Assembly (NCBI GenBank): GCA_902635455.1
Contig: CACPNW010000006.1
Location: 961 to 64,960, forward strand
Reading direction: 5' to 3'
Source of the DNA: an uncultured Alphaproteobacteria bacterium
GTDB lineage: Bacteria; Pseudomonadota; Alphaproteobacteria; HIMB59; GCA-002718135
Length of the DNA stretch: 64,000 bases
Shown here piece by piece: positions 1 to 64,000 of this stretch (position 1 is the first letter of the stretch; each line of letters begins with the position of its first letter). A program made the position numbers and the translations under genes. Below the pieces are notes generated by a model. It saw nothing but the letters and a program-made list of their open reading frames with translations, did not search any database and was not told the DNA's origin.

Positions 1-644
1 TTTTTTATTCTTTCTTTAATTGAAGATGATGTTTCTTTAGATTGTATAATTTCATTATAGAGAGATATAGTTTTTTCATCTTGATTGGGTGCAATATTAT
101 TTATGTCCTGTTTTGCAACAGCTAATAAGTATTTTAATTCTAATTTGATACCCCTATAATTTTCTAGATCATCATTTATATTTTCAATAAATAAATTAAT
201 TTTAGAGATAAGATTTAAATTAGATGTTTCAAATAATAAATTAATAAAATTATAAGATGCATGAGCAGAAATTGCAGATTTGTATGTTGAATTAAGTTTT
301 TTATTATTTATTAATTCAAAATAATTTTTTTCAGCTAAAATTAATTCATTTTCTTTTATATTAATATTTATTATTTCTAAAAAAGACAATACTGAATAAA
401 AGTCATTATTTTTAGAAAGATTTTCCATTATACTATAAAATTCTTTATTGGGTTCCATCTCTTTAGATTTAAAATATGTTAAGCTATTTTTATTTATATT
501 TTGCAAATTTATATATTTGTATGCCTGGTAACCAATAAAAATAATAAAAATTATAAATAATCCAATTAATATAGATTTAAAATTGTCTTTTATTAATTTG
601 TTAAATAAATAAATATAATTATTTGGTGCTATTTTATTATTCAT
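1..644 (-). CDS. Membrane-anchored hypothetical protein, YfgM/TPR-like (partial, runs off window start)
   Basis: Not in ORF track; ATG at 644 overlaps the redoxin stop; reads MNNKIAPNNYIYLFNKLIKDNFKSILIGLFIIFIIFIGYQAY..., one N-terminal TM helix. Confidence 0.6.
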   Translation of the reverse strand, partial: MNNKIAPNNYIYLFNKLIKDNFKSILIGLFIIFIIFIGYQAYKYINLQNINKNSLTYFKSKEMEPNKEFYSIMENLSKNNDFYSVLSFLEIININIKENELILAEKNYFELINNKKLNSTYKSAISAHASYNFINLLFETSNLNLISKINLFIENINDDLENYRGIKLELKYLLAVAKQDINNIAPNQDEKTISLYNEIIQSKETSSSIKERIK

Positions 645-1194
645 TATCTTTCCATTTAATTGAACATCCAAAACTATTGTATTGTTTTCCTGGTGCTATA
701 TTATTTTTTTTAATCTCAATCATAGAATTGTAAAGTTCACGCTCTATTTTTTTTTCTTTAGAGTTAATTACACCTGAATCTAATCTTCCTCTATACTGAA
801 GAATTAGGTTCTTATCAAAACCAAAAATATCCGGAGTACACACTGCTCCAAATTGCCTAGCTATATTTTGCGTTTCATCATATAAATAAGGGAATTTAAA
901 ATCAAATTTTTTTGCAAACTTAATCATATTTTCAAAAGAATCTTCTGGGTATTGATTTTGGTCATTTGACATAATGCAAATAGTATTAATATTTAGTTTT
1001 TTTAATTCATTTGCTTCAAAACTTAACCTCTTAGCTATTGCAATAACATATGGGCAATGATTGCAAATAAATGCAATAACAGTACCATTTTTACCCTTTA
1101 AAACATCTAAAGAGTAGTTCCTTTTATCAATATTTAAAAGATTAAAATTAGAGGCTTTCCATCCTAATTTATCATTCGGAGCATTTACAGACAT
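637..1194 (-). CDS. Thioredoxin-like/AhpC-TSA family redoxin
   Basis: FICNHCPYV motif, AVCTPD, YRGRLD, GCSIKW; likely start MSVNAP at 1194 (track start 1254 overlaps the next gene). Confidence 0.85.
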   Translation of the reverse strand: MSVNAPNDKLGWKASNFNLLNIDKRNYSLDVLKGKNGTVIAFICNHCPYVIAIAKRLSFEANELKKLNINTICIMSNDQNQYPEDSFENMIKFAKKFDFKFPYLYDETQNIARQFGAVCTPDIFGFDKNLILQYRGRLDSGVINSKEKKIERELYNSMIEIKKNNIAPGKQYNSFGCSIKWKDNE

Positions 1195-1219
1195 ATCTTT
1201 TTTGTTATAATAATTTAAT

Positions 1220-1549
1220 ATGAACTTAGTAGCATCAAGAAGCAACATAAACAATTCTAAATTGTATTTTTCTAAATCAGAACTCAGTAAAATTCTTAAT
1301 TGTTATTCATTAGGAGTTTCTAAAGGTAATTGGAAAGATTATGCTATTGATTTTAATAAAAACGAAGCAACCTTTTTTATATACAAACATTCATGGGCAA
1401 CTCCTTATTGTGTTTTAATAAAGTCTAAAGAAGTTAAAAAAAGGAAAATTACTTATGGATTATCATTAAGTAATGCCAAGAAGAGTAATTTTAGTGATAT
1501 AGATAAATTAATTAAATATTTAAGAAGAAAACAACTCAAAATTATTTAA
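1220..1549 (+). CDS. DUF2794 family protein
   Basis: F.K.EL..IL..Y...V..G.WKDYAID pattern typical of alphaproteobacterial DUF2794. Confidence 0.7.
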   Translation: MNLVASRSNINNSKLYFSKSELSKILNCYSLGVSKGNWKDYAIDFNKNEATFFIYKHSWATPYCVLIKSKEVKKRKITYGLSLSNAKKSNFSDIDKLIKYLRRKQLKII

Positions 1550-1553
1550 ATTA

Positions 1554-3098
1554 TTACTCCCACTCAATAGTACCAGGTGGCTTTGATGTAAAGTCATATA
1601 ATACTCTGTTAATGCCATCAATATTATTGATAATTCTGCTAGATATTTCACTTAAATCTTTTTTATTAAACATATAAAAATCAGCTGTCATGCCATCTAC
1701 CGATGTTACAGCTCTTATAGAAACACAATATTTATATGTTCTTTGATCACCCATTACACCAACAGACTTAACAGGCAAAAGAATTGCAAATGCTTGCCAA
1801 ATTTTATAGTATATATTTTTTTCCTTCAGATAAGATATAAAAACTTCATCAACGTCTTGAAGTAATTTTATTTTATGATAATTTATTTTCCCAGGAATTC
1901 GTATTGCTAAGCCAGGACCTGGAAAAGGATGTCTGTTAAGCAAGCTCTTACTAATATTTAATTTTTTTCCAAGTATTCTAACTTCATCTTTAAATAACTC
2001 TTTTAATGGCTCTATAACTTTTAAGTTCATTTTTTTAGGCAGTCCCCCAACATTATGGTGACTTTTAATTTTTGCAGTTGGCCCTCCGAAATAGGGAATA
2101 CTTTCAATAATATCGGGATACAGTGTACCTTGGGCTAAAAAATTTATATTTTTTAATCTTTTTGACTCTTTTTCAAAAACCTCAATAAAAGTTTTTCCAA
2201 TAATTTTTCTTTTCTTCTCTGGATCACTAACTTTTGAAAGTTTTTTAATAAAAAGCTTTGAAGCATTAATCTTGTAAAAATTTTTTTTAAATTTTTTCTT
2301 ATAACTATTAGAAACTTCTTCTGATTCATTTTTTCTAAGAAGTCCGTGATCTACAAAAATGCAATATAAATTATTTCCAATAGCCTTATGTAATAAATAT
2401 GCAGTTACAGTAGAATCAACACCACCTGATAAAGCACAAATAACTTTATTATTTGATAATTTTCTTTTTAAATAATTAATTTTATTTTTTAAAAAATCAT
2501 CTATTATAAATTTATTATTAATTCTACAAATTTTGAATAAAAAATTATTTATAATTTTTTTACCGTTAATTGTATGAAAAACTTCTGGATGAAATTGCAA
2601 ACCGTATAATTTTTTATTGTCATTTTCTATAGACGAAATAATGTTATTATTTGAGATTGATGTTATTTGAAAATCAACTGGTATTTTATCTACACTATCA
2701 CCATGAGACATCCATACTTGATTATTTTTTTTTTTATAACCTGTAAATAGTTTAGAATTTTTTATAATTGATATTTTTGCATGACCATATTCTCTTGTTT
2801 TTGAACGTTTAAGCTTTCCACCGTTTAAGTGGCAAATTAATTGCAAGCCATAACATATTCCGAGTAAGGGAATATTTAAATTAAATATAAATTTGTTTAT
2901 TTTTGGAGACTTTTTGTCCAATAATGAATTTGGCCCACCTGATAAAATAATACCATAAGGATTGACTGACTTTAAATACTTTAAATTTATTTTATTATAG
3001 GGACAAACTATACTAAACACTTTTAGTTCTCTTATTTTTCTTGCGATTAACTGTGTATACTGAGATCCATAATCAACAATTAAAATTTTTTGATCCAT
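1554..3098 (-). CDS. guaA: GMP synthase (glutamine-hydrolysing)
   Basis: DYGSQYTQLIAR, GICYG, QFHPEV, SGGVDS, IKSHHNVGGLP, KPPGTIEWE. Confidence 0.98.
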   Translation of the reverse strand: MDQKILIVDYGSQYTQLIARKIRELKVFSIVCPYNKINLKYLKSVNPYGIILSGGPNSLLDKKSPKINKFIFNLNIPLLGICYGLQLICHLNGGKLKRSKTREYGHAKISIIKNSKLFTGYKKKNNQVWMSHGDSVDKIPVDFQITSISNNNIISSIENDNKKLYGLQFHPEVFHTINGKKIINNFLFKICRINNKFIIDDFLKNKINYLKRKLSNNKVICALSGGVDSTVTAYLLHKAIGNNLYCIFVDHGLLRKNESEEVSNSYKKKFKKNFYKINASKLFIKKLSKVSDPEKKRKIIGKTFIEVFEKESKRLKNINFLAQGTLYPDIIESIPYFGGPTAKIKSHHNVGGLPKKMNLKVIEPLKELFKDEVRILGKKLNISKSLLNRHPFPGPGLAIRIPGKINYHKIKLLQDVDEVFISYLKEKNIYYKIWQAFAILLPVKSVGVMGDQRTYKYCVSIRAVTSVDGMTADFYMFNKKDLSEISSRIINNIDGINRVLYDFTSKPPGTIEWE

Positions 3099-3107
3099 AT
3101 ATATACT

Positions 3108-3698
3108 CTAGATTATAAAATCTTGAGCGACAATAAATATTTCTGAAGAATCTTTTCTAGAAGCATTAGGTTTAAAGTAGGTAACCTTTTGAAATTGAGA
3201 TTTTAATTTTTCAATAATTAATTTTTCTTCTGTTCCTTTCCAAATCTTAATTACAAAATTAGTATTTTTATAGGCAATTAAATTTAACAAATCAATTATA
3301 TCGTGAATATATGTAGAAATTCTAAGGTGATCGGTAGATTTATGTCCTGTTGTATTTGGGGCAATATCCGACAATATTAAATCATATTTTTTGTTCAAAG
3401 ATTTATAATCAATAGTTTTAAAATCTTTTTTTATAAATTGTATATTACCATGTTTTAATTTCATTTCACTCAAATCTATTGCAGTTATTTTAGCATTAAT
3501 ATTACATTCTAAAATAACTTGGCACCATCCACCAGGAGATGAACCAAATTCAATAATATTATTTGATTTTCTAATAAAATGAAATTTTTTTTCAATTTCT
3601 AATAATTTAAATGAAGCTCTTGATAAATATCCTTTATTTTGTGCTTTTATTACAAAAGGATCATTTTTTTGACGATTTAACCATTCTTTGGACTTCAT
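3108..3698 (-). CDS. rlmE: 23S rRNA Um2552 2'-O-methyltransferase
   Basis: YLSRASFKL, G.SPGGW, LSDIAPNTTG, KP.ASR..SSE. Confidence 0.92.
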   Translation of the reverse strand: MKSKEWLNRQKNDPFVIKAQNKGYLSRASFKLLEIEKKFHFIRKSNNIIEFGSSPGGWCQVILECNINAKITAIDLSEMKLKHGNIQFIKKDFKTIDYKSLNKKYDLILSDIAPNTTGHKSTDHLRISTYIHDIIDLLNLIAYKNTNFVIKIWKGTEEKLIIEKLKSQFQKVTYFKPNASRKDSSEIFIVAQDFII

Positions 3699-3751
3699 TA
3701 TATTGTTTTTTTAAAGAACTAATTTATATAACCTGATTATAAAAATCATAT

Positions 3752-4978
3752 ATGAAAAGTTCAATAATTATTTCAACATTAATTTTTTTAGCTGTAATTG
3801 GTTGGATTGCATCAGGTCAGATAACTAAAGTCAATGCACAAAGCGAAAATGAAACTAAAACTTCTGAAAATCCCAACGAAGATATCAAAAATGATGGTTA
3901 TAGTTCAAATAAAGCTGAAATTAAAACTTTCACATTTACACAAATAGACCAATCGATTGAATTGCAGGGTCAAACTATTTATAATAAAAAAATTGATGTT
4001 AAATCTGAAACAACTGGAAACATAGTTAAAATTAATTTTAACAGAGGTAATAATGTAAATAAAAATTCAGAATTAATAAAAATTTCAATGGAAAACAGAA
4101 TTGAACTATTAAATAGCCGCAAAAAAGATCTTGAAAGATTAAATAAGGAATTAAAACTTAATGAAAAAAATAAAAATAATTTACTTTCTCAAAATAAGGA
4201 ACTTATAAAACTTTATGAAATTGAATACGCTTCTGCAAAACAGTTGATTGACAAGGGATTAAGTTCTAAATCTAAACTAAGCTTAGCATCATTTAATTTA
4301 GCCAATGCAAAAGCAGATCAAAAAGATATTGAAATTAAATTTGAATCACAACTTTCAAACATTGAGTCACAAATAGCTAATGTAAAATCAGATTTAAAAA
4401 ATATTGAACTTGATATTGAAAATACTAATATAACTGCGCCATTTGATGGTATAATTTCTGAAAAAATTGTAGAAATTAGTGAATTTATAACTCCTGGAAA
4501 CATACTTTTTACAATAATTGATTTGAACCCAATTAAGGTACAAGGTTATTTATCTGAATACGATGTAAATAAAGTTCAAATAGGTACTAAAACTATAATT
4601 GAAAATAGTAATGGCGTTAAAAAAGATGGAAAAATTACATTCATATCACCATCAGCTGAAACTAGTACAAGAACCTTTGAAATTACTATAGAAGCAGATA
4701 ATTCAGATTTGTCTTTTAAAAGTGGAATAACTACAAAAATTATAATTGAGGGTTCTGAATTAAAAGCACATAAAATACCTCCCGCTATACTAACTCTTTT
4801 AGATGATGGAACAGTAGGTGTTAAAGCTGTAGATAAAGATAAAAAAGTTATTTTTTTCCCTACATTAACCGTGAAAGATACAGTTGATGGTATGTGGGTG
4901 ACTGGTTTGCCTGATACTGTTGATTTAATTATTACTGGTCAAGAATACGTAAGTATTGGTGACAACATTTCAGACTAA
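3752..4978 (+). CDS. RND efflux periplasmic adaptor (membrane fusion protein)
   Basis: N-terminal anchor, long coiled coil, ITAPFDG, TRTF motifs; directly upstream of RND permease. Confidence 0.9.
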   Translation: MKSSIIISTLIFLAVIGWIASGQITKVNAQSENETKTSENPNEDIKNDGYSSNKAEIKTFTFTQIDQSIELQGQTIYNKKIDVKSETTGNIVKINFNRGNNVNKNSELIKISMENRIELLNSRKKDLERLNKELKLNEKNKNNLLSQNKELIKLYEIEYASAKQLIDKGLSSKSKLSLASFNLANAKADQKDIEIKFESQLSNIESQIANVKSDLKNIELDIENTNITAPFDGIISEKIVEISEFITPGNILFTIIDLNPIKVQGYLSEYDVNKVQIGTKTIIENSNGVKKDGKITFISPSAETSTRTFEITIEADNSDLSFKSGITTKIIIEGSELKAHKIPPAILTLLDDGTVGVKAVDKDKKVIFFPTLTVKDTVDGMWVTGLPDTVDLIITGQEYVSIGDNISD

Positions 4979-4987
4979 TTAATTTAA

Positions 4988-7900
4988 ATGAATATAATTG
5001 ATTTTGCTTTATCTCATGCAAGAGTTTTTGTTGGTATTTTATTTTTCATTATTATATCTGGTGCAACAACTTATATTAGTATTCCTAAAGAAGCATCTCC
5101 AGACGTAAATATACCCATAATCTATATTTCACTTCATCAAAATGGAATTTCTCCAGAAGACTCAGAAAGATTACTTGTTAAGCCTGTGGAAGATGAGGTT
5201 AAAACAGTTGAGGGCGTAAAAGAAATCAGATCAACAGCTTATGCAGGTGGTGGAAATGTCTTACTAGAATTTGATCCAGGATTTGATGCAGATAAAGCAA
5301 TGGAAGATGTTAGGGCAAAAGTTGATAGAGCTAAAGGTGAGCTGCCAAGTGAAGCTGATGAACCAACAGTTAATGAAGTTAATATAAGTACCTTTCCAAT
5401 ACTTTTAATTTCATTAGTTGGAGATTTACCTGATAGAACTCTTCAAGATCTTGGTGAGATCTTGCAAGAAGAAATTGAAACAATTCCGAGTGTTTTAGAA
5501 GCTAAAATTGGTGGAAAAAGAAATGAACAAGTCGAAATACTAATAAACACAACTGCATTAGAGGGCTATGATATAAATCTTCAAAATTTAATTAGTACAG
5601 TGCGTCAAAATAATATGATGATATCAGCAGGGGGGCAGGATACTGGCGATGGAAGCTTTAGCATTAAAGTACCAGGACTTTACGAAACCATTGAAGATGT
5701 TTTAAATACTCCAATTAAAACTTTTGGAGAATCAGTTATAACTTTTAGAGATATAGCAAAAGTAAAGAGAACTTTTGAAGATAGACAGTCATATGCGCAA
5801 GTAAATGGAAAAAATTCAATAACTATAGAAGTATCTAAAAGAATTGGTGAAAATATAATTAAAACAATTGATAGTGTAAAAGAAATAACATCTGAAACTC
5901 TAAATGATTTTCCACCTTCAGTAAAAGTTTTCTACAGTCAAGATAGATCAAAATCTATAAAGGATATGTTAAGCAGTCTTCAGAACAATGTCATTGCAGC
6001 AATTATTCTTGTTTTAATTATTATTCTTGGAGCACTTGGGGTTAGATCAGGTTTGCTAGTAGGAATTTCTATTCCTGGTTCTTTTTTATCTGGATTATTA
6101 GTTCTTTCAGTAATGGGCTTTACTATAAATATTGTTGTATTATTTGCCCTAATTTTATCAGTTGGTTTGCTTGTGGATGGGGCGATCGTTGTAGTTGAAT
6201 ATGCAGACAGAAAAATTAAAGAGGGTTCAACAGTTATAGAAGCTTATGCAAATGCTTCTAAAAAAAATGTCTCTTCCAATTATTTCTTCAACTGCTACAA
6301 CCTTAGCAGCTTTTTTACCATTAATTTTCTGGCCAGGACTAGCTGGGGAATTTATGAAATATCTGCCAATAACTTTAATATGTGTTCTAACATCCTCTTT
6401 ATTTATGGCACTCTTATTTGTGCCAGTACTTGGTACGGTTTTAAATTCAATTTCTAGAATTTTTTTACAAATTATAATTCCTTTAATTTTTGCATTAATA
6501 TTGTTTAATTTAATCTCTTTTGGTATTAAATTTATTAATATAAGAGCATTATTTATACCTTTATTAATTTTAAAATTTTTAATCCCAATAATTGCGTATG
6601 CTTTTGTCTTTATAAAAATTATTCCAAAAATATACAAAATAACAGAAAGAATTAATTCAAAATCATCTAAAATAAGTAACTCAGCTCTTATTTTATCATC
6701 AGAATCAAATGAATCAGTTTTGAAATTAAAAGGTTTTATAGGCTTGTATATAAAATTAATTAATAGATTGCTAAACCATCCAACAAAAGTAATTATAGCG
6801 TCATTAGTTGTTCTATTTTCAGTTATTTTTACATATACAAGACTTGGTTCAGGAGTAGAATTTTTTCCTGAGATAGAACCAGATCTTGCTAAAATTGTAG
6901 TTTATGCAAGAGGAAATCTATCTGTTGAAGAAAAAAGATCTTATGTTGAAAGAGTAGAAAATATAATTTTAGAAAAACAAAATATTAACAATGAGTTTAA
7001 AAATATTTATTCTTTAAGTGGTAATGTTACCGAACAGTCAGAGTCATCAGAAGATTTCATTGGTTCAATTAGTCTTGAATATAATGATTGGAATAAAAGA
7101 AGAAAATCTAAAGTTATATTAAATGAGATTTTAGAAGATGCTAAATCTATAAAAGGTATTAAGGTTGAAACTCGTGAAGATCAAGGGGGCCCGCCAAGAG
7201 GTAAGCCCATTAATATTAAGCTTTCAAGTTTGAATAAAGAATTGCTAATTAAAGAATCAATAAAATTAAAAAAATTTATAGATAATTATCCTGGTTTAAT
7301 GAACATTGAAGATAACTTACCAGCACCTGGTATTGAATGGGAAATAAACGTAGATAGAAAACAAGCTTCTAAATTTGGTGTAAATATTGAATCAATAGGA
7401 AATGTAATTAAATTAGCAACTAATGGTTTAAAGCTTGGTGAATATAGGCCTGATGACTCAAATAATAGTATACCACTCTACTTACGATATCCAAACGAAG
7501 GTAGAACTTTAGATGCTATTGAGAACCTTAGAATATCAACTGAAAGTGGTCTTGTCCCTATTAGTAATTTTGTCGAAATTATTCCTAGTAATAGAACAGG
7601 TAATATTAGTAGGGTAAATTCTAAAAATTCTATTAATATTAAGGCTGATGTTGAACCTGGTATATATGGTGACTCGAAAGTTAAAGAATTAGAATTTGTT
7701 TTAGGCATAACAAAGACACCTCCTACATACAGAGGTAGGCCTATGAGCAATCTTATTAAATACGATCTCAATCCAAATGTTAAAGCAAAACTAATTGGAG
7801 AAAATGAAAATCAAAAAGAGGCGCAAAGGTTTTTGACAAAAGCTTTTGGAGTTGCGTTATTTATAATGTTAATAATTTTGCTACTTCAATTTAATAGTTT

Positions 7901-8381
7901 TTACAGTGGATTTTTAATACTATTTGCAGTTTTAATGTCTACAGCGGGGGTTTTAATAGGTTTGATGATAACAGGGCAGGCTTTTGGTATTGTTATGACA
8001 GGTGTTGGAGTTATAGCCCTGGCTGGAATTGTGGTTAATAATAATATTATACTTATTGATACTTATGATTTTTTAAAAACTAAATCTAGTAACATAAAAG
8101 AAGCTATAATTAAAACTGGAGCGCAGCGTTTAAGGCCCGTTCTATTAACAACAACAACTACAGTTTTAGGGCTTCTTCCAATGGTAACAATGACAAATGT
8201 TGATTTTGTAACCCGTGAAGTTACAAGAGGGTCACCAGATACACAATGGTGGGTAGGACTTTCAACAGCTATTGTTTTTGGTTTAATATTTGCAACAGTG
8301 CTTACGTTAATAGTTACTCCATCTGCTTTAATGTTAAGAGAAAACCTAAAAAATTGGTATAAAAATAAAGTTTCTAGATAA
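4988..8381 (+). pseudogene. AcrB/AcrD/AcrF-family RND permease split by a +1 frameshift in an A8 run at 6260-6267 (real lesion, slippage site or sequencing error)
   Basis: ORF 4988-6457 (IPKEASPD, VGLLVDGAIVVVE) continues in frame 6246-8381 (MSLPIISSTATTLAAF, GIVVNNNIILID, RLRPVLLT); removing one A joins them into about 1130 aa. Confidence 0.85.
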
Positions 8382-9090
8382 AATTTTTATAAACAGTATA
8401 AAATATTGTAAAAATATATAAAATCATAATTGATACCAATGTAAGCCACAGCTTTGATATTAAAAATATACAAATAAGAATTAGTATTAGTAATATCCAA
8501 GGCTTATATTTTTCATTAAAATTTAAACTTTTGATAGAAAATGTTGGAATTTTACTAATCATTAAAAATCCAACAATTATAATATTAATAAAGTTTAAAT
8601 AACCGTTATTTAATAAAAAAAATTCATATTCAAAAAATATAAATAAAGGAAGTAAAACTAAGCCTGCTGCAGCTGGTGAAGGAACGCCAGTAAAATAAGA
8701 TTTATTATCAATAGGTTTATTTGTTATATATATATCCGCAGTAAATCTAGCTAATCTAAGTGCCGAGCATATTACAAAAAATAGTGTTGCAGCCCAACCA
8801 AGAGAGCCTAAAGAGTGTGTTGACCATAAAAATATTAATATACTAGGTGCTACACCAAATGAAACAAAGTCACTTAATGAATCAAGTTCAGCTCCAAAAT
8901 TACTATCTTTTTTTAGCTTTCTAGCAAACCACCCGTCAAAAAAATCAAAAACTGATGCTAAGAGAATTAAATAAATAGCAATTCTCCATTCATATATTAG
9001 TGAAAATCTTATTGAAGTAAGACCGCTAATAAGAGAAAATATCGTTACAATATTAGGAATGTACTTTACAACGTAATTATGTTTTTCCAT
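8374..9090 (-). CDS. pssA: CDP-diacylglycerol--serine O-phosphatidyltransferase
   Basis: DFFDG..AR...G.ELDSLSD CDP-alcohol phosphotransferase motif, LRLARF, FTGVPSP; coupled to psd. Confidence 0.92.
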   Translation of the reverse strand: MEKHNYVVKYIPNIVTIFSLISGLTSIRFSLIYEWRIAIYLILLASVFDFFDGWFARKLKKDSNFGAELDSLSDFVSFGVAPSILIFLWSTHSLGSLGWAATLFFVICSALRLARFTADIYITNKPIDNKSYFTGVPSPAAAGLVLLPLFIFFEYEFFLLNNGYLNFINIIIVGFLMISKIPTFSIKSLNFNEKYKPWILLILILICIFLISKLWLTLVSIMILYIFTIFYTVYKNFI

Positions 9091-9758
9091 TATTTTCTTG
9101 TGAAAGAAACAATCTCATTGATTTTATTTGGATTAGAAATAATTGTCTCTCCCCCAATAACTAACTGATCTTTTGTTATCATTGGCTTATAACTTTCAGG
9201 AAGATAAATATCTACTCTGCTGCCAAATTTAATAATTCCAAATCTATCACCTTTAATTACTTCTTGATTCAAACTTAAATCACAAACAATTCTTCTAGCA
9301 ATTAATCCTGCAATTTGAGAAACAACAATATGTTCTTTTTTTTCATTTTCTATTAATATTATATTTCTTTCATTTTCTTTGCTTGATTTATCTATATTTG
9401 CTCTAAAAAATTTACCAGGAATATATTTTATATCAATAATTTTTCCTGATACTGGAATTCTGTTTACATGAACGTTATACAAATCTAAAAAAATGCTAAT
9501 TTTAATAGATTTTTTTTTAATATTTAATTCCTCTGGTAAATCAGATTCACCTATATAAACAATTTGCCCATCGGCAGGTGAAATTACAACATCATCATTT
9601 GGTATAGATCTAATTGGATCTCTAAAAAAATAAAATATACAAATTGATAAAAAGCCTAAAAAAATACCTAAAATATTAAAAAAAGGGATAACAATTATTG
9701 TTATAATAATTGAAGAAACAAGGTATACCCATCCTTCGTTATGTATTTTTAAATGCAT
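9090..9758 (-). CDS. psd: Phosphatidylserine decarboxylase proenzyme
   Basis: FFRDP, SPADG, VHVNR.P, FGSRVD autocleavage motif. Confidence 0.95.
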   Translation of the reverse strand: MHLKIHNEGWVYLVSSIIITIIVIPFFNILGIFLGFLSICIFYFFRDPIRSIPNDDVVISPADGQIVYIGESDLPEELNIKKKSIKISIFLDLYNVHVNRIPVSGKIIDIKYIPGKFFRANIDKSSKENERNIILIENEKKEHIVVSQIAGLIARRIVCDLSLNQEVIKGDRFGIIKFGSRVDIYLPESYKPMITKDQLVIGGETIISNPNKINEIVSFTRK

Positions 9759-9790
9759 ATCTTTTTTAATATTTTGCTACATATATAATT

Positions 9791-10342
9791 ATGAATATAA
9801 AATCTCTAACTATTTACTGTTCTTCATCAAATAATTTACAACCTGAATTTTATGAAATTACTGAAGAAATAACTGAGATAATAGCAAAAAACAAATATTC
9901 AATTGTTTATGGAGGTGGCAAAGTTGGATTAATGGGCATTATTGCTAAAAAAGCTTTAAATTTAGGTATAAAAGTAACTGGAGTTATTCCTCAATTTTTG
10001 AATACTAAAGAAATAATGTTTGAAGAAATAAATAAATTAATAATAACTAAAGATATGCATGAAAGAAAAAAACTTTTATTTGATCTAGGAGATGCTTTTA
10101 TAGCTCTTCCAGGAGGTACAGGAACAATAGAAGAAATCGTAGAAATAATTTCGTGGAAGGTGTTAGGCTTACATAAGAAGCCAATTATTTTTTTTAATAT
10201 AAATAATTTTTGGGATCCAATATTAAAACAGTTTAAAATAATTAATGAATATAAATTTGGAGAAATAAATTTACAAAATATTTATCAGACTATAGACACT
10301 ACTCAAGAATTAAATCATATTCTAAAATTATGGAAAAAATAA
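9791..10342 (+). CDS. LOG family nucleotide phosphoribohydrolase (TIGR00730)
   Basis: YGGG..GLMG, MHERK, PGGTGT.EE. Confidence 0.9.
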
Positions 10343-11547
10343 AAGTAGCTAATCCCGTTGTAGAAATTAACGGAGATGAAATGACTAGAATTATCTGGGA
10401 ATATATTAAGGATCAGTTAATTTTACCATATTTAGATATTAAAATTAAATATTTTGATCTTGGCATTGAAAGTAGAAATAATACTAATGATCAAATTACT
10501 ATTGAAGCTGCAGAATCAGTAAAAAAATATGGTGTGGGAATAAAGTGTGCAACAATTACACCTGACGAAGATCGGGTAAAGGAATTTCAATTAAAACAAA
10601 TGTGGAGATCTCCAAATGGTACAATAAGAAACATACTTGGAGGTACAATATTTAGACAACCGATAATTTGTAAAAATGTTCCAAGGATCATCACTAATTG
10701 GAATAAACCTATTATAGTTGCTAGACATGCATTTGGAGATCAATACAAGGCGACAGATACAATAATAGATAAGCCAGGTACACTTAAGATGGTTTTTCAA
10801 CCTAATGATGGGTCTAATGGTTTTACAAAAGATGTATATGATTTTGAAAAAGCGGGTGTAGCATTATCAATGTACAATCTTGATGATTCAATAAAAGATT
10901 TTGCAAGAGCATGCTTTAATTACGGTCTTGATTTAGGTTGGCCTGTATATCTATCAACTAAAAACACTATTTTAAAAATTTATGATGGTAGATTTAAAGA
11001 TTTGTTTCAAGAAATTTTTGATAATGAATTTAAAGATAAATTTATTGAAAAAAATATTGTTTATGAGCACAGATTAATTGATGATATGGTTGCATCTGCA
11101 CTTAAGTGGGAAGGTAATTTTATTTGGGCCTGTAAGAACTATGATGGAGATGTACAGTCTGACTCTGTAGCTCAAGGTTTTGGCTCATTAGGGTTAATGA
11201 CAAGTGTTTTGATGACTCCTGATGGCAAGACTGTTGAAGCAGAAGCCGCTCATGGAACAGTTACAAGACATTTTAGAGATCATCAAAAAGGTTTAGAAAC
11301 TTCAACTAATCCTATAGCTTCGATATTTGCTTGGACACGAGGGCTTCAATTTAGAGGAAAATTTGATTCAAATAATGAATTAATTAAATTTGCAAAAAAT
11401 TTAGAAAACACATGCATAAGCACGGTAGAAAATGGACAAATGACAAAAGATTTAGCTATTTTAATTAACAAAGATCAGAAATGGTTAAATACCCAAGATT
11501 TCCTTAGTGCTATAAAAAATAATTTTAGTTCAATTAATACTAATTAG
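10330..11547 (+). CDS. icd: NADP-dependent isocitrate dehydrogenase
   Basis: [39 protein letters not shown]. Confidence 0.97.
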
Positions 11548-14202
11548 TTTTTTTTCTATGTATTCCAAACAATTTTGTATTTGAGAAATATCAGATCCTC
11601 CACCCTGGGCCAAATCTTTTCGTCCTCCACCACCCTTTCCACCTAAAATATTAGAAATATTTTTAATTTCTTTTGACGCATCAAAAATATTTGAAATATC
11701 ATTAGACACACCTAAAACAATAGATAATTTTTTTTGATCATAAGATATAATTAATGAGATACTTTTACGTGGATATTTTTGCTTTTGTTCATCAATAAAA
11801 CTTTTAAGGGATTTGCTTGGGAAAGCTTCAGCAATTAAATAAATAAATTTTATGTCATTAACTTTTTTAACAATAATATTATCAATATTTTTTGAAATAG
11901 AATTGTTTAGTTTTAGTTTGTCATAATTTTGATTCAGTTCTTTTATATACAAAGCCTTATCTTCATATGAAGATTTAAATATATATTCTGGGTTTATATC
12001 TTTAATCTTTAATACTAATTCATCTATTTGTTTTGTGTGTTGTTTATCTATTTCAATATTAGTTTCTTCCAAATCTTTTATAAACTTTTCTACCGAAATA
12101 TTAGAGACAGCTTCAATTCTTCTTATGCCAGAAGCAACACTTGATTGATTGGTTATTTTAAAATTACTTATTTCTCCTAGTCTTGCTACATGCGTTCCTC
12201 CGCATAATTCTTTTGAAAAATATGAGCCGTTTTCATTTCCCATAGTTATAACTCTTACCTCATCTTCATATTTTTCACCAAACAAAGCCATTGCACCTTC
12301 TTCAATTGCTTTTTTTTGATCAATAATTTTTATATCAACACTACTATTGCTCTTTATTTGGTCATTAACAATTGATTCAATGCTATGAATATTTTCTTTT
12401 TCTATAGGATAACTATGACTAAAATCGAACCTAAGTTTTTCAGCATTAACTAAGGATCCTTTTTGTGTAACATGGTTTCCCAAAGTTTTTCTAAGAGCTG
12501 CATGTAATAAATGAGTAGATGAATGATTATATTTAATTAAGTTTCTGTTTTCGTTATTTACAGATGCTTTTATATTATCATTAAGCTTACATTTTCCATG
12601 TATAACCTTACCTATATGAAGAAAATAATTCCCAAATATTTTTGTTGTGTTTAATACTTCAAATTTAAAATTATCATTTTCTAAAAAACCTTTGTCTCCA
12701 ACTTGACCGCCACTTTCACCGTAAAAAGTAGTTTGATTTAATATAATTACTGCTTCTTTACCCTTTTCAATATTGTTTATTTCCATTCCACTTGATATAA
12801 TTGCTAAAATTTTGCTTTCAGTTTCTATATCTGTATAGCCAAGAAATTCTGTTGGTTCTATTTTAGATGTTATTTCATACCAAATTTTATCATCTTGAAT
12901 ATCGCCAGTCCCTTTCCAATTTTTTCTAGCTCTTTGTTTTTGATCTAACATTTTTTTATCAAAGGTTTTCACATCTACCTCAATATTTTTACTCTTAAGA
13001 TAGTCTTGAGTTAAATCTAATGGAAAACCATATGTATCATATAATTTGAATGCAACTTCCCCATCAAATATATTTGTTGAATTAGAAATTTCTTCTTCTA
13101 AAATCTTAATACCTTTTTCTACAGTTTCTTTGAATTTTGTTTCTTCATTCAAAAGAGTATTAATAATAAGATCTTTTGCTCTTTCTAATTCAGGATATGA
13201 TTTTTTAATGCTATCTAAAAATGTAGGAAATAATTTATGAAATATAGGGTCTTTGTTGCCTAATGAATGAGCATGTCTCATACCTCTTCTCATAATTCTT
13301 CTAAGCACGTAACCTCTTCCTTCATTTGAAGGCATAACACCATCGGCAATCAAAAAAGAGGAGGATTTTAAATGATCAGCAATTACTCTATGACTTGGAC
13401 TATAAATTGAATCTTTATTATCACATAGATTAGCAGACTCATTTATAATTGGTTGGAATAAATCTGTAGAATAATTATCATTTGATCCATCTAAAAGAGC
13501 AGTCATTCTTTCTAAGCCCATTCCAGTATCAATAGATGGTTTAGGAAGATTAATTCTTTTTTCTTTAGATATTTGTTCATATTGCATAAAAACTAAATTC
13601 CATATTTCAATAAATCTATCACCATCTTCGTTATGTGAGCCTGGAGGCCCTCCTGCATATTTATCTCCATGATCAAAAAATATTTCTGAGCAAGGCCCAC
13701 ATGGCCCAGTTTCTCCCATTGACCAGAAATTATCTGATGTGTTAATTTTAATTATTTTATCATCAGATAAACCAGCAATCTTTTTCCATAAATTAAATGC
13801 TTCTTCATCATCAGAGTAAACAGTTACAAGCAATCGATTTTTACTAACTGCATATTCTTTGGTTATTAGATTCCATGCTAACTCTATTGCTAAATCTTTA
13901 AAATAATCTCCAAATGAAAAATTTCCTAACATTTCAAAAAAAGTATGGTGTCTAGTTGTATAGCCAACATTTTCCAAATCATTATGCTTGCCACCAGCTC
14001 TAACACATTTTTGAGCAGTTGCTGCTCTATTATATTCTCTTGTTTCTTTTCCGGTAAATATATTTTTAAACTGAACCATGCCTGAGTTTGCAAACATTAA
14101 GGTTGGATCGTTATCAGGTACTAAGGAGCTTGAATGAACGATTTCATGATCATTTTTGCTAAAAAAATTTAAAAAAGTAGACCTAATATTATTTGAATTC
14201 AT
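11530..14202 (-). CDS. alaS: Alanine--tRNA ligase
   Basis: [38 protein letters not shown]...CGGTH editing domain, GGKGGG. Confidence 0.98.
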
Positions 14203-14241
14203 TCAGATCTATTATAACTTGGTAATTACGTTGTCTAATAT

Positions 14242-14271
14242 AAAAAAGGCGTTAATTTTAACGCCTTTTTT
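14242..14271. terminator. Rho-independent terminator downstream of recA (bidirectional shape)
   Basis: AAAAAAGGCGTTAA-TT-TTAACGCCTTTTTT perfect inverted repeat. Confidence 0.85.
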
Positions 14272-14289
14272 ATAAATATTAAGTGCTTA

Positions 14290-15375
14290 TTATTTGTCTT
14301 CTTTTGATTTTTTATCTTCTGTGTCACCTTCCATCATAGCTTTTTCAACTATGCCAGCATTTTCAAGAATTTTATTTTGAATTTCTTGAGCTATTGGAGG
14401 ATTTTCCTTTAAGTAATTCTTAACATTTTCTCTACCTTGACCTATTTTATTATTCTTATAGGAAAACCAAGAACCCGCTTTATCAATAATTTCAGCTTTA
14501 ACACCTAAATCTACCAATTCTCCTAATTTTGATATTCCTTCACCATACATAATATCAAATTCAACAACCTTAAATGGTGGGGCTACTTTATTTTTAACTA
14601 TTTTAACTCTAGTCTGATTTCCAATTATTTCATCTTTATCTTTTATAGCTCCTATTCTTCTGATATCCATTCTTACTGAAGAGTAAAACTTTAATGCATT
14701 TCCACCTGTTGTAGTTTCAGGACTGCCAAACATAACACCAATTTTCATTCTCAATTGGTTAATAAAAACAACTAAAGTATTTGATTGAGCTATAGAGCTG
14801 GTAAGTTTTCGAAGCGCTTGACTCATTAATCTAGCTTGTAACCCAGGAAGTGAATCTCCCATATCACCCTCTAATTCAGCTCTTGGCACCAATGCTGCTA
14901 CAGAATCTATTACTAAAACATCAATACCACCTGATTTAATTAAAGAATCGGCTATTTCTAATCCTTGTTCACCAGTATCTGGTTGAGATATTAATAGTTC
15001 ATCAAGTTTTACACCTAATTTTTTTGCATATGCAGGGTCAAGAGCATGTTCTGCATCTATGAAAGCACAATTACCGCCCTGCTTTTGGGATTCAGCTACA
15101 ATGTGAGTAGCTAAGGTTGTTTTGCCCGAGCTCTCTGGGCCATATATTTCAATTATTCTACCTTTAGGAACACCTCCAATACCTAAAGCTATATCCAATC
15201 CTAGAGATCCAGTAGAAATAGCTTCTATATCTACATCAGTTTTTGAGCCTAATTTCATAATTGAACCTTTACCATGATTTTTTTCAATTAAATCTACGGC
15301 AGCTTCAAGAGATTTATTCCTATTTTCTTTATCCATATTATTATTTTCTATAACTTTTAACTTAGCTTGAGACAT
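14290..15375 (-). CDS. recA: Recombinase A
   Basis: [43 protein letters not shown]. Confidence 0.99.
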
Positions 15376-15434
15376 TGATTTTCTCCATTATTTTAGTATT
15401 TTTTTATTAAGATTCTTGCAAATCATGAATATTT

Positions 15435-15475
15435 GTACACGTTTTGTTCTTATTTTTAAAGTTCTATTTTTGTTC
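15435..15475 (-). promoter_or_regulatory. Two tandem alphaproteobacterial LexA (SOS) boxes upstream of recA
   Basis: GTAC-N7-GTTC at 15435-15449 and GTTC-N7-GTTC at 15461-15475. Confidence 0.85.
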
Positions 15476-15572
15476 TTTTTGAAATAAAAGCATAACTAAC
15501 TGAAAAATAATAAAATTTATAATCCTATTAATCTTGAAATAATAAAATCTTTTGATAAACGGCAGCTCAAAA

Positions 15573-15983
15573 ATGACAAAATTAACAAAAAATTATAAGC
15601 CCACTAATAAAGAAAAGTTCATGAATGCTAAAATGAAGGAGTATTTTAGACAAAAACTAATGAATTGGAAAAAAGAACTTCTTGAAGGCTCTTCTGTAAC
15701 AATTGAAAAATTAAAAAATGAACAAAATTCAGCTCAGCCAGATATAACAGATAGAGCTACTGAAGAAATTGAAAGATCTTTTGAGTTAAGAACAAGAGAT
15801 AGAGAGAGAAAATTAATTAATAAGATTGATTCTGCTCTTTTAAGAATTGAAAATGGTTCTTATGGTTATTGTGAAGAAACTGGTGAGCAAATAAGTTTAA
15901 AAAGACTAGAAGCTAGACCTGTTGCTACACTGAGTTTGGAAGCACAGGAAATGCATGAAAAAGCTGAAAAAAGATTAAATTAA
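15573..15983 (+). CDS. dksA: RNA polymerase-binding transcription factor DksA
   Basis: DITDRA coiled-coil tip, RTRDRERKLI.KI, YGYCEETG, RLEARP; probable ATG at 15573. Confidence 0.93.
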   Translation: MTKLTKNYKPTNKEKFMNAKMKEYFRQKLMNWKKELLEGSSVTIEKLKNEQNSAQPDITDRATEEIERSFELRTRDRERKLINKIDSALLRIENGSYGYCEETGEQISLKRLEARPVATLSLEAQEMHEKAEKRLN

Positions 15984-16008
15984 TTTTAAATAATATATAA
16001 ATAATCTA

Positions 16009-16203
16009 ATGAATTTAGATTATTTTGCATATTTAACGCCTGGTGTATTTGTTATAAATCAAGAAAAAGAAGATTGGGGAATTGGTCAAATACAATCTTC
16101 TATAAACAACAAAATAACAATTAACTTTGAAAATGTTGGAAAAAAAACTATAGATCCAAAAATAGTAAAAATAAAGATTATTAATATTAATGGAACTAGT
16201 TGA
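16009..16203 (+). CDS. DUF3553 family protein
   Basis: PG..V......WGIGQIQS.I..KITINFEN.GK pattern. Confidence 0.7.
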   Translation: MNLDYFAYLTPGVFVINQEKEDWGIGQIQSSINNKITINFENVGKKTIDPKIVKIKIININGTS

Positions 16204-17182
16204 TCAATTTTTAAGAAAAATAAATTATCTTAGGATATCTGTCACTGATAGATGTGATTTAAGATGTGTTTACTGCATGAAGGAAAAAATGAATTTTCTT
16301 CCTAAAAATGAAATATTAACATTAGAAGAAATTGATAGATTGTGTTTTAACTTTATTCAGTTAGGTGTTGAAAAAATAAGATTAACAGGAGGCGAGCCTC
16401 TGGTAAGAAAAAATATTATTGAATTAATTAAAAACTTAAATGAAAAAAAACAAAATACAAATTTAAAAGAAATTACTTTAACAACAAATGGCACATTATT
16501 AAAAAATTATGCAAAAAGTTTAAAAGAAAATGGAATCGATAGGATAAATGTTTCTCTAGATACAATTAACAATGATAAATATAAAAAAATAACAAGGTTT
16601 GGAAATTTAAATAATGTTTTAAGTGGGATAGATGAAGCATTAAAATATAATATTAAAATTAAAATTAACACTGTAGTATTTAAAAATTTTAATGAAGATG
16701 AGCTTTTTGATTTAATTGAATGGTGTAATAATAAAAATATTGATCTAACCTTTATAGAAGTTATGCCAATGGATGATACTGATATGCCTAGAAACATGCA
16801 ATTTGTTTCTCTAGATAAAATATATAAAAAGTTAAATAAATTTTACAATTTCAAAGAAAGTGAGCATAAAACGGGTGGGCCTGCAAAATATTATATAGGT
16901 CATAATCTAAATATTAAATTAGGATTCATTACTCCTTTATCAAATAATTTTTGTGCAAGTTGTAATAGAGTGCGAATATCAAGTACTGGAAAACTTTTTA
17001 TGTGTTTGGGTCAAAATGATTATGTTGATTTTAGAGAAATTATGAGAAATGATAGAGGAGACTCACATATAAAAGAAAAAATTAAATTTGCCTTAAGCGT
17101 AAAGCCTAAACGTCATGATTTTATTATTGATCCAAAAATTAAGCCATATATTAAAAGACATATGAATGTTACAGGTGGTTAA
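16190..17182 (+). CDS. moaA: GTP 3',8-cyclase (molybdenum cofactor biosynthesis)
   Basis: YLRISVTDRCDLRCVYC, LTGGEP, FCASCNR, C-terminal GG. Confidence 0.97.
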   Translation: MELVDQFLRKINYLRISVTDRCDLRCVYCMKEKMNFLPKNEILTLEEIDRLCFNFIQLGVEKIRLTGGEPLVRKNIIELIKNLNEKKQNTNLKEITLTTNGTLLKNYAKSLKENGIDRINVSLDTINNDKYKKITRFGNLNNVLSGIDEALKYNIKIKINTVVFKNFNEDELFDLIEWCNNKNIDLTFIEVMPMDDTDMPRNMQFVSLDKIYKKLNKFYNFKESEHKTGGPAKYYIGHNLNIKLGFITPLSNNFCASCNRVRISSTGKLFMCLGQNDYVDFREIMRNDRGDSHIKEKIKFALSVKPKRHDFIIDPKIKPYIKRHMNVTGG

Positions 17183-17940
17183 TGAAATTTCATTTTCTGT
17201 CATCTGAAAATCCAGAAGCAAAAAAGGTAGAATTAAAATTAAAAGATTTGTATGGTCAAAATTCTGCTGAAGATTCTAATTATATTATACCAATCGGTGG
17301 CGATGGATTATTATTAAAATCACTTCATACTTATAACAAATTAAATAAACCTTTTTTTGGAATAAACTTTGGATCAGTTGGTTTTCTTATGAATAATATA
17401 AAAAATGATAATTTAATTGAGATAATTGAAAGTTCAAAAAATTCAAATTTTAAACCTCTTAAAATGATGTCAACTAGTGTTGATGGAAAAAAATGTGAGG
17501 CTTATGCATATAATGAGGTATCTATAATGAGACAAACACACCTAGCATCTAAAATTCAAATAAATATTAATAATGAAATTAAAATGAAAGAATTAATATG
17601 TGATGGAGTTCTTGTTTCAACCTCAGCAGGAAGTACAGCTTATAATTTATCAGCACATGGTAGTATATTGCCATTAGACTCAAATATTTTAGCACTTACG
17701 CCTATTAGTGCTTTTAGACCTAGAAGATGGAGAGGTGCATTGTTGTCTGAAACAAATAAAATTGAATTGTTTATAATTGATAACAAAGAACGTTCATCAA
17801 GTGTAACTGCTGACAATATTGAATTTAGGAATATAGAAAAAGTTGAAATTGAGTCATCTAATGAAAATATTTGTACTGTATTATTTGATAGTAAGCACTC
17901 AATTGAAGATAAAATATTAAATGAACAATTTAATTATTAA
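17182..17940 (+). CDS. nadK: NAD kinase
   Basis: GGDG, G.VGFL, NE, DGVLVST.AGSTAYNLSA. Confidence 0.93.
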   Translation: MKFHFLSSENPEAKKVELKLKDLYGQNSAEDSNYIIPIGGDGLLLKSLHTYNKLNKPFFGINFGSVGFLMNNIKNDNLIEIIESSKNSNFKPLKMMSTSVDGKKCEAYAYNEVSIMRQTHLASKIQININNEIKMKELICDGVLVSTSAGSTAYNLSAHGSILPLDSNILALTPISAFRPRRWRGALLSETNKIELFIIDNKERSSSVTADNIEFRNIEKVEIESSNENICTVLFDSKHSIEDKILNEQFNY

Positions 17941-17951
17941 TTAAAATTAAT

Positions 17952-18326
17952 TTAGTCTGAACAAAATACACAAATTTTATTTCCATCTAAGTCTCTAAAA
18001 TAAGCGTAATAATGCTCTCCATGTCTAGGGCCTGGCTTTCCTTCGTTTACAGCTCCAAGCTCTAAAGCAATTTTATGAATTGCATTAACTATTTCTATAG
18101 TCTTTGCATTGAATGTAATCATAATGCCATTGCCTACCGTAGCATCATTTTTATCAAATGGTTTCATAATATAAAAATCAGCAAGTGACTTGTTTTGTTC
18201 TTTTGAATAACCAACATACCTTTCATCAGTAACAACTCTTGGAATTTCTAAAATTTTAAAGATTTCATCATAAAAATATGAACTTTCTTTAAGATTATTA
18301 GTTCCTATAGTTATAAAAGCATACAT
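17952..18326 (-). CDS. VOC/glyoxalase family protein
   Basis: ITIGTN.L...FYD, G..EG.PG.R, YYAYFRDLDGNKI. Confidence 0.85.
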   Translation of the reverse strand: MYAFITIGTNNLKESSYFYDEIFKILEIPRVVTDERYVGYSKEQNKSLADFYIMKPFDKNDATVGNGIMITFNAKTIEIVNAIHKIALELGAVNEGKPGPRHGEHYYAYFRDLDGNKICVFCSD

Positions 18327-18343
18327 AAAAACTGATTTGTCCT

Positions 18344-18428
18344 TGGTAGCCTCGGCCGGACTCGAACCGGCACTCCCAAAAGGGCAAGGATTTTAAGTCC
18401 TTTGTGTCTACCATTCCACCACGAGGCC
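18344..18428 (-). tRNA. tRNA-Leu(UAA)
   Basis: GGCCTCG...CGAGGCT acceptor stem, GGAATGGTAGAC D-arm, CTTAAAA anticodon loop, long variable arm, GGTTCGAGTCC T-arm, encoded CCA. Confidence 0.96.
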
Positions 18429-18582
18429 AATTGTTTTTCCCTTTATATTCTCTCATTTTTTATTCACAAGTAAAATCATAAAATATGAATTAAAACAAAT
18501 TGATCCGAGATTGTGTCGAGGATTCTATTGGGAATTTAGAAATAAGTTGTTTATGAAACTAAAGGCAAACTAATTTGAACTA

Positions 18583-19704
18583 ATGAATGGAAATAAATTA
18601 AAAACTAAAATTTGGATTATTTTAATTACATTGTTAGTTTCAGTAATGAATATTAATATTCAAGCCAATGAAGCTAAATACAAGACTAAGCGTGTTCCAG
18701 CTGAATGGGAACCGCAAGAGGCAATTTGGATGCAATGGCCTGGCTATTGGGAAAAAGATTATGAATTAACTTTCGCAAAGATGGCTGATATAATTTCACG
18801 CTACGAAAAGTTACATATTCTATATAATTCAGATCAAATTTATACAGAAGCACAAGAATCAATTAGAGAAATAGATTCAGACCCACTGCAAAAAAATATT
18901 CATTGGCACAAGGTACCCAATAATAATGCTTGGATGAGAGATAATGGGCCTGTTTATGTTTTAAATGATAACGAGTTAAGGATTCAAAATTGGAATTTTG
19001 ATGCATGGGGTGGTGCTTTTGGTTCAGATATCCCTTTTAATTTAGATAATGAAGTCCCAGATAAAGTTGGTGAGATTCTAGGTTTGCCTGTTGATCACAT
19101 AGAAATCGTACATGAACGAGGTAACTTGGAATTTAATGGATCAGACACAGTTATATTAAATTGGAGCACCATTGGTGATCCAAGCCGAAATTTGAACTAC
19201 AATAAACAGCAGGCTGAAAGTGATTTAAAGAATTACTTCGGTGTAACTAAAGTTATTTTTATTGAAGGTATTCCAGATGGAGATCTTACAAAAGGACACA
19301 TTGATGGTATTGCAAGGTTTATTGGACTAAGAACTGTAGTCGTTGTTCAATGTACAATCCAGTCATTATGTCAACCAGATAGTAAAGATGCTAAGATTTA
19401 TGATGAGGCAGCTAAAATAATTGAGGAAGCAGGGTTCAGTGTAATAAGAGAACCTATTGAGGGCTTTGTTAAACACAATGATCAAATGTTTGATACTAAT
19501 TACATGAACTGGTTAGTTGGAAACGGATTTGTAATCGTACCTGGTTTTGGAAATCCAGATACAGATATCAAAGCAAAATCTCGTATAGAAAGCTATTTTC
19601 CAAATCGCGATGTCCATCTAATTGAAACGTTAAGTTCTTGGGCAGCTGGAGGTGGGGTGCACTGTCATACAAATGATCAACCTGCCTTTTCAATATCTAA
19701 ATAA
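18583..19704 (+). CDS. Agmatine/peptidylarginine deiminase family protein with N-terminal signal peptide
   Basis: PAEWEPQ, WMRDNGP, GHIDG, GGGVHCHT; basic plus hydrophobic N-terminus ending IQA. Confidence 0.85.
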   Translation: MNGNKLKTKIWIILITLLVSVMNINIQANEAKYKTKRVPAEWEPQEAIWMQWPGYWEKDYELTFAKMADIISRYEKLHILYNSDQIYTEAQESIREIDSDPLQKNIHWHKVPNNNAWMRDNGPVYVLNDNELRIQNWNFDAWGGAFGSDIPFNLDNEVPDKVGEILGLPVDHIEIVHERGNLEFNGSDTVILNWSTIGDPSRNLNYNKQQAESDLKNYFGVTKVIFIEGIPDGDLTKGHIDGIARFIGLRTVVVVQCTIQSLCQPDSKDAKIYDEAAKIIEEAGFSVIREPIEGFVKHNDQMFDTNYMNWLVGNGFVIVPGFGNPDTDIKAKSRIESYFPNRDVHLIETLSSWAAGGGVHCHTNDQPAFSISK

Positions 19705-19756
19705 ATTTTTATAATTCAGTGTAAACTAACTACAAAGTATTTTAAAAAAGTTTTTG

Positions 19757-20503
19757 TCAGACTAATGAAATTTTTCCACCCTTTAATCTGATCATATTTT
19801 TTATTTCATCAACTACCTCTTGAATATTTTCCATTTCCCAAGATGATATTACTATATTAACCCCACCCTTTTTTTTATCAAAATAAAAATATGGGTAGCT
19901 TCCTATTGAACATTTTTTATATTTTTTTTGAATTTTCTCTAAATCTAATGCTATAATACTTTCAAAAAGATTTGTATTTACCGTTATTATTTTTTTAGAA
20001 AACCCTTTTTGTATTTTATCAAGTACATTAAAAAACATTTTTTCCATAATTGCAGGCACTCCAGGCAATACGAAAACATTTTCTATTTGATATCCAGGAG
20101 CAAATGTCAGAGGATTATGAATTAATTTTACACCTTCAGGCATTCTCGCCATTTTTTTCCTGCCCTCATTAAAATTATTTTTAGAGTAATAATTTTCTAG
20201 AATTTTATAAGCTTCTTTATTGTAAACATATTTTTTTTTAAATGCCTTTGATATACTTTTTGAAGTTATATCATCATGAGTTGGGCCTATACCACCTGTT
20301 GTAAAAACATAAGAAAATTTCTGCTTAAAGTCATTTACAGTATTTATGATTAATTTCTCATCATCTTTTATCACTATTATTTGTTCAAGTTTAATACCTG
20401 ACTCAATCAATTTTTTAGCAATAAAATTAGAGTTTGTATCTTTAGTCCTTCCAGATAAAACCTCATCCCCTATAATAATTACACCTGCGGATAAAATTTT
20501 CAT
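19757..20503 (-). CDS. CinA-like molybdopterin-binding domain protein
   Basis: IGDEVLSGRT.DTN, GGIGPTHDDIT, LPGVP. Confidence 0.87.
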   Translation of the reverse strand: MKILSAGVIIIGDEVLSGRTKDTNSNFIAKKLIESGIKLEQIIVIKDDEKLIINTVNDFKQKFSYVFTTGGIGPTHDDITSKSISKAFKKKYVYNKEAYKILENYYSKNNFNEGRKKMARMPEGVKLIHNPLTFAPGYQIENVFVLPGVPAIMEKMFFNVLDKIQKGFSKKIITVNTNLFESIIALDLEKIQKKYKKCSIGSYPYFYFDKKKGGVNIVISSWEMENIQEVVDEIKNMIRLKGGKISLV

Positions 20504-20590
20504 AATAATTATAATAAAATATTATAATTTTTTACAAATAACTATAATTATTCTATTAATTAATTAATAAAAATATTAATCAGGAAAAAC

Positions 20591-21385
20591 ATGGAAAATA
20601 ATAGTATACCAATACATAAGGATTCAGACTTTGAAGGTATGAGAAAGGCAGGTAAGCTAACATCATATATTTTAGATCAATTAGAGGATTTAATTAAACC
20701 AGGTATTAGCACCAACGAAATAAATGATTTTTGTCACAAATTAATTATCAAAAATAATGCTATTCCTGCACCTCTAAATTATAAAGGATTTCCAAAATCT
20801 GTATGCACTTCCGTAAATCATGTAGTTTGTCATGGTATACCATCTGATAAAAAAATTTTAAATTCAGGAGATATAATCAATGTTGATATAACAGTAATTT
20901 TAGATGGCTGGTATGGAGATAGTTCAAGAATGTTTGTTGCTGGTAAAATTAATAAAAAAAATTATGATCTAATAAAAACAACATATGAGTGTCTTCTTTT
21001 AGGAATTAAAAAAGCTTTACCAGGAAATTATTTTGGAGATATAGGAAGTATAATCCAAAAACATGCAGAGGAAAAAAAATATTCTGTGGTAAGAGATTTT
21101 TGTGGTCATGGAATTGGTAAATCTTTTCATACCGCACCAAGTGTTCTGCATTTCGGAAGACCTGGTGAAGGAGAAAAAATATTACCAGGAATGTTTTTTA
21201 CAATTGAACCAATGATCAATATTGGAAAATGGGATGTCAAAATTCTCAATGATGGCTGGACCGCTGTAACAAAGGATAAATCCTTTTCTGCCCAATTTGA
21301 ACATACGGTTGGAATTACTAAAGATGGCAACGAAATCTTTACTCTTTCTCAAAATAATACTGATTTTCCTATAAAAGGAATGTAA
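20591..21385 (+). CDS. map: Type I methionine aminopeptidase
   Basis: CTSVNHVVCHGIP, D...GD, GHGIG, FTIEPM, SAQFEHT. Confidence 0.97.
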   Translation: MENNSIPIHKDSDFEGMRKAGKLTSYILDQLEDLIKPGISTNEINDFCHKLIIKNNAIPAPLNYKGFPKSVCTSVNHVVCHGIPSDKKILNSGDIINVDITVILDGWYGDSSRMFVAGKINKKNYDLIKTTYECLLLGIKKALPGNYFGDIGSIIQKHAEEKKYSVVRDFCGHGIGKSFHTAPSVLHFGRPGEGEKILPGMFFTIEPMINIGKWDVKILNDGWTAVTKDKSFSAQFEHTVGITKDGNEIFTLSQNNTDFPIKGM

Positions 21386-21404
21386 TAAAGAGAATAATTA
21401 AAAA

Positions 21405-22694
21405 ATGATCCCTAGATATAATAGAATAGAAATCGAAAAAATTTGGACAAATCAAAATAAATTTAAAATTTGGACAGAAATAGAATGTTTGATAGCTGAA
21501 AAGCTAGCTGATATGGGTAAAATTCCCAAAAAAGCAGCAAAAGATATAAAATCTAAAGTAAGATTTAATGTTAAGGAAATTGAAAAAATAGAAAAAGAAA
21601 CAAAACATGATTTTGTTGCATATATAAACAATGCAAGTTCTTATATAGGTGAATCAGCAAAATATTTTCACCATGGTGTAACATCTAGCGATGTAATTGA
21701 TACTTCTTTTTCAATACAGCTAAATAAAACTGCTATAATTATAAGAAAAAATCTTAAAAATTTAATTAAAACATTAAAATCGCAGTCAATAAAACATAAA
21801 AAAACTTTAATGATAGGTAGGAGTCATGGAATACACGCGGAGCCCATTACATTTGGTCTCAAAATGGCTTCATTTTATTATGAATTTTCAAGAAATCTTA
21901 ATAGATTAGATAATGCTATTGATGAAATTTCTATTTGTGCAATTTCTGGTCCAGTAGGAACTTATAATTCAATTGACCCAAGTGTAGAAAAATATGTTGC
22001 TTCTAAATTAAATTTTAAATGTGAAGATATATCTACACAAATTATACCAAGGGATAGGCATGCATATTTCTTTTCAATATTAAGTATAATTGCCTCATCA
22101 ATTGAAAGAGTAGCTATTGAAATAAGAAACTTGCAAAGAACAGAAATTTTAGAAGTTGAAGAATTTTTTGATAAAAACCAAAAAGGATCTTCGGCTATGC
22201 CACATAAAAGAAATCCAGTACTAAGTGAAAACCTTACTGGTGTAGCTAGATATATACGAAGCTCAATTATACCTTTTTTGGAAAATGTAGCTTTATGGCA
22301 TGAAAGAGACATAAGTCATTCTAGTGTTGAAAGGATACTAGCTCCAGACATAACAATAGCAGTTGATTTTGCATTAAATAGATTAAACGAAATTATAAAA
22401 AATCTAAAAATTTATCCAAAAAATATGAAAAAAAATTTAAACTATTTAAATGGGATTCATAAAAGTCAAAATTTACTTTTATTGTTAACTAAAAAAGGTT
22501 TATCAAGACAAAAGGCTTATACAATGGTTCAGAAAATTGCTATGGAATCATGGAATAATAACAAAAAATTTGATGAACTAGTCTTAAAAAATAAAGAAAT
22601 TATTAAATACATAAATAAAGAAAAAATTGAATCTATCTTTAAAAAGGAAGATTTTGTTAAAAATATTGACAAGATATATAGGAGAATAAAATAA
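21405..22694 (+). CDS. purB: Adenylosuccinate lyase
   Basis: MIPRY, GRSHGIHAEP, GSSAMPHKRNP, WHERDISHSS. Confidence 0.97.
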   Translation: MIPRYNRIEIEKIWTNQNKFKIWTEIECLIAEKLADMGKIPKKAAKDIKSKVRFNVKEIEKIEKETKHDFVAYINNASSYIGESAKYFHHGVTSSDVIDTSFSIQLNKTAIIIRKNLKNLIKTLKSQSIKHKKTLMIGRSHGIHAEPITFGLKMASFYYEFSRNLNRLDNAIDEISICAISGPVGTYNSIDPSVEKYVASKLNFKCEDISTQIIPRDRHAYFFSILSIIASSIERVAIEIRNLQRTEILEVEEFFDKNQKGSSAMPHKRNPVLSENLTGVARYIRSSIIPFLENVALWHERDISHSSVERILAPDITIAVDFALNRLNEIIKNLKIYPKNMKKNLNYLNGIHKSQNLLLLLTKKGLSRQKAYTMVQKIAMESWNNNKKFDELVLKNKEIIKYINKEKIESIFKKEDFVKNIDKIYRRIK

Positions 22695-22696
22695 TT

Positions 22697-22927
22697 ATGC
22701 CTATGAAAAAAGAAGATATTGAAACATTGATAAAAAAATCAATATCTGATTGTATAGTTGAAATTGAAGATTTAAAAGGTGATGGAGATCATTATAAAGC
22801 TACTGTAATTTCTAAATCTTTCAAAGGAATAAATAAAATTGATCAGCACAAAATGGTCTATAACGCTCTACAGGGTAAAATGGGTAGAGAACTACATGCT
22901 TTAATGCTAATAACAAAAACGGAGTGA
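22697..22927 (+). CDS. bolA: BolA family protein
   Basis: DL.GDGDHY, S..F.G...QH..VY, LHAL; adjacent to grxD. Confidence 0.9.
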   Translation: MPMKKEDIETLIKKSISDCIVEIEDLKGDGDHYKATVISKSFKGINKIDQHKMVYNALQGKMGRELHALMLITKTE

Positions 22928-23277
22928 AAATGGATACAAATACTAATGTAGACGTAAGTCAAAATATAAAAAATGAAATTTCAAATAGTGAAGTAGTCTT
23001 ATTTATGAAAGGCACACCTGTGTTTCCAATGTGTGGATTTTCAGCAGCTGTTGTACAAATACTATCAGATTTAGGAGTTAAATTTAACCATGTAAATGTT
23101 TTAGATAGTGATGAAATGAGAGAAGGAATTAAAAATTTTTCTAATTGGCCTACTATTCCACAACTTTATGTGAAAGAAGAATTTATTGGTGGTTGCGACA
23201 TCGTAAAAGAAATGAATGAATCAGGAGAACTTTTAGAATTATTTAATTCCAAAGGAATTAATATTAGTCCTTCATAA
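22924..23277 (+). CDS. grxD: Monothiol glutaredoxin Grx4
   Basis: FMKGTP..P.CGFS, WPTIPQLY, GGCD. Confidence 0.95.
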   Translation: MKMDTNTNVDVSQNIKNEISNSEVVLFMKGTPVFPMCGFSAAVVQILSDLGVKFNHVNVLDSDEMREGIKNFSNWPTIPQLYVKEEFIGGCDIVKEMNESGELLELFNSKGINISPS

Positions 23278-23279
23278 TT

Positions 23280-24194
23280 TTGAAATCATCAAATTTTTAT
23301 AAAGGAATTTTTTATACATCTTTAGCTTCATTATTCTGGGGAATGCCTCAGCCTTTATTTTTTAATGAAATTAAATTTATACCAGCTATAGAAGTTGCAC
23401 TACATCGAGGCTTGTGGTCATTTATATTTTTATTAATAATTTTAGTTAGCTTCGGTAAATTTAAAGAATTTATTAATATATTTTATTCATATAAAAAAAT
23501 ATTTATTCTTTCAGTAACAGCTAGTTTAATATCAGTTAATTGGGCAGGTTTTATTTTTGCAGTAAGCATTGATAAGGTTCAAGATGCATCAATGGGATAT
23601 TTTATAACTCCAATGATAAGCATTATTCTTGGATATTTTTTTTTAAAAGAAAAAATCTCAATGCTTAAATTAACTTCTTTAATATTAATGCTGCTATCAA
23701 TTTGTTATTTAATTTTAAGCTTAAAAAACTTACCATATATAGCTATTTTAATTGGTACTACATGGGGCATATATGGATTATTAAGAAAACAAATTAATGT
23801 AACTCCGGAAATTGGATTATTATACGAGTCAGCATTTATTGCTTTATTTGCTAGTCCATATTTATTTTATTTAAATGCTTCAAATACTGGTTTTTTTTTA
23901 AACCACAGCATTACAACATCTTTTTTCTTAGTGATGACAGGCCTGATAACTATTTTCCCATTATTTTTTTTTAATTTAGGAGTAAAAAATATTTCTTTAG
24001 GCTTTGCTGGTGTAATTTTTTATTTAGCACCTTCATTTCATTTCATTACATCAGCTTTCATACTTAATGAAAATATCAATGTTCAAAAAATGTTGGCCTT
24101 TATAGTTATATGGATAGCAGTAATAATCTTTATAATTGATGTTTTTAAAAATGAAAAAAATACTAACGTGAATAAAATTCAATCACTAAATTAG
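23280..24194 (+). CDS. rarD: EamA family transporter RarD
   Basis: 10-TM DMT pattern; HR.LWS, NW..FI.AV, ASMGYFI.P, YGLLRK. Confidence 0.85.
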
Positions 24195-24783
24195 GTTCCA
24201 TAGTAACAGGGTATGGCACATCATGTATTAATGGAGCTCTTAAGAAACGTCCTTTAATTTCTTTAGTGTCAACTTCTAAATATTCAGGTATTTCTCTTTC
24301 TTGTGATACAATAGATTCTATGATGAGATTCATTTCTTTGCTTTCATTCTTTAATGAAATTTCATCTCCATCTTTTACTGAATAAGATGGAATATTAACT
24401 TTTTTGCCGTTAACTTTAATATGGCCGTGATTTATAATTTGCCTAGCAGAAAATATTGTTGGAACAAACTTCATTCTATAAACAATTGCATCAAGTCTTC
24501 GCTCTAAAAGCTCTATTAGTATTTGGCTTGTATCTCCTTTTATATTTGATGCTTTTTGATATATTTTTCTAAATTGTTTTTCTGTAAGGTCTCCATAATA
24601 AAATTTTAACTTTTGTTTTGCAAAAAGCTGATTTCCATAATCAGAAAGCTTTCTTCTTTGATTATCGGCACCATGCTGTCCTGGTCTTGAGTTTCTTTTA
24701 TTATAAGGACTTTTAGGTCTGCCCCATAGGTTACAGCCTAATCTTCTATCGATTTTATATTTTGCAGATATTCTTTTTGTCAT
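24163..24783 (-). CDS. rpsD: 30S ribosomal protein S4
   Basis: PGQHG, SDYG.QL.AKQK, LERRLD, ARQ...HGH, IEFYSR. Confidence 0.98.
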
Positions 24784-24833
24784 TAATTATTGGGGTATAT
24801 AGAGATAAATTTATTGATGTCAAATCCATTATT

Positions 24834-25556
24834 TCATGATTTTGGCTGATTCTTTAGCTTTTTATGCATACCCCATAGCATTCGAAGCTCTTTCTTTGTT
24901 AAGCCAATTTTATTATAGATTGAATAGATATTGTCGATCATATTACTCTTTTTCTCAACAGGTCTAAAAAAACCCCTAAAATCAAGATCGTTAACCAAAA
25001 ATTTTATAAAGTTAGAAAGTTCAAGCTTACTAACTTTATCAATATTTGAAGTTGAGATATTTTTTACTGACGAATTATTTGCTAGAAATAGCTCATAAGA
25101 AATTACTGAAACTGCATGTGATAAATTAAGTGATTTATTTTTATTATAAGTAGGAATGGTAAATAAAAAATTAGCCAATCTAATATCTTGATTTGACAAA
25201 CCAGAATTTTCGGGACCAAATAATATAGCTGTATTTTTAAAATTCCTAATTTTTTTTTGTAATGCATTAAAACTATCGTATGTTTTTTTTGTTAAAAAAC
25301 GTTTTCTATTTGAAGTAGCTATAACTAAATCAAAATTAGAAACTGCATCTTCTAGGTGATCATAAACTTTAGCTCTATTAATTATTTTATCAGCATGTTT
25401 TGCTGAACTCTTTGCTTTTTTACTTGGCCAACCATCTCTAGGACTAACAATAGATAATTTTGATAATCCGAAGTTATCCATTGCTCTAGCAGCCATTCCA
25501 ATATTTTCATAAAGCTGAGGTCTTACAAGTATTATAGTTGGATTTATTTTTTTCAA
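24834..25556 (-). CDS. trmJ: SPOUT tRNA methyltransferase TrmJ/LasT
   Basis: ENIG.AARAM.NFG, FGPENSGL.N, SLNLSHAV. Confidence 0.85.
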   Translation of the reverse strand: MKKINPTIILVRPQLYENIGMAARAMDNFGLSKLSIVSPRDGWPSKKAKSSAKHADKIINRAKVYDHLEDAVSNFDLVIATSNRKRFLTKKTYDSFNALQKKIRNFKNTAILFGPENSGLSNQDIRLANFLFTIPTYNKNKSLNLSHAVSVISYELFLANNSSVKNISTSNIDKVSKLELSNFIKFLVNDLDFRGFFRPVEKKSNMIDNIYSIYNKIGLTKKELRMLWGMHKKLKNQPKS

Positions 25557-25557
25557 T

Positions 25558-27144
25558 TTATTTATTTAAATCATTAAATAATTTAAAAGTTATACTATCA
25601 TAGATAGCATTATAAGATGCATCAATAATGTTAGAAGAGACACCAACTGTTGTCCAGTGCTGCTTACTATCGTCAGTTGATTCTATGTGCACTCTTGTGA
25701 TAGCTCCTGTGCCTTTATCTGATGATAAAATCATAACTTTATAATCTGTAAGAGTTAAATCTTTCAAAGTTGGATAAAAATTTATTAGCGCTTGACGTAA
25801 AGCACTATCAATCGCATTTACTGGACCATTACCAATTCCTACTGTCATTTTTTCTTCATTTTTCACTTCTAATTGCACGGTAGCTTCAGAGTCAGTTACT
25901 AATTTACCTTTTGCATTCCATCTTCTTTCATCAGTAACTCTAAATTTATTAAGATTAAAATACTCTTTAATCTGACCAACATGTCTTCTAACAAGAATCT
26001 CAAAACTAGCCAGTGCAGTATCATAACTAAAGCCTTCAGCTTCTTTTTGTTTGATTAAATCAAGTATTTGATTAATTTTGTCACTGTCTATATTGATTTC
26101 TAATTTGTTTAATTGGCTTATTAAATTAGCTTTACCAGCTTGATCGGAAATAATTACATTTCTTGAATTTCCAACTAATTCTGGATCAATATGTTCATAT
26201 GTTGAAGGATCTTTAGCTACTGCTGAAGCATGCAAACCTCCTTTATGTGAAAATGCATTTTCACCTACGTAAGGCGCAGTTTTTGATTTAGGCTCATTTA
26301 AAAGTTCATTTAATGTATTTGATATTTTTGTAAGTGATTTAAGATTTTTTTCTTGAATATTAGTATGAAAATTTGTTTTTAGTACCAGTGAAGGAATTAA
26401 TGATACTAAATTAGTATTTCCACATCTCTCACCCAAACCATTAATTGTTCCCTGAACATGTCTAACACCACTATTAACTGCGGCTAAAGCATTAGCTACA
26501 CCATTCTCAGTATCATTATGAGCATGAATGCCTAATTTTTCTGAAGGAATAGATTTTTTAACCTCTTCAATTATATCTGAAATTTCATTTGGCAAGGTGC
26601 CACCATTTGTATCACATAATACTATCCATCTTACTGATGAGTTTAAAGCTGTGCTTAAACATTTCAAAGCGTATTGTTTATTTTGTTTAAAGCCATCAAA
26701 AAAATGTTCAGCATCATATATCGCTTCTTTATTTTTTGATTTTAAATAATTAAAACTATCATTAAGCATTAAAAGGTTTTCATCTTCAGAAATACCTAGA
26801 GCATTTTTAACTTGAAAAGATGATGATTTGCCAACAAGACATATTGTGGAAGCATTACTGTTTATTAATGCATTTAACCCAGGATCGTTTTCAGCACTTC
26901 TTCCAGGCCTCCTTGTCATACCAAAAGCAGTGAATTTTGATTTAGTAAAACTTAAATCACGAGAGAAAAAATCATTATCAGTTGGGTTTGCTCCTGGCCA
27001 CCCTCCTTCAATATAATCAATGCCTAGTTCATCTAGACTTTTAGCTATTGTCATTTTATCACTTACAGAAAAATTCACTCCTGTAGTTTGTTGACCATCT
27101 CTCAATGTTGTATCAAATAAATAGATTTTATTTTCTTCAGTCAT
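25558..27144 (-). CDS. cimA: Citramalate synthase
   Basis: DTTLRDG, EGGWPGANP, DAEHFFDG, LCDTNGG, HAHND, GNGPVNA. Confidence 0.9.
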   Translation of the reverse strand: MTEENKIYLFDTTLRDGQQTTGVNFSVSDKMTIAKSLDELGIDYIEGGWPGANPTDNDFFSRDLSFTKSKFTAFGMTRRPGRSAENDPGLNALINSNASTICLVGKSSSFQVKNALGISEDENLLMLNDSFNYLKSKNKEAIYDAEHFFDGFKQNKQYALKCLSTALNSSVRWIVLCDTNGGTLPNEISDIIEEVKKSIPSEKLGIHAHNDTENGVANALAAVNSGVRHVQGTINGLGERCGNTNLVSLIPSLVLKTNFHTNIQEKNLKSLTKISNTLNELLNEPKSKTAPYVGENAFSHKGGLHASAVAKDPSTYEHIDPELVGNSRNVIISDQAGKANLISQLNKLEINIDSDKINQILDLIKQKEAEGFSYDTALASFEILVRRHVGQIKEYFNLNKFRVTDERRWNAKGKLVTDSEATVQLEVKNEEKMTVGIGNGPVNAIDSALRQALINFYPTLKDLTLTDYKVMILSSDKGTGAITRVHIESTDDSKQHWTTVGVSSNIIDASYNAIYDSITFKLFNDLNK

Positions 27145-27180
27145 ATTAAAATTAGCTATTAGACAAATAAATAAATTTTT

Positions 27181-28515
27181 CTATATTTTTCCAAATTTCC
27201 TAAGTAATGTCTCTTTGTCTAGTAAAGGGAGGAAATTTTTTAGCTCAGGCCCTTTGTCTTTTCCTGTCAAAATTAACCTTAAAGGCATAAACAGACCCTT
27301 ACCTTTTAAGCCTGTTTTGGCATTAATAGATTTTGTCCAATTATCCCATGTTTCATAAGAAAATGGATCCTCAGGAATAAACTCTAACGCAGCTTCAACC
27401 AGACTGTTAGGAATATCATATTTTCCTATTTCTATAGTAGCATCAATTGTGTCTAACCAAGTTTCAACATCCTTTAAAAAATCTATATTGTTTTGTGAAA
27501 ATTTCCATAGTTTTTTTAAATCAATATTATTTTTTGATAACTTAATTTTTGATTTAATTTGCTCATAATCATAAATTTTTAAAACATCTGAATTTAATGA
27601 TGTAAGTACATTATCAGAAAATTTAGCTGATGAATTTGATATATTTTTCAAATCAAAATTATTAACTATATTATCTATTTTTGTTTCAGGATTAATATCT
27701 TCGCTAGATCCAATATTTAATAAATAATTTAAAATAGTAATATTTTCATATCCATCATTTTTTAAACTTTCTATGGATAGGCTGCCTAATCTTTTAGCAA
27801 AACCTTTTCCTTTTTGGTCAGTTAAAAATGGATGATGAGCGAAGTTTGGAATTTTAGAATTAAAAGATTCAAAAAGTTGAATATGATATGCTGTATTGCT
27901 AATATGATCTTCGCCTCTAATTATGTCAGTTATTTCTTCTTTAATATCATCAACAACAGAAGGTAAATGATATAATAAACTTCCATCACCTCTTATTAAA
28001 ATTGGGTCACTTAAATTTTTACTATCAAAGCTTACTTTTCCTTTAATTGAATCATTCCAACTAATTATTTTATCTTCTAATTTAAATCTCCAGTGAGGCT
28101 TAAAACCTTCTGAAAGTTTCTTATTAATTTCCTCTTGTGATAATCTAAGAGAAGCTCTGTCATATATAGGAGGTTTGCCTGAAGAAAGTAATGCTTTTTT
28201 CTTTAGTGATAACTCCTCTTCAGTTTCAAAACATGGATAAATTCTTTTCAAATCTTTAAGCTGATTAATATGTTTTTCATATATTTTTTTTCTAGAAGAT
28301 TGATTGAAAGTTCTGCTCCATTTTAGTCCAAGCCAATCAAGATTTTCTTTAATACTTATTTCAAATTCTTTTTTACATCTATTAATATCAGTATCATCAA
28401 TTCGAAGAATAAATTCTCCTTTATTTTTTTGAGTATATGCCCAATTTAAAACTGCTGAACGAGCATTACCAACATGCAATAAACCAGTAGGGCTTGGAGC
28501 AAATCTAGATCGCAT
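27181..28515 (-). CDS. gltX: Glutamate--tRNA ligase
   Basis: RFAPSPTG.LHVGN, LRIDDTD, RGEDH, FAKR, LFMPLR.LTG...GPEL. Confidence 0.93.
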   Translation of the reverse strand: MRSRFAPSPTGLLHVGNARSAVLNWAYTQKNKGEFILRIDDTDINRCKKEFEISIKENLDWLGLKWSRTFNQSSRKKIYEKHINQLKDLKRIYPCFETEEELSLKKKALLSSGKPPIYDRASLRLSQEEINKKLSEGFKPHWRFKLEDKIISWNDSIKGKVSFDSKNLSDPILIRGDGSLLYHLPSVVDDIKEEITDIIRGEDHISNTAYHIQLFESFNSKIPNFAHHPFLTDQKGKGFAKRLGSLSIESLKNDGYENITILNYLLNIGSSEDINPETKIDNIVNNFDLKNISNSSAKFSDNVLTSLNSDVLKIYDYEQIKSKIKLSKNNIDLKKLWKFSQNNIDFLKDVETWLDTIDATIEIGKYDIPNSLVEAALEFIPEDPFSYETWDNWTKSINAKTGLKGKGLFMPLRLILTGKDKGPELKNFLPLLDKETLLRKFGKI

Positions 28516-29256
28516 TTAGTTTTTTGGTATAATGCAAATAGGAATAGGATTCATTTTATGCAAGTTAGGTTTTCTAATTAAACGATATTTTTCATAATAT
28601 TTGCTATCTTTGTTTAACATAGCCTCCTCAATTTGTTCATAAGTTAAGCCTATTTGATCTTCGTCATTCCTTGAATCATCCCATAATCCATCAGTTGGCT
28701 TAGCTTCAATAATTTCTTTATCTATGTCTAATACTTTTCCCATTTCCCATACTTCAGATTTTGTACAATCAGCTATAGGTGAAATATCTACTCCACCATC
28801 CCCATATTTAGTATAGAAACCTATTCCAAAATCTTCTACTTTATTACCAGTACCAACTACAAGGGCATTATTAGCTTGTGCAATTTGATATAAAGTTATC
28901 ATTCTTAATCTTGATCTCGAGTTTGCAAATGCTAATTCAGAATTATAATTTTTCATCTGATTTCTGAACAGCTCAAAAATCTCATCAAGTTCTACAATAT
29001 GAGTTTTTATATTTTTAAATTTTTTTAATGACCAGTTTAAATGAGAAAGACTTAAATTATGCTGATCAATATTTTGTTTTATAGGCATAGACACTAAATG
29101 AGTTGTGATACCAGTCATAGCACACAGTGTACTTGTAACAGCAGAATCTATGCCTCCTGATACTCCAATAACTAGTTCAAAATCTTTTTTACCGTTGGAT
29201 TGAGCATAATCTTTTATCCAATTTGATATGTGCGCGATTCTTTTATTGGTGTCCAT
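28516..29256 (-). CDS. nadE: NH3-dependent NAD+ synthetase
   Basis: SGGIDSAV, N.RSRLRM, GTGN.E, FYTKYGDGG; no glutaminase domain. Confidence 0.93.
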   Translation of the reverse strand: MDTNKRIAHISNWIKDYAQSNGKKDFELVIGVSGGIDSAVTSTLCAMTGITTHLVSMPIKQNIDQHNLSLSHLNWSLKKFKNIKTHIVELDEIFELFRNQMKNYNSELAFANSRSRLRMITLYQIAQANNALVVGTGNKVEDFGIGFYTKYGDGGVDISPIADCTKSEVWEMGKVLDIDKEIIEAKPTDGLWDDSRNDEDQIGLTYEQIEEAMLNKDSKYYEKYRLIRKPNLHKMNPIPICIIPKN

Positions 29257-29276
29257 AATTCTAAAGTATTAATTAA

Positions 29277-30650
29277 TTATAAGTTAGAAGATATTTTAGA
29301 ACCAAACTTATCATCTTTTAAAAATTCAGCTAGTAAAAAAGCTAATTCTAATGACTGAGAAGCATTTAATCTTGGGTCGCAATAAGTATGATATCTATTT
29401 TTAAGATCTTCATCAGTTATCTTTTGTAAACCTCCCATACATTCTGTGACATCTTGACCTGTCATTTCTAGGTGAACTCCCCCAGGATAGGTTCCTATTG
29501 ATCTATGTATATTAAAAAAATTCTGAATTTCTGAAATTATATTATTTAGAGGTCTAGTTTTATATCCAGAATTAGCTTTGATTGTATTTCCATGCATTGG
29601 GTCACATGTCCAAACGATTTTTTTTCCTTCATTATTAATTTTTTTAATAATTTCTGGAAGTTTTTGTAGGATTTTATCTGCTCCCATTCTACAAATTAAA
29701 GTAACCCTGCCTGCTATATTTTCAGGATTAATAATATCAATTATTTTCAATAACTCTTCAGCCGATGAAGTCGGGCCTACTTTGATACCTATAGGATTGC
29801 CAATACCTTTTACAAACTCAATGTGAGCACCATCTGTTTGGCGAGTTCTGTCACCTACCCATAACATATGAGCAGAAACAGCGTACCACTTGCCATTAGT
29901 ACTATCTATTCTTGTTAAAGCTTCTTCATAAGGCAAGAGTAGAGCTTCATGACTAGTAAAAAAATCTGTTTCATATAATTGTCTAACATTTTTATCATTT
30001 ATTCCACATGCACTCATAAATGCTAAACATTCATCAATTCGATCAGAAATTTCTTTAAATTTTGCAGCATTTTCTCCTTGGACGAAACTTAAATTCCACT
30101 GATGGATTTTATGAAGATTAGCAAATCCTCCTTGAGAAAAAGCTCTTAATAGATTTAAAGTTGAAGCAGATTGATTATAAGCTTGTACTAATCTGTCAGG
30201 ATCAGGTTCACGAGATATTTTATTAAATTCAATCCCATTAATTATATCACCTTTATAAGATTCTAATTCAACATCTTTAACTATCTCTGTATTTTGAGAT
30301 CTTGGTTTAGCGAATTGGCCAGCAATTCGACCAACTTTAACTATTGGGCAAGTAGCGCCAAAAGTCAAAACTACAGCCATCTGTAAAATAACCTTAAACG
30401 TATCTCTTATATTATCAGGATGAAAATCAGAAAAACTCTCAGCACAATCTCCACCTTGTAATAAAAAAGCTTTTCCATCAACTACATCTGCTAGTTTGTT
30501 TTGCAACATTCTTGCTTCTCCAGCAAAAACCAATGGTGGAAATTTTTCAATTTTTTTTAAAATATTATCTAACTTTTCTTGATCTTTATATATAGGAATA
30601 TGTCTTGCTTTTTTTGACTTCCAAGATTGTGGCTCCCATTTAGTATGCAT
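29277..30650 (-). CDS. Class II DAHP synthase
   Basis: [44 protein letters not shown]. Confidence 0.95.
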
Positions 30651-30705
30651 AATAATTGGCCTAATAAACTATTAGATTCATGAAACAAGTAATTACTAAA
30701 AATGC

Positions 30706-31995
30706 TTAATTTTTCTTAACTAATTTAAGCTTCGAGCGTTCTATTGCTAAATATTTTGAAGGTATGTCTTTATTTATTACACTGCCAGCAGCTATTTTAG
30801 CATTTTTATTGATTGTTATAGGAGCTATCAATGATGAGTTTGAACCAATAAATGATCCATCTCTTATTATTGTTTTATTTTTTTGTTTACCATCATAATT
30901 ACAAGTTATGGTTCCAGCTCCAACATTTACTTTTTTTCCAATTTTAGCATCACCTATGTAACTTAAATGTGAAACTGAAGAAAAATCTCCTATGTAAGAA
31001 TTTTTTACTTCAACGTAGTTTCCAATTTTAACATTTTTAGAAATTATTGTATTTGGTCTTATCCTTGCAAAGGGTCCAATAGATGAATTTTGTCTAATAA
31101 TAGCTCCTTCTAAATATGAAAAACTCTTAATTATGTTATCTTTTAGTATTTTTACTCCTTTTTTTATTACCACATTGGATTCAATAATTGTGCCACTTTG
31201 AATTATAGTATCAAAACTAAAACGGCACGTATCAGGATTTTGAATTAAAACACCTTTTGAAATAAAATTATTTACTAAATATTTTTGATATATTTTATCA
31301 ATTTTAACAAAATCTTCTATTGTGTTAACACCGAGCATTTCTGTTTCTGGACATATAATATAACTAAAAGGAATTTTTAATTTATTATAAATTTCAAATA
31401 TATCAGGTAAATATTTTTCATTTTTTATTTTATTAGTTTTAATTTTATCTAAATTTTGAAAAAAATTTTTAGAATTTACAATCATAACTCCTGAATTGCA
31501 TAAATTTATTTTTTTCTCTTCTGAAGTGGTGTTGATTTCTTCAACCACTTTTAGAACTTTATCTTTCTGCTTTTTTACTCTTCCATATCCAATTGGGTTG
31601 CAAGCATTAAAAGCAATCATTGATGCTATAGAATTATTTTTTTTAAAATTTAAAACTAATTTATTAATACTTTTTATAGAAATTAAAGGTGCATCACCAA
31701 ATAATATTAAAAAATTAGCACTGTTTAAATATGGCTTAGCACAAGAAATTGCATCTGCAGTACCTTTCTGTTTGTTTTGAATTACAAACTTACAGCCAGT
31801 AATTATTTTTTTAAACTCTTTAATATTATCTCTATTACAAACTATAATAACATTTTTTCCTGATATTTTAGTTCCAATTTTATGAACATGAGAGATCAAC
31901 GGTAGACCAGCAAGATCCTCTAAAAGTTTAGTTGTTTTCCTTTTATACCTTGTACTTTTTCCAGCAGCTAAAATAACTGTAGAAATATTATTCAT
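30706..31995 (-). CDS. glmU: Bifunctional UDP-GlcNAc pyrophosphorylase/GlcN-1-P acetyltransferase
   Basis: LAAGK.TR, Q.GTA.A, GYGR, GPFARIRP, HLSYIGDA, GTITCNYDG. Confidence 0.93.
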   Translation of the reverse strand: MNNISTVILAAGKSTRYKRKTTKLLEDLAGLPLISHVHKIGTKISGKNVIIVCNRDNIKEFKKIITGCKFVIQNKQKGTADAISCAKPYLNSANFLILFGDAPLISIKSINKLVLNFKKNNSIASMIAFNACNPIGYGRVKKQKDKVLKVVEEINTTSEEKKINLCNSGVMIVNSKNFFQNLDKIKTNKIKNEKYLPDIFEIYNKLKIPFSYIICPETEMLGVNTIEDFVKIDKIYQKYLVNNFISKGVLIQNPDTCRFSFDTIIQSGTIIESNVVIKKGVKILKDNIIKSFSYLEGAIIRQNSSIGPFARIRPNTIISKNVKIGNYVEVKNSYIGDFSSVSHLSYIGDAKIGKKVNVGAGTITCNYDGKQKNKTIIRDGSFIGSNSSLIAPITINKNAKIAAGSVINKDIPSKYLAIERSKLKLVKKN

Positions 31996-32001
31996 TAATT
32001 T

Positions 32002-32634
32002 TTATAAATTTCTTAAAATTTCGTTACCAGCATTAATTATTTCTTTTGCTGCATCCGAAGTTACACTTATATCTATAACACCCCTACCTACTGAAAATGT
32101 TTCTGCAAAAATTACCTTACTTGATAAGCGTGATCTAGCAATCCTCGCTCCCGCGTACCTCAATCTAAGAATCATTGCATCAGTAAGTTTTGCTCTAGCC
32201 ATTACTCTATTCAGTATAATTATAGGGTTTTTTCTTTCTTTCTTTGCAAGCTCTAAAAAGGGCAGTGTTGCCATTAAATCTAATGGACTAGGTTGTGCTG
32301 GAACAAATACCTTGTTTGATGCCCTAACTATTTGAAGGGTATCATAGGTAATAGACGGAGGGCTATCTATAATAATAAAATCATATTTTCTTTTAATTTT
32401 TTTTAATTCTTCATTAATATTTCTTATATCAAAATTGTATGAACTAATTCCAATATCTTCCTCACCATAATATTTTTTTCTTTCTTCAATCCAATAAGTT
32501 AAGCTTTTTTGTGCATCAGCATCTATAACAGCTACTTTGTATCCGCTATTACTCCATAAAACTGCAATATTAGCAGATAATGTAGTTTTACCTGAACCAC
32601 CTTTTTGATTTGAAAATGCTATTACTTTTCCCAT
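32002..32634 (-). CDS. Orphan short ParA family ATPase
   Basis: Deviant Walker A KGGSGKTT, DAD.Q.S, IIDSPP; no parB nearby. Confidence 0.85.
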   Translation of the reverse strand: MGKVIAFSNQKGGSGKTTLSANIAVLWSNSGYKVAVIDADAQKSLTYWIEERKKYYGEEDIGISSYNFDIRNINEELKKIKRKYDFIIIDSPPSITYDTLQIVRASNKVFVPAQPSPLDLMATLPFLELAKKERKNPIIILNRVMARAKLTDAMILRLRYAGARIARSRLSSKVIFAETFSVGRGVIDISVTSDAAKEIINAGNEILRNL

Positions 32635-32701
32635 TTTATAAAATTAGTATAAATAAATAATTTAACTATTATGACACTATACTAAATAAATAATATATAA
32701 A

Positions 32702-33631
32702 ATGCAAAATTCTGATTTAATCAATGGTAAAAAATTACTAAAAAAAGGAAAACTAGTCATATTTCCAACAGAAACTGTGTTTGGTCTAGGTGGCAATGCT
32801 ACTAATTCCAAAGTTATCAAAAAAATCTACAATTTAAAAAAAAGGCCTATAAATAATCCCTTAATTTGTCATTTTAAAAATTTAACTCAAATTAAGAAGA
32901 ATTTTTATATGAATGAGCTTGAGTTAAAAATTGGCAAACTTTACTGGCCTGGACCGCTAACTTTAATTCTGAAAAAAAAGAAAAATAGTAAAATTTCACC
33001 AAAATTATCTAATCATTCATCTTATGTTGGTTGTAGAATCCCAAAAAATAAAATTGCTATGGAGCTACTAAAAAAGTTAGATTTTCCTATAGCTGCGCCT
33101 AGTGCTAATTTGTCAAATAAAGTTTCAGCAACCCGTCACTCAGATATTGATTCTGATTTAAAAAAAAATATATTTGTTGTTAAGGGTAAGTCTAAATTAG
33201 GCCTAGAATCAACTGTAATACAAATTAAAGAAAATTATATTAACATACTTAGGTATGGTAGTATTACAGAAGAGGATATCAGAAAAAAAATTAAAAATAT
33301 AAAAATAAAAAAGCCTATTAAAAATAAATTATCTCCTGGTAATCAAAAAAAACATTATTCACCAAATTTACCCTTAAGAATTAATGTTAGAAAAGTAAAA
33401 AAAAATGAATCACTTTTAAATTTTGGAAAAAATAATTTATATTCAAATGTTTATAATTTAAATCTTAGCAGAAAAGGGAACCTAGTAGAAGCAAGTAGAA
33501 ATTTTTTTCATTATTTAAATTTATTAGATAGAATAAAATCTGCTGGTATAGCTGTTGCAAAAATACCAAATAAAGGTTTGGGTAAAACAATAAATGATAG
33601 ACTCAAAAGAGCATCTTTTAAAGATAATTAA
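32702..33631 (+). CDS. sua5: L-threonylcarbamoyladenylate synthase (Sua5/TsaC2)
   Basis: FPTETVFGLG, K.RP..NPLI.H, WPGPLT, APSAN, SPG...HYSP, DRL.RA. Confidence 0.92.
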   Translation: MQNSDLINGKKLLKKGKLVIFPTETVFGLGGNATNSKVIKKIYNLKKRPINNPLICHFKNLTQIKKNFYMNELELKIGKLYWPGPLTLILKKKKNSKISPKLSNHSSYVGCRIPKNKIAMELLKKLDFPIAAPSANLSNKVSATRHSDIDSDLKKNIFVVKGKSKLGLESTVIQIKENYINILRYGSITEEDIRKKIKNIKIKKPIKNKLSPGNQKKHYSPNLPLRINVRKVKKNESLLNFGKNNLYSNVYNLNLSRKGNLVEASRNFFHYLNLLDRIKSAGIAVAKIPNKGLGKTINDRLKRASFKDN

Positions 33632-34940
33632 TCAAATCTCTTAGCTTGTAATAAAAAATTGCAGATGAATATATTGGTCTTCTAAATAAATTTGCAGCAG
33701 GTATAGAAATATGTTTAATTTTTGCAAAAAGATTAAATCTTTCATCATTGCCCTGAATTTTTTCTGTAATTAATTTACCAGCTAAACCACTAAGCGCTAA
33801 ACCATGTCCAGAATATCCGAATGCATAAAAAAGTTTTTCATTCATCATTATTCCAAAACTTGGTAATCTATTTACTGTAATTGCTAATGTGCCACCCCAG
33901 GAAAAATCAATTTTATAATTTTTAAGCTGAGGAAATACCTTTATCATTCTTTTGTGTACAAAATCTTTTGATTCTTTTAAAAAATATGAAGAAAATGTTT
34001 CACCTCCTCCAAAAATTAATCTCCAATCCTCCGAAAACCTATAATAATCAATTATAAATCTTGTATCACAAACAGCATAATTATTATGGATTATTTCTTT
34101 AGCTTTTTCCTTTCCTAAGGGCTCCGTTGCTATTACATAATTATTAATAGGCATAAAAATATTACTTTTGTTATTTAATAAATTATCTAAATAGCCATTA
34201 CATGCCACAACAACTTTTTTTGCTTTTATTGTATTTTTTTTACAATTTACTTTAATATAATCTTTGTGGTCTACTAAGCTTAATACAGGAGTATTTTCAA
34301 ATATTTTGACATTTTTTTTAATTAATATTTTTGACAACCCAATTAAAAATTTTAATGGATTAATATGGTAGCTGTTTAAATTTAATAAACCAGATTTATA
34401 TATATCTGAACTGATTTGATGCTTTATTTCATTTTTATTGAATATTTTATATCCATTAAAATTATAATTTTTTAAAAGATAATTTAATTCAATATCGAAT
34501 TCTTTAAAATCATTATTAAAGCATCCTGCTGATAAAACACCATTTACTAATGAACAATCAATATTATTTTTCTTTATTAGGCTTAGGCATTCTTCTACAG
34601 CTTCCAAACCTAAATCCCACAAATCTTTCGCATGAATTTTACCAAGTTTTTTTTCTAAATAAATTTGATCTTTTCTCATTCCTATGCCCAATTGACCACC
34701 ATTGCGCCCTGAAGCACCAGAACCTATTTTTCTAGCCTCGCATAAGGCAACAGAATATCCCTTATTTGATAAATTAAGAGCACTAGTTACGCCTGTAAGT
34801 CCTCCACCAATAATACATATATCAATATTTAAATCTTCATTTAACTTATCGTTCGAATTCAGCGGTTTTATTGAGCTTTTATAAAAACTACCTATTTCAT
34901 TATCGTGTTGTTCATATGTATTTTTTTTGTTAAAGATCAT
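33618..34940 (-). CDS. puuB: FAD-dependent oxidoreductase, gamma-glutamylputrescine oxidase-like
   Basis: GGGLTG, GASGRNGGQ, AVCDTRFIIDYYR, WGGTLAIT, GYSGHG; divergent from PuuA-like gene. Confidence 0.8.
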   Translation of the reverse strand: MIFNKKNTYEQHDNEIGSFYKSSIKPLNSNDKLNEDLNIDICIIGGGLTGVTSALNLSNKGYSVALCEARKIGSGASGRNGGQLGIGMRKDQIYLEKKLGKIHAKDLWDLGLEAVEECLSLIKKNNIDCSLVNGVLSAGCFNNDFKEFDIELNYLLKNYNFNGYKIFNKNEIKHQISSDIYKSGLLNLNSYHINPLKFLIGLSKILIKKNVKIFENTPVLSLVDHKDYIKVNCKKNTIKAKKVVVACNGYLDNLLNNKSNIFMPINNYVIATEPLGKEKAKEIIHNNYAVCDTRFIIDYYRFSEDWRLIFGGGETFSSYFLKESKDFVHKRMIKVFPQLKNYKIDFSWGGTLAITVNRLPSFGIMMNEKLFYAFGYSGHGLALSGLAGKLITEKIQGNDERFNLFAKIKHISIPAANLFRRPIYSSAIFYYKLRDLINYL

Positions 34941-35015
34941 AAAAAATATGCAAACATTAATATCTCAATTCTTTTACTAAACAAGAATAAGATCTTTAAT
35001 TTATAAATCAATAAA

Positions 35016-36380
35016 ATGAGAGAAAAATTTGAAAATTGGCTAAATAATAATTCAATTACTGAGGTTGAATGCTTAGTTCCTGATTTAGGGGGTATTGCAC
35101 GAGGAAAGATTTTACCTACTAAAAAGTTTATTCAAGGATTAAATAATGACAGTCATAGATTGCCACAATCAGTCTTTATTCAAACTATTTCAGGAGGATA
35201 TGCAACAGAAGATGAAGAGTTGCCTGTTGATGTTTATAATCCTACAGACATTGATGTTATATTAAGACCAGATTTTACTACGATTAGAAGTGTTCCTTGG
35301 TACGATGATCCTACTGCCCAAGTAATATGTGATGCTGTAAATTTAAATGGCACATCAGTAATAAATGCTAGCCGCACAGTATTAAAAAAAATATTAAAAA
35401 TGTATGATGAAGAAGGTTTTGAACCAATAGTGTCTCCCGAAGTTGAATTTTATCTTGTAAAACCAAACCAAGATCCAGATTATCAATTAGAAGTTCCAAT
35501 TGGACAATCAGGTCGTGAAGAAACTGGAAAGCAGTCGTTTGGCATCGATGCTGTTAATGAGTTTGACCATCTATTTGAAGATTTATATAATTATTGCGAA
35601 ATACAAAATATTGAGATTGATACAATTAATCATGAAAGTGGATCTGCTCAGATGGAAATAAATTTTCAACACGGCAATCCTCTTGAACTAGCTGACCAAG
35701 TTTTTTTATTTAAAAGAACTTTAAGACAAGCTGCTTTTAAGCATAAACTATACGCCACATTTATGGCTAAACCTATGCAAAATCAGCCTGGAAGTTCTTT
35801 ACATTTACACCAATCTTTATTTAATAAAAAAAATAAAAAAAATATTTTTTACAATAAAAAAAATACAATATCTAACGTTATGAAATATTATATTGGTGGT
35901 TTGCAAGAATTTACTCCAAAGTTAATGCCTATACATGCTCCAAATATAAATTCTTATAGACGTTTGTTTGCAACTTGGGATGCTCCAAAGAATACTTATT
36001 GGGGCATAGGTAATAGATCTTGTGGATTCAGAATTCCATCAAATGAAGAACATAGCATGAGAATAGAAAATAGAATTTCTGGATCTGATACAAATCCTTA
36101 TTTGATATTTGCGGCTAATTTAGCTGCTGGATACCTAGGCATTAAGAATAAAATTAAACCTACTCAAGAAACAAAAAAAAGTGTTTTTGGAGAGAAAAAA
36201 AGTTCACTACCAAAAAATATGGAAGAGGCAATTTTATTATTTGAAAAAGATGAACAAATAAATGAAGTATTTAATCAAAAATTTATTCGAACAATTGCAG
36301 CTATAAGAAGGGTTGAAAACCAAGCTTATCTTAATGTAATTAGCTCATGGGAAAGAGAATTTTTATTATTAAATGTTTAA
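35016..36380 (+). CDS. puuA: Glutamine synthetase-like gamma-glutamyl-polyamine ligase
   Basis: EVECLVPD..GIARGK, HE.G.AQMEIN, TFMAKP, H.HQS, RIENR. Confidence 0.8.
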   Translation: MREKFENWLNNNSITEVECLVPDLGGIARGKILPTKKFIQGLNNDSHRLPQSVFIQTISGGYATEDEELPVDVYNPTDIDVILRPDFTTIRSVPWYDDPTAQVICDAVNLNGTSVINASRTVLKKILKMYDEEGFEPIVSPEVEFYLVKPNQDPDYQLEVPIGQSGREETGKQSFGIDAVNEFDHLFEDLYNYCEIQNIEIDTINHESGSAQMEINFQHGNPLELADQVFLFKRTLRQAAFKHKLYATFMAKPMQNQPGSSLHLHQSLFNKKNKKNIFYNKKNTISNVMKYYIGGLQEFTPKLMPIHAPNINSYRRLFATWDAPKNTYWGIGNRSCGFRIPSNEEHSMRIENRISGSDTNPYLIFAANLAAGYLGIKNKIKPTQETKKSVFGEKKSSLPKNMEEAILLFEKDEQINEVFNQKFIRTIAAIRRVENQAYLNVISSWEREFLLLNV

Positions 36381-37609
36381 GATATAGCTATATCTAAATG
36401 CTTTAAATACCAGGTCTTAAATTTTTCCAAACCTTTTTCCATTTTTGATAAAGGCCCAGGTACATATTTTTTTGACAATACTCCCTTTTGGTTGTCTTCA
36501 ATAATTCTTTTATCTGCAATAGTAGTAACATCCCACATCCATTTAATCTCTTCAAGATCATAATCTTTCCCCTCCTTAGCGTCTTTATGTACAAGCCACA
36601 TAAGCTCTACTTGTGTATGTAATGTGGAAACAGGAATAAAAGTAAACAAAGTAGCAAAATCATTGCACATTAACAAACTGTTAAATGGAGATGTGCCTAC
36701 AGAGGTATAACCTCGATCATAATTTTTAAACTTTCCCATTAATTTTGAAATTGGTTTTCCAGATTTAGTTTCATTATATTTTCCTTCTTTCAAAGGAGTT
36801 CTCTCAGCACTTCTAGAATAATCATTAAATTCTGTTTCTGTATACTCCCCTGTAACATGACCCATTTTTTTTACTTCCAAATTCCAATTTTCTAACATTT
36901 TATTAAATTTTTTAGACGATGGACCAGTATTACTGCCCGCTCCATATGCTAAAATATAATCCTTATCATGAACCGAACAATATTCTGGATGCGATGGCTG
37001 ACAATGATAACATTCATGAAAATTATCTAGAGTGAGTTTCCAGTTTCCTTCAGTAGGATACAATTCTCTATGCGCTATTTTAGCTTCAGCTAATCCATGA
37101 AACTCAATAAATTTTCTAGTTGGAGAAATAAATTCATCGAAGTTGTTTGGGTTTTCAGATAAATTAATAAATATTAAACCTTCAAATATTTTTAAGTTAC
37201 ATTTATGCAGATTCCAATCTTCTTTATTAAAACCTTCATTCATTAATCTGGCAGATTTAATAGAGCCATCTAAATTATAGCTCCAAGCATGGTAAGGACA
37301 AGTTAGTAATTTTTTATTACCTTCATTCTCTAAACAAATATGTGAACCTCTATGCCTACAAACATTATAATGAGCATGAATTGTATTTTTTTCATCTCGA
37401 ATGATTATTATTGATTCGTTCCCTATATTAAATAGAAAATAATCACCAAAATTTGGTATTCTTGAAGAATGCCCAACAAAAACCCACTGTTTAGAAAAAA
37501 TGTTTTTTATATCAAGTTCAAAAATATCATTATCTACATAAAATGCCTGGTCTAATGTGTAGTTAGGTTTTTGTTTTTTTATTAAATTTTTAAGATCACT
37601 ATTATTCAT
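36377..37609 (-). CDS. Rieske non-heme iron oxygenase alpha subunit (GbcA/stachydrine demethylase-like)
   Basis: NVCRHRG...CPYHAW Rieske ligands; NWKL..DNFHECYHC...HP and distal D for mononuclear Fe; likely start MNNSDL at 37609. Confidence 0.85.
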   Translation of the reverse strand: MNNSDLKNLIKKQKPNYTLDQAFYVDNDIFELDIKNIFSKQWVFVGHSSRIPNFGDYFLFNIGNESIIIIRDEKNTIHAHYNVCRHRGSHICLENEGNKKLLTCPYHAWSYNLDGSIKSARLMNEGFNKEDWNLHKCNLKIFEGLIFINLSENPNNFDEFISPTRKFIEFHGLAEAKIAHRELYPTEGNWKLTLDNFHECYHCQPSHPEYCSVHDKDYILAYGAGSNTGPSSKKFNKMLENWNLEVKKMGHVTGEYTETEFNDYSRSAERTPLKEGKYNETKSGKPISKLMGKFKNYDRGYTSVGTSPFNSLLMCNDFATLFTFIPVSTLHTQVELMWLVHKDAKEGKDYDLEEIKWMWDVTTIADKRIIEDNQKGVLSKKYVPGPLSKMEKGLEKFKTWYLKHLDIAIS

Positions 37610-37629
37610 TAATTTATATATAATATTGA

Positions 37630-37658
37630 TTGAATATGCATTCAATGAAATTTATAAT
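37630..37658 (+). promoter_or_regulatory. Palindromic operator TTGAATA-TG-CATTCAA overlapping sigma70 promoter TTGAAT-N17-TATAAT
   Basis: Operator 37630-37645; -10 TATAAT at 37653-37658; ATG at 37665. Confidence 0.75.
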
Positions 37659-37664
37659 TAACTG

Positions 37665-39005
37665 ATGGCTAACCTTTACCATAAGGATATATATAACTTT
37701 GATGAACCAGTAAAAAGCTACTGGGAGACAACAATTGATAGTAATTATTATAAATATGAAAAATTAAATAAAAATATTCAAACTAATATACTGGTTATTG
37801 GTGGTGGTTATACGGGAATTTCCTGCGCCTTATCTCTTGCTAAAGATTATAGTGAAGATGTTGTTTTAGTTGAAGCAGGACATGTTGGATGGGGATCATC
37901 TGCACGAAATGCTGGATTTTGCTGCATTCCACCTGCCAAGATGTCAGTTGAAGGTATGTTTAAAAAATATGGAAAAGAAGAAACAAAAAAATTTTTTAAA
38001 AACACAATTGAAGGATCAAACTTTACAAAAAATTTAATTTCAGAATATAAAATTGATTGTGATGTAACAGGTGATTGTAATTATGAGGTAGCTCCACATC
38101 CTAGCTATTATGAATCAATAAAAAAAGAAGCTGATGTATATAAAAACGAATTTGGTATAGAAACCAAAATATATTCAAAGGAAGAATTTGAAGAAATAGG
38201 ACATGGGGGTGAGGAACAATATGGAGCTTTTTCATATAAGCCAGGTTTTGCAATTAATCCTTTAAAATTCTTATTAGGTCTAGCGAATCAAGCAAAAAAA
38301 ACTGGTGTAAAAATTTTTCAAAAAAGCAAAGTAAGTAAAATCGAAAAAATTGGAGACAAATATAATATCATTATAAATAACAATATAAATATTAGTGCTA
38401 ATAAAATTGTTATGGCAACTAATGGCTTTTATAAAGATGACTTGTTTCCACAACTAAACAATAGGATTTTACCAGTTATATCCAATATTATTATTACAAG
38501 ACCGCTCAATGAGGAAGAGATTAAGTCACATAATTATGTAACTAATAACCCTGTTTTAAATAATAGAAATTTATTGTTTTATTATCGATTACTTAAAGAT
38601 AATCGTTTTTTGTTTGGTGCAAGAGGAGATCTAATTGGAAGTGAAAAATCATCTGAAATAAAATCAAAAAAAATGGAAAAACAAATGAAAAAAGTTTTTC
38701 CTAATTGGAAAAATGTAGAAATTGACTATCATTGGAGAGGTCTTGTAGCGGTAACAACAAAATTTACTCCATCGATAGGAAAGTTAGAGGAGGATGAAAT
38801 TTACTATAGTTTTGGCTATCAAGCTAATGGAGTAAATACTGCTCCTTGGTCAGGAAATAAGCTTGCAAAACTAATTGTATCAAACAGTAAAAATTTAAAT
38901 ATCTCAAAATTTTTTCAAGGATTACCTAAGACAATTCCATTTCCTAAATTAAGACTATTTTATTTAAAGCTATATTTAATCTATTATTCTTTAATGGATA
39001 AATAG
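37665..39005 (+). CDS. FAD-dependent oxidoreductase (DadA/PuuB-like amine oxidase)
   Basis: GGGYTG, G.S.RNAGF, YYR...D.RFLFG.RG, WRG. Confidence 0.82.
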   Translation: MANLYHKDIYNFDEPVKSYWETTIDSNYYKYEKLNKNIQTNILVIGGGYTGISCALSLAKDYSEDVVLVEAGHVGWGSSARNAGFCCIPPAKMSVEGMFKKYGKEETKKFFKNTIEGSNFTKNLISEYKIDCDVTGDCNYEVAPHPSYYESIKKEADVYKNEFGIETKIYSKEEFEEIGHGGEEQYGAFSYKPGFAINPLKFLLGLANQAKKTGVKIFQKSKVSKIEKIGDKYNIIINNNINISANKIVMATNGFYKDDLFPQLNNRILPVISNIIITRPLNEEEIKSHNYVTNNPVLNNRNLLFYYRLLKDNRFLFGARGDLIGSEKSSEIKSKKMEKQMKKVFPNWKNVEIDYHWRGLVAVTTKFTPSIGKLEEDEIYYSFGYQANGVNTAPWSGNKLAKLIVSNSKNLNISKFFQGLPKTIPFPKLRLFYLKLYLIYYSLMDK

Positions 39006-39037
39006 ATTTATGAGAATACCTGAAAGATTTGAGGATC

Positions 39038-39181
39038 ATGAAGCAAAAGTATAAATATTTTTTTATTTTGTATATTTTTATGCTCTTCTTATTAAGCTGC
39101 AATAATAATCAAAATATAAAAGGTAAGAAGGGTGACTTTTCTTTTAGAAAATGTACAAATTGTGAAATATTAGATGATTAA
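39038..39181 (+). CDS. Putative 47-aa small lipoprotein (not in ORF track)
   Basis: MKQKYKYFFILYIFMLFLLSC lipobox signal, C-terminal CTNC; stop codon directly abuts aguA ATG. Confidence 0.55.
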   Translation: MKQKYKYFFILYIFMLFLLSCNNNQNIKGKKGDFSFRKCTNCEILDD

Positions 39182-40237
39182 ATGAAAAATCCTAAAGAAC
39201 TAAACTATTATATGCCTGCAGAATGGCATCCTCATGAATGTTGTTGGATGCAATGGCCATATGAAAACCCTAAACATAGTGGGTATGGAGATGTTCCTTC
39301 TTGGTCTCATTTTGATTTTGATAAAGGAAGATTAGCTTGGGCTAGTGTTGCAAATGCTATCTCAGAATTTGAAAAAGTCAAAATGATAGTTCATCCTGAT
39401 GAATTAAGAAAAGCAAAAAATTTATTAAATAATAAAATACAAATTATTGAACTAAAAATTGATGATTGTTGGGCCAGAGACAGTGGGGCAATTTTTTTAT
39501 TAAATGACAAAAATAAACTTGGTGGAATTGATTGGGAATTTAATGGGTGGGGCAAATTCAAACCTTATGATTCTGATAATAAAATTGCTAAATTTATGAT
39601 AGAAAATTCTTCTGCAACATATTTTAAAAATAATATGATTCTTGAAGGAGGCTCTATTCATATAGATGGGAAAGGAACGCTATTAACTACAGAACAATGT
39701 TTACTAAATAAAAATAGAAATCCTAATTTGTCAAAGGAAGAGATTGAAAAAAATTTAAAAGAATTTTTAAATGTAAATAAAATTATCTGGCTAAAAAATG
39801 GTACTGATGAAGGAACAGATGGGCATGTTGATAATATTGCATGTTTTGTTAAACCAGGCAATGTAATAGCTCTTAGTTGTAAAGATAAAAATGATACTTT
39901 TTATGATAGAATTAATGAAAATTTAGAAATTCTAAAAACATCAATTGATAGTAGAGGAAAAAGACTAGAAGTTACCGAAATAGAGATGTCTTATAAAAGA
40001 TTAATCCCTAACGATGATGAGCCAAGTTCATATATTAATTTTTATATCGCAAACGATGGAATCGTTATGCCTAGTTTTGACGATGAAAAAGCAGATATTA
40101 ATGCAAAAACTATTGTACAAAATGCCTTTCCTGATAAAAAAATTATTTGTATAAATGGGATTGATATATCTATGGGTGGAGGTAATGTCCATTGCATAAC
40201 GCAACAACAACCAAAAAGTATTAATGAACATAATTAG
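39182..40237 (+). CDS. aguA: Agmatine deiminase
   Basis: MPAEW.PH, W.RDSG, EGGSIHIDG, TDGHVD, SYINFY, GGGNVHCITQQQP. Confidence 0.9.
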   Translation: MKNPKELNYYMPAEWHPHECCWMQWPYENPKHSGYGDVPSWSHFDFDKGRLAWASVANAISEFEKVKMIVHPDELRKAKNLLNNKIQIIELKIDDCWARDSGAIFLLNDKNKLGGIDWEFNGWGKFKPYDSDNKIAKFMIENSSATYFKNNMILEGGSIHIDGKGTLLTTEQCLLNKNRNPNLSKEEIEKNLKEFLNVNKIIWLKNGTDEGTDGHVDNIACFVKPGNVIALSCKDKNDTFYDRINENLEILKTSIDSRGKRLEVTEIEMSYKRLIPNDDEPSSYINFYIANDGIVMPSFDDEKADINAKTIVQNAFPDKKIICINGIDISMGGGNVHCITQQQPKSINEHN

Positions 40238-40448
40238 TAAATCAATCAAGCACTGTACTGATTCTAATGAAAATTATTTCAAACACATGATTGTTGCTAT
40301 AAAGATAGCTCTTAATCTTTTAATGGCTTCTATTATGGCTTTCATACATGCTATTATTCCAGCATTTTTTGAAAAGGGTGCAAGCAAAAAAATAATTACT
40401 TTACATAATTATCTTAAAAAAAAGAATAGGATAAATCATGAAAATTAA
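40224..40448 (+). CDS. Small membrane protein, DUF6356-like
   Basis: H.....E.YF.H...A.......IHA..P..F...AS pattern. Confidence 0.6.
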   Translation: MNIISKSIKHCTDSNENYFKHMIVAIKIALNLLMASIMAFIHAIIPAFFEKGASKKIITLHNYLKKKNRINHEN

Positions 40449-41307
40449 AGTTGCTGCTACTCAAATGTCATGTACTTGGGAAATTGAAGAAAATATTTCA
40501 AAGGCATCAAACTTAATAAAAAAAGCAGCAGGTATGGGAGCCAATATAATCTTACTTCAAGAATTATTTCAAACTCCTTATTTTTGTATTCAGTATGATG
40601 AAGAAATTTTCAAATTAGCACAAACTTTTGAAAAAAATGAAACTCTAGAGCATATGGCAAAACTAGCAAAAGAGTTAAAAGTTGTTCTTCCAATAAGTTT
40701 TTTTGAAAAAGATAATAATGCCTATTTTAATTCTATTGCTGTAATTAATTCAGATGGAAATATTCTTGGTGTTTATAGAAAATCCCATATTCCTGATGGA
40801 GCTGGGTATTTAGAAAAATATTATTTTAATCCAGGCAACACAGGTTTTAAAGTTTGGGAAACTGCCTATGGAAAAATTGGAATAGGAATTTGCTGGGACC
40901 AGTGGTTTCCAGAAGCTGCTCGTATTATGGCTTTAAAAGGTGCTGATATGTTATTTTATCCAACTGCAATAGGAGATGAATTAATGAGCGAATATGATAG
41001 TTCAGGTTCATGGCAAAGAGTGATGCAAGGCCACGCTGCAGCCAACATAATGCCAGTGATCGCATCAAATAGAATTGGATCTGAATCTGTGAAAGGTCAG
41101 ACAAACGGTTTTTATGGTAAATCATTTATTGCAGATAGGTCTGGCAAAATCATAAGTGAGGCTTCAAAAGATAAAGAGGAAATAATATTAGCTGATGTTG
41201 ATACGGAAGAGGATCATCTTTTTAGAAGAAATTGGGGACTTTTTAGAGACAGAAGAACAGACTTATATAAAGAAATTTTAACACTTGAAGGCAAGCTTAA
41301 AGATTAA
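40438..41307 (+). CDS. aguB: N-carbamoylputrescine amidase
   Basis: LQELF, YRKSHIPDG.GY.EKYYF, GICWDQWFPE, YPTAIG. Confidence 0.93.
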   Translation: MKIKVAATQMSCTWEIEENISKASNLIKKAAGMGANIILLQELFQTPYFCIQYDEEIFKLAQTFEKNETLEHMAKLAKELKVVLPISFFEKDNNAYFNSIAVINSDGNILGVYRKSHIPDGAGYLEKYYFNPGNTGFKVWETAYGKIGIGICWDQWFPEAARIMALKGADMLFYPTAIGDELMSEYDSSGSWQRVMQGHAAANIMPVIASNRIGSESVKGQTNGFYGKSFIADRSGKIISEASKDKEEIILADVDTEEDHLFRRNWGLFRDRRTDLYKEILTLEGKLKD

Positions 41308-42682
41308 GATACCATTTGTATTCAATATCAGAAATTTCAGCTTTAAAAGCTTCAATTTCTTTTCTTTTTAAATCAGAAAACATTTTTACATATTCTTCAG
41401 TATAATAATCACTACAAAATTTCGAATTTTCAAATAATTCAATAGCTTTTTCTATATTCTTTGGCATTTTTGGGTCGGGGTCTGTACATGCGTTGTCAAT
41501 TCTAAATTCTGAAGGAGATATTTTATTAACGAGACCATAATGTATTCCTGATAAAATTGCAGAAAGAACGAGATAAGCATTTGATTCTGCACCAGCAACT
41601 CTATGCTCTATTCTTTTAGAGCTTTCATCACTTCTTGGAATTCTAAAAGCAACTGATCTATTATTAGGACCCCAGGAATTATTTACAGGAACAAACTGAT
41701 CAGGTTCAAAACGCCTATATGAATTAAAATTTGAAGCAAAAATTAAAAAATTATCATAAATTGATTTTTGTAAACCACCAATCGCATATTGCAACTCTTT
41801 GCTACCCTCTTCTTTAGAACTGGAAAAAATATTTTTATTTGTATTATCAAATAAGCTAATATGTACGTGCATACCACTACCAGTTTGATCAATAAATGGC
41901 TTAGAAATAAAACTAGCTTCATAATTATGTTTTATTGCAGTTTCTTTAATAACCCTTCTTAATAAAGAGGAGTCATCTGCTGCTTTTAAAATGTCATTGG
42001 TATGATTTAAATTAATTTCAAATTGTCCTGGTGCAAATTCAGAAGAAGCTGTAGATGCAGGGATATTTTGTATTTTGCAATACTTATTTACGTCTTCTAA
42101 AAAATCATAGAATTCATCCAGTTCTCTCATACCATAAACTTGATTACCTTCACTTTGTTTTTTGGTCTCATTTGATATGGGAGGCATAGGTCTCTCAGAA
42201 ATATTTTTCCTTTTCCTAAAAAGAAAAAATTCTAGTTCAAAAGCAACTTTAAAAGTTAAATGCAAATCATCAAATCTTTCTAGAACTTTTGCCAATACAT
42301 TTCTAGGATCTATAATAGAACTATACCTAGATTCATCTTGTATTGTTATTAATACTTGCCCCAATTTATCTTTGTGCCAAGGCATTTTTGTCAAAGTACC
42401 AGAAACAGGATAATAAGTGGCATCGGGGTCACCATCACTAAAACCTCTCCCTGCAGCATCAGGACAATAGCCTGTAGGGTCTAATAAAAAAGTTGAATAA
42501 CAAAATTGTATTCCTGATTTAAATAATTTTTCTGCATCTTTAATTGGCAATCGCTTACCTCTTATAATGCCTGATACATCCGTTAATATTGCATCTATAT
42601 ATTTTACATCTGGATTTGAATTACAAAAAGAATTAAACTCATCAATTGAGCCAAGTGAAACTTTGTTATATTTTAAACTCAT
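41297..42682 (-). CDS. Second glutamine synthetase-like gamma-glutamyl-amine ligase
   Basis: D..G..RGKR, ELEF, E.APGQFEIN, GSGMHVHIS, NRSVAFRIP, IEHRVAG. Confidence 0.82.
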   Translation of the reverse strand: MSLKYNKVSLGSIDEFNSFCNSNPDVKYIDAILTDVSGIIRGKRLPIKDAEKLFKSGIQFCYSTFLLDPTGYCPDAAGRGFSDGDPDATYYPVSGTLTKMPWHKDKLGQVLITIQDESRYSSIIDPRNVLAKVLERFDDLHLTFKVAFELEFFLFRKRKNISERPMPPISNETKKQSEGNQVYGMRELDEFYDFLEDVNKYCKIQNIPASTASSEFAPGQFEINLNHTNDILKAADDSSLLRRVIKETAIKHNYEASFISKPFIDQTGSGMHVHISLFDNTNKNIFSSSKEEGSKELQYAIGGLQKSIYDNFLIFASNFNSYRRFEPDQFVPVNNSWGPNNRSVAFRIPRSDESSKRIEHRVAGAESNAYLVLSAILSGIHYGLVNKISPSEFRIDNACTDPDPKMPKNIEKAIELFENSKFCSDYYTEEYVKMFSDLKRKEIEAFKAEISDIEYKWYLNL

Positions 42683-42741
42683 ATAAATTTTATATGAAAA
42701 ATTTAATTGAATGTCTATGTATTTAAATTTAAGTGTTATTT

Positions 42742-44217
42742 ATGGATTTACATTATATATCAGCTACAGAAGCTATTGATAAATTTAAAAATAAGTCTCT
42801 ATCTCCTGTTGAACTAATAAAGGCTATTATTAAAAGGGCTGAAGAAATCAATCCCAAAATAAATGCTCATAACTTTACCTTTTATGAAGAAGCTATTGAA
42901 AAAGCTGTAATTGCAGAAAAAAAATACTTTTCTAATTCAAACATCCTGCCATTAGAAGGAATACCAGTAGCTATTAAAGATGAAGAAGATATCAAAGGTC
43001 AGCCTAATACAAACGGTTCTTTAGTTTTAAAAAATCATATTGCTTCAAAAACTATGGTAGATGTTGAAAGAATAATAGAATCTGGGGCAGTTATTCATTG
43101 CAGAACAACTACACCTGAGTTCTCTCTTACTTCTTTCACACATTCAAAAATTTGGGGAGTAACAAAAAATCCTTGGGGCTTATATTATTCCCCTGGAGGT
43201 TCGTCTGGGGGTTCAGGCGCCTCATTGGCCGCAGGTTGCTCAACATTAGCAACTGGTTCTGATATTGGAGGATCTATTAGAATTCCTGCTTCAGCTTGTG
43301 GTTTAGTTGGATTTAAACCTCCTCACGGTCGAAATCCTCAAGAAGCTCCTTTTAATCATGATCAATACTGTGTGGTTGGACCTATGGCTAGAACTGTAAA
43401 AGATTGTGCGTTAATGCAAAATGTGATGTCAGGACCACACCCAAAAGATATTACAAGTTTAAAGCCTAAATTAACAATTCCCAATAAATTTGAAAATATT
43501 AAAAATTGGAAAATAGCTTATTCTATGAATCTTGGTTTTTTTGAAATTGATAAAGAAGTAGAAAAAAATACATTAAAAATGATTAGTAAGCTTAAAGACT
43601 TAGGAGCAAAAGTAGAAGAGGTTAAAATAAATTGGAACAAAAAAGAGCTCGAAGATACTTGTTATAATTATTACGCTCATCTTTTTGCAAATCTTGTTTC
43701 AGAATTAATGCCTGATTATGAAGAAGAGCTTACTGATTATGCCAAGGCTTCTGGAATTTCAGCTAAAATTATTAATCAGGCATTAGTAGAAAAAAAGAAA
43801 ATTAATTTTCCTTCAATGGGTGTAGATCTTGGAATGACTTTATATGAATGCAATAAAGTAGCTGGAAAAATGTATGATCAATTTGGTCCTATAATTCATA
43901 ACTATGATGCATTTGTATGCCCTACTCTATCAATACCTTCTGTAAAAGCTGATTTAAATTTATTTGAAGATAAAGTATTAATTAATGGAAAAGAAATAAA
44001 CTCCCCAGATCTTGGATGGACACTCTGCTATCCTTTTAACATGCTTTGTCGTTTACCAGTGCTATCAATACCTTCTGGATTAGCTAGCAATGGTATACCG
44101 ACAGGTATTCAAATAGTAGGAAAGCCATATGAAGATATTCCCGTTTTTCAAGCAGGGTATAACTTAGAGCAAATAGAGCCTTGGTATAAAACAGAAAAAT
44201 TTAAACCCAATATATAA
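42742..44217 (+). CDS. Amidase signature family enzyme
   Basis: GIPVAIKD, GGSSGGS, GSDIGGSIRIPAS (Ser-cisSer-Lys triad). Confidence 0.9.
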   Translation: MDLHYISATEAIDKFKNKSLSPVELIKAIIKRAEEINPKINAHNFTFYEEAIEKAVIAEKKYFSNSNILPLEGIPVAIKDEEDIKGQPNTNGSLVLKNHIASKTMVDVERIIESGAVIHCRTTTPEFSLTSFTHSKIWGVTKNPWGLYYSPGGSSGGSGASLAAGCSTLATGSDIGGSIRIPASACGLVGFKPPHGRNPQEAPFNHDQYCVVGPMARTVKDCALMQNVMSGPHPKDITSLKPKLTIPNKFENIKNWKIAYSMNLGFFEIDKEVEKNTLKMISKLKDLGAKVEEVKINWNKKELEDTCYNYYAHLFANLVSELMPDYEEELTDYAKASGISAKIINQALVEKKKINFPSMGVDLGMTLYECNKVAGKMYDQFGPIIHNYDAFVCPTLSIPSVKADLNLFEDKVLINGKEINSPDLGWTLCYPFNMLCRLPVLSIPSGLASNGIPTGIQIVGKPYEDIPVFQAGYNLEQIEPWYKTEKFKPNI

Positions 44218-44300
44218 ATAAATTTTATTTTTATTGAAATTTTCTGAAATTATTGTTCATATACTACTTAATTAATTAATTAATTTTTATTGGGGGTAAA

Positions 44301-45413
44301 ATGCCTAAATATGATTTAGCTAAAAAAATTGTTAACGGGGAATTATCTCGTAGACAAATGATTAAAGCACTAGGAGCGGCGGGAGTGATCACTTCACTTT
44401 CACCTCTTGTAGCAAAATCTGCATTCGCAAAGGAACAGGTTGGTCTGTTTACTTGGGGTGGGTATGATGATGATGGTCTTTACAGTGGTTATATAAATAA
44501 ACACGGTGGAGCACCTGAATATACAACATTTGGAGATGCAGAAGAAGGCCTGCAAAAATTAAGAGCAGGTTATGTAACAGATGTTATACATCCTTGTTAC
44601 TCAGATCCACCAAGATGGCAAAGAGCTGGTGTTATTCAGCCTATTGACACAAGTAGGCTTGCAAGCTGGGGAGATCTTTTCCCACAATTAACTGGAATGG
44701 GTTCTGTTAATTTTGATGGTGCACAATGGATGGCTCCTGTTGATTGGGGAGATACTTCTTTAATTTATAATCCAGACAAAGTTAATTGGATGAGTCCCGG
44801 AAATGAAAGTTTAGGTCTGTTATTTGATGATCGTATGGAAGGTAAAGTAGCTATATTAGATTCAGCTGCGGACTCTTGGTACTTAGTTGCTATTTATCAT
44901 GGCATTGATGTAACTAGAATGGAGCATGTTACAAAAGCTCAAGTTGATAGTGTTTATGAAGCATTAAGAAAAATGAGAAAAAATGTTAAAATTTATACTA
45001 CTGATACAGCAACTCTAGAACAAGCTTTATTGGATGAAGAAGTATGGTGTGCTCTTGCTTGGAATGAGTCATCTTGGAATACAGGTTTTCCTATGATGAG
45101 TCCGAAAGAAGGTACTTTAACTTGGTCTTGTGGGCTAGTTATTCATAAAGACGCTCCAAATTTAGATTTAGCTTATGATCTAATTGAAGCATCTATAAGT
45201 GCTGAAACTTCAGAATATTTATTAAATGAATGGGGATATGGTCACTCTAACAAAAAGGGATATGAAACTATATCTGCAGAAGCTCTAGCTGAAAGAGGTT
45301 TAGCTCCTGATCCTATTGCGCATTTAGAAGGTGGTAATTTTAGCAACAATCCAACTGATGAAATTACTGATTATATTGAAATGCAATGGGCAGAATTTAC
45401 TGCTGGCGGTTAA
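44301..45413 (+). CDS. Polyamine ABC transporter substrate-binding protein (PotD/PotF-like) with Tat signal
   Basis: SRRQMIK twin-arginine signal ending AFA; FTW.GY, P.DWG, PKEG...W. Confidence 0.85.
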   Translation: MPKYDLAKKIVNGELSRRQMIKALGAAGVITSLSPLVAKSAFAKEQVGLFTWGGYDDDGLYSGYINKHGGAPEYTTFGDAEEGLQKLRAGYVTDVIHPCYSDPPRWQRAGVIQPIDTSRLASWGDLFPQLTGMGSVNFDGAQWMAPVDWGDTSLIYNPDKVNWMSPGNESLGLLFDDRMEGKVAILDSAADSWYLVAIYHGIDVTRMEHVTKAQVDSVYEALRKMRKNVKIYTTDTATLEQALLDEEVWCALAWNESSWNTGFPMMSPKEGTLTWSCGLVIHKDAPNLDLAYDLIEASISAETSEYLLNEWGYGHSNKKGYETISAEALAERGLAPDPIAHLEGGNFSNNPTDEITDYIEMQWAEFTAGG

Positions 45414-45433
45414 TAAATTTTTTTTTATAAATT

Positions 45434-45467
45434 TGACCCGTAATTTTATTACGGGTCATTTTTTTTT
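45434..45467. terminator. Hairpin terminator between convergent SBP and ABC ATPase genes
   Basis: TGACCCGTAAT-TTT-ATTACGGGTCA followed by a T tract; overlaps the ATPase stop codon. Confidence 0.8.
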
Positions 45468-46540
45468 ATAACACGTATATCTTTTAAATTAATATTTAAG
45501 TAACAATCAGAATTTATTGATAACCCTTGTAAACTTTCTGCGGTTGATAACATAAGTGCTTTATCTACTCCTTCTATACTTACATATACATATGTTAAAT
45601 TCCCATAAAATGAAGTATTTGTAATTTTACCCTTAACTTGAATATCGGATTTTTTATTATCATTTGAGCTAATGTTTATTGACTTAGGTCTTATACCGGT
45701 AACAATAGTATCGTTTTGATTAATAATTGTATGTGCTTGTATTGTATATTCACCTATTCCATTAATTAAAACTTTTACATTCTTGCCATCAATATTAGAA
45801 ATTTCAGAGTTTAATAAATTTATGTCTCCTATGAAATCTCCTACAAATAAATTTACAGGAAAATCATATAATTCTCTAGGTGGTGAAACTTGTAAAATTT
45901 TTCCTTGATTCATTACTGCCACCCTATCAGACATGGTCATTGCCTCTTCCTGATCGTGAGTAACAAAAACAAAAGTTATTCCTACACTTCTTTGTAAGTT
46001 TCTTAACTCTATTTGCATCTCTTCTCTTAATTTCTTATCTAATGCTCCTAATGGCTCATCCAGTAATAAAACTTTAGGCCTTTTGACAAGTGCTCTAGCT
46101 AAAGCAACTCTTTGTCGCTGACCACCTGAAAGTTGGTTAGAAAATCTATTTTCATAACCTTCTAATTTTACCATTTTAAGAGCTTCACTTACTCTTTGAT
46201 TCACTTCTTCAGCAGAAATTTTTTCTTTCCTTAAACCAAACTCTATATTTCTTTTTACATTTATATGAGGAAATATAGCATAGTTTTGAAATACCATATT
46301 AGTTGGCCTTAAATTTGCTGGAATATCAGTTACATCAGAGCCATCAATTGAAACTGAACCTTCTGATGGATATTCAAACCCTGCTAAAATTCTTAACAAA
46401 GTAGTTTTTCCACAACCTGAAGGCCCTAAAAGAGAGAAAAATTCACCCTTTCCAATGTTTATATTAACATTATCTACTGCAACCACATCGTCAAAATTTT
46501 TTGACAGATTGTTTATTTTTATAAAATTCTTATCATCCAT
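45449..46540 (-). CDS. potA: Polyamine ABC transporter ATPase
   Basis: GPSGCGKTT, LSGGQRQR, LLLDEPLGALD, VTHDQEEA, C-terminal TOBE-like region. Confidence 0.87.
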   Translation of the reverse strand: MDDKNFIKINNLSKNFDDVVAVDNVNINIGKGEFFSLLGPSGCGKTTLLRILAGFEYPSEGSVSIDGSDVTDIPANLRPTNMVFQNYAIFPHINVKRNIEFGLRKEKISAEEVNQRVSEALKMVKLEGYENRFSNQLSGGQRQRVALARALVKRPKVLLLDEPLGALDKKLREEMQIELRNLQRSVGITFVFVTHDQEEAMTMSDRVAVMNQGKILQVSPPRELYDFPVNLFVGDFIGDINLLNSEISNIDGKNVKVLINGIGEYTIQAHTIINQNDTIVTGIRPKSINISSNDNKKSDIQVKGKITNTSFYGNLTYVYVSIEGVDKALMLSTAESLQGLSINSDCYLNINLKDIRVIKKNDP

Positions 46541-47352
46541 TATATTCCACCTATTTTACTTTTCTTACCAGAAGGGTTGCCTAAATTCCTTAACCAATAA
46601 GATATTATAACTAACAATGAAGTAACCACAATAATTACTGCCCCTAATGCCAAAACATGAGGTAATTTTTTTGGAAAACGCATTTGTCCCCACATATACA
46701 TAGGTAGTGTTTGATCTGATGAGGATAAGAAAAAAGCAAGAATAAATTCATCAAATGAAATTACAAATGATAATAATAAAGATGCTATAACTGCTGGTAA
46801 AACAAGAGGAAAAGTTACACGCCAAAAAGTTCCCCAAGCATTTTCTCCTAAATCCATTGCTGCTTCTTCTAAGTTTTTATCAAAGCCCTCCATTCTTGAA
46901 ATTAAAATTAATAAACAAAAAGGAGTGCAAAATAAAATATGCGAAATAGTTACTGGAACCAAACCTAATTGAAAACCCATTCCAGTCCAAATTACAATTA
47001 AAGCTACTGCAATAATAATTTCAGGAATAACAAAAGGAAGTAAAATTGCTCCATATGATAATTGATGAAATCTAACTTTATATCTTGTAAATGCTTTAGC
47101 AGCTAACAATGCAATAAAAGTACTAAAAACAGATGCTACCAATCCAACTTTTATACTATTCATCAAAGCTTTATGTAGTCTGCTAGAATGAATCATTTGA
47201 TCATACCATTTAAACGTAAAACCCTTAAGCGGAAAAACCATATGAATAGCATCATTAAAAGAAAAAATAGGTAACAGCATCACTGGTATATATAAAAAAG
47301 CAAAATAAATTATTGAATATAAAAGTAATGTATTATTTTTTTTATACATCAA
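46540..47352 (-). CDS. potC: Polyamine ABC transporter permease
   Basis: FLYIP....FSFN, GFT.KWY, LEEAAMDLG, SFDEF. Confidence 0.85.
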   Translation of the reverse strand: MMYKKNNTLLLYSIIYFAFLYIPVMLLPIFSFNDAIHMVFPLKGFTFKWYDQMIHSSRLHKALMNSIKVGLVASVFSTFIALLAAKAFTRYKVRFHQLSYGAILLPFVIPEIIIAVALIVIWTGMGFQLGLVPVTISHILFCTPFCLLILISRMEGFDKNLEEAAMDLGENAWGTFWRVTFPLVLPAVIASLLLSFVISFDEFILAFFLSSSDQTLPMYMWGQMRFPKKLPHVLALGAVIIVVTSLLVIISYWLRNLGNPSGKKSKIGGI

Positions 47353-48233
47353 GACATCCTTAAACTTACTTTTTTTGTTATATAAGTGACAACTAATGCG
47401 ACAAAGCTAACAGACAATAACATTAATACAGCTGAAGCTGCGCCTAAAGGAAAGTTATTAGCTCTTCCAAATAGACTTTGAATCATGTTAGACAACATCC
47501 TTCCATCAGTCCCTCCTACTAGTTGTGGTGTTACATAATCACCTACTGTTGGAATAAAAATAATTAGTATAGCTCCTATTACTCCAGGCAATGAAAGTGG
47601 GAAAGTAACCCTCCAAAAAGTTTGAAATTTTGAACATCCTAAATCATAAGAAGCCTCTAAAAGTGATTTATCAATTTTATCTAAAGATACATAAAGTGGT
47701 AATATCGCAAATGCAGCCCAAGCATGAGCTAAAGTCAAAACTACAGCAGTTTGACTATAAATTAAGAAACTTAAAGGCTCATCTATTGCGCCAGAAAACA
47801 TTAGAGCAGAATTTATAACACCTTTGTGTCCTAAAATTACTCTCCAAGAAAATACTCTTAACAAATAACTCGTCCAAAATGGTAATGTCATTAGTACGAT
47901 CCAAAGCATTTTATTTTTCTTTACGTAAAAAGCAATATAATAAGCTAAAGGATAGGTAGTTAATAAAGTTACCAAAGTTACTAAAAAAGAAATCTTAATA
48001 GAGCGAAATAATAAAGTTGAATAAACAGGTCTGCTAAAGAAATCAGCATATCTGTCTAGAGTTAAGGTGCTATCTATTTCCATCATACTAACTTGTGTAT
48101 GAAAACTTGTTAAAACCATTAAAAGTAATGGCGAAGCCATTGCTAAAATAACTAGAATTAAAGCTGGAGATAGTAAAGTATAAGCCCTTATACTTTCATG
48201 TTTTGAAAATAATTTTCTCCATGTATTTATCAT
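47349..48233 (-). CDS. potB: Polyamine ABC transporter permease
   Basis: PFWTSYLLRVFSW, LLEASYDLG, FIPTVGDYVTP.LVGG. Confidence 0.85.
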   Translation of the reverse strand: MINTWRKLFSKHESIRAYTLLSPALILVILAMASPLLLMVLTSFHTQVSMMEIDSTLTLDRYADFFSRPVYSTLLFRSIKISFLVTLVTLLTTYPLAYYIAFYVKKNKMLWIVLMTLPFWTSYLLRVFSWRVILGHKGVINSALMFSGAIDEPLSFLIYSQTAVVLTLAHAWAAFAILPLYVSLDKIDKSLLEASYDLGCSKFQTFWRVTFPLSLPGVIGAILIIFIPTVGDYVTPQLVGGTDGRMLSNMIQSLFGRANNFPLGAASAVLMLLSVSFVALVVTYITKKVSLRMS

Positions 48234-48252
48234 AAATGACCTTATATATTAT

Positions 48253-49431
48253 TTATTCAATTAAGGATTGCAAACCCCTTTTATAAAGAGAATTTGCAAT
48301 AATTATTCTATGAATTTCACTTGTTCCTTCCCAAATACGATCAACACGAAGTTCTCTATAATATCTCTCAGCAACATTGTCTCTCATATATCCTCTGCCT
48401 CCAAAAATTTGAACAGATCTATCAGCTACTCTATTAGCCATTTCAGACGCCATTAGTTTAATCATAGAACATTTTCCATGTAAAATTTTGACATCTTGTT
48501 TTGCATCATGTGCTTTGCATATTTCGTACAACATTAATCTAGTAGAAGCCAGTTCATTTACACTATCGGCAAGCATGAACTGTATTGCTTGATAATTTGC
48601 AATTTTATCACCAAATGAAACTCTTTCTTTTGCAAACTCTGTAACTTCATCAATAAGCCTTTCAGCTGCTCCACAACATCTTGCTGCTATACCTAATCTT
48701 TCATGTCTGAACCAAGAGTGAGTAAAATCCATACCCATGCCTTCATTTCCTATAATATTTTTTTCAGCTACAGACACATTATTAAATCGATAAATACTAT
48801 GATGATGAGCATATGTATGGCTAAACTTAGGAGTGTCAATTAATTCAATACCTTCAACATTTTTATCAATTATGAAAAGTGCATTTTTATCTTTATTTGG
48901 CCCTGATTTAATTTTAGCTTGCAAAAAGAAAAAGTCAGCTAAGTTTGCACTTGTTACATACCATTTTTCTCCATTAATTATATATTGGTCTCCTTTTTTT
49001 TCTGCCGTTGTTTCAATTGATCCTTCTACATCAGATCCTGCACCCTTTTCTGTGATTGCATAACATTCTTTTTTTATACCTTTTAAGAGGGGTTGAAGAT
49101 AATGTTCTTTTTGGTAATCATTAAAATTCTCTTCCATCCAATCCTGAGCTTCAGAAAAACACCAGCATAAAGCATTAGTAACCCTACCTAATTGTTCCCA
49201 TATTATCATTTGTTCAAACATAGTTAATCCTAAGCCACCGCTTTCTTTTGTTATGCCCATACCTGGCAATCCGAAAGAAATTGCAATTTCACGATGTTTT
49301 TTTTCAATATCTTTTGGAAGCTCACCTTCATTTTTTTCTGCATGAACTTCCCAGGGAATAAGTTCATCATTTACAAATTTTTTTATTTTTATCTTCCATT
49401 CAAGAGCTTTAGGTGTCATTCCACTATACAT
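48253..49431 (-). CDS. Acyl-CoA dehydrogenase family protein
   Basis: AITE..AGSD, NGEKWY, Q.IQFMLAD, QIFGGRGY, RIWEGTSEI. Confidence 0.92.
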   Translation of the reverse strand: MYSGMTPKALEWKIKIKKFVNDELIPWEVHAEKNEGELPKDIEKKHREIAISFGLPGMGITKESGGLGLTMFEQMIIWEQLGRVTNALCWCFSEAQDWMEENFNDYQKEHYLQPLLKGIKKECYAITEKGAGSDVEGSIETTAEKKGDQYIINGEKWYVTSANLADFFFLQAKIKSGPNKDKNALFIIDKNVEGIELIDTPKFSHTYAHHHSIYRFNNVSVAEKNIIGNEGMGMDFTHSWFRHERLGIAARCCGAAERLIDEVTEFAKERVSFGDKIANYQAIQFMLADSVNELASTRLMLYEICKAHDAKQDVKILHGKCSMIKLMASEMANRVADRSVQIFGGRGYMRDNVAERYYRELRVDRIWEGTSEIHRIIIANSLYKRGLQSLIE

Positions 49432-49434
49432 AAT

Positions 49435-50058
49435 TTATAATATTCCTTTAAATTGTTTTGGAAAATTTGATTTAACAAATTCAAAACAAATTTTCTTTGA
49501 TTGCGTTCTATTAAAAGTATCAGGATCTTCTAACTGATCTAACCACAAACCCATTATTAAAGCTTGAAATCCTCTAGCTACATTTTTTTTTGATAATTTA
49601 TTTTTTTCTTTTTTTATTAAATCTGTAAATATATTTTCAGTTACACTTTGATAGTACAAGTCTCTTTCTTTACATATTTGATGATAAGCAGGTTTATACT
49701 TTATTTCACTAAAGAAAGTAAACCAAACTGCAATTTTTTCTCTAGTGCATATTTTTTTACTAAAATCATTTTCTATAATTCCTATTATTTTTTTTCTTGG
49801 ATCATTACCTGATTTAGAAATACTTTTTTGAAATGAGTGAAGATATTCATTTGAAATAAACTTTAGGGTTTCAATTAATAATATTTCCTTACTTTTGAAA
49901 TGAAAATTAACAATACCTTGAGATAGTCCTGCCCCCTGTGACACATCCTGCATTGTTAATTCATTTATCCCTTTTTTAGATAAATTTTTAATAGTAGATG
50001 AAATTAATTTTAAATTACTATTTTTTTTGTTTTCTAATCTAAGATTTCGCTGCTTCAT
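49435..50058 (-). CDS. TetR family regulator, BetI-like
   Basis: HTH TMQDVSQGAGLSQGIVNFHFKSKE; BetI-type C-terminus (W..F..E, ALIMGLWL). Confidence 0.85.
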   Translation of the reverse strand: MKQRNLRLENKKNSNLKLISSTIKNLSKKGINELTMQDVSQGAGLSQGIVNFHFKSKEILLIETLKFISNEYLHSFQKSISKSGNDPRKKIIGIIENDFSKKICTREKIAVWFTFFSEIKYKPAYHQICKERDLYYQSVTENIFTDLIKKEKNKLSKKNVARGFQALIMGLWLDQLEDPDTFNRTQSKKICFEFVKSNFPKQFKGIL

Positions 50059-50116
50059 AAATTTACTAAAACTACATTAGTTTTTCATAAAAAGCTTGAT
50101 TTTACAAGAAATTTGG

Positions 50117-50132
50117 TTGAATGGTCATTCAA
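50117..50132. promoter_or_regulatory. Perfect palindromic operator TTGAATG-GT-CATTCAA (putative TetR site)
   Basis: Located in the divergent region between TetR and the flavoprotein operon; near-identical copies at 37630 and 58451. Confidence 0.78.
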
Positions 50133-50150
50133 AGAGATATAAAAAAAACT

Positions 50151-51779
50151 ATGAACAAAGCTAAATATGATGTTGCTATAATTGGAGGCGGTCACAATGG
50201 GTTAACTACAGCATGTTATTTAGCCAAAGCCGGCCTTAAAGTGGTTGTTGTAGAAAGACATGATTATGTTGGAGGCGCTGCTGTAAGTAGAGAGCTTCAT
50301 CCAGGCTGGACATATTCTAACTGTTCTTATGTTTGTAGCTTATTGCGACCTGAAATTTTTAGAGATTTAGAATTGTCAAAGCATGGTTTACAAATTATTC
50401 CTTATGAAGGTAGTGCTAGTATGCTTGATGATGGAAGATTTTACGCACATTATCAAGACCATGATTTAACATACCGTTCTATTGCTCAATTTTCAAAAAA
50501 AGATGCTGAAGCTTATGATAGATTTGGAAAAGATGTCATGAGGCAATGTAAAATCATTAAACCTCTTTTAAAATTGACTCCTCCTGATCCAACATCTTTT
50601 AAACCAAAAGACATAATGGGCTTATTTGAATTTGCTAAATATTTTGCTGCTAAAGATGAATTAGGCGGATTAGGAGAAAAAGAAATTTATGACACCATTA
50701 GATTCTGGACAATGAGTGTTAGAGACTATCTCGAAGAATATTTTGAGTCAGATATAGTAAAGGTTCATTTAGCAGGTTCGGCTATTATTGGAACGGCACT
50801 TGGTCCTTACTCACCTGGTTCAGCATACGTATTATTACATCATTATATGGGAGAAGTTGATGGCACTGTAGGAGCTTGGGGTTATTCAAGAGGAGGAATG
50901 GGTTCAATCACAAAAGCTATGGCATCATCTTTTAAATCAAAAAATGGAGAGATTAAAGCTGGCTCACCAGTTACTAAAATTCTCATTAAGAATAATAAAA
51001 GTTATGGTCTTGTTCTCGAAAATGGTGATGAAATTTATGCTGATAAAATAGTTTCAAATCTTGATGTAAAAAGAACTTTTTTAAAAGTTGTTGAAGAAAA
51101 AGAATTACCTAGTGATTTTTATAGAGCTGTAAAAAATTTTAAAATTCGAGGATCTTCAGGAAAATTAAATATTGCGCTTGATGATCTTCCTGTTTGGAAA
51201 AGTATTCCAATTGGCGATCCTGCAGGAACCGGTGATTTGCACATAACACAGAACATTGAAGAGATGGAGGGCGCTTATGATGATTGGAAAGATGGTAAAT
51301 GGTCTCAATTTCCTTATGTTGATATGTGTATTCCTAGTATTAATGATCCAACAATGGCACCTCAAGGAAAACATTATATGTCAGTTTTCATTCAATATGT
51401 GCCATATAATTTAGCAGATGGAGGGTGGACTGAAGAAAAGCGTAAAGAGTTTGGGAAACATGTAATGGAAAGAATTGGAAATTACTCAACAAACTTCAAA
51501 GATATCATCAATCACGCAGAAATTAGAACTCCTAAAGAATTAGAAGCAGAAGTTGGTTTAACTGAAGGTAATATATTTCAAGGTGAATTAACAATGGATC
51601 AACTAATGTTTAATCGTCCTGTGCCTGGCTATGCTCAATACAAAACACCTATAAAAAACCTATACATGTGTGGTTCTAGTACGCATCCTGGTGGAGGTGT
51701 TATGGGAGCACCTGGGGCAAATGCAGCAAGAGAAATATTAAAAGATTTAAATAAGAAAATGTCAACGCATTACATATGA
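50151..51779 (+). CDS. Phytoene desaturase-like (PYROXD2-like) FAD oxidoreductase, subunit 1
   Basis: GGGHNGL..A.YLA, VGGAA, CSLLRP, GGMG, GNIFQG, LYMCGSSTHPGGGVMG; likely start MNKAKY at 50151. Confidence 0.85.
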   Translation: MNKAKYDVAIIGGGHNGLTTACYLAKAGLKVVVVERHDYVGGAAVSRELHPGWTYSNCSYVCSLLRPEIFRDLELSKHGLQIIPYEGSASMLDDGRFYAHYQDHDLTYRSIAQFSKKDAEAYDRFGKDVMRQCKIIKPLLKLTPPDPTSFKPKDIMGLFEFAKYFAAKDELGGLGEKEIYDTIRFWTMSVRDYLEEYFESDIVKVHLAGSAIIGTALGPYSPGSAYVLLHHYMGEVDGTVGAWGYSRGGMGSITKAMASSFKSKNGEIKAGSPVTKILIKNNKSYGLVLENGDEIYADKIVSNLDVKRTFLKVVEEKELPSDFYRAVKNFKIRGSSGKLNIALDDLPVWKSIPIGDPAGTGDLHITQNIEEMEGAYDDWKDGKWSQFPYVDMCIPSINDPTMAPQGKHYMSVFIQYVPYNLADGGWTEEKRKEFGKHVMERIGNYSTNFKDIINHAEIRTPKELEAEVGLTEGNIFQGELTMDQLMFNRPVPGYAQYKTPIKNLYMCGSSTHPGGGVMGAPGANAAREILKDLNKKMSTHYI

Positions 51780-53242
51780 AAAACTTTGATGTCATAATAA
51801 TTGGGGCAGGTCACAATGGTTTAGCCGCTGCCTCTTATCTTTCAAAAAAAGGTAAGAAAGTTTTAGTGGTTGAAAAAAATCAAAATGTTGGAGGTTTGGC
51901 AGAATATTCAGATTCACTGAATTGTGTCTCTCCGATAATTAAAAAAGAATTAAATATTAATGTGACTAATGTTGATAAGACAACTCACATTGTATCGCTT
52001 GAAGACAACCAAAACCATACTGTTCTAGAAGATAATAATGGCAAATTATCTTTTTTAAAAACTAATGCTGAAGAAGAAGATCAGCAAAAATTCTTGTCAA
52101 TTATTAACAACTACAAATTATTTTCAAAAACTCTTGGTTCGTTTATGTTTCAACAACCACCAAGAGTTAAATCAGGTAAAAAATCTGACTTATTTCAATT
52201 AATTTCAATGGGATGGAAAATTAGGAAATTAGGTAAAAAAAATATGCGCGAACTGCTTAGAATAATAGGTTTAAATATAGCGGATGATTTAGAGGATAAT
52301 TTAAGCAATAATAACTTAATGGGTTTGCTATCCCATGAAGCGGTTTTGGGAACAAACTTAGGACCAAGATCTCCAGGCTCTATATTAACTTTACTATATA
52401 AACAAGCCACCAATAACAATATTTTTAATTTAAAAAAAATAGAGGTTGCAGAATATATTAAGCAATTAGAAGATTGCTGTAATAAAAATATGGTCGAAAT
52501 TATTAAATCATCTGAAGTAAAAAAAATATTAACTCAAAATAACTCAGTTACTGGTGTTCAATTAACAAATGGAGAGGTTTTTGAATCAAAATATTTAATG
52601 TCTAATGCTGACCCTAAGACAACTTACTTAAATTTATTAGGTGCAGAAATTTTAGATACTGATTTTATTAGAAGAGTGAAAAATTTTAGAAATAAAGGGA
52701 ATGTCGCTAAACTTGAGTTAGTATTAGAAAATGAAATTAATATTAATAATATTGATAAAAATATGTATGGAAAATTTATTTATGCACCAAATATTAAATA
52801 CATCGAACATGCATTTAATGCCAATAAATATAACAAATACTCTGATAATCCATGTCTCGAGTTTTACGTTAATCAAAATACCATATCAGCTAATGTTTAT
52901 TATGTTCCATATTTGCTAAACTCTCATCATGAAGAAAATAAAATTATTAAAAGATGTGTGTCAATTTTAAGTAAATTTATTCCAGAAATGAAAATTGCAA
53001 AACAAGAACTCACTACTCCTAATAAAATGGAAGAAAAATTTAATATAGGGGGTGGGCATTGGCATCACGGTGATTTAGAAATAGATCAATTATTAATGAT
53101 GAGACCTTTTTATGGATCATCTCAATATTCCACACCTATAAATGGCTTGTATTTATGTAGTGCAGGTACTCATCCCGGAGGGGGGTTAACTGGTATCAAT
53201 GGTCTTAATGCTGCTAAAAAAGTTATAGAGGAATTAAAATAA
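51776..53242 (+). CDS. Phytoene desaturase-like FAD oxidoreductase, divergent subunit 2
   Basis: GAGHNGL, GGHWHHG, LYLCSAGTHPGGGLTG; ATGA overlap with subunit 1. Confidence 0.82.
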   Translation: MKNFDVIIIGAGHNGLAAASYLSKKGKKVLVVEKNQNVGGLAEYSDSLNCVSPIIKKELNINVTNVDKTTHIVSLEDNQNHTVLEDNNGKLSFLKTNAEEEDQQKFLSIINNYKLFSKTLGSFMFQQPPRVKSGKKSDLFQLISMGWKIRKLGKKNMRELLRIIGLNIADDLEDNLSNNNLMGLLSHEAVLGTNLGPRSPGSILTLLYKQATNNNIFNLKKIEVAEYIKQLEDCCNKNMVEIIKSSEVKKILTQNNSVTGVQLTNGEVFESKYLMSNADPKTTYLNLLGAEILDTDFIRRVKNFRNKGNVAKLELVLENEININNIDKNMYGKFIYAPNIKYIEHAFNANKYNKYSDNPCLEFYVNQNTISANVYYVPYLLNSHHEENKIIKRCVSILSKFIPEMKIAKQELTTPNKMEEKFNIGGGHWHHGDLEIDQLLMMRPFYGSSQYSTPINGLYLCSAGTHPGGGLTGINGLNAAKKVIEELK

Positions 53243-54444
53243 TGAATACAACAAAAATATCATACAAAAAACCTCTTTTAGAAACACCTTTTCACGAAAG
53301 AACATCAGAGCATTGTTATTCAAATGATTGGTATCGATGGGCTGGATATAAAGTAGCAAAAGAATATTCATCAACAGAACTTGAATATACTTCGATGAGA
53401 AATACAGCTGGAGTAATAGATATTACTCCTATGCATAAATATGATATTAAAGGTGAGGATGCTAAAAATTTTATTAATAAATTAATTACAAAAGACATTT
53501 CTAATATTCAATCTAATCAAGTTGCTTACGGCATATGGTGCAATGAAGATGGAATGGTAATTGATGATGGAACAATATTTTGCTTTAATGAAAATCATTT
53601 TAGAATTTTTTGTGCTGAACGTAATCTAAATTGGTTTTCTGATACAGGAACTGGATTTAATGTAACTATTGAAGATATAAGTTCTTCAATTGCAGCTTTA
53701 GCCTTCCAAGGCCCTTTATCTTGTAAGATTTTAAATTTATTACAAGTAAAAAACATAGAAAACCTAAAACCATTTCATTTTGATAGTTATAAAATTGAAC
53801 ATCATAATGTTATAATTTCCAGAACAGGTTTTTCTGGAGACTTAGGTTATGAAATATGGTGTGATCCTTCTCAAGCCATTGATGTATGGGATAATTTATT
53901 TAAATTTAACAGAGATTATAAAGTACTCGCAGCTGGAATGAATGCACTTGATATGGTGAGAATTGAAGCAGGATTTATCCAACCAAATGCAGATTTTATG
54001 TCTGCAGAACAAGCTTTAAGACCAAATAGAATGAGAAACCCGTATGAATTAGGTTTAGGTTGGTTAGTAAATCTAGATAAAGAGTATTTTACTGGGAAAC
54101 AGGCTTTAATTAGACACAAAGAAAAAGGGCCTGAAAAAAAACTTGTAGGATTGGATGTTGAGGGAGATAAGCCTGCTGTTGGATCTGTCCTCTATGATAA
54201 TAGTAAGAAAAATATAGCCAAAGAAATTGGTATAGTGACAGCAGCAATGTGGTCCCCAGTTCTTAAATCTAATATTGCAATTGGATTTGTTAACAAAGAA
54301 TATTATAAGTTAGGATCTAATGTTTATGCCGAAATTTACCATCCAGAAGAATTGGATTATAGAAAAATTTGGGCTGAATGCAAAGTGGTAAAAAAGCAAT
54401 TTTTTAACAATCCAAGAAGGAATGCTATACCTGCATTTATATAG
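53242..54444 (+). CDS. GcvT/DmdA-family aminomethyltransferase (THF-binding)
   Basis: L..TPFH.R, D.TPM.K..I.G, DG..IDDGT, QGP, SRTGFSG.LGYE, RIEAG. Confidence 0.87.
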   Translation: MNTTKISYKKPLLETPFHERTSEHCYSNDWYRWAGYKVAKEYSSTELEYTSMRNTAGVIDITPMHKYDIKGEDAKNFINKLITKDISNIQSNQVAYGIWCNEDGMVIDDGTIFCFNENHFRIFCAERNLNWFSDTGTGFNVTIEDISSSIAALAFQGPLSCKILNLLQVKNIENLKPFHFDSYKIEHHNVIISRTGFSGDLGYEIWCDPSQAIDVWDNLFKFNRDYKVLAAGMNALDMVRIEAGFIQPNADFMSAEQALRPNRMRNPYELGLGWLVNLDKEYFTGKQALIRHKEKGPEKKLVGLDVEGDKPAVGSVLYDNSKKNIAKEIGIVTAAMWSPVLKSNIAIGFVNKEYYKLGSNVYAEIYHPEELDYRKIWAECKVVKKQFFNNPRRNAIPAFI

Positions 54445-54456
54445 GATATATATTAT

Positions 54457-55608
54457 ATGGAATTTAATCTTTCAGAAGAACAGAATCTTTTAATAAATAC
54501 TACTAAATCATTCGTAAAAGCAGAATTATTGCAACATGAAGAACTATTAGAAAAAACAAATAATTTACCAAAAGAATTGTATGATGAAATTAAGAAAAAA
54601 AGTATTGAAGCAGGATTATATGCTTGCAATATGCCAACTGAACATGGTGGTGGTGGCTTAAATGCTTTTGATTTAACCTTGGTTGAAAAACATCTTGGAT
54701 TTGCATCACTTGCTTTAGCAGAAATTGCTTGGAGACCACAAAATATCTTAATGGCCTGCGAAGGTGAACTAGTAGATGAATACTTAAAACCGACTATTAC
54801 AGGAGAGAGAAAAGATTGTATTGCTATGACTGAACCTGGCGCTGGTTCAGATTTAAGAGGTATGAAAACGAAAGCAGTTAAAGATGGCAATGATTGGATT
54901 ATCAATGGAACAAAACATTTTATATCTAATGCTCACATCTCTGACTTTGTTGTTCTTTTTGCTTCAACAGGTGAAGATGATAAAGGTAGAAATTTACTTT
55001 CTTGTTTTTTAGTTGATTTAAAACAAAAAGGAGTTGAAGTTGCTAAAGGATATGACTGTGTCTCTCACAGAGGATATGTAAATAATATTATACATTTTAA
55101 TGATTGTAGAATTCCTGGAAAAAATATTCTTGGAGAAAAAGATAAGGGTTTTGAATTAATGAATGTTTGGTTGGAAGCTACTAGATTAACTGTAGCAGCT
55201 ACTTCCGTTTCTAGAGCGGAAAGAGCTTTTGATATAGCATTAGATTGGTCTGCAAATAGAAAGCAATTTGGTAAAGTCATTGGTAAATTTCAAGGTGTTT
55301 CATTTAAATTAGCTGATATGGCAACAGAAATTAAGCTAGCAAATTTAATGTTAATGGAATCAGCCTGGAAAATTGATCAAAACACATTAACATCTCAGGA
55401 TGCTGCTATGACAAAATTATTCTGCACAGAAATGGTTGGTAGAGTTTCAGATGAAGCAATTCAAATTTGTGGTGGAATGGGTTTAATGTCAGATATCCCT
55501 CTTGAAAGAATATGGCGAGATGCAAGAATAGAAAGAATTTGGGAAGGAACAAGTGAAATTCAGCGTCATATTATTTCACGTTCTCTTCTAAGACCACTTG
55601 GAGCGTAA
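54457..55608 (+). CDS. Acyl-CoA dehydrogenase (butyrobetainyl-CoA dehydrogenase-like)
   Basis: AMTEPGAGSD, NGTKHFIS, FQGVSFKLADM, RIWEGTSEIQR; upstream of CoA ligase and caiD. Confidence 0.88.
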   Translation: MEFNLSEEQNLLINTTKSFVKAELLQHEELLEKTNNLPKELYDEIKKKSIEAGLYACNMPTEHGGGGLNAFDLTLVEKHLGFASLALAEIAWRPQNILMACEGELVDEYLKPTITGERKDCIAMTEPGAGSDLRGMKTKAVKDGNDWIINGTKHFISNAHISDFVVLFASTGEDDKGRNLLSCFLVDLKQKGVEVAKGYDCVSHRGYVNNIIHFNDCRIPGKNILGEKDKGFELMNVWLEATRLTVAATSVSRAERAFDIALDWSANRKQFGKVIGKFQGVSFKLADMATEIKLANLMLMESAWKIDQNTLTSQDAAMTKLFCTEMVGRVSDEAIQICGGMGLMSDIPLERIWRDARIERIWEGTSEIQRHIISRSLLRPLGA

Positions 55609-55611
55609 TCT

Positions 55612-57648
55612 TTGAATTTAAAAAAACTTTTTAGGCCAAAAAGCCTCGCTTTAATTGGAGGATATTGGGCTGATTTTGTTTACGATGGTAACAAAACTAT
55701 TGGTTACAAAGGTAAAGTTTGGCATATTAATCCTTCAAGACAAAGTTCCAAGACAAAAAAATATTATAAAAATATTAGAGACCTCCCAGAAGTTCCAGAT
55801 TGTGTTTATCTTGCTGTTTCAAGCGACCAAACAGTTAAATTAATTAAAGATATTTCTGATTTAGGTGTTGGAGGAACAGTATGCTTAGCCTCAAGATTTT
55901 CTGAACTTAATTCTAAAGAAGGAAAAGACAAAACTACTAAGCTAATTAGAAATGCAGGTAAAATGCCTTTTTTAGGACCAAATTGCTATGGATTTATAAA
56001 CTACCTAGATAAAATTTCTGTATGGTCAGATCAAGTTGCGGGCATGCCAGTTAAAAAAGGTGTCGCTATTATTTGTCAAAGTGGAACAATTGGCAACACT
56101 ATAAGCTTCAACAATAGATCATTGCCAATTGGTTACATTATTTCACTGGGTAATCAGGCACAAATAACTATAGAAGATGCTATTAACTATGTTCTTGAAG
56201 ATAAAAGAGTGACTGCGATTGGAATTTATGCTGAAAGTTTTACAAATTCAGAAAAATTAGTCACAGCCTTTAGAAAATCAAGATTAAAAAAAATACCTAT
56301 AGCTCTAGTTAAAGTAGGAAGATCTAAAATTGCCTCTAAAACAATTCTTACACATACCGGTTCACTAAGTGGAAAAGAAAATATTTATGATTCTTTGTTT
56401 AAAAGAATGGGCGTCACTCGATGCAATACATTAGGAGAATTATGTGAAATATTGAAATTATTTCATACTCATGGAGTTTTAAAAAATAATAAAATATCAA
56501 TCATGGGACCTTCGGGTGGTGATATGGCTATGATAGGAGATGTTGCGGAAAGATTAAATTTAAACTTTGAAAAAATACCTACAAAAATAAAAGCTAAATT
56601 GAAAAAAGTTAATCACCCAAGTGTAATAATTTCTAACCCATTTGATTTACAAACATATAATTGGAATGATCCTGATGACTTAGAAAAAACATTTAAACTT
56701 ATGTTTAAAACAAATTTTGGAATAAATGCACTAATGTTAGATTTTCCAAATATTGAAGATTGTGATACTAAGGAATGGGATGCAATTGTTGATAAATTTA
56801 TTAAATCTTCTAAAGTCAAAAAAAACGGTGCTATTATTTCCTCACTATCAGATACTTTACCAAAATATTTGAGAGATAAATGTCTTAAGTCTGGAGTAGT
56901 GCCTCTTCAAGGCATGTATGAAGGATTACTAGCAATTAGTAATTCAATTAAGGTTGCAAAAGCATGGAAAAATATTTCTGAAATAAAAATACCAAAAACT
57001 ATATCTAAATTTAAAAAGAAAATAAAAACTTATTCTGAATACGAATCAAAAATAATTTTAAAAAAATATGGAGTACCTATACCAAAGTCTTTAATCACAA
57101 ATAAACAAAATCTATTACGTGATTACAAAAAAATAGGATTCCCTTTAGTAGCAAAAATTAATTCTAATAATATCTTTCATAAAACAGAAATAAATGGAGT
57201 TTTTACAAATATTAATAATGAAAAAGAATTAAGACAAAAAACAAGAAAATTAAAAGGAAGTATATTGTTAGAAAAAATGATTACAAATCCTGTTTTTGAA
57301 ATAATTATAGGAATAAAAAACGACAATGAATTCGGACCCACTATAATTATAGGTGCTGGTGGAATATACACAGAATTATTTAAAGATACGACTACTCTTC
57401 TTTTACCTTTAAATAAAAAAATTATTTTAGAAGAAATAAAAAAACTAAAATTTGGAAAAATATTATTAGGTTTTAGAGGAAAACAAGGTGCTGATTTAAG
57501 TGCCCTTGTTAGTGCAATAATAAAAGTCTCTAAATTTGCTGAAAAAAATTCTGATAAAATTTCAGAAGTTGATATAAATCCACTAATAGTTTGCAAAAAA
57601 GGCAAAGGTGTATTTGCCGTTGATGCATTAATACATTACTTTGATTAA
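55612..57648 (+). CDS. ADP-forming acyl-CoA synthetase (fused alpha/beta)
   Basis: LF.PKS.A, GPNCYG, QSG, SLGNQ, HTGSL phospho-His, ATP-grasp HKTE, E.DINP. Confidence 0.88.
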   Translation: MNLKKLFRPKSLALIGGYWADFVYDGNKTIGYKGKVWHINPSRQSSKTKKYYKNIRDLPEVPDCVYLAVSSDQTVKLIKDISDLGVGGTVCLASRFSELNSKEGKDKTTKLIRNAGKMPFLGPNCYGFINYLDKISVWSDQVAGMPVKKGVAIICQSGTIGNTISFNNRSLPIGYIISLGNQAQITIEDAINYVLEDKRVTAIGIYAESFTNSEKLVTAFRKSRLKKIPIALVKVGRSKIASKTILTHTGSLSGKENIYDSLFKRMGVTRCNTLGELCEILKLFHTHGVLKNNKISIMGPSGGDMAMIGDVAERLNLNFEKIPTKIKAKLKKVNHPSVIISNPFDLQTYNWNDPDDLEKTFKLMFKTNFGINALMLDFPNIEDCDTKEWDAIVDKFIKSSKVKKNGAIISSLSDTLPKYLRDKCLKSGVVPLQGMYEGLLAISNSIKVAKAWKNISEIKIPKTISKFKKKIKTYSEYESKIILKKYGVPIPKSLITNKQNLLRDYKKIGFPLVAKINSNNIFHKTEINGVFTNINNEKELRQKTRKLKGSILLEKMITNPVFEIIIGIKNDNEFGPTIIIGAGGIYTELFKDTTTLLLPLNKKIILEEIKKLKFGKILLGFRGKQGADLSALVSAIIKVSKFAEKNSDKISEVDINPLIVCKKGKGVFAVDALIHYFD

Positions 57649-57656
57649 TTATAATT

Positions 57657-58433
57657 ATGGAAAATCCAATTAAAACAAAAATTGAAGGATCAATCTTAGA
57701 AGTTACAATTGATCGACCAAAAGCAAATGCAATAGATGCTAAAACAAGCATTATCTTAGGCGATGTATTTGCTGACTTTAGAGATAATCCGAAACTAAAA
57801 GTAGCTATAGTAACGGGTGCAGGCGAAAAATTTTTTTCTGCAGGATGGGATTTGAAAGCTGTAAATGAAGGAGAAGAAGCAGATACAGATTATGGTGTAG
57901 GTGGATTTGGAGGATTACAAGAATTACCAAATATGAACAAGCCTATTATTGCTGCTGTAAATGGAATAGCATGTGGTGGTGGTTTTGAAATTATGATTTC
58001 TACAGATATTATAATCGCTGCTGAGCATTCTACATTTGCACTACCTGAAATTAATGTTGGAGTTGTGGCAGATGCTGCTACAATTAAATTACGACGACGT
58101 ATACCATATCACGTAGCTGTCGAGTTCTTAATGACTGGAAGGTGGATGGATGTAAAAGAGGCAAAGCACTGGGGTTTAGTTAATGAAATAGTTAATAAAA
58201 ATAACTTATTAAAAAGAGCTTGGGAGATAGCTACTAAAATTTCAAATGGCCCTAATTTAATTTATTCTTCCATAAAAGAAGTTCTAAGAGAAACTGAAAA
58301 TGAAAAAGAGATACCTTCATTTAAAGTTTTAAGATCATTGGAAAGTGTTAAAAAAGTATATGGAAGCGAAGATTTGAAAGAAGGAGCCTCATCATTTGTT
58401 AAAAAAACTGATCCTAATTGGAAAGATAAATAA
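57657..58433 (+). CDS. caiD: Carnitinyl-CoA dehydratase / crotonobetainyl-CoA hydratase
   Basis: DRPKANAIDAKTS, FFSAGWDLKA, DYGVGGFGG, GGGFE, FALPE. Confidence 0.85.
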   Translation: MENPIKTKIEGSILEVTIDRPKANAIDAKTSIILGDVFADFRDNPKLKVAIVTGAGEKFFSAGWDLKAVNEGEEADTDYGVGGFGGLQELPNMNKPIIAAVNGIACGGGFEIMISTDIIIAAEHSTFALPEINVGVVADAATIKLRRRIPYHVAVEFLMTGRWMDVKEAKHWGLVNEIVNKNNLLKRAWEIATKISNGPNLIYSSIKEVLRETENEKEIPSFKVLRSLESVKKVYGSEDLKEGASSFVKKTDPNWKDK

Positions 58434-58450
58434 ATAAAAAAATAATTTCA

Positions 58451-58479
58451 TTGAATGAGCATTCAGCGAATGTTACTAT
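58451..58479 (+). promoter_or_regulatory. Operator TTGAATG-AG-CATTCAG overlapping promoter TTGAAT-N17-TACTAT
   Basis: Operator 58451-58466; -10 at 58474-58479; ATG at 58486. Confidence 0.72.
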
Positions 58480-58485
58480 AAGGCA

Positions 58486-59862
58486 ATGAAAAACGATTAT
58501 ATTAGTGAAATTCATAAAAAAGACAAATTGGTTTTACACCCATATGAAGATATGGAAAGTAGGGGAACATATGATCGAAAACTCATTGTAAATTCTGATA
58601 ATATTTACCTATATGATGAAAATGGTAAGGAATATATTGATGGACCAGGTGGTATGTGGTGTAACAATATAGGTCATGGAAATAAAGAAATAGGTGAAGC
58701 TGTTAAAATACAACTTGAAAAAATGGAATATTGTAGTCCTTTTTCAGAATCCAGTGAAATTTCTGCTGAACTAGCCTCTGTTTTATCAGAGCTATCTCCT
58801 GGAGATCTAAATACAGTCTTCTTCACAACAGATGGTTCTACAGCCAACGATACCGCTCTTCGATTCATTATGTTTTATAACAACATATTAGGCCGACCTA
58901 ATAAAAAACATTTTATTACTAGAGATAAAGCTTATCATGGAAGCACATATCTAACAGGTTCAATAACAGGAAAAGATAGAGAAAAAAATAATTTTGATTT
59001 TGAAAAAAATTTTATTCACCATTTAAGCTCACCGCTTCCCTACAGAAGAAAAGATAATCAAACAATTGAAGAATTTTGTGATGAACTAGTAAAGGAATTT
59101 GAAGATAAAATAATAGAACTAGGATCAGAAAATGTTGCCGCCTTTATTGCTGAACCAGTTATGGCTTCTGGCGGATGTATTGTACCACCAGATGGATATT
59201 TAAAAAGAATTTGGCAAATATGTAAAAAGTACGATGTTTTATATATATCTGATGAAGTTGTTACAGGATTTGGAAGAATGGGTCATTTTTTTTCATCTAA
59301 AGAAGTTTTTGACGTAGTTCCAGATATAATAACTTGCGCAAAGGGTATTACTTCAGGATATATGCCGTTAGGAGCTGTTTTGTTTTCTGACAAACTTCTT
59401 AGTGACATAAAAAAAGAATCTGCTCTTTTTTTTCATGGATACACTTATTCAGGGCATCCAGCATGTTGTGCAGCTGCATTAAAAAATATTGAAATTATTA
59501 AACGCGATAAAATCCTTCAACATGTCAAAGAAATAGAGCCATATTTTCATGAAAAATTAAAAAATTTGTATGAATTACCAATTGTTGGTGATGTAAGAGG
59601 CAAAGGATTAATGGCGGGAATAGAATGCGTAATAAATAAAGACAGTAAAGAAGCACTAATACTAGATAAGGCTATAGGATCTAGAATTGATGAAGAATCA
59701 ATAAAATTAGGATTAATTATTCGTCCATTATATCATATTTGTGTTTTATCCCCTGCATTAATAATTACAAAATCACAAATCGATACACTTGTTGAAAAAT
59801 TATATACTGCAATTCAAAATTCTCTTAAACAACTTGAGGTAGAAGGTCTTTGGAAAGACTAA
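58486..59862 (+). CDS. Class III (omega-amino/polyamine) aminotransferase
   Basis: DG..G.WC, YHGST, FIAEPV, DEVVTGFGR, AKG.TSGY PLP lysine, HGYTYSGHP. Confidence 0.9.
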   Translation: MKNDYISEIHKKDKLVLHPYEDMESRGTYDRKLIVNSDNIYLYDENGKEYIDGPGGMWCNNIGHGNKEIGEAVKIQLEKMEYCSPFSESSEISAELASVLSELSPGDLNTVFFTTDGSTANDTALRFIMFYNNILGRPNKKHFITRDKAYHGSTYLTGSITGKDREKNNFDFEKNFIHHLSSPLPYRRKDNQTIEEFCDELVKEFEDKIIELGSENVAAFIAEPVMASGGCIVPPDGYLKRIWQICKKYDVLYISDEVVTGFGRMGHFFSSKEVFDVVPDIITCAKGITSGYMPLGAVLFSDKLLSDIKKESALFFHGYTYSGHPACCAAALKNIEIIKRDKILQHVKEIEPYFHEKLKNLYELPIVGDVRGKGLMAGIECVINKDSKEALILDKAIGSRIDEESIKLGLIIRPLYHICVLSPALIITKSQIDTLVEKLYTAIQNSLKQLEVEGLWKD

Positions 59863-59871
59863 TACTGCATA

Positions 59872-61059
59872 ATGTTTTCAGCAATTAAAAACTATGCAGA
59901 TTTTAGCACTGTAAATTCTAGCATTAAATATTTATCAGTAGTTGCTTTTTTTACTGGAGTTGTTTTAGGATATTTTTTTACGATTATAGTAATTTTACAA
60001 AAATATGCAGGCTATTCTGAGTTTACAATTGGAATTGTTGCTTCTTGTTTTTCTTTTGGATTAATGTCTGCTGGTTTTGTAGTCACCAAAGTACTTAATA
60101 AGCTCGGTTTGTTTTCAACTTTAATATCATCTGTTTCTTTGCAAACCTTGTGTATAATTTCGATGTTTGCATATTTTAATCCAATTAATTTTGCAATTTG
60201 TCATTTTATTATGGGTCTTATGGGAGGAATGAATTGGATGACTATGGATGCTTGGGCAAATATAGTTTCTAATAATAAAAATAGAGGAAAGGCTATCGGC
60301 TTATATAATTCTGCAATTTCTATAGGATTTGGTGTTGGCCCCTTAATTGTAGCTTTTTATGGAAGTGCTGGAAATTTACCAATTATAATTTGTTTGTTAT
60401 TAATGACTCTAAGAATTTTTTCTATAATTTTAATTAAAAAACATATTAATGAGGTAGAAATACCGAGTCATAATAATAAAATAAAATTTTCTTATATTCT
60501 GCTAAGTCCTTTTATTTTTATTGCTATATTTGTTGCTGGCATAAATGACTCTTCTTTTGGTGCTCTTTTTCCTGCCTTTATGATAAATGAATTTTTTTCA
60601 GACAGACAAATTGGTTTATATTTTTTCTTAGGAGCATTTGTAGGCGTGCTAACACAACCATTAGTGGGAGCTTTATCTGATAAAATAGATAAAAGGAAAT
60701 TTATATTTATTCTTCTATTTGGTAATATTATATGGCCAATTTTATTACTAAAAATATTTGATTTGAATATATCCGTTTATTTATCAGTAATAATATGGGG
60801 ATGCTCCAGCATTAGTCTATACACTGTTACATTGGCCTATTTAGGCGAAAGATTCGATATCAAACAAATAGCTATTGTTACTTCAGTTTTTATAATAATC
60901 TACGAACTAGGTGAGTTTATTGGTCCAATATCAGTGGGTTTGGTTATGGATCAAATTGGCAATAAAGGATTTATTTATAGTCTATTAATTTTTACTAGTT
61001 TTAGTATTATAATCGGGTTTATTCGATCGTTTTTAAAAAATGAAAATAAAAATTATTAA
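59872..61059 (+). CDS. MFS transporter
   Basis: About 12 hydrophobic segments; RGKAIG, G.LSDKIDKR loop motifs. Confidence 0.85.
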   Translation: MFSAIKNYADFSTVNSSIKYLSVVAFFTGVVLGYFFTIIVILQKYAGYSEFTIGIVASCFSFGLMSAGFVVTKVLNKLGLFSTLISSVSLQTLCIISMFAYFNPINFAICHFIMGLMGGMNWMTMDAWANIVSNNKNRGKAIGLYNSAISIGFGVGPLIVAFYGSAGNLPIIICLLLMTLRIFSIILIKKHINEVEIPSHNNKIKFSYILLSPFIFIAIFVAGINDSSFGALFPAFMINEFFSDRQIGLYFFLGAFVGVLTQPLVGALSDKIDKRKFIFILLFGNIIWPILLLKIFDLNISVYLSVIIWGCSSISLYTVTLAYLGERFDIKQIAIVTSVFIIIYELGEFIGPISVGLVMDQIGNKGFIYSLLIFTSFSIIIGFIRSFLKNENKNY

Positions 61060-61486
61060 AGCAAAAAAAGGAAATGTTAAAGAAGTGGGATTTCTTTTTG
61101 ATTTGTACAGACAGTTTTATAAATATAAACCTGAACTAAAAAAATCAACCAAATATATTAAAGAAAGAATATCAAAAAAAGAGTCTACTATTTTTTTATG
61201 TTACTGTGAAAATGTTCCTGCTGGTTTTGTTCAGCTTTATGAAACATTCGACTCTCTAAATGTTAACAAGAAATTAGTTTTATATGATTTATATGTAAAG
61301 AAAGAATTTAGAAAAAATGGAATAGGTAAATCCTTAATGAATGTAGCTAAGAAATTTGGGCATAAAAAAAAGATAAAATTAATAGAATTATCAACTGCTA
61401 TAAAAAACAAGAAAGCTCAATCATTATACGAATCTCTTGAATATAAACGAGATAAGGAATATTATAGTTATTATCTTGAATTATAA
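61040..61486 (+). CDS. GNAT N-acetyltransferase (polyamine acetyltransferase-like)
   Basis: LFD.YRQFY, GFVQLY, DLYV...R..GIG, N..AQ.LYE. Confidence 0.85.
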   Translation: MKIKIIKAKKGNVKEVGFLFDLYRQFYKYKPELKKSTKYIKERISKKESTIFLCYCENVPAGFVQLYETFDSLNVNKKLVLYDLYVKKEFRKNGIGKSLMNVAKKFGHKKKIKLIELSTAIKNKKAQSLYESLEYKRDKEYYSYYLEL

Positions 61487-61491
61487 ATATT

Positions 61492-62061
61492 ATGGAAACT
61501 GTTAAATTCAAAGAAATGAAAGATGGCGACAAAGAAGATTATGAACTTCTCGCTAAATTTGAAGATAAATATATTGAAGGTACTGCAGATAGAGTTATTC
61601 GAATTTTAAAAGGATTAGATTCCTCTTTGGGAGGTTATCAAATTTCTAGACTCGAACACTCATTACAAACTGCTTCAAGAGCTTTAAGAGATAAAGCGGA
61701 TGAAGAAACTATTGTTGCCGCTTTGTTGCATGACATTGGTGATGAAATAGCCCCATTAAACCATTCAGAAATATCAGCAGCAGTATTAAAACCATTTGTT
61801 TCAGAAAAAACTCATTGGATTGTTCAAAAGCACGGACTTTTTCAATCTTATTATTATAATCACCACTATGGACAAGACAGAAATTTAAGAAATAAATTTA
61901 AAGGTCATCCCTTTTATGAAGATACTTTGAACTTTTGTTCCAAATGGGATCAAAATTCATTTGACCCTAACTATGAAACTATTCCATTAAAAGATTTTAT
62001 TCCAATGGTCTATAGAATTTTTAAACGAGAACCCCATAAACATGTCTACTTAGGCTTGTAA
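61492..62061 (+). CDS. HD-domain protein, PhnZ/TmpB-like diiron enzyme
   Basis: LEHSLQTA, AALLHDIG, NHSE, KHG, WD ligand spacing. Confidence 0.75.
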   Translation: METVKFKEMKDGDKEDYELLAKFEDKYIEGTADRVIRILKGLDSSLGGYQISRLEHSLQTASRALRDKADEETIVAALLHDIGDEIAPLNHSEISAAVLKPFVSEKTHWIVQKHGLFQSYYYNHHYGQDRNLRNKFKGHPFYEDTLNFCSKWDQNSFDPNYETIPLKDFIPMVYRIFKREPHKHVYLGL

Positions 62062-62062
62062 T

Positions 62063-62530
62063 TTATTTTTTTAATTTTCCTAACAAGCTTAAATTACCTG
62101 GTTTGAACTGATCTTTATGACTATCTATAAATTCTTGTATTAGTTTTCTTTTAGAGTCTTCAAACTCAGTAACTTTTCTAGTGCTTAGATCCACATATAA
62201 AGAACAAACTTCCGTTGTTGCCGCTAAATATTTTTCTGACTTATGAATCATTTCAAGTTTATAAACAATTCGCTTCTTATCAAAATCAATAAAAAGTAAA
62301 TTCATATCAACCTCGTCACCTACCTTAACTTCCATGTCATATGTTGTATGAGATTCCACTGCAAATGTTGTTCTTTTTTCAATTTTAGCTGAGTCCTCTC
62401 CTATGTTAAACTTTTGAAGAAGTACTTCCCATGATGCATCAAACAAATGAATGTAAAATGCTAGATTCATATGCCCATTGTAATCAGTCCACTCTGATTT
62501 AACTCTTCCTGTTTTTAAAAATATAGACAC
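62063..62530 (-). CDS. Hot-dog thioesterase (betainyl-CoA thioesterase CdhB-like)
   Basis: V..EW.DYNGHMN..Y, F..E.H..Y..E; adjacent to cdhC/cdhA. Confidence 0.8.
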   Translation of the reverse strand: MSIFLKTGRVKSEWTDYNGHMNLAFYIHLFDASWEVLLQKFNIGEDSAKIEKRTTFAVESHTTYDMEVKVGDEVDMNLLFIDFDKKRIVYKLEMIHKSEKYLAATTEVCSLYVDLSTRKVTEFEDSKRKLIQEFIDSHKDQFKPGNLSLLGKLKK

Positions 62531-62573
62531 TTGTTAATTTCCTAATTCTGAGATACATTATTTTTAATTAAAA

Positions 62574-63464
62574 ATGAATAATGAAGTTATTATAAGTTGT
62601 GCAGTTACTGGATCTGGAGATACTGCTAAAAAACACCCTAATTTACCAATAACCCCAAAACAAATTGCTGATGCAGCAATTGAAGCTGCAAAATCTGGCG
62701 CTGCTGTTGCTCATATTCACGTTAGAGAGCCAGACGGTAAACCAAGTAGAAATCTTGAATACTATAAAGAAGCTGCTGATCGAATTAGGTCATCAGGTAC
62801 TGATGTTATAATAAACTTTACTACAGGTATGGGTGGAGATTTTGAAGTTGGCGAAGGTAAAGATCCATTAAACCCTATTGGACCTAATACAGATATGATT
62901 CATGCTCTAGATAGACTTGAACATGTAGAACAGTTACTCCCTGAAATTTGCACTTTAGACTGTGGGTCATTAAATTTTGGCGATAGTAACATGACCTTTA
63001 TTCATACACCTGTTCAATTAAGAGCTGCTGCAAAAAAAATGCAGGAATTAGGTGTAAAACCAGAAATGGAAGCATTTGAAATGGGCCACTTATGGTTTGC
63101 AAACCAACTATATAACGAAGGTTTGGTTGATGACCCTCCTTTGTACCAAATATGTTTGGGAATACCTTGGGGTTCACCAGCAACAACAAGTGCTATGAAA
63201 GTAATGGCGGATATGATTCCTACCGAAGGCGTTTGGGCTGGATTTGGTATAGGTAGACACCAAATGCCAATGGTAGCTCAAGCAGTTATATTAGGTGGAA
63301 ATGTAAGGGTTGGATTAGAAGATAATTTATATTTGGAAAAAGGAGTATTTGCATCAAATGGGCAGTTGGTAGAAAAAGCGGCTCGAATAGTAAGTGATCT
63401 AGGTGCTAAAATTTTAAGTCCTGAAGATACGAGAAAAAAACTAAAATTAAAAAAACATCATTAA
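62574..63464 (+). CDS. cdhC: BKACE family 3-dehydrocarnitine cleavage enzyme
   Basis: [42 protein letters not shown]. Confidence 0.82.
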
Positions 63465-63473
63465 CTATAAATA

Positions 63474-64000
63474 GTGAAAGCTGAATTTAAAAATATAGCT
63501 ATAATTGGATCAGGCGTCATTGGCGCAGGTTGGGTAATAAGACTTTTATACAATAAAAAAAAAATTTTTGTTTATGATCCAAGCATAAATCAAAAAAAAT
63601 ATTTAATATCAGAAATAAAAAGGACAAATTTATTTTTAAAGAAAATTTATAAAAAAACCTACAATTTAAATAAACAATTATTTTTTTGTAAAACAATTAA
63701 AGAAGCCGTAATAAATGCTGATTTAATTCAAGAAAATACACCTGAAAATTTAAATATTAAAATTAAAATTATAAAAGAAATTAGCACATTTGCTAAACCC
63801 AATAGTATAATTGCATCTAGTTCATCTGGATTATTACCTTCAAAAATACAAAGCAAATGTTTGTATCCAGAAAGACTAATTATTGCGCACCCTTTTAATC
63901 CCGTATATTTACTTCCGCTTGTTGAGCTGGTAGGTGGAAATAAAACTAAAAAAAAATATATAGATCAGGCTAGGCATTTTTATAAAAATATTGGAATGCA
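63474..64000 (+). CDS. cdhA: L-carnitine 3-dehydrogenase (partial, runs off window end)
   Basis: Not in track; GTG start, IIGSGVIGAGW, IQENTPE, IASSSSGLLPS, HPFNPVYLLPLVELVGG. Confidence 0.82.
   Translation, partial: MKAEFKNIAIIGSGVIGAGWVIRLLYNKKKIFVYDPSINQKKYLISEIKRTNLFLKKIYKKTYNLNKQLFFCKTIKEAVINADLIQENTPENLNIKIKIIKEISTFAKPNSIIASSSSGLLPSKIQSKCLYPERLIIAHPFNPVYLLPLVELVGGNKTKKKYIDQARHFYKNIGM

Follow-up and report, generated by a model that had tools for sequence, protein, structure and literature searches.

The window, i.e., the whole stretch of 64,000 nucleotides analyzed from an uncultured, marine SAR11-type Alphaproteobacteria bacterium, contains a trio of genes on the forward strand, preceded by a palindrome in a divergent control region:

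50117..50132: palindrome TTGAATGGTCATTCAA, putative TetR operator, in the divergent tetR/flvA control region
50151..51779, forward strand: FlvA, a conserved PYROXD2/CrtO-like FAD protein of 542 aa (alternative ATG at 50121)
51776..53242, forward strand: FlvB, a fast-evolving paralogue of 488 aa with a GGHWHHG motif
53242..54444, forward strand: putative GcvT-like folate-binding protein of 400 aa (PF01571 and PF08669)

The ORF listing gives three same-strand frames, at 50121-51779, 51776-53242, and 53242-54444. The start of flvA at 50151 was favored over the ATG at 50121 because most of the 120 best FlvA homologues listed have 542 aa, and because the upstream ATG sits within the conserved palindrome. 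The three genes are chained, as originally predicted, by an ATGA overlap between flvA and flvB (51776-51779) and a TAATG overlap between flvB and the GcvT-like gene (53240-53244). The alignment of FlvA with FlvB (533 columns) shows 29% identity, in agreement with their earlier description as a conserved flavoprotein and a divergent paralogue. The genes around the trio are the following:

36377-37645, reverse strand: GbcA-like Rieske oxygenase (likely ATG 37609; GbcA model 335 bits, cut-off 670)
37665-39005, forward strand: DAO-family flavoprotein, adjoining the Rieske oxygenase gene
44301..45413, forward strand: PotD/PotF-like solute-binding protein (PF13416; PotD model 65.6 bits, far under its cut-off)
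47349-48233, 46540-47352, and 45449-46540, reverse strand: PotB/PotC/PotA-type ABC importer, packed behind tetR
48253-49431, reverse strand: acyl-CoA dehydrogenase ACAD0, tightly packed behind tetR
49435..50058, reverse strand: BetI-type TetR regulator (PF13977 and PF00440), leading the leftward unit
54457-55608, forward strand: ACAD1 (Pfam/NCBIfam)
55612-57648, forward strand: NDP-forming acyl-CoA synthetase (Pfam/NCBIfam)
57657-58433, forward strand: CaiD-like enoyl-CoA hydratase (best model crotonobetainyl-CoA hydratase, 290.3 bits, cut-off 500)
58486-59862, forward strand: omega-amine:pyruvate-type class III aminotransferase (passes NF005447, 660.8 > 618)
59872-61059, forward strand: MFS transporter (Pfam/NCBIfam)
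61040-61486, forward strand: GNAT acetyltransferase (Pfam/NCBIfam)
61492-62061, forward strand: distant PhnZ-like HD protein (sole match PhnZ, 28 bits)
62063-62530, reverse strand: thioesterase, part of a carnitine-to-betaine-like module
62574-63464, forward strand: BKACE (PF05853, 321.4 bits), same module
63474 onward, past the window end: carnitine-dehydrogenase-like gene (best model L-carnitine dehydrogenase, 336 bits, cut-off 414)

The regulator scores 105.3 bits on the BetI model, under the cut-off of 201.3, and the importer ATPase passes the potA subfamily model TIGR01187 (376.7 > 355.6). The order of ACAD0 and the ABC importer is retained in three same-genus relatives, and the ACAD1/synthetase/hydratase block (54457..58433) is 68-94% identical in three relatives. 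The original prediction had placed the trio at the head of a butyrobetaine/carnitine CoA operon: its position at the head stands, and the genes downstream are carnitine/butyrobetaine-like at the family level only.

FlvA matches PF01593 (64.1 bits), as well as PF01266 over the Rossmann start alone (residues 17-64), and is 46-71% identical to its 24 partners in alignment A2 (mean column identity of 66%). Besides the CrtO model, FlvB has only Rossmann-type matches in Pfam and NCBIfam. Automatic names of the type "phytoene dehydrogenase-like" and the rank of CrtO as best NCBIfam model would suit true carotenoid enzymes (CrtI/CrtO/CrtD), but FlvA and FlvB reach 288.5 and 131.9 bits on CrtO (cut-off 1000) and 113.3 and 68.5 bits on crtI_fam (cut-off 238.1). 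With scores so far under the cut-offs, neither protein can be classed as CrtI or CrtO. A scan of 54 window ORFs gave no carotenoid gene, which agrees with the original prediction, and none was found in the 80 related loci described below by likeness to the window proteins, nor among 27 recurrent neighbor clusters scanned with Pfam. Cut-offs and context thus effectively refute a carotenoid identity, to which we assign next to no probability.

The earlier description of both flavoproteins as PYROXD2-like holds for FlvA and fails for FlvB. FlvA is 32% identical to an annotated bird PYROXD2 isoform (597 columns, E 7e-101) and shares with PYROXD2 the motifs YVLLHH.MGE..G..GAWG and GNIF.G, both absent from FlvB. 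The comparison with PYROXD2, an orphan enzyme in humans, also reveals differences: FlvA has an RGSSGKLN motif that PYROXD2 lacks, and the tree places PYROXD2 in a polytomy with A-like clades, so that FlvA is at most a possible orthologue. We know of no FlvB-type partner of PYROXD2. The available text of one study links N2-acetyl,N6,N6-dimethyllysine to both the PYROXD2 locus and the acetyltransferase gene NAT8, and connects the PYROXD2 locus with trimethylamine as well (PMC13352909). GNAT genes recur near the bacterial trio, which may be compared with this NAT8 association.

FlvB belongs to a B-type clade with a support of 100. Across 25 sequences, its GxGxxG, Glu33, and C-terminal HPG motifs do not vary. 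Its terminal branch is long (0.92 vs 0.23 for the window FlvA). In the predicted structure (pLDDT 85.2), the nearest fold is a carotenoid desaturase (TM 0.71); flavin amine oxidases follow at TM 0.55-0.62, and the matches also include dehydrogenases, putrescine oxidase, and MAO.

To describe the trio across genomes, we used the best 80 of 592 confirmed FlvB relatives (loci L011-L090). An adjacent flavoprotein pair is present in 70 of these loci, two of which are broken by contig ends, and all 68 unbroken pair loci have a GcvT-family gene. A GcvT homologue of at least 33% identity lies within 600 bp in 64 of the 70 pair loci, either downstream on the same strand (40), upstream and divergent (22), or upstream on the same strand (2). 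It lies elsewhere in the locus in three further pair loci, and L070 has a 30%-identical homologue 162 bp downstream. The four assessable loci with a single-copy flavoprotein have no GcvT and group in a clade of their own. The trees of A, B, and GcvT mirror each other, with the same subgroups in all three. Hence, the linkage of the trio is far from chance, and the unit is kept together across many bacterial phyla, as the original prediction expected of such a survey. Its carriers include the culturable Kiloniella laminariae, Hoeflea olei, and Parasedimentitalea marina. Fused forms comprise six proteins with two flavoprotein modules per chain, a GcvT joined to an A-like module, and an A-like module joined to a Rieske oxygenase; being singletons, they could be frameshift artefacts. 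The neighbors of the trio vary by lineage, from CoA or polyamine genes to amino-acid permeases in Acidobacteria, and a single substrate is therefore not derivable from context. BetI-type TetR genes occur in 21 of the 80 loci. Our literature search found no description of the trio.

The third protein matches PF01571 (193.3 bits) and PF08669 (40.9 bits). In NCBIfam, its top model is the TMAO demethylase, whose C-terminal half, the folate domain, it matches at model positions 387-734 with 254.6 bits, far under the cut-off of 1100; it is also under both gcvT cut-offs (193.1 < 235.85 and 234.5 < 300). It retains the VIDDG and SRTGFSGDLGYE motifs, its Asp motif aligns to Asp96 of the Thermotoga T-protein, and Leu replaces the Arg of the GARD motif. 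It falls in a separate clade of the GcvT tree (support 98), and a canonical gcvT is encoded separately in the genome (291.2 bits). PurU, a typical neighbor of sox clusters, is a neighbor in 10 of the 80 loci. T-protein motifs, best model, and PurU neighbors all point to the folate-capture role that had been proposed for this protein.

Such a protein might alternatively be a DmdA/LigM-type methyltransferase, moving the methyl of an onium compound (e.g., betaine) to THF. The resulting 5-methyl-THF, also a tertiary N-methyl amine, would then be re-oxidized to methylene-THF by FlvAB. GcvT-family demethylases that yield 5-methyl-THF and require a dedicated oxidizing partner are described in the available text of PMC11868366, and the operon deals with quaternary-amine-like substrates. 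Yet the T-protein and TMAO demethylase models outscore DmdA (155.7 bits) and LigM (66.5 bits), the Asp motif of the T-protein is retained, and quaternary amines are already covered by GbcA-like Rieske oxygenases in 26 of the 80 loci. We consider this quite unlikely.

We judge it somewhat better than an even bet that the trio is a folate-coupled oxidative N-demethylase acting on tertiary or secondary methylamines. FlvA and FlvB would be the two subunits of a flavoenzyme with the CrtI/amine-oxidase fold, the PYROXD2-like and slowly evolving FlvA probably being catalytic and FlvB probably serving as an electron carrier or scaffold. This enzyme would take a hydride off the N-methyl group of the amine, and the stand-alone GcvT-like protein would load the iminium or formaldehyde unit onto tetrahydrofolate. 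The 5,10-methylene-THF so formed would be oxidized by FolD and formate-THF ligase; the genome encodes both, together with ETF-alpha. In favor of this reading stand the linkage and co-inheritance of the three genes, the fused forms, the retained Asp motif, the amine oxidase matches of the FlvB fold, and, as N-methyl context, the GbcA-like Rieske oxygenases of 26 of the 80 loci; Leu in place of the GARD Arg and the lineage-dependent neighbors stand against it.

Counting against an N-demethylase, the characterized relatives of this branch (CrtI, CtmAB, delta-24 sterol desaturase) oxidize hydrocarbon C-H bonds, not amines. Limonene dehydrogenase CtmAB and the delta-24 sterol desaturase resemble the trio in that adjacent genes encode two subunits, paralogues within the same wider flavoprotein family. 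The available text of PMC11061730 presents them as heterodimeric CrtI-related flavoenzymes with hydrocarbon substrates, considers a division of labor between a catalytic subunit and an electron-transferring or structural one, and names no folate partner. FlvAB might likewise desaturate or hydroxylate a carbon chain (e.g., butyrobetaine or an acyl-CoA-type intermediate), independently of the GcvT-like protein, as the only characterized heterodimeric enzymes of the wider family do in that text (PMC11061730); the trio here does sit ahead of acyl-CoA genes, and the top structural match of FlvB is a desaturase. But both subunits of these enzymes carry FMN covalently bound to the His of the motif G-F-L/R-X-N/S-T/L-H-A (PMC11061730, available text), which is missing from the trio: with the register set by eye, FlvA has G-W-T-Y-S-N-C-S at this position and the window FlvB lacks the segment. 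Moreover, CoA genes flank the trio in only 9 of the 80 loci, vs a GcvT partner in 69. We regard carbon-chain chemistry as very unlikely. Together with the mirrored A and B trees and the single-chain double-module proteins, these heterodimeric relatives suggest, by analogy, that FlvA and FlvB form a heterodimer.

A complex was also part of the original prediction. The prediction of FlvA with FAD and the GcvT-like protein scored 0.49 (runs of 0.09, 0.49, and 0.52; best of three controls 0.00), for which the calibration is only rough owing to self-made alignments and the riding FAD. Among 80 solved complexes, 58 attained the mark, as did 2 of 110 mismatched pairs, and passes scoring at most 0.60 comprise only 7 of those 80 complexes plus both passing mismatched pairs. 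At least 66% of contacts agree between runs, and the partner pLDDT is at least 85. This is a weak pass rather than a failure, with one of three runs at 0.09, and lends weak support to a FlvA-GcvT complex; without a strong prior, such a pass is wrong more often than right.

The proposed N-demethylase has parallels in known systems. Dimethylglycine dehydrogenase/oxidase, sarcosine dehydrogenase, and 4-methylaminobutyrate oxidase couple flavin N-methyl oxidation to GcvT-fold carbon transfer to THF, as proposed for the trio, and chains of this type (4p9s, 1pj5) are among the sequence relatives of the third protein. Theirs is a DAO/GR2 flavin domain fused in one chain, whereas the trio has its two CrtI/amine-oxidase-fold proteins and its folate protein on three separate chains. 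Heterotetrameric sarcosine oxidase (SoxBDAG) and N-methylglutamate dehydrogenase are also multi-subunit flavoenzymes, with the folate domain on the non-catalytic large subunit, but they belong to other flavoprotein families, and the trio lacks delta or gamma subunits. The genome has 12 GCV_T-domain ORFs, of which two of ~818 aa and two separate ones of ~990 aa fit by length the classical fused types (DMGDH/SARDH and SoxA, respectively); dimethylglycine and sarcosine therefore do not require the trio. The TMAO demethylase Tdm, the top-scoring model of the third gene, shares its ALD-for-ARD substitution, and its GcvT-like domain captures formaldehyde on THF; catalysis by Tdm resides in its N-terminal half, a metal-dependent domain and not a flavoprotein. 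Finally, the histone demethylase LSD1/KDM1, a flavoenzyme with the amine-oxidase fold, releases N-methyl groups as formaldehyde, and THF binding is reported for it; unlike the trio, it acts on a protein as a single chain without a T-protein partner.

Amine chemistry could also be of another kind, with FlvAB cleaving a C-N bond other than that to a methyl group, as an oxidase or dehydrogenase of polyamines or secondary amines, following the logic of animal SSAT/PAOX back-conversion with a GNAT as acetylating partner, and the GcvT-like protein serving another one-carbon step or aldehyde detoxification. The Pot-type importer shares its control region with the trio, GNAT genes recur at related loci, and the surveyed loci include PotA-like genes (24/80), gamma-glutamyl-polyamine-type GS-like genes (10/80), and PuuC-like aldehyde dehydrogenases (19/80). 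Just upstream in the window lie genes for an agmatine deiminase, an N-carbamoylputrescine amidase-type CN-hydrolase, two GS-like proteins, and two DAO proteins. The solved relatives of the aminotransferase, headed by an unnamed one (3i5t), include putrescine, polyamine, and GABA transaminases, and putrescine oxidase and MAO are among the fold matches of FlvB. This leaves unexplained, however, the near-obligate GcvT partner and the PurU neighbor, and the T-protein fold, to our knowledge, takes one-carbon units only. We hold the two parts of this reading, taken jointly, to be unlikely.

The putative operator of the control region has the palindromic form TTGAATG-NN-CATTCAA; three relatives and a Shinella plasmid cluster each have an exact copy at the same position. 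Two similar sites occur in the window:

37630-37645: operator-like palindrome with 1 mismatch, between the Rieske oxygenase and DAO genes
58451..58466: second operator-like palindrome with 1 mismatch, between the hydratase and aminotransferase genes

A related locus (L093) has a copy with 2 mismatches at the position equivalent to 58451..58466. At up to 1 mismatch, the window has 3 sites where 0.05 are expected, a number reached by 0 of 100 shuffles, and the whole genome has only 4, the fourth lying within an ORF. Locus L011, also from Pelagibacterales, has its Rieske and DAO genes immediately after those of the trio and the aminotransferase.

This shared palindromic operator is a new observation of our analysis. 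Since the putative operator precedes the trio and transporter promoters, the aminotransferase, and the distant Rieske/DAO pair, it suggests one regulon for stepwise N-demethylation. Under TetR control, this regulon would comprise the trio, the polyamine-type ABC importer, the GbcA-like Rieske oxygenase, the DAO flavoprotein, the omega-aminotransferase, and the butyrobetaine/carnitine-like CoA module. The Rieske oxygenase would remove the first methyl of a quaternary amine, and a trimethylammonio compound would be converted to the dimethyl, monomethyl, and primary amine, and then to the carbonyl. The trio most likely strips methyl groups from imported amines.

The contig belongs to a genome of 1.14 Mb that is 68% complete, and the relatives of the window in public collections are Pelagibacterales. 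The G+C content is 26-36% over the 20 kb surrounding the trio of genes analyzed here, which the ORF listing places on the same strand.

The trio
50151-51779 (alternative start 50121), plus strand: flvA, flavoprotein FlvA
51776-53242, plus strand: flvB, flavoprotein FlvB
53242-54444, plus strand: gene of the GcvT-like protein

As predicted, the three genes appear translationally coupled, since flvA and flvB overlap by ATGA and flvB and the GcvT-like gene by TAATG. We favored the flvA start at 50151, which gives a protein of 542 aa, because most of the 120 best homologues listed also have 542 aa and because the alternative ATG at 50121 sits within a conserved palindrome. NCBI annotation is limited to "NAD(P)/FAD-dependent oxidoreductase" and "aminomethyltransferase family protein", and a 91%-identical homologue in the Protein Atlas carries the automatic names "PYROXD2..." and "phytoene desaturase family".

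FlvA and FlvB are 29% identical over 533 columns, which agrees with the prediction of a conserved flavoprotein and a divergent paralogue. FlvA is by far the more conserved, with a mean column identity of 66% in 25 sequences. In FlvB, the glycines that bind the dinucleotide, the Glu that binds the ribose, and the C-terminal HPG motif are retained across 25 sequences. Both were placed in the flavin amine oxidoreductase superfamily (PF01593, a two-domain FAD fold; gathering score 19.8 bits): FlvA matches at 64.1 bits over residues 27-539, i.e., its whole length, and FlvB at 31.7 bits in total, with all single stretches below the gathering score. PF01266 covers only residues 17-64 of FlvA and 5-39 of FlvB; a full-length DAO domain is absent, and neither protein belongs to the DAO family of DMGDH, SARDH, and the sarcosine oxidase beta subunit. 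One outcome that would have counted against the original prediction was a grouping of the flavoproteins with true CrtI or CrtO carotenoid enzymes. CrtO (NF045689) is the best NCBIfam model for FlvA, but both proteins remain far below its cut-off of 1000 bits (288.5 for FlvA, 131.9 for FlvB) and below the 238.1 bits of the phytoene desaturase model TIGR02734 crtI_fam (113.3 and 68.5 bits). Carotenoid genes were, as anticipated, missing among the 54 window ORFs scanned. There is no close relative among solved structures, the best for the FlvA profile being CrtI 4dgk (102 bits). The structural model of FlvB (pLDDT 85.2, pTM 0.86) has carotenoid desaturase 4rep as its closest fold (TM 0.71), followed at TM 0.55-0.62 by flavin amine oxidases and dehydrogenases, among them NicA2, pseudooxynicotine amine oxidase, MAO, and putrescine oxidase.

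The description of both flavoproteins as PYROXD2-like stands for FlvA and fails for FlvB. In a search among longer proteins, FlvA was 32% identical over 597 columns (E 7e-101) to an annotated bird PYROXD2 isoform, which gave only 96 bits with FlvB. The alignment revealed the motifs YVLLHH.MGE..G..GAWG and GNIF.G in both FlvA and the animal proteins, and B-type proteins, i.e., the homologues of FlvB, have GGHWHHG where FlvA has GNIF.G. In a FastTree phylogeny, PYROXD2 falls in a polytomy with clades resembling FlvA and joins an extra bacterial copy from locus L021 (support 88). The term thus applies to FlvA as far as motifs and subfamily go, and FlvA is at most a candidate orthologue. A covalent flavin link through Cys58 of FlvA was considered and dropped because bird PYROXD2 carries Ala at this position. 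In the available part of a human study, the PYROXD2 locus, together with NAT8, tracks N2-acetyl,N6,N6-dimethyllysine, and also trimethylamine (PMC13352909), a pairing paralleled by the GNAT genes adjoining the bacterial trio.

Two-subunit relatives of FlvA and FlvB exist in CtmAB and in the delta-24 sterol desaturase, both heterodimeric, for which the accessible text of PMC11061730 considers a catalytic role for one subunit and an electron-transferring or structural role for its partner. The same text describes an N-terminal covalent-FMN motif, G-F-L/R-X-N/S-T/L-H-A, in both subunits. Judged by that description and a register set by eye, FlvA and FlvB differ in lacking this motif: FlvA has G-W-T-Y-S-N-C-S at that place, and the region is deleted in the FlvB of the window.

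The third gene was predicted to encode a folate-binding protein of the aminomethyltransferase type, and its domains agree: PF01571, the GCV_T folate-binding fold of T-proteins, scores 193.3 bits and the C-terminal barrel PF08669 scores 40.9 bits. VIDDG aligns to the IIDD of the Thermotoga T-protein (1woo), whose Asp96 we take to be catalytic, and SRTGFSGDLGYE is kept, matching the SRTGYTGE or SRTG.(T/S)G motif. The Arg of the GARD motif is replaced by Leu, the same change as in the TMAO demethylase domain, and the folate half of TMAO demethylase is the best model for the protein. T-protein cut-offs were not reached (193.1 bits vs 235.85 for TIGR00528; 234.5 vs 300 for NF001567), and neither gcvH nor gcvP is found in the operon of the trio. 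A canonical gcvT (291.2 bits) lies on another contig (C1) of the genome, which encodes 12 ORFs with a GCV_T domain, including two of about 818 aa and two of about 990 aa whose lengths fit the classical fused types. The genome also carries FolD, ETF-alpha, and formate-THF ligase.

To survey the gene neighborhood, a profile of FlvB relatives was run against a collection of species genomes, resulting in at least 592 confirmed relatives. We kept the best 80 loci and compared the proteins of the window with them by tblastn. Since loci were picked by their likeness to FlvB and kin are not independent, all locus figures are counts, not statistics. An adjacent flavoprotein pair occurs in 70 of the 80 loci. 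In 64 of these, a GcvT homologue at least 33% identical lies within 600 bp of the pair, hence the trio is kept together, as the original prediction required. The homologue is downstream on the same strand in 40 (including L041, with a one-base overlap), upstream and divergent in 22 (the Acidobacteria-type layout), and upstream on the same strand in 2. Three more pair loci have it elsewhere, one (L070) has a 30%-identical homologue 162 bp downstream of the pair, and contig ends cut the remaining 2. The other 10 loci gave a single flavoprotein hit; six of them are cut by contig ends, and GcvT is absent from all four with room on both sides. Record titles place the 80 loci in Alpha- and Gammaproteobacteria, Bacteroidota, Acidobacteriota, Gemmatimonadota, Actinomycetota, Dormibacterota, and others.

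For the FastTree phylogeny (SH-like support, 68 rows), proteins of the window and of 32 of the 80 loci were combined with two from animals and two outgroups. B-type proteins (support 100), proteobacterial A-type proteins, i.e., homologues of FlvA (100), and Acidobacteria-type A proteins (99) each form a clade, and four single-copy proteins form their own (99). The terminal branch of the window's FlvB is 0.92 vs 0.23 for its FlvA. The GcvT-like proteins of trios form one clade (support 98), apart from 10 other GCV_T-domain ORFs of the genome. The same subgroups are found in the A, B, and GcvT-like trees, which argues that the three genes have travelled together, co-inherited from before the divergence of the phyla. 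Within the order, the pair was identified in 26 of 187 species genomes, including 25 of the 115 of the window's family, and in none of the 71 genomes of the one large genus of the other family. Hence, it is an accessory trait in the order.

Some loci depart from this organization. Single-copy FlvA-like genes in Acidobacteriota and Methylomirabilota (L075, L077, L081, and L089) have neither a paralogue nor GcvT in the fetched flanks, and such proteins may, like PYROXD2, work without partners. A metagenome-assembled Pseudomonadales genome (L029, 7124-19160) has two complete trios, one ordered A-B-T and one B-A-T, along with a more distant GcvT-like gene as its third, so the trios may be paralogous and differ in substrate.

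The search among longer proteins also revealed fusions. In six proteins of 904-1064 aa, a single chain contains two flavoprotein modules; three of these proteins are encoded on contigs of 168-576 kb. In one singleton, a GcvT domain is fused to an A-like module, and in a metagenome singleton of 1298 aa (P0277), an FlvA-like module (5-431) is fused to the alpha subunit of a Rieske oxygenase (560-898). P0277, provided that it is real, would unite the two proposed consecutive demethylation steps. All five fused proteins that were looked up are the sole members of their clusters, so they may be frameshift artefacts. In a complex prediction, FlvA with FAD and the GcvT-like protein scored 0.49 (runs 0.09, 0.49, and 0.52; contact agreement at least 66%, partner pLDDT at least 85) and the best control 0.00, on a calibration that is rough because of custom alignments and the riding FAD ligand. 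Of 80 solved complexes, 58 reached the mark used, as did 2 of 110 mismatched pairs; among those that reached it at 0.60 or less were 7 of the solved complexes and both mismatches. The model thus hints weakly at an association of FlvA with the GcvT-like protein.

The trio was predicted to head an operon with butyrobetaine and carnitine CoA enzymes, and this was recovered at the level of families.

Neighbors of the trio and other features of the window
Upstream, beyond the PotA-type gene: PotD-like binding protein
Upstream, divergent, gaps of 0-19 bases: BetI-type TetR regulator, second acyl-CoA dehydrogenase (ACAD), PotB-, PotC-, and PotA-type genes
Downstream, same strand: ACAD and NDP-forming acyl-CoA synthetase
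Downstream, same strand: enoyl-CoA hydratase, best model crotonobetainyl-CoA hydratase (290.3 bits, cut-off 500)
Downstream, same strand: class III omega-aminotransferase, passing NF005447 (660.8 > 618)
Downstream of the aminotransferase, same strand: MFS transporter, GNAT, small HD protein
Beyond the HD protein, minus strand: thioesterase
Beyond the thioesterase: BKACE enzyme
After the BKACE gene: dehydrogenase, best model L-carnitine dehydrogenase (336 bits, cut-off 414)
16190-17182: moaA-like gene, near a second PAD_porph gene
19757-20503: mog-like gene, near the same PAD_porph gene
37630-37645: operator-like palindrome, one mismatch, gap between GbcA-like Rieske and DAO genes, 12 kb from the trio
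50117-50132: exact palindrome TTGAATG-NN-CATTCAA, tetR/flvA control region
58451-58466: operator-like palindrome, one mismatch, hydratase/aminotransferase gap

Because the hydratase and dehydrogenase models score below their cut-offs, the butyrobetaine/carnitine-type assignment is a family-level one, based on model scores and known pathways. The butyrobetaine and carnitine pathways of Sinorhizobium and Pseudomonas served as guide, and a study in Sinorhizobium reportedly describes a butyrobetaine-CoA pathway. The closest named solved relatives of the aminotransferase include putrescine, polyamine, and GABA transaminases. The TetR regulator has the BetI-type C-terminal domain (PF13977, 50.1 bits) and remains below the BetI cut-off of TIGR03384 (105.3 vs 201.3 bits). 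Three genomes of the same genus keep the entire gene order, with the binding-protein gene at one end and the carnitine-dehydrogenase-like gene at the other, and another Pelagibacterales locus reads flvA-flvB-gcvT-aminotransferase-Rieske-DAO-potBCA. The carnitine island of Arctic SAR11, as far as the available text of PMC12421898 describes it, has a different gene set.

Several other features were observed in the window. A polyamine and amine catabolism block adjoins the island at 33618-44217; it has two genes each for DAO flavoproteins and for glutamine-synthetase (GS)-like proteins of the gamma-glutamylation type, together with one gene each for a GbcA-like Rieske oxygenase, agmatine deiminase, N-carbamoylputrescine amidase-type hydrolase, and amidase. 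The HD protein (61492-62061) has PhnZ, an HD-domain phosphonate oxygenase, as its sole solved relative; this likeness extends over about 45 residues, too little for a phosphonate reading, which we rejected. Homologues of the HD protein with 49-61% identity are also located at the margin of four Steroidobacteraceae-type loci (L013-L016). An AcrB-type transporter is present as two overlapping ORFs (4988-6457 and 6246-8381; model positions 2-437 and 513-1015), which may stem from a frameshift or an assembly error or represent a split gene. Amid molybdenum-cofactor genes, a second gene of the PAD_porph (agmatine-deiminase) type is present at 18583-19704. Four marine RNA-library runs gave only short contigs on the stretch, e.g., for flvA (535 nt, 2 differences), flvB (157 nt, 0), the GcvT-like gene (149 nt, 0), and the bridge from it to the first ACAD (154 nt, 3). 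These may reflect DNA carry-over and are too short for transcript structure, and the parts left uncovered prove nothing.

Across the 80 loci, the most frequent neighbors are GbcA-like Rieske oxygenases (26), PotA-like ATPases (24), BetI-type TetR regulators (21), aldehyde dehydrogenases (19), class III aminotransferases of two kinds (15 and 11), GS-like genes (10), PurU (10), NDP-forming acyl-CoA synthetases (9), and DAO (7). Such neighbors leave room for other roles of FlvA-FlvB, each of which accounts for some of them: it might be a polyamine oxidase, it might oxidize 5-methyl-THF in partnership with a DmdA-like methyltransferase, or it might be a C-H oxidizer of the CtmAB kind. All three explain less well why a T-protein is a near-obligate partner. 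Two loci from cultured strains, on Parasedimentitalea marina plasmid pW43C (L091) and Shinella zoogloeoides plasmid p1 (L092), have the trio next to additional N-demethylase-type genes, which encode several Rieske oxygenases and an NADH:flavin oxidoreductase of 680 aa resembling Stc4/DgcA. The P. marina locus also has a histone-deacetylase-family (acetylpolyamine amidohydrolase-type) gene and a BKACE gene.

The palindrome of the tetR/flvA control region occurs three times in the window with at most one mismatch, each time in a promoter-like gap, vs 0.05 expected, and none of 100 shuffles gave three. Genome-wide there are four such sites; the fourth, on contig C26, is inside a 733-aa ORF and was taken as chance. 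Three relatives have the exact palindrome in the corresponding tetR/flvA gap, and it also adjoins the trio in the Shinella plasmid cluster, with weaker copies in two further loci (L093 and L011); it is absent from the Parasedimentitalea plasmid locus. The palindrome probably serves the BetI-type TetR regulator as its operator and probably joins the distant Rieske/DAO pair to the putative regulon of the trio.

On balance, we lean towards folate-coupled N-demethylation by FlvA-FlvB and the GcvT-like protein after a Rieske step, mirroring the stepwise conversion of glycine betaine to dimethylglycine, sarcosine, and finally glycine, with another flavoprotein fold. An imported trimethylammonio or methylated amine would lose its first methyl to a Rieske oxygenase, since a flavin is unable to oxidize a quaternary nitrogen. 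The FlvA-FlvB enzyme would then oxidize N-methyl groups of the tertiary and/or secondary amine, and the GcvT-like protein would capture the carbon on THF. The DAO enzyme might remove the last methyl, and the omega-aminotransferase would remove the resulting primary amine. Candidate substrates are the demethylation products of butyrobetaine-type betaines, N6-methyl-lysines, methylated di- or polyamines, and dimethylamine, for which SAR11 lacks dmmDABC according to the accessible part of PMC5520151.

A broader reading, which we find possible and rather doubtful, is that FlvA-type proteins, including human PYROXD2, are dehydrogenases of tertiary and secondary N-methyl amines, and that the trio is an independent invention of folate-coupled N-demethylation, besides the DAO-fused and sarcosine-oxidase types. 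Its substrates in SAR11-type cells would be the dimethyl and monomethyl products of Rieske-demethylated trimethylammonio compounds, which would be butyrobetaine-, methyl-lysine-, or methylated-polyamine-like; dimethylamine is also conceivable. The logic of a flavin N-demethylase with a folate acceptor of the T-protein fold is known. Apparently new is its use of a CrtI/PYROXD2-type pair with a free-standing folate protein: we found no published account of the trio in the literature covered, mainly openly accessible full texts.

A ligand that releases the TetR regulator would point to the substrate of the pathway, and the operator is thus a cheap route to it. If the proposed function is true, a unit annotated as two "phytoene dehydrogenases" and an "aminomethyltransferase" would be a widespread, unstudied N-methyl-stripping route of ocean and soil bacteria. 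It would add a step to the marine turnover of methylated amines and of carnitine and betaines, and would provide concrete, testable substrates for the human orphan enzyme PYROXD2.
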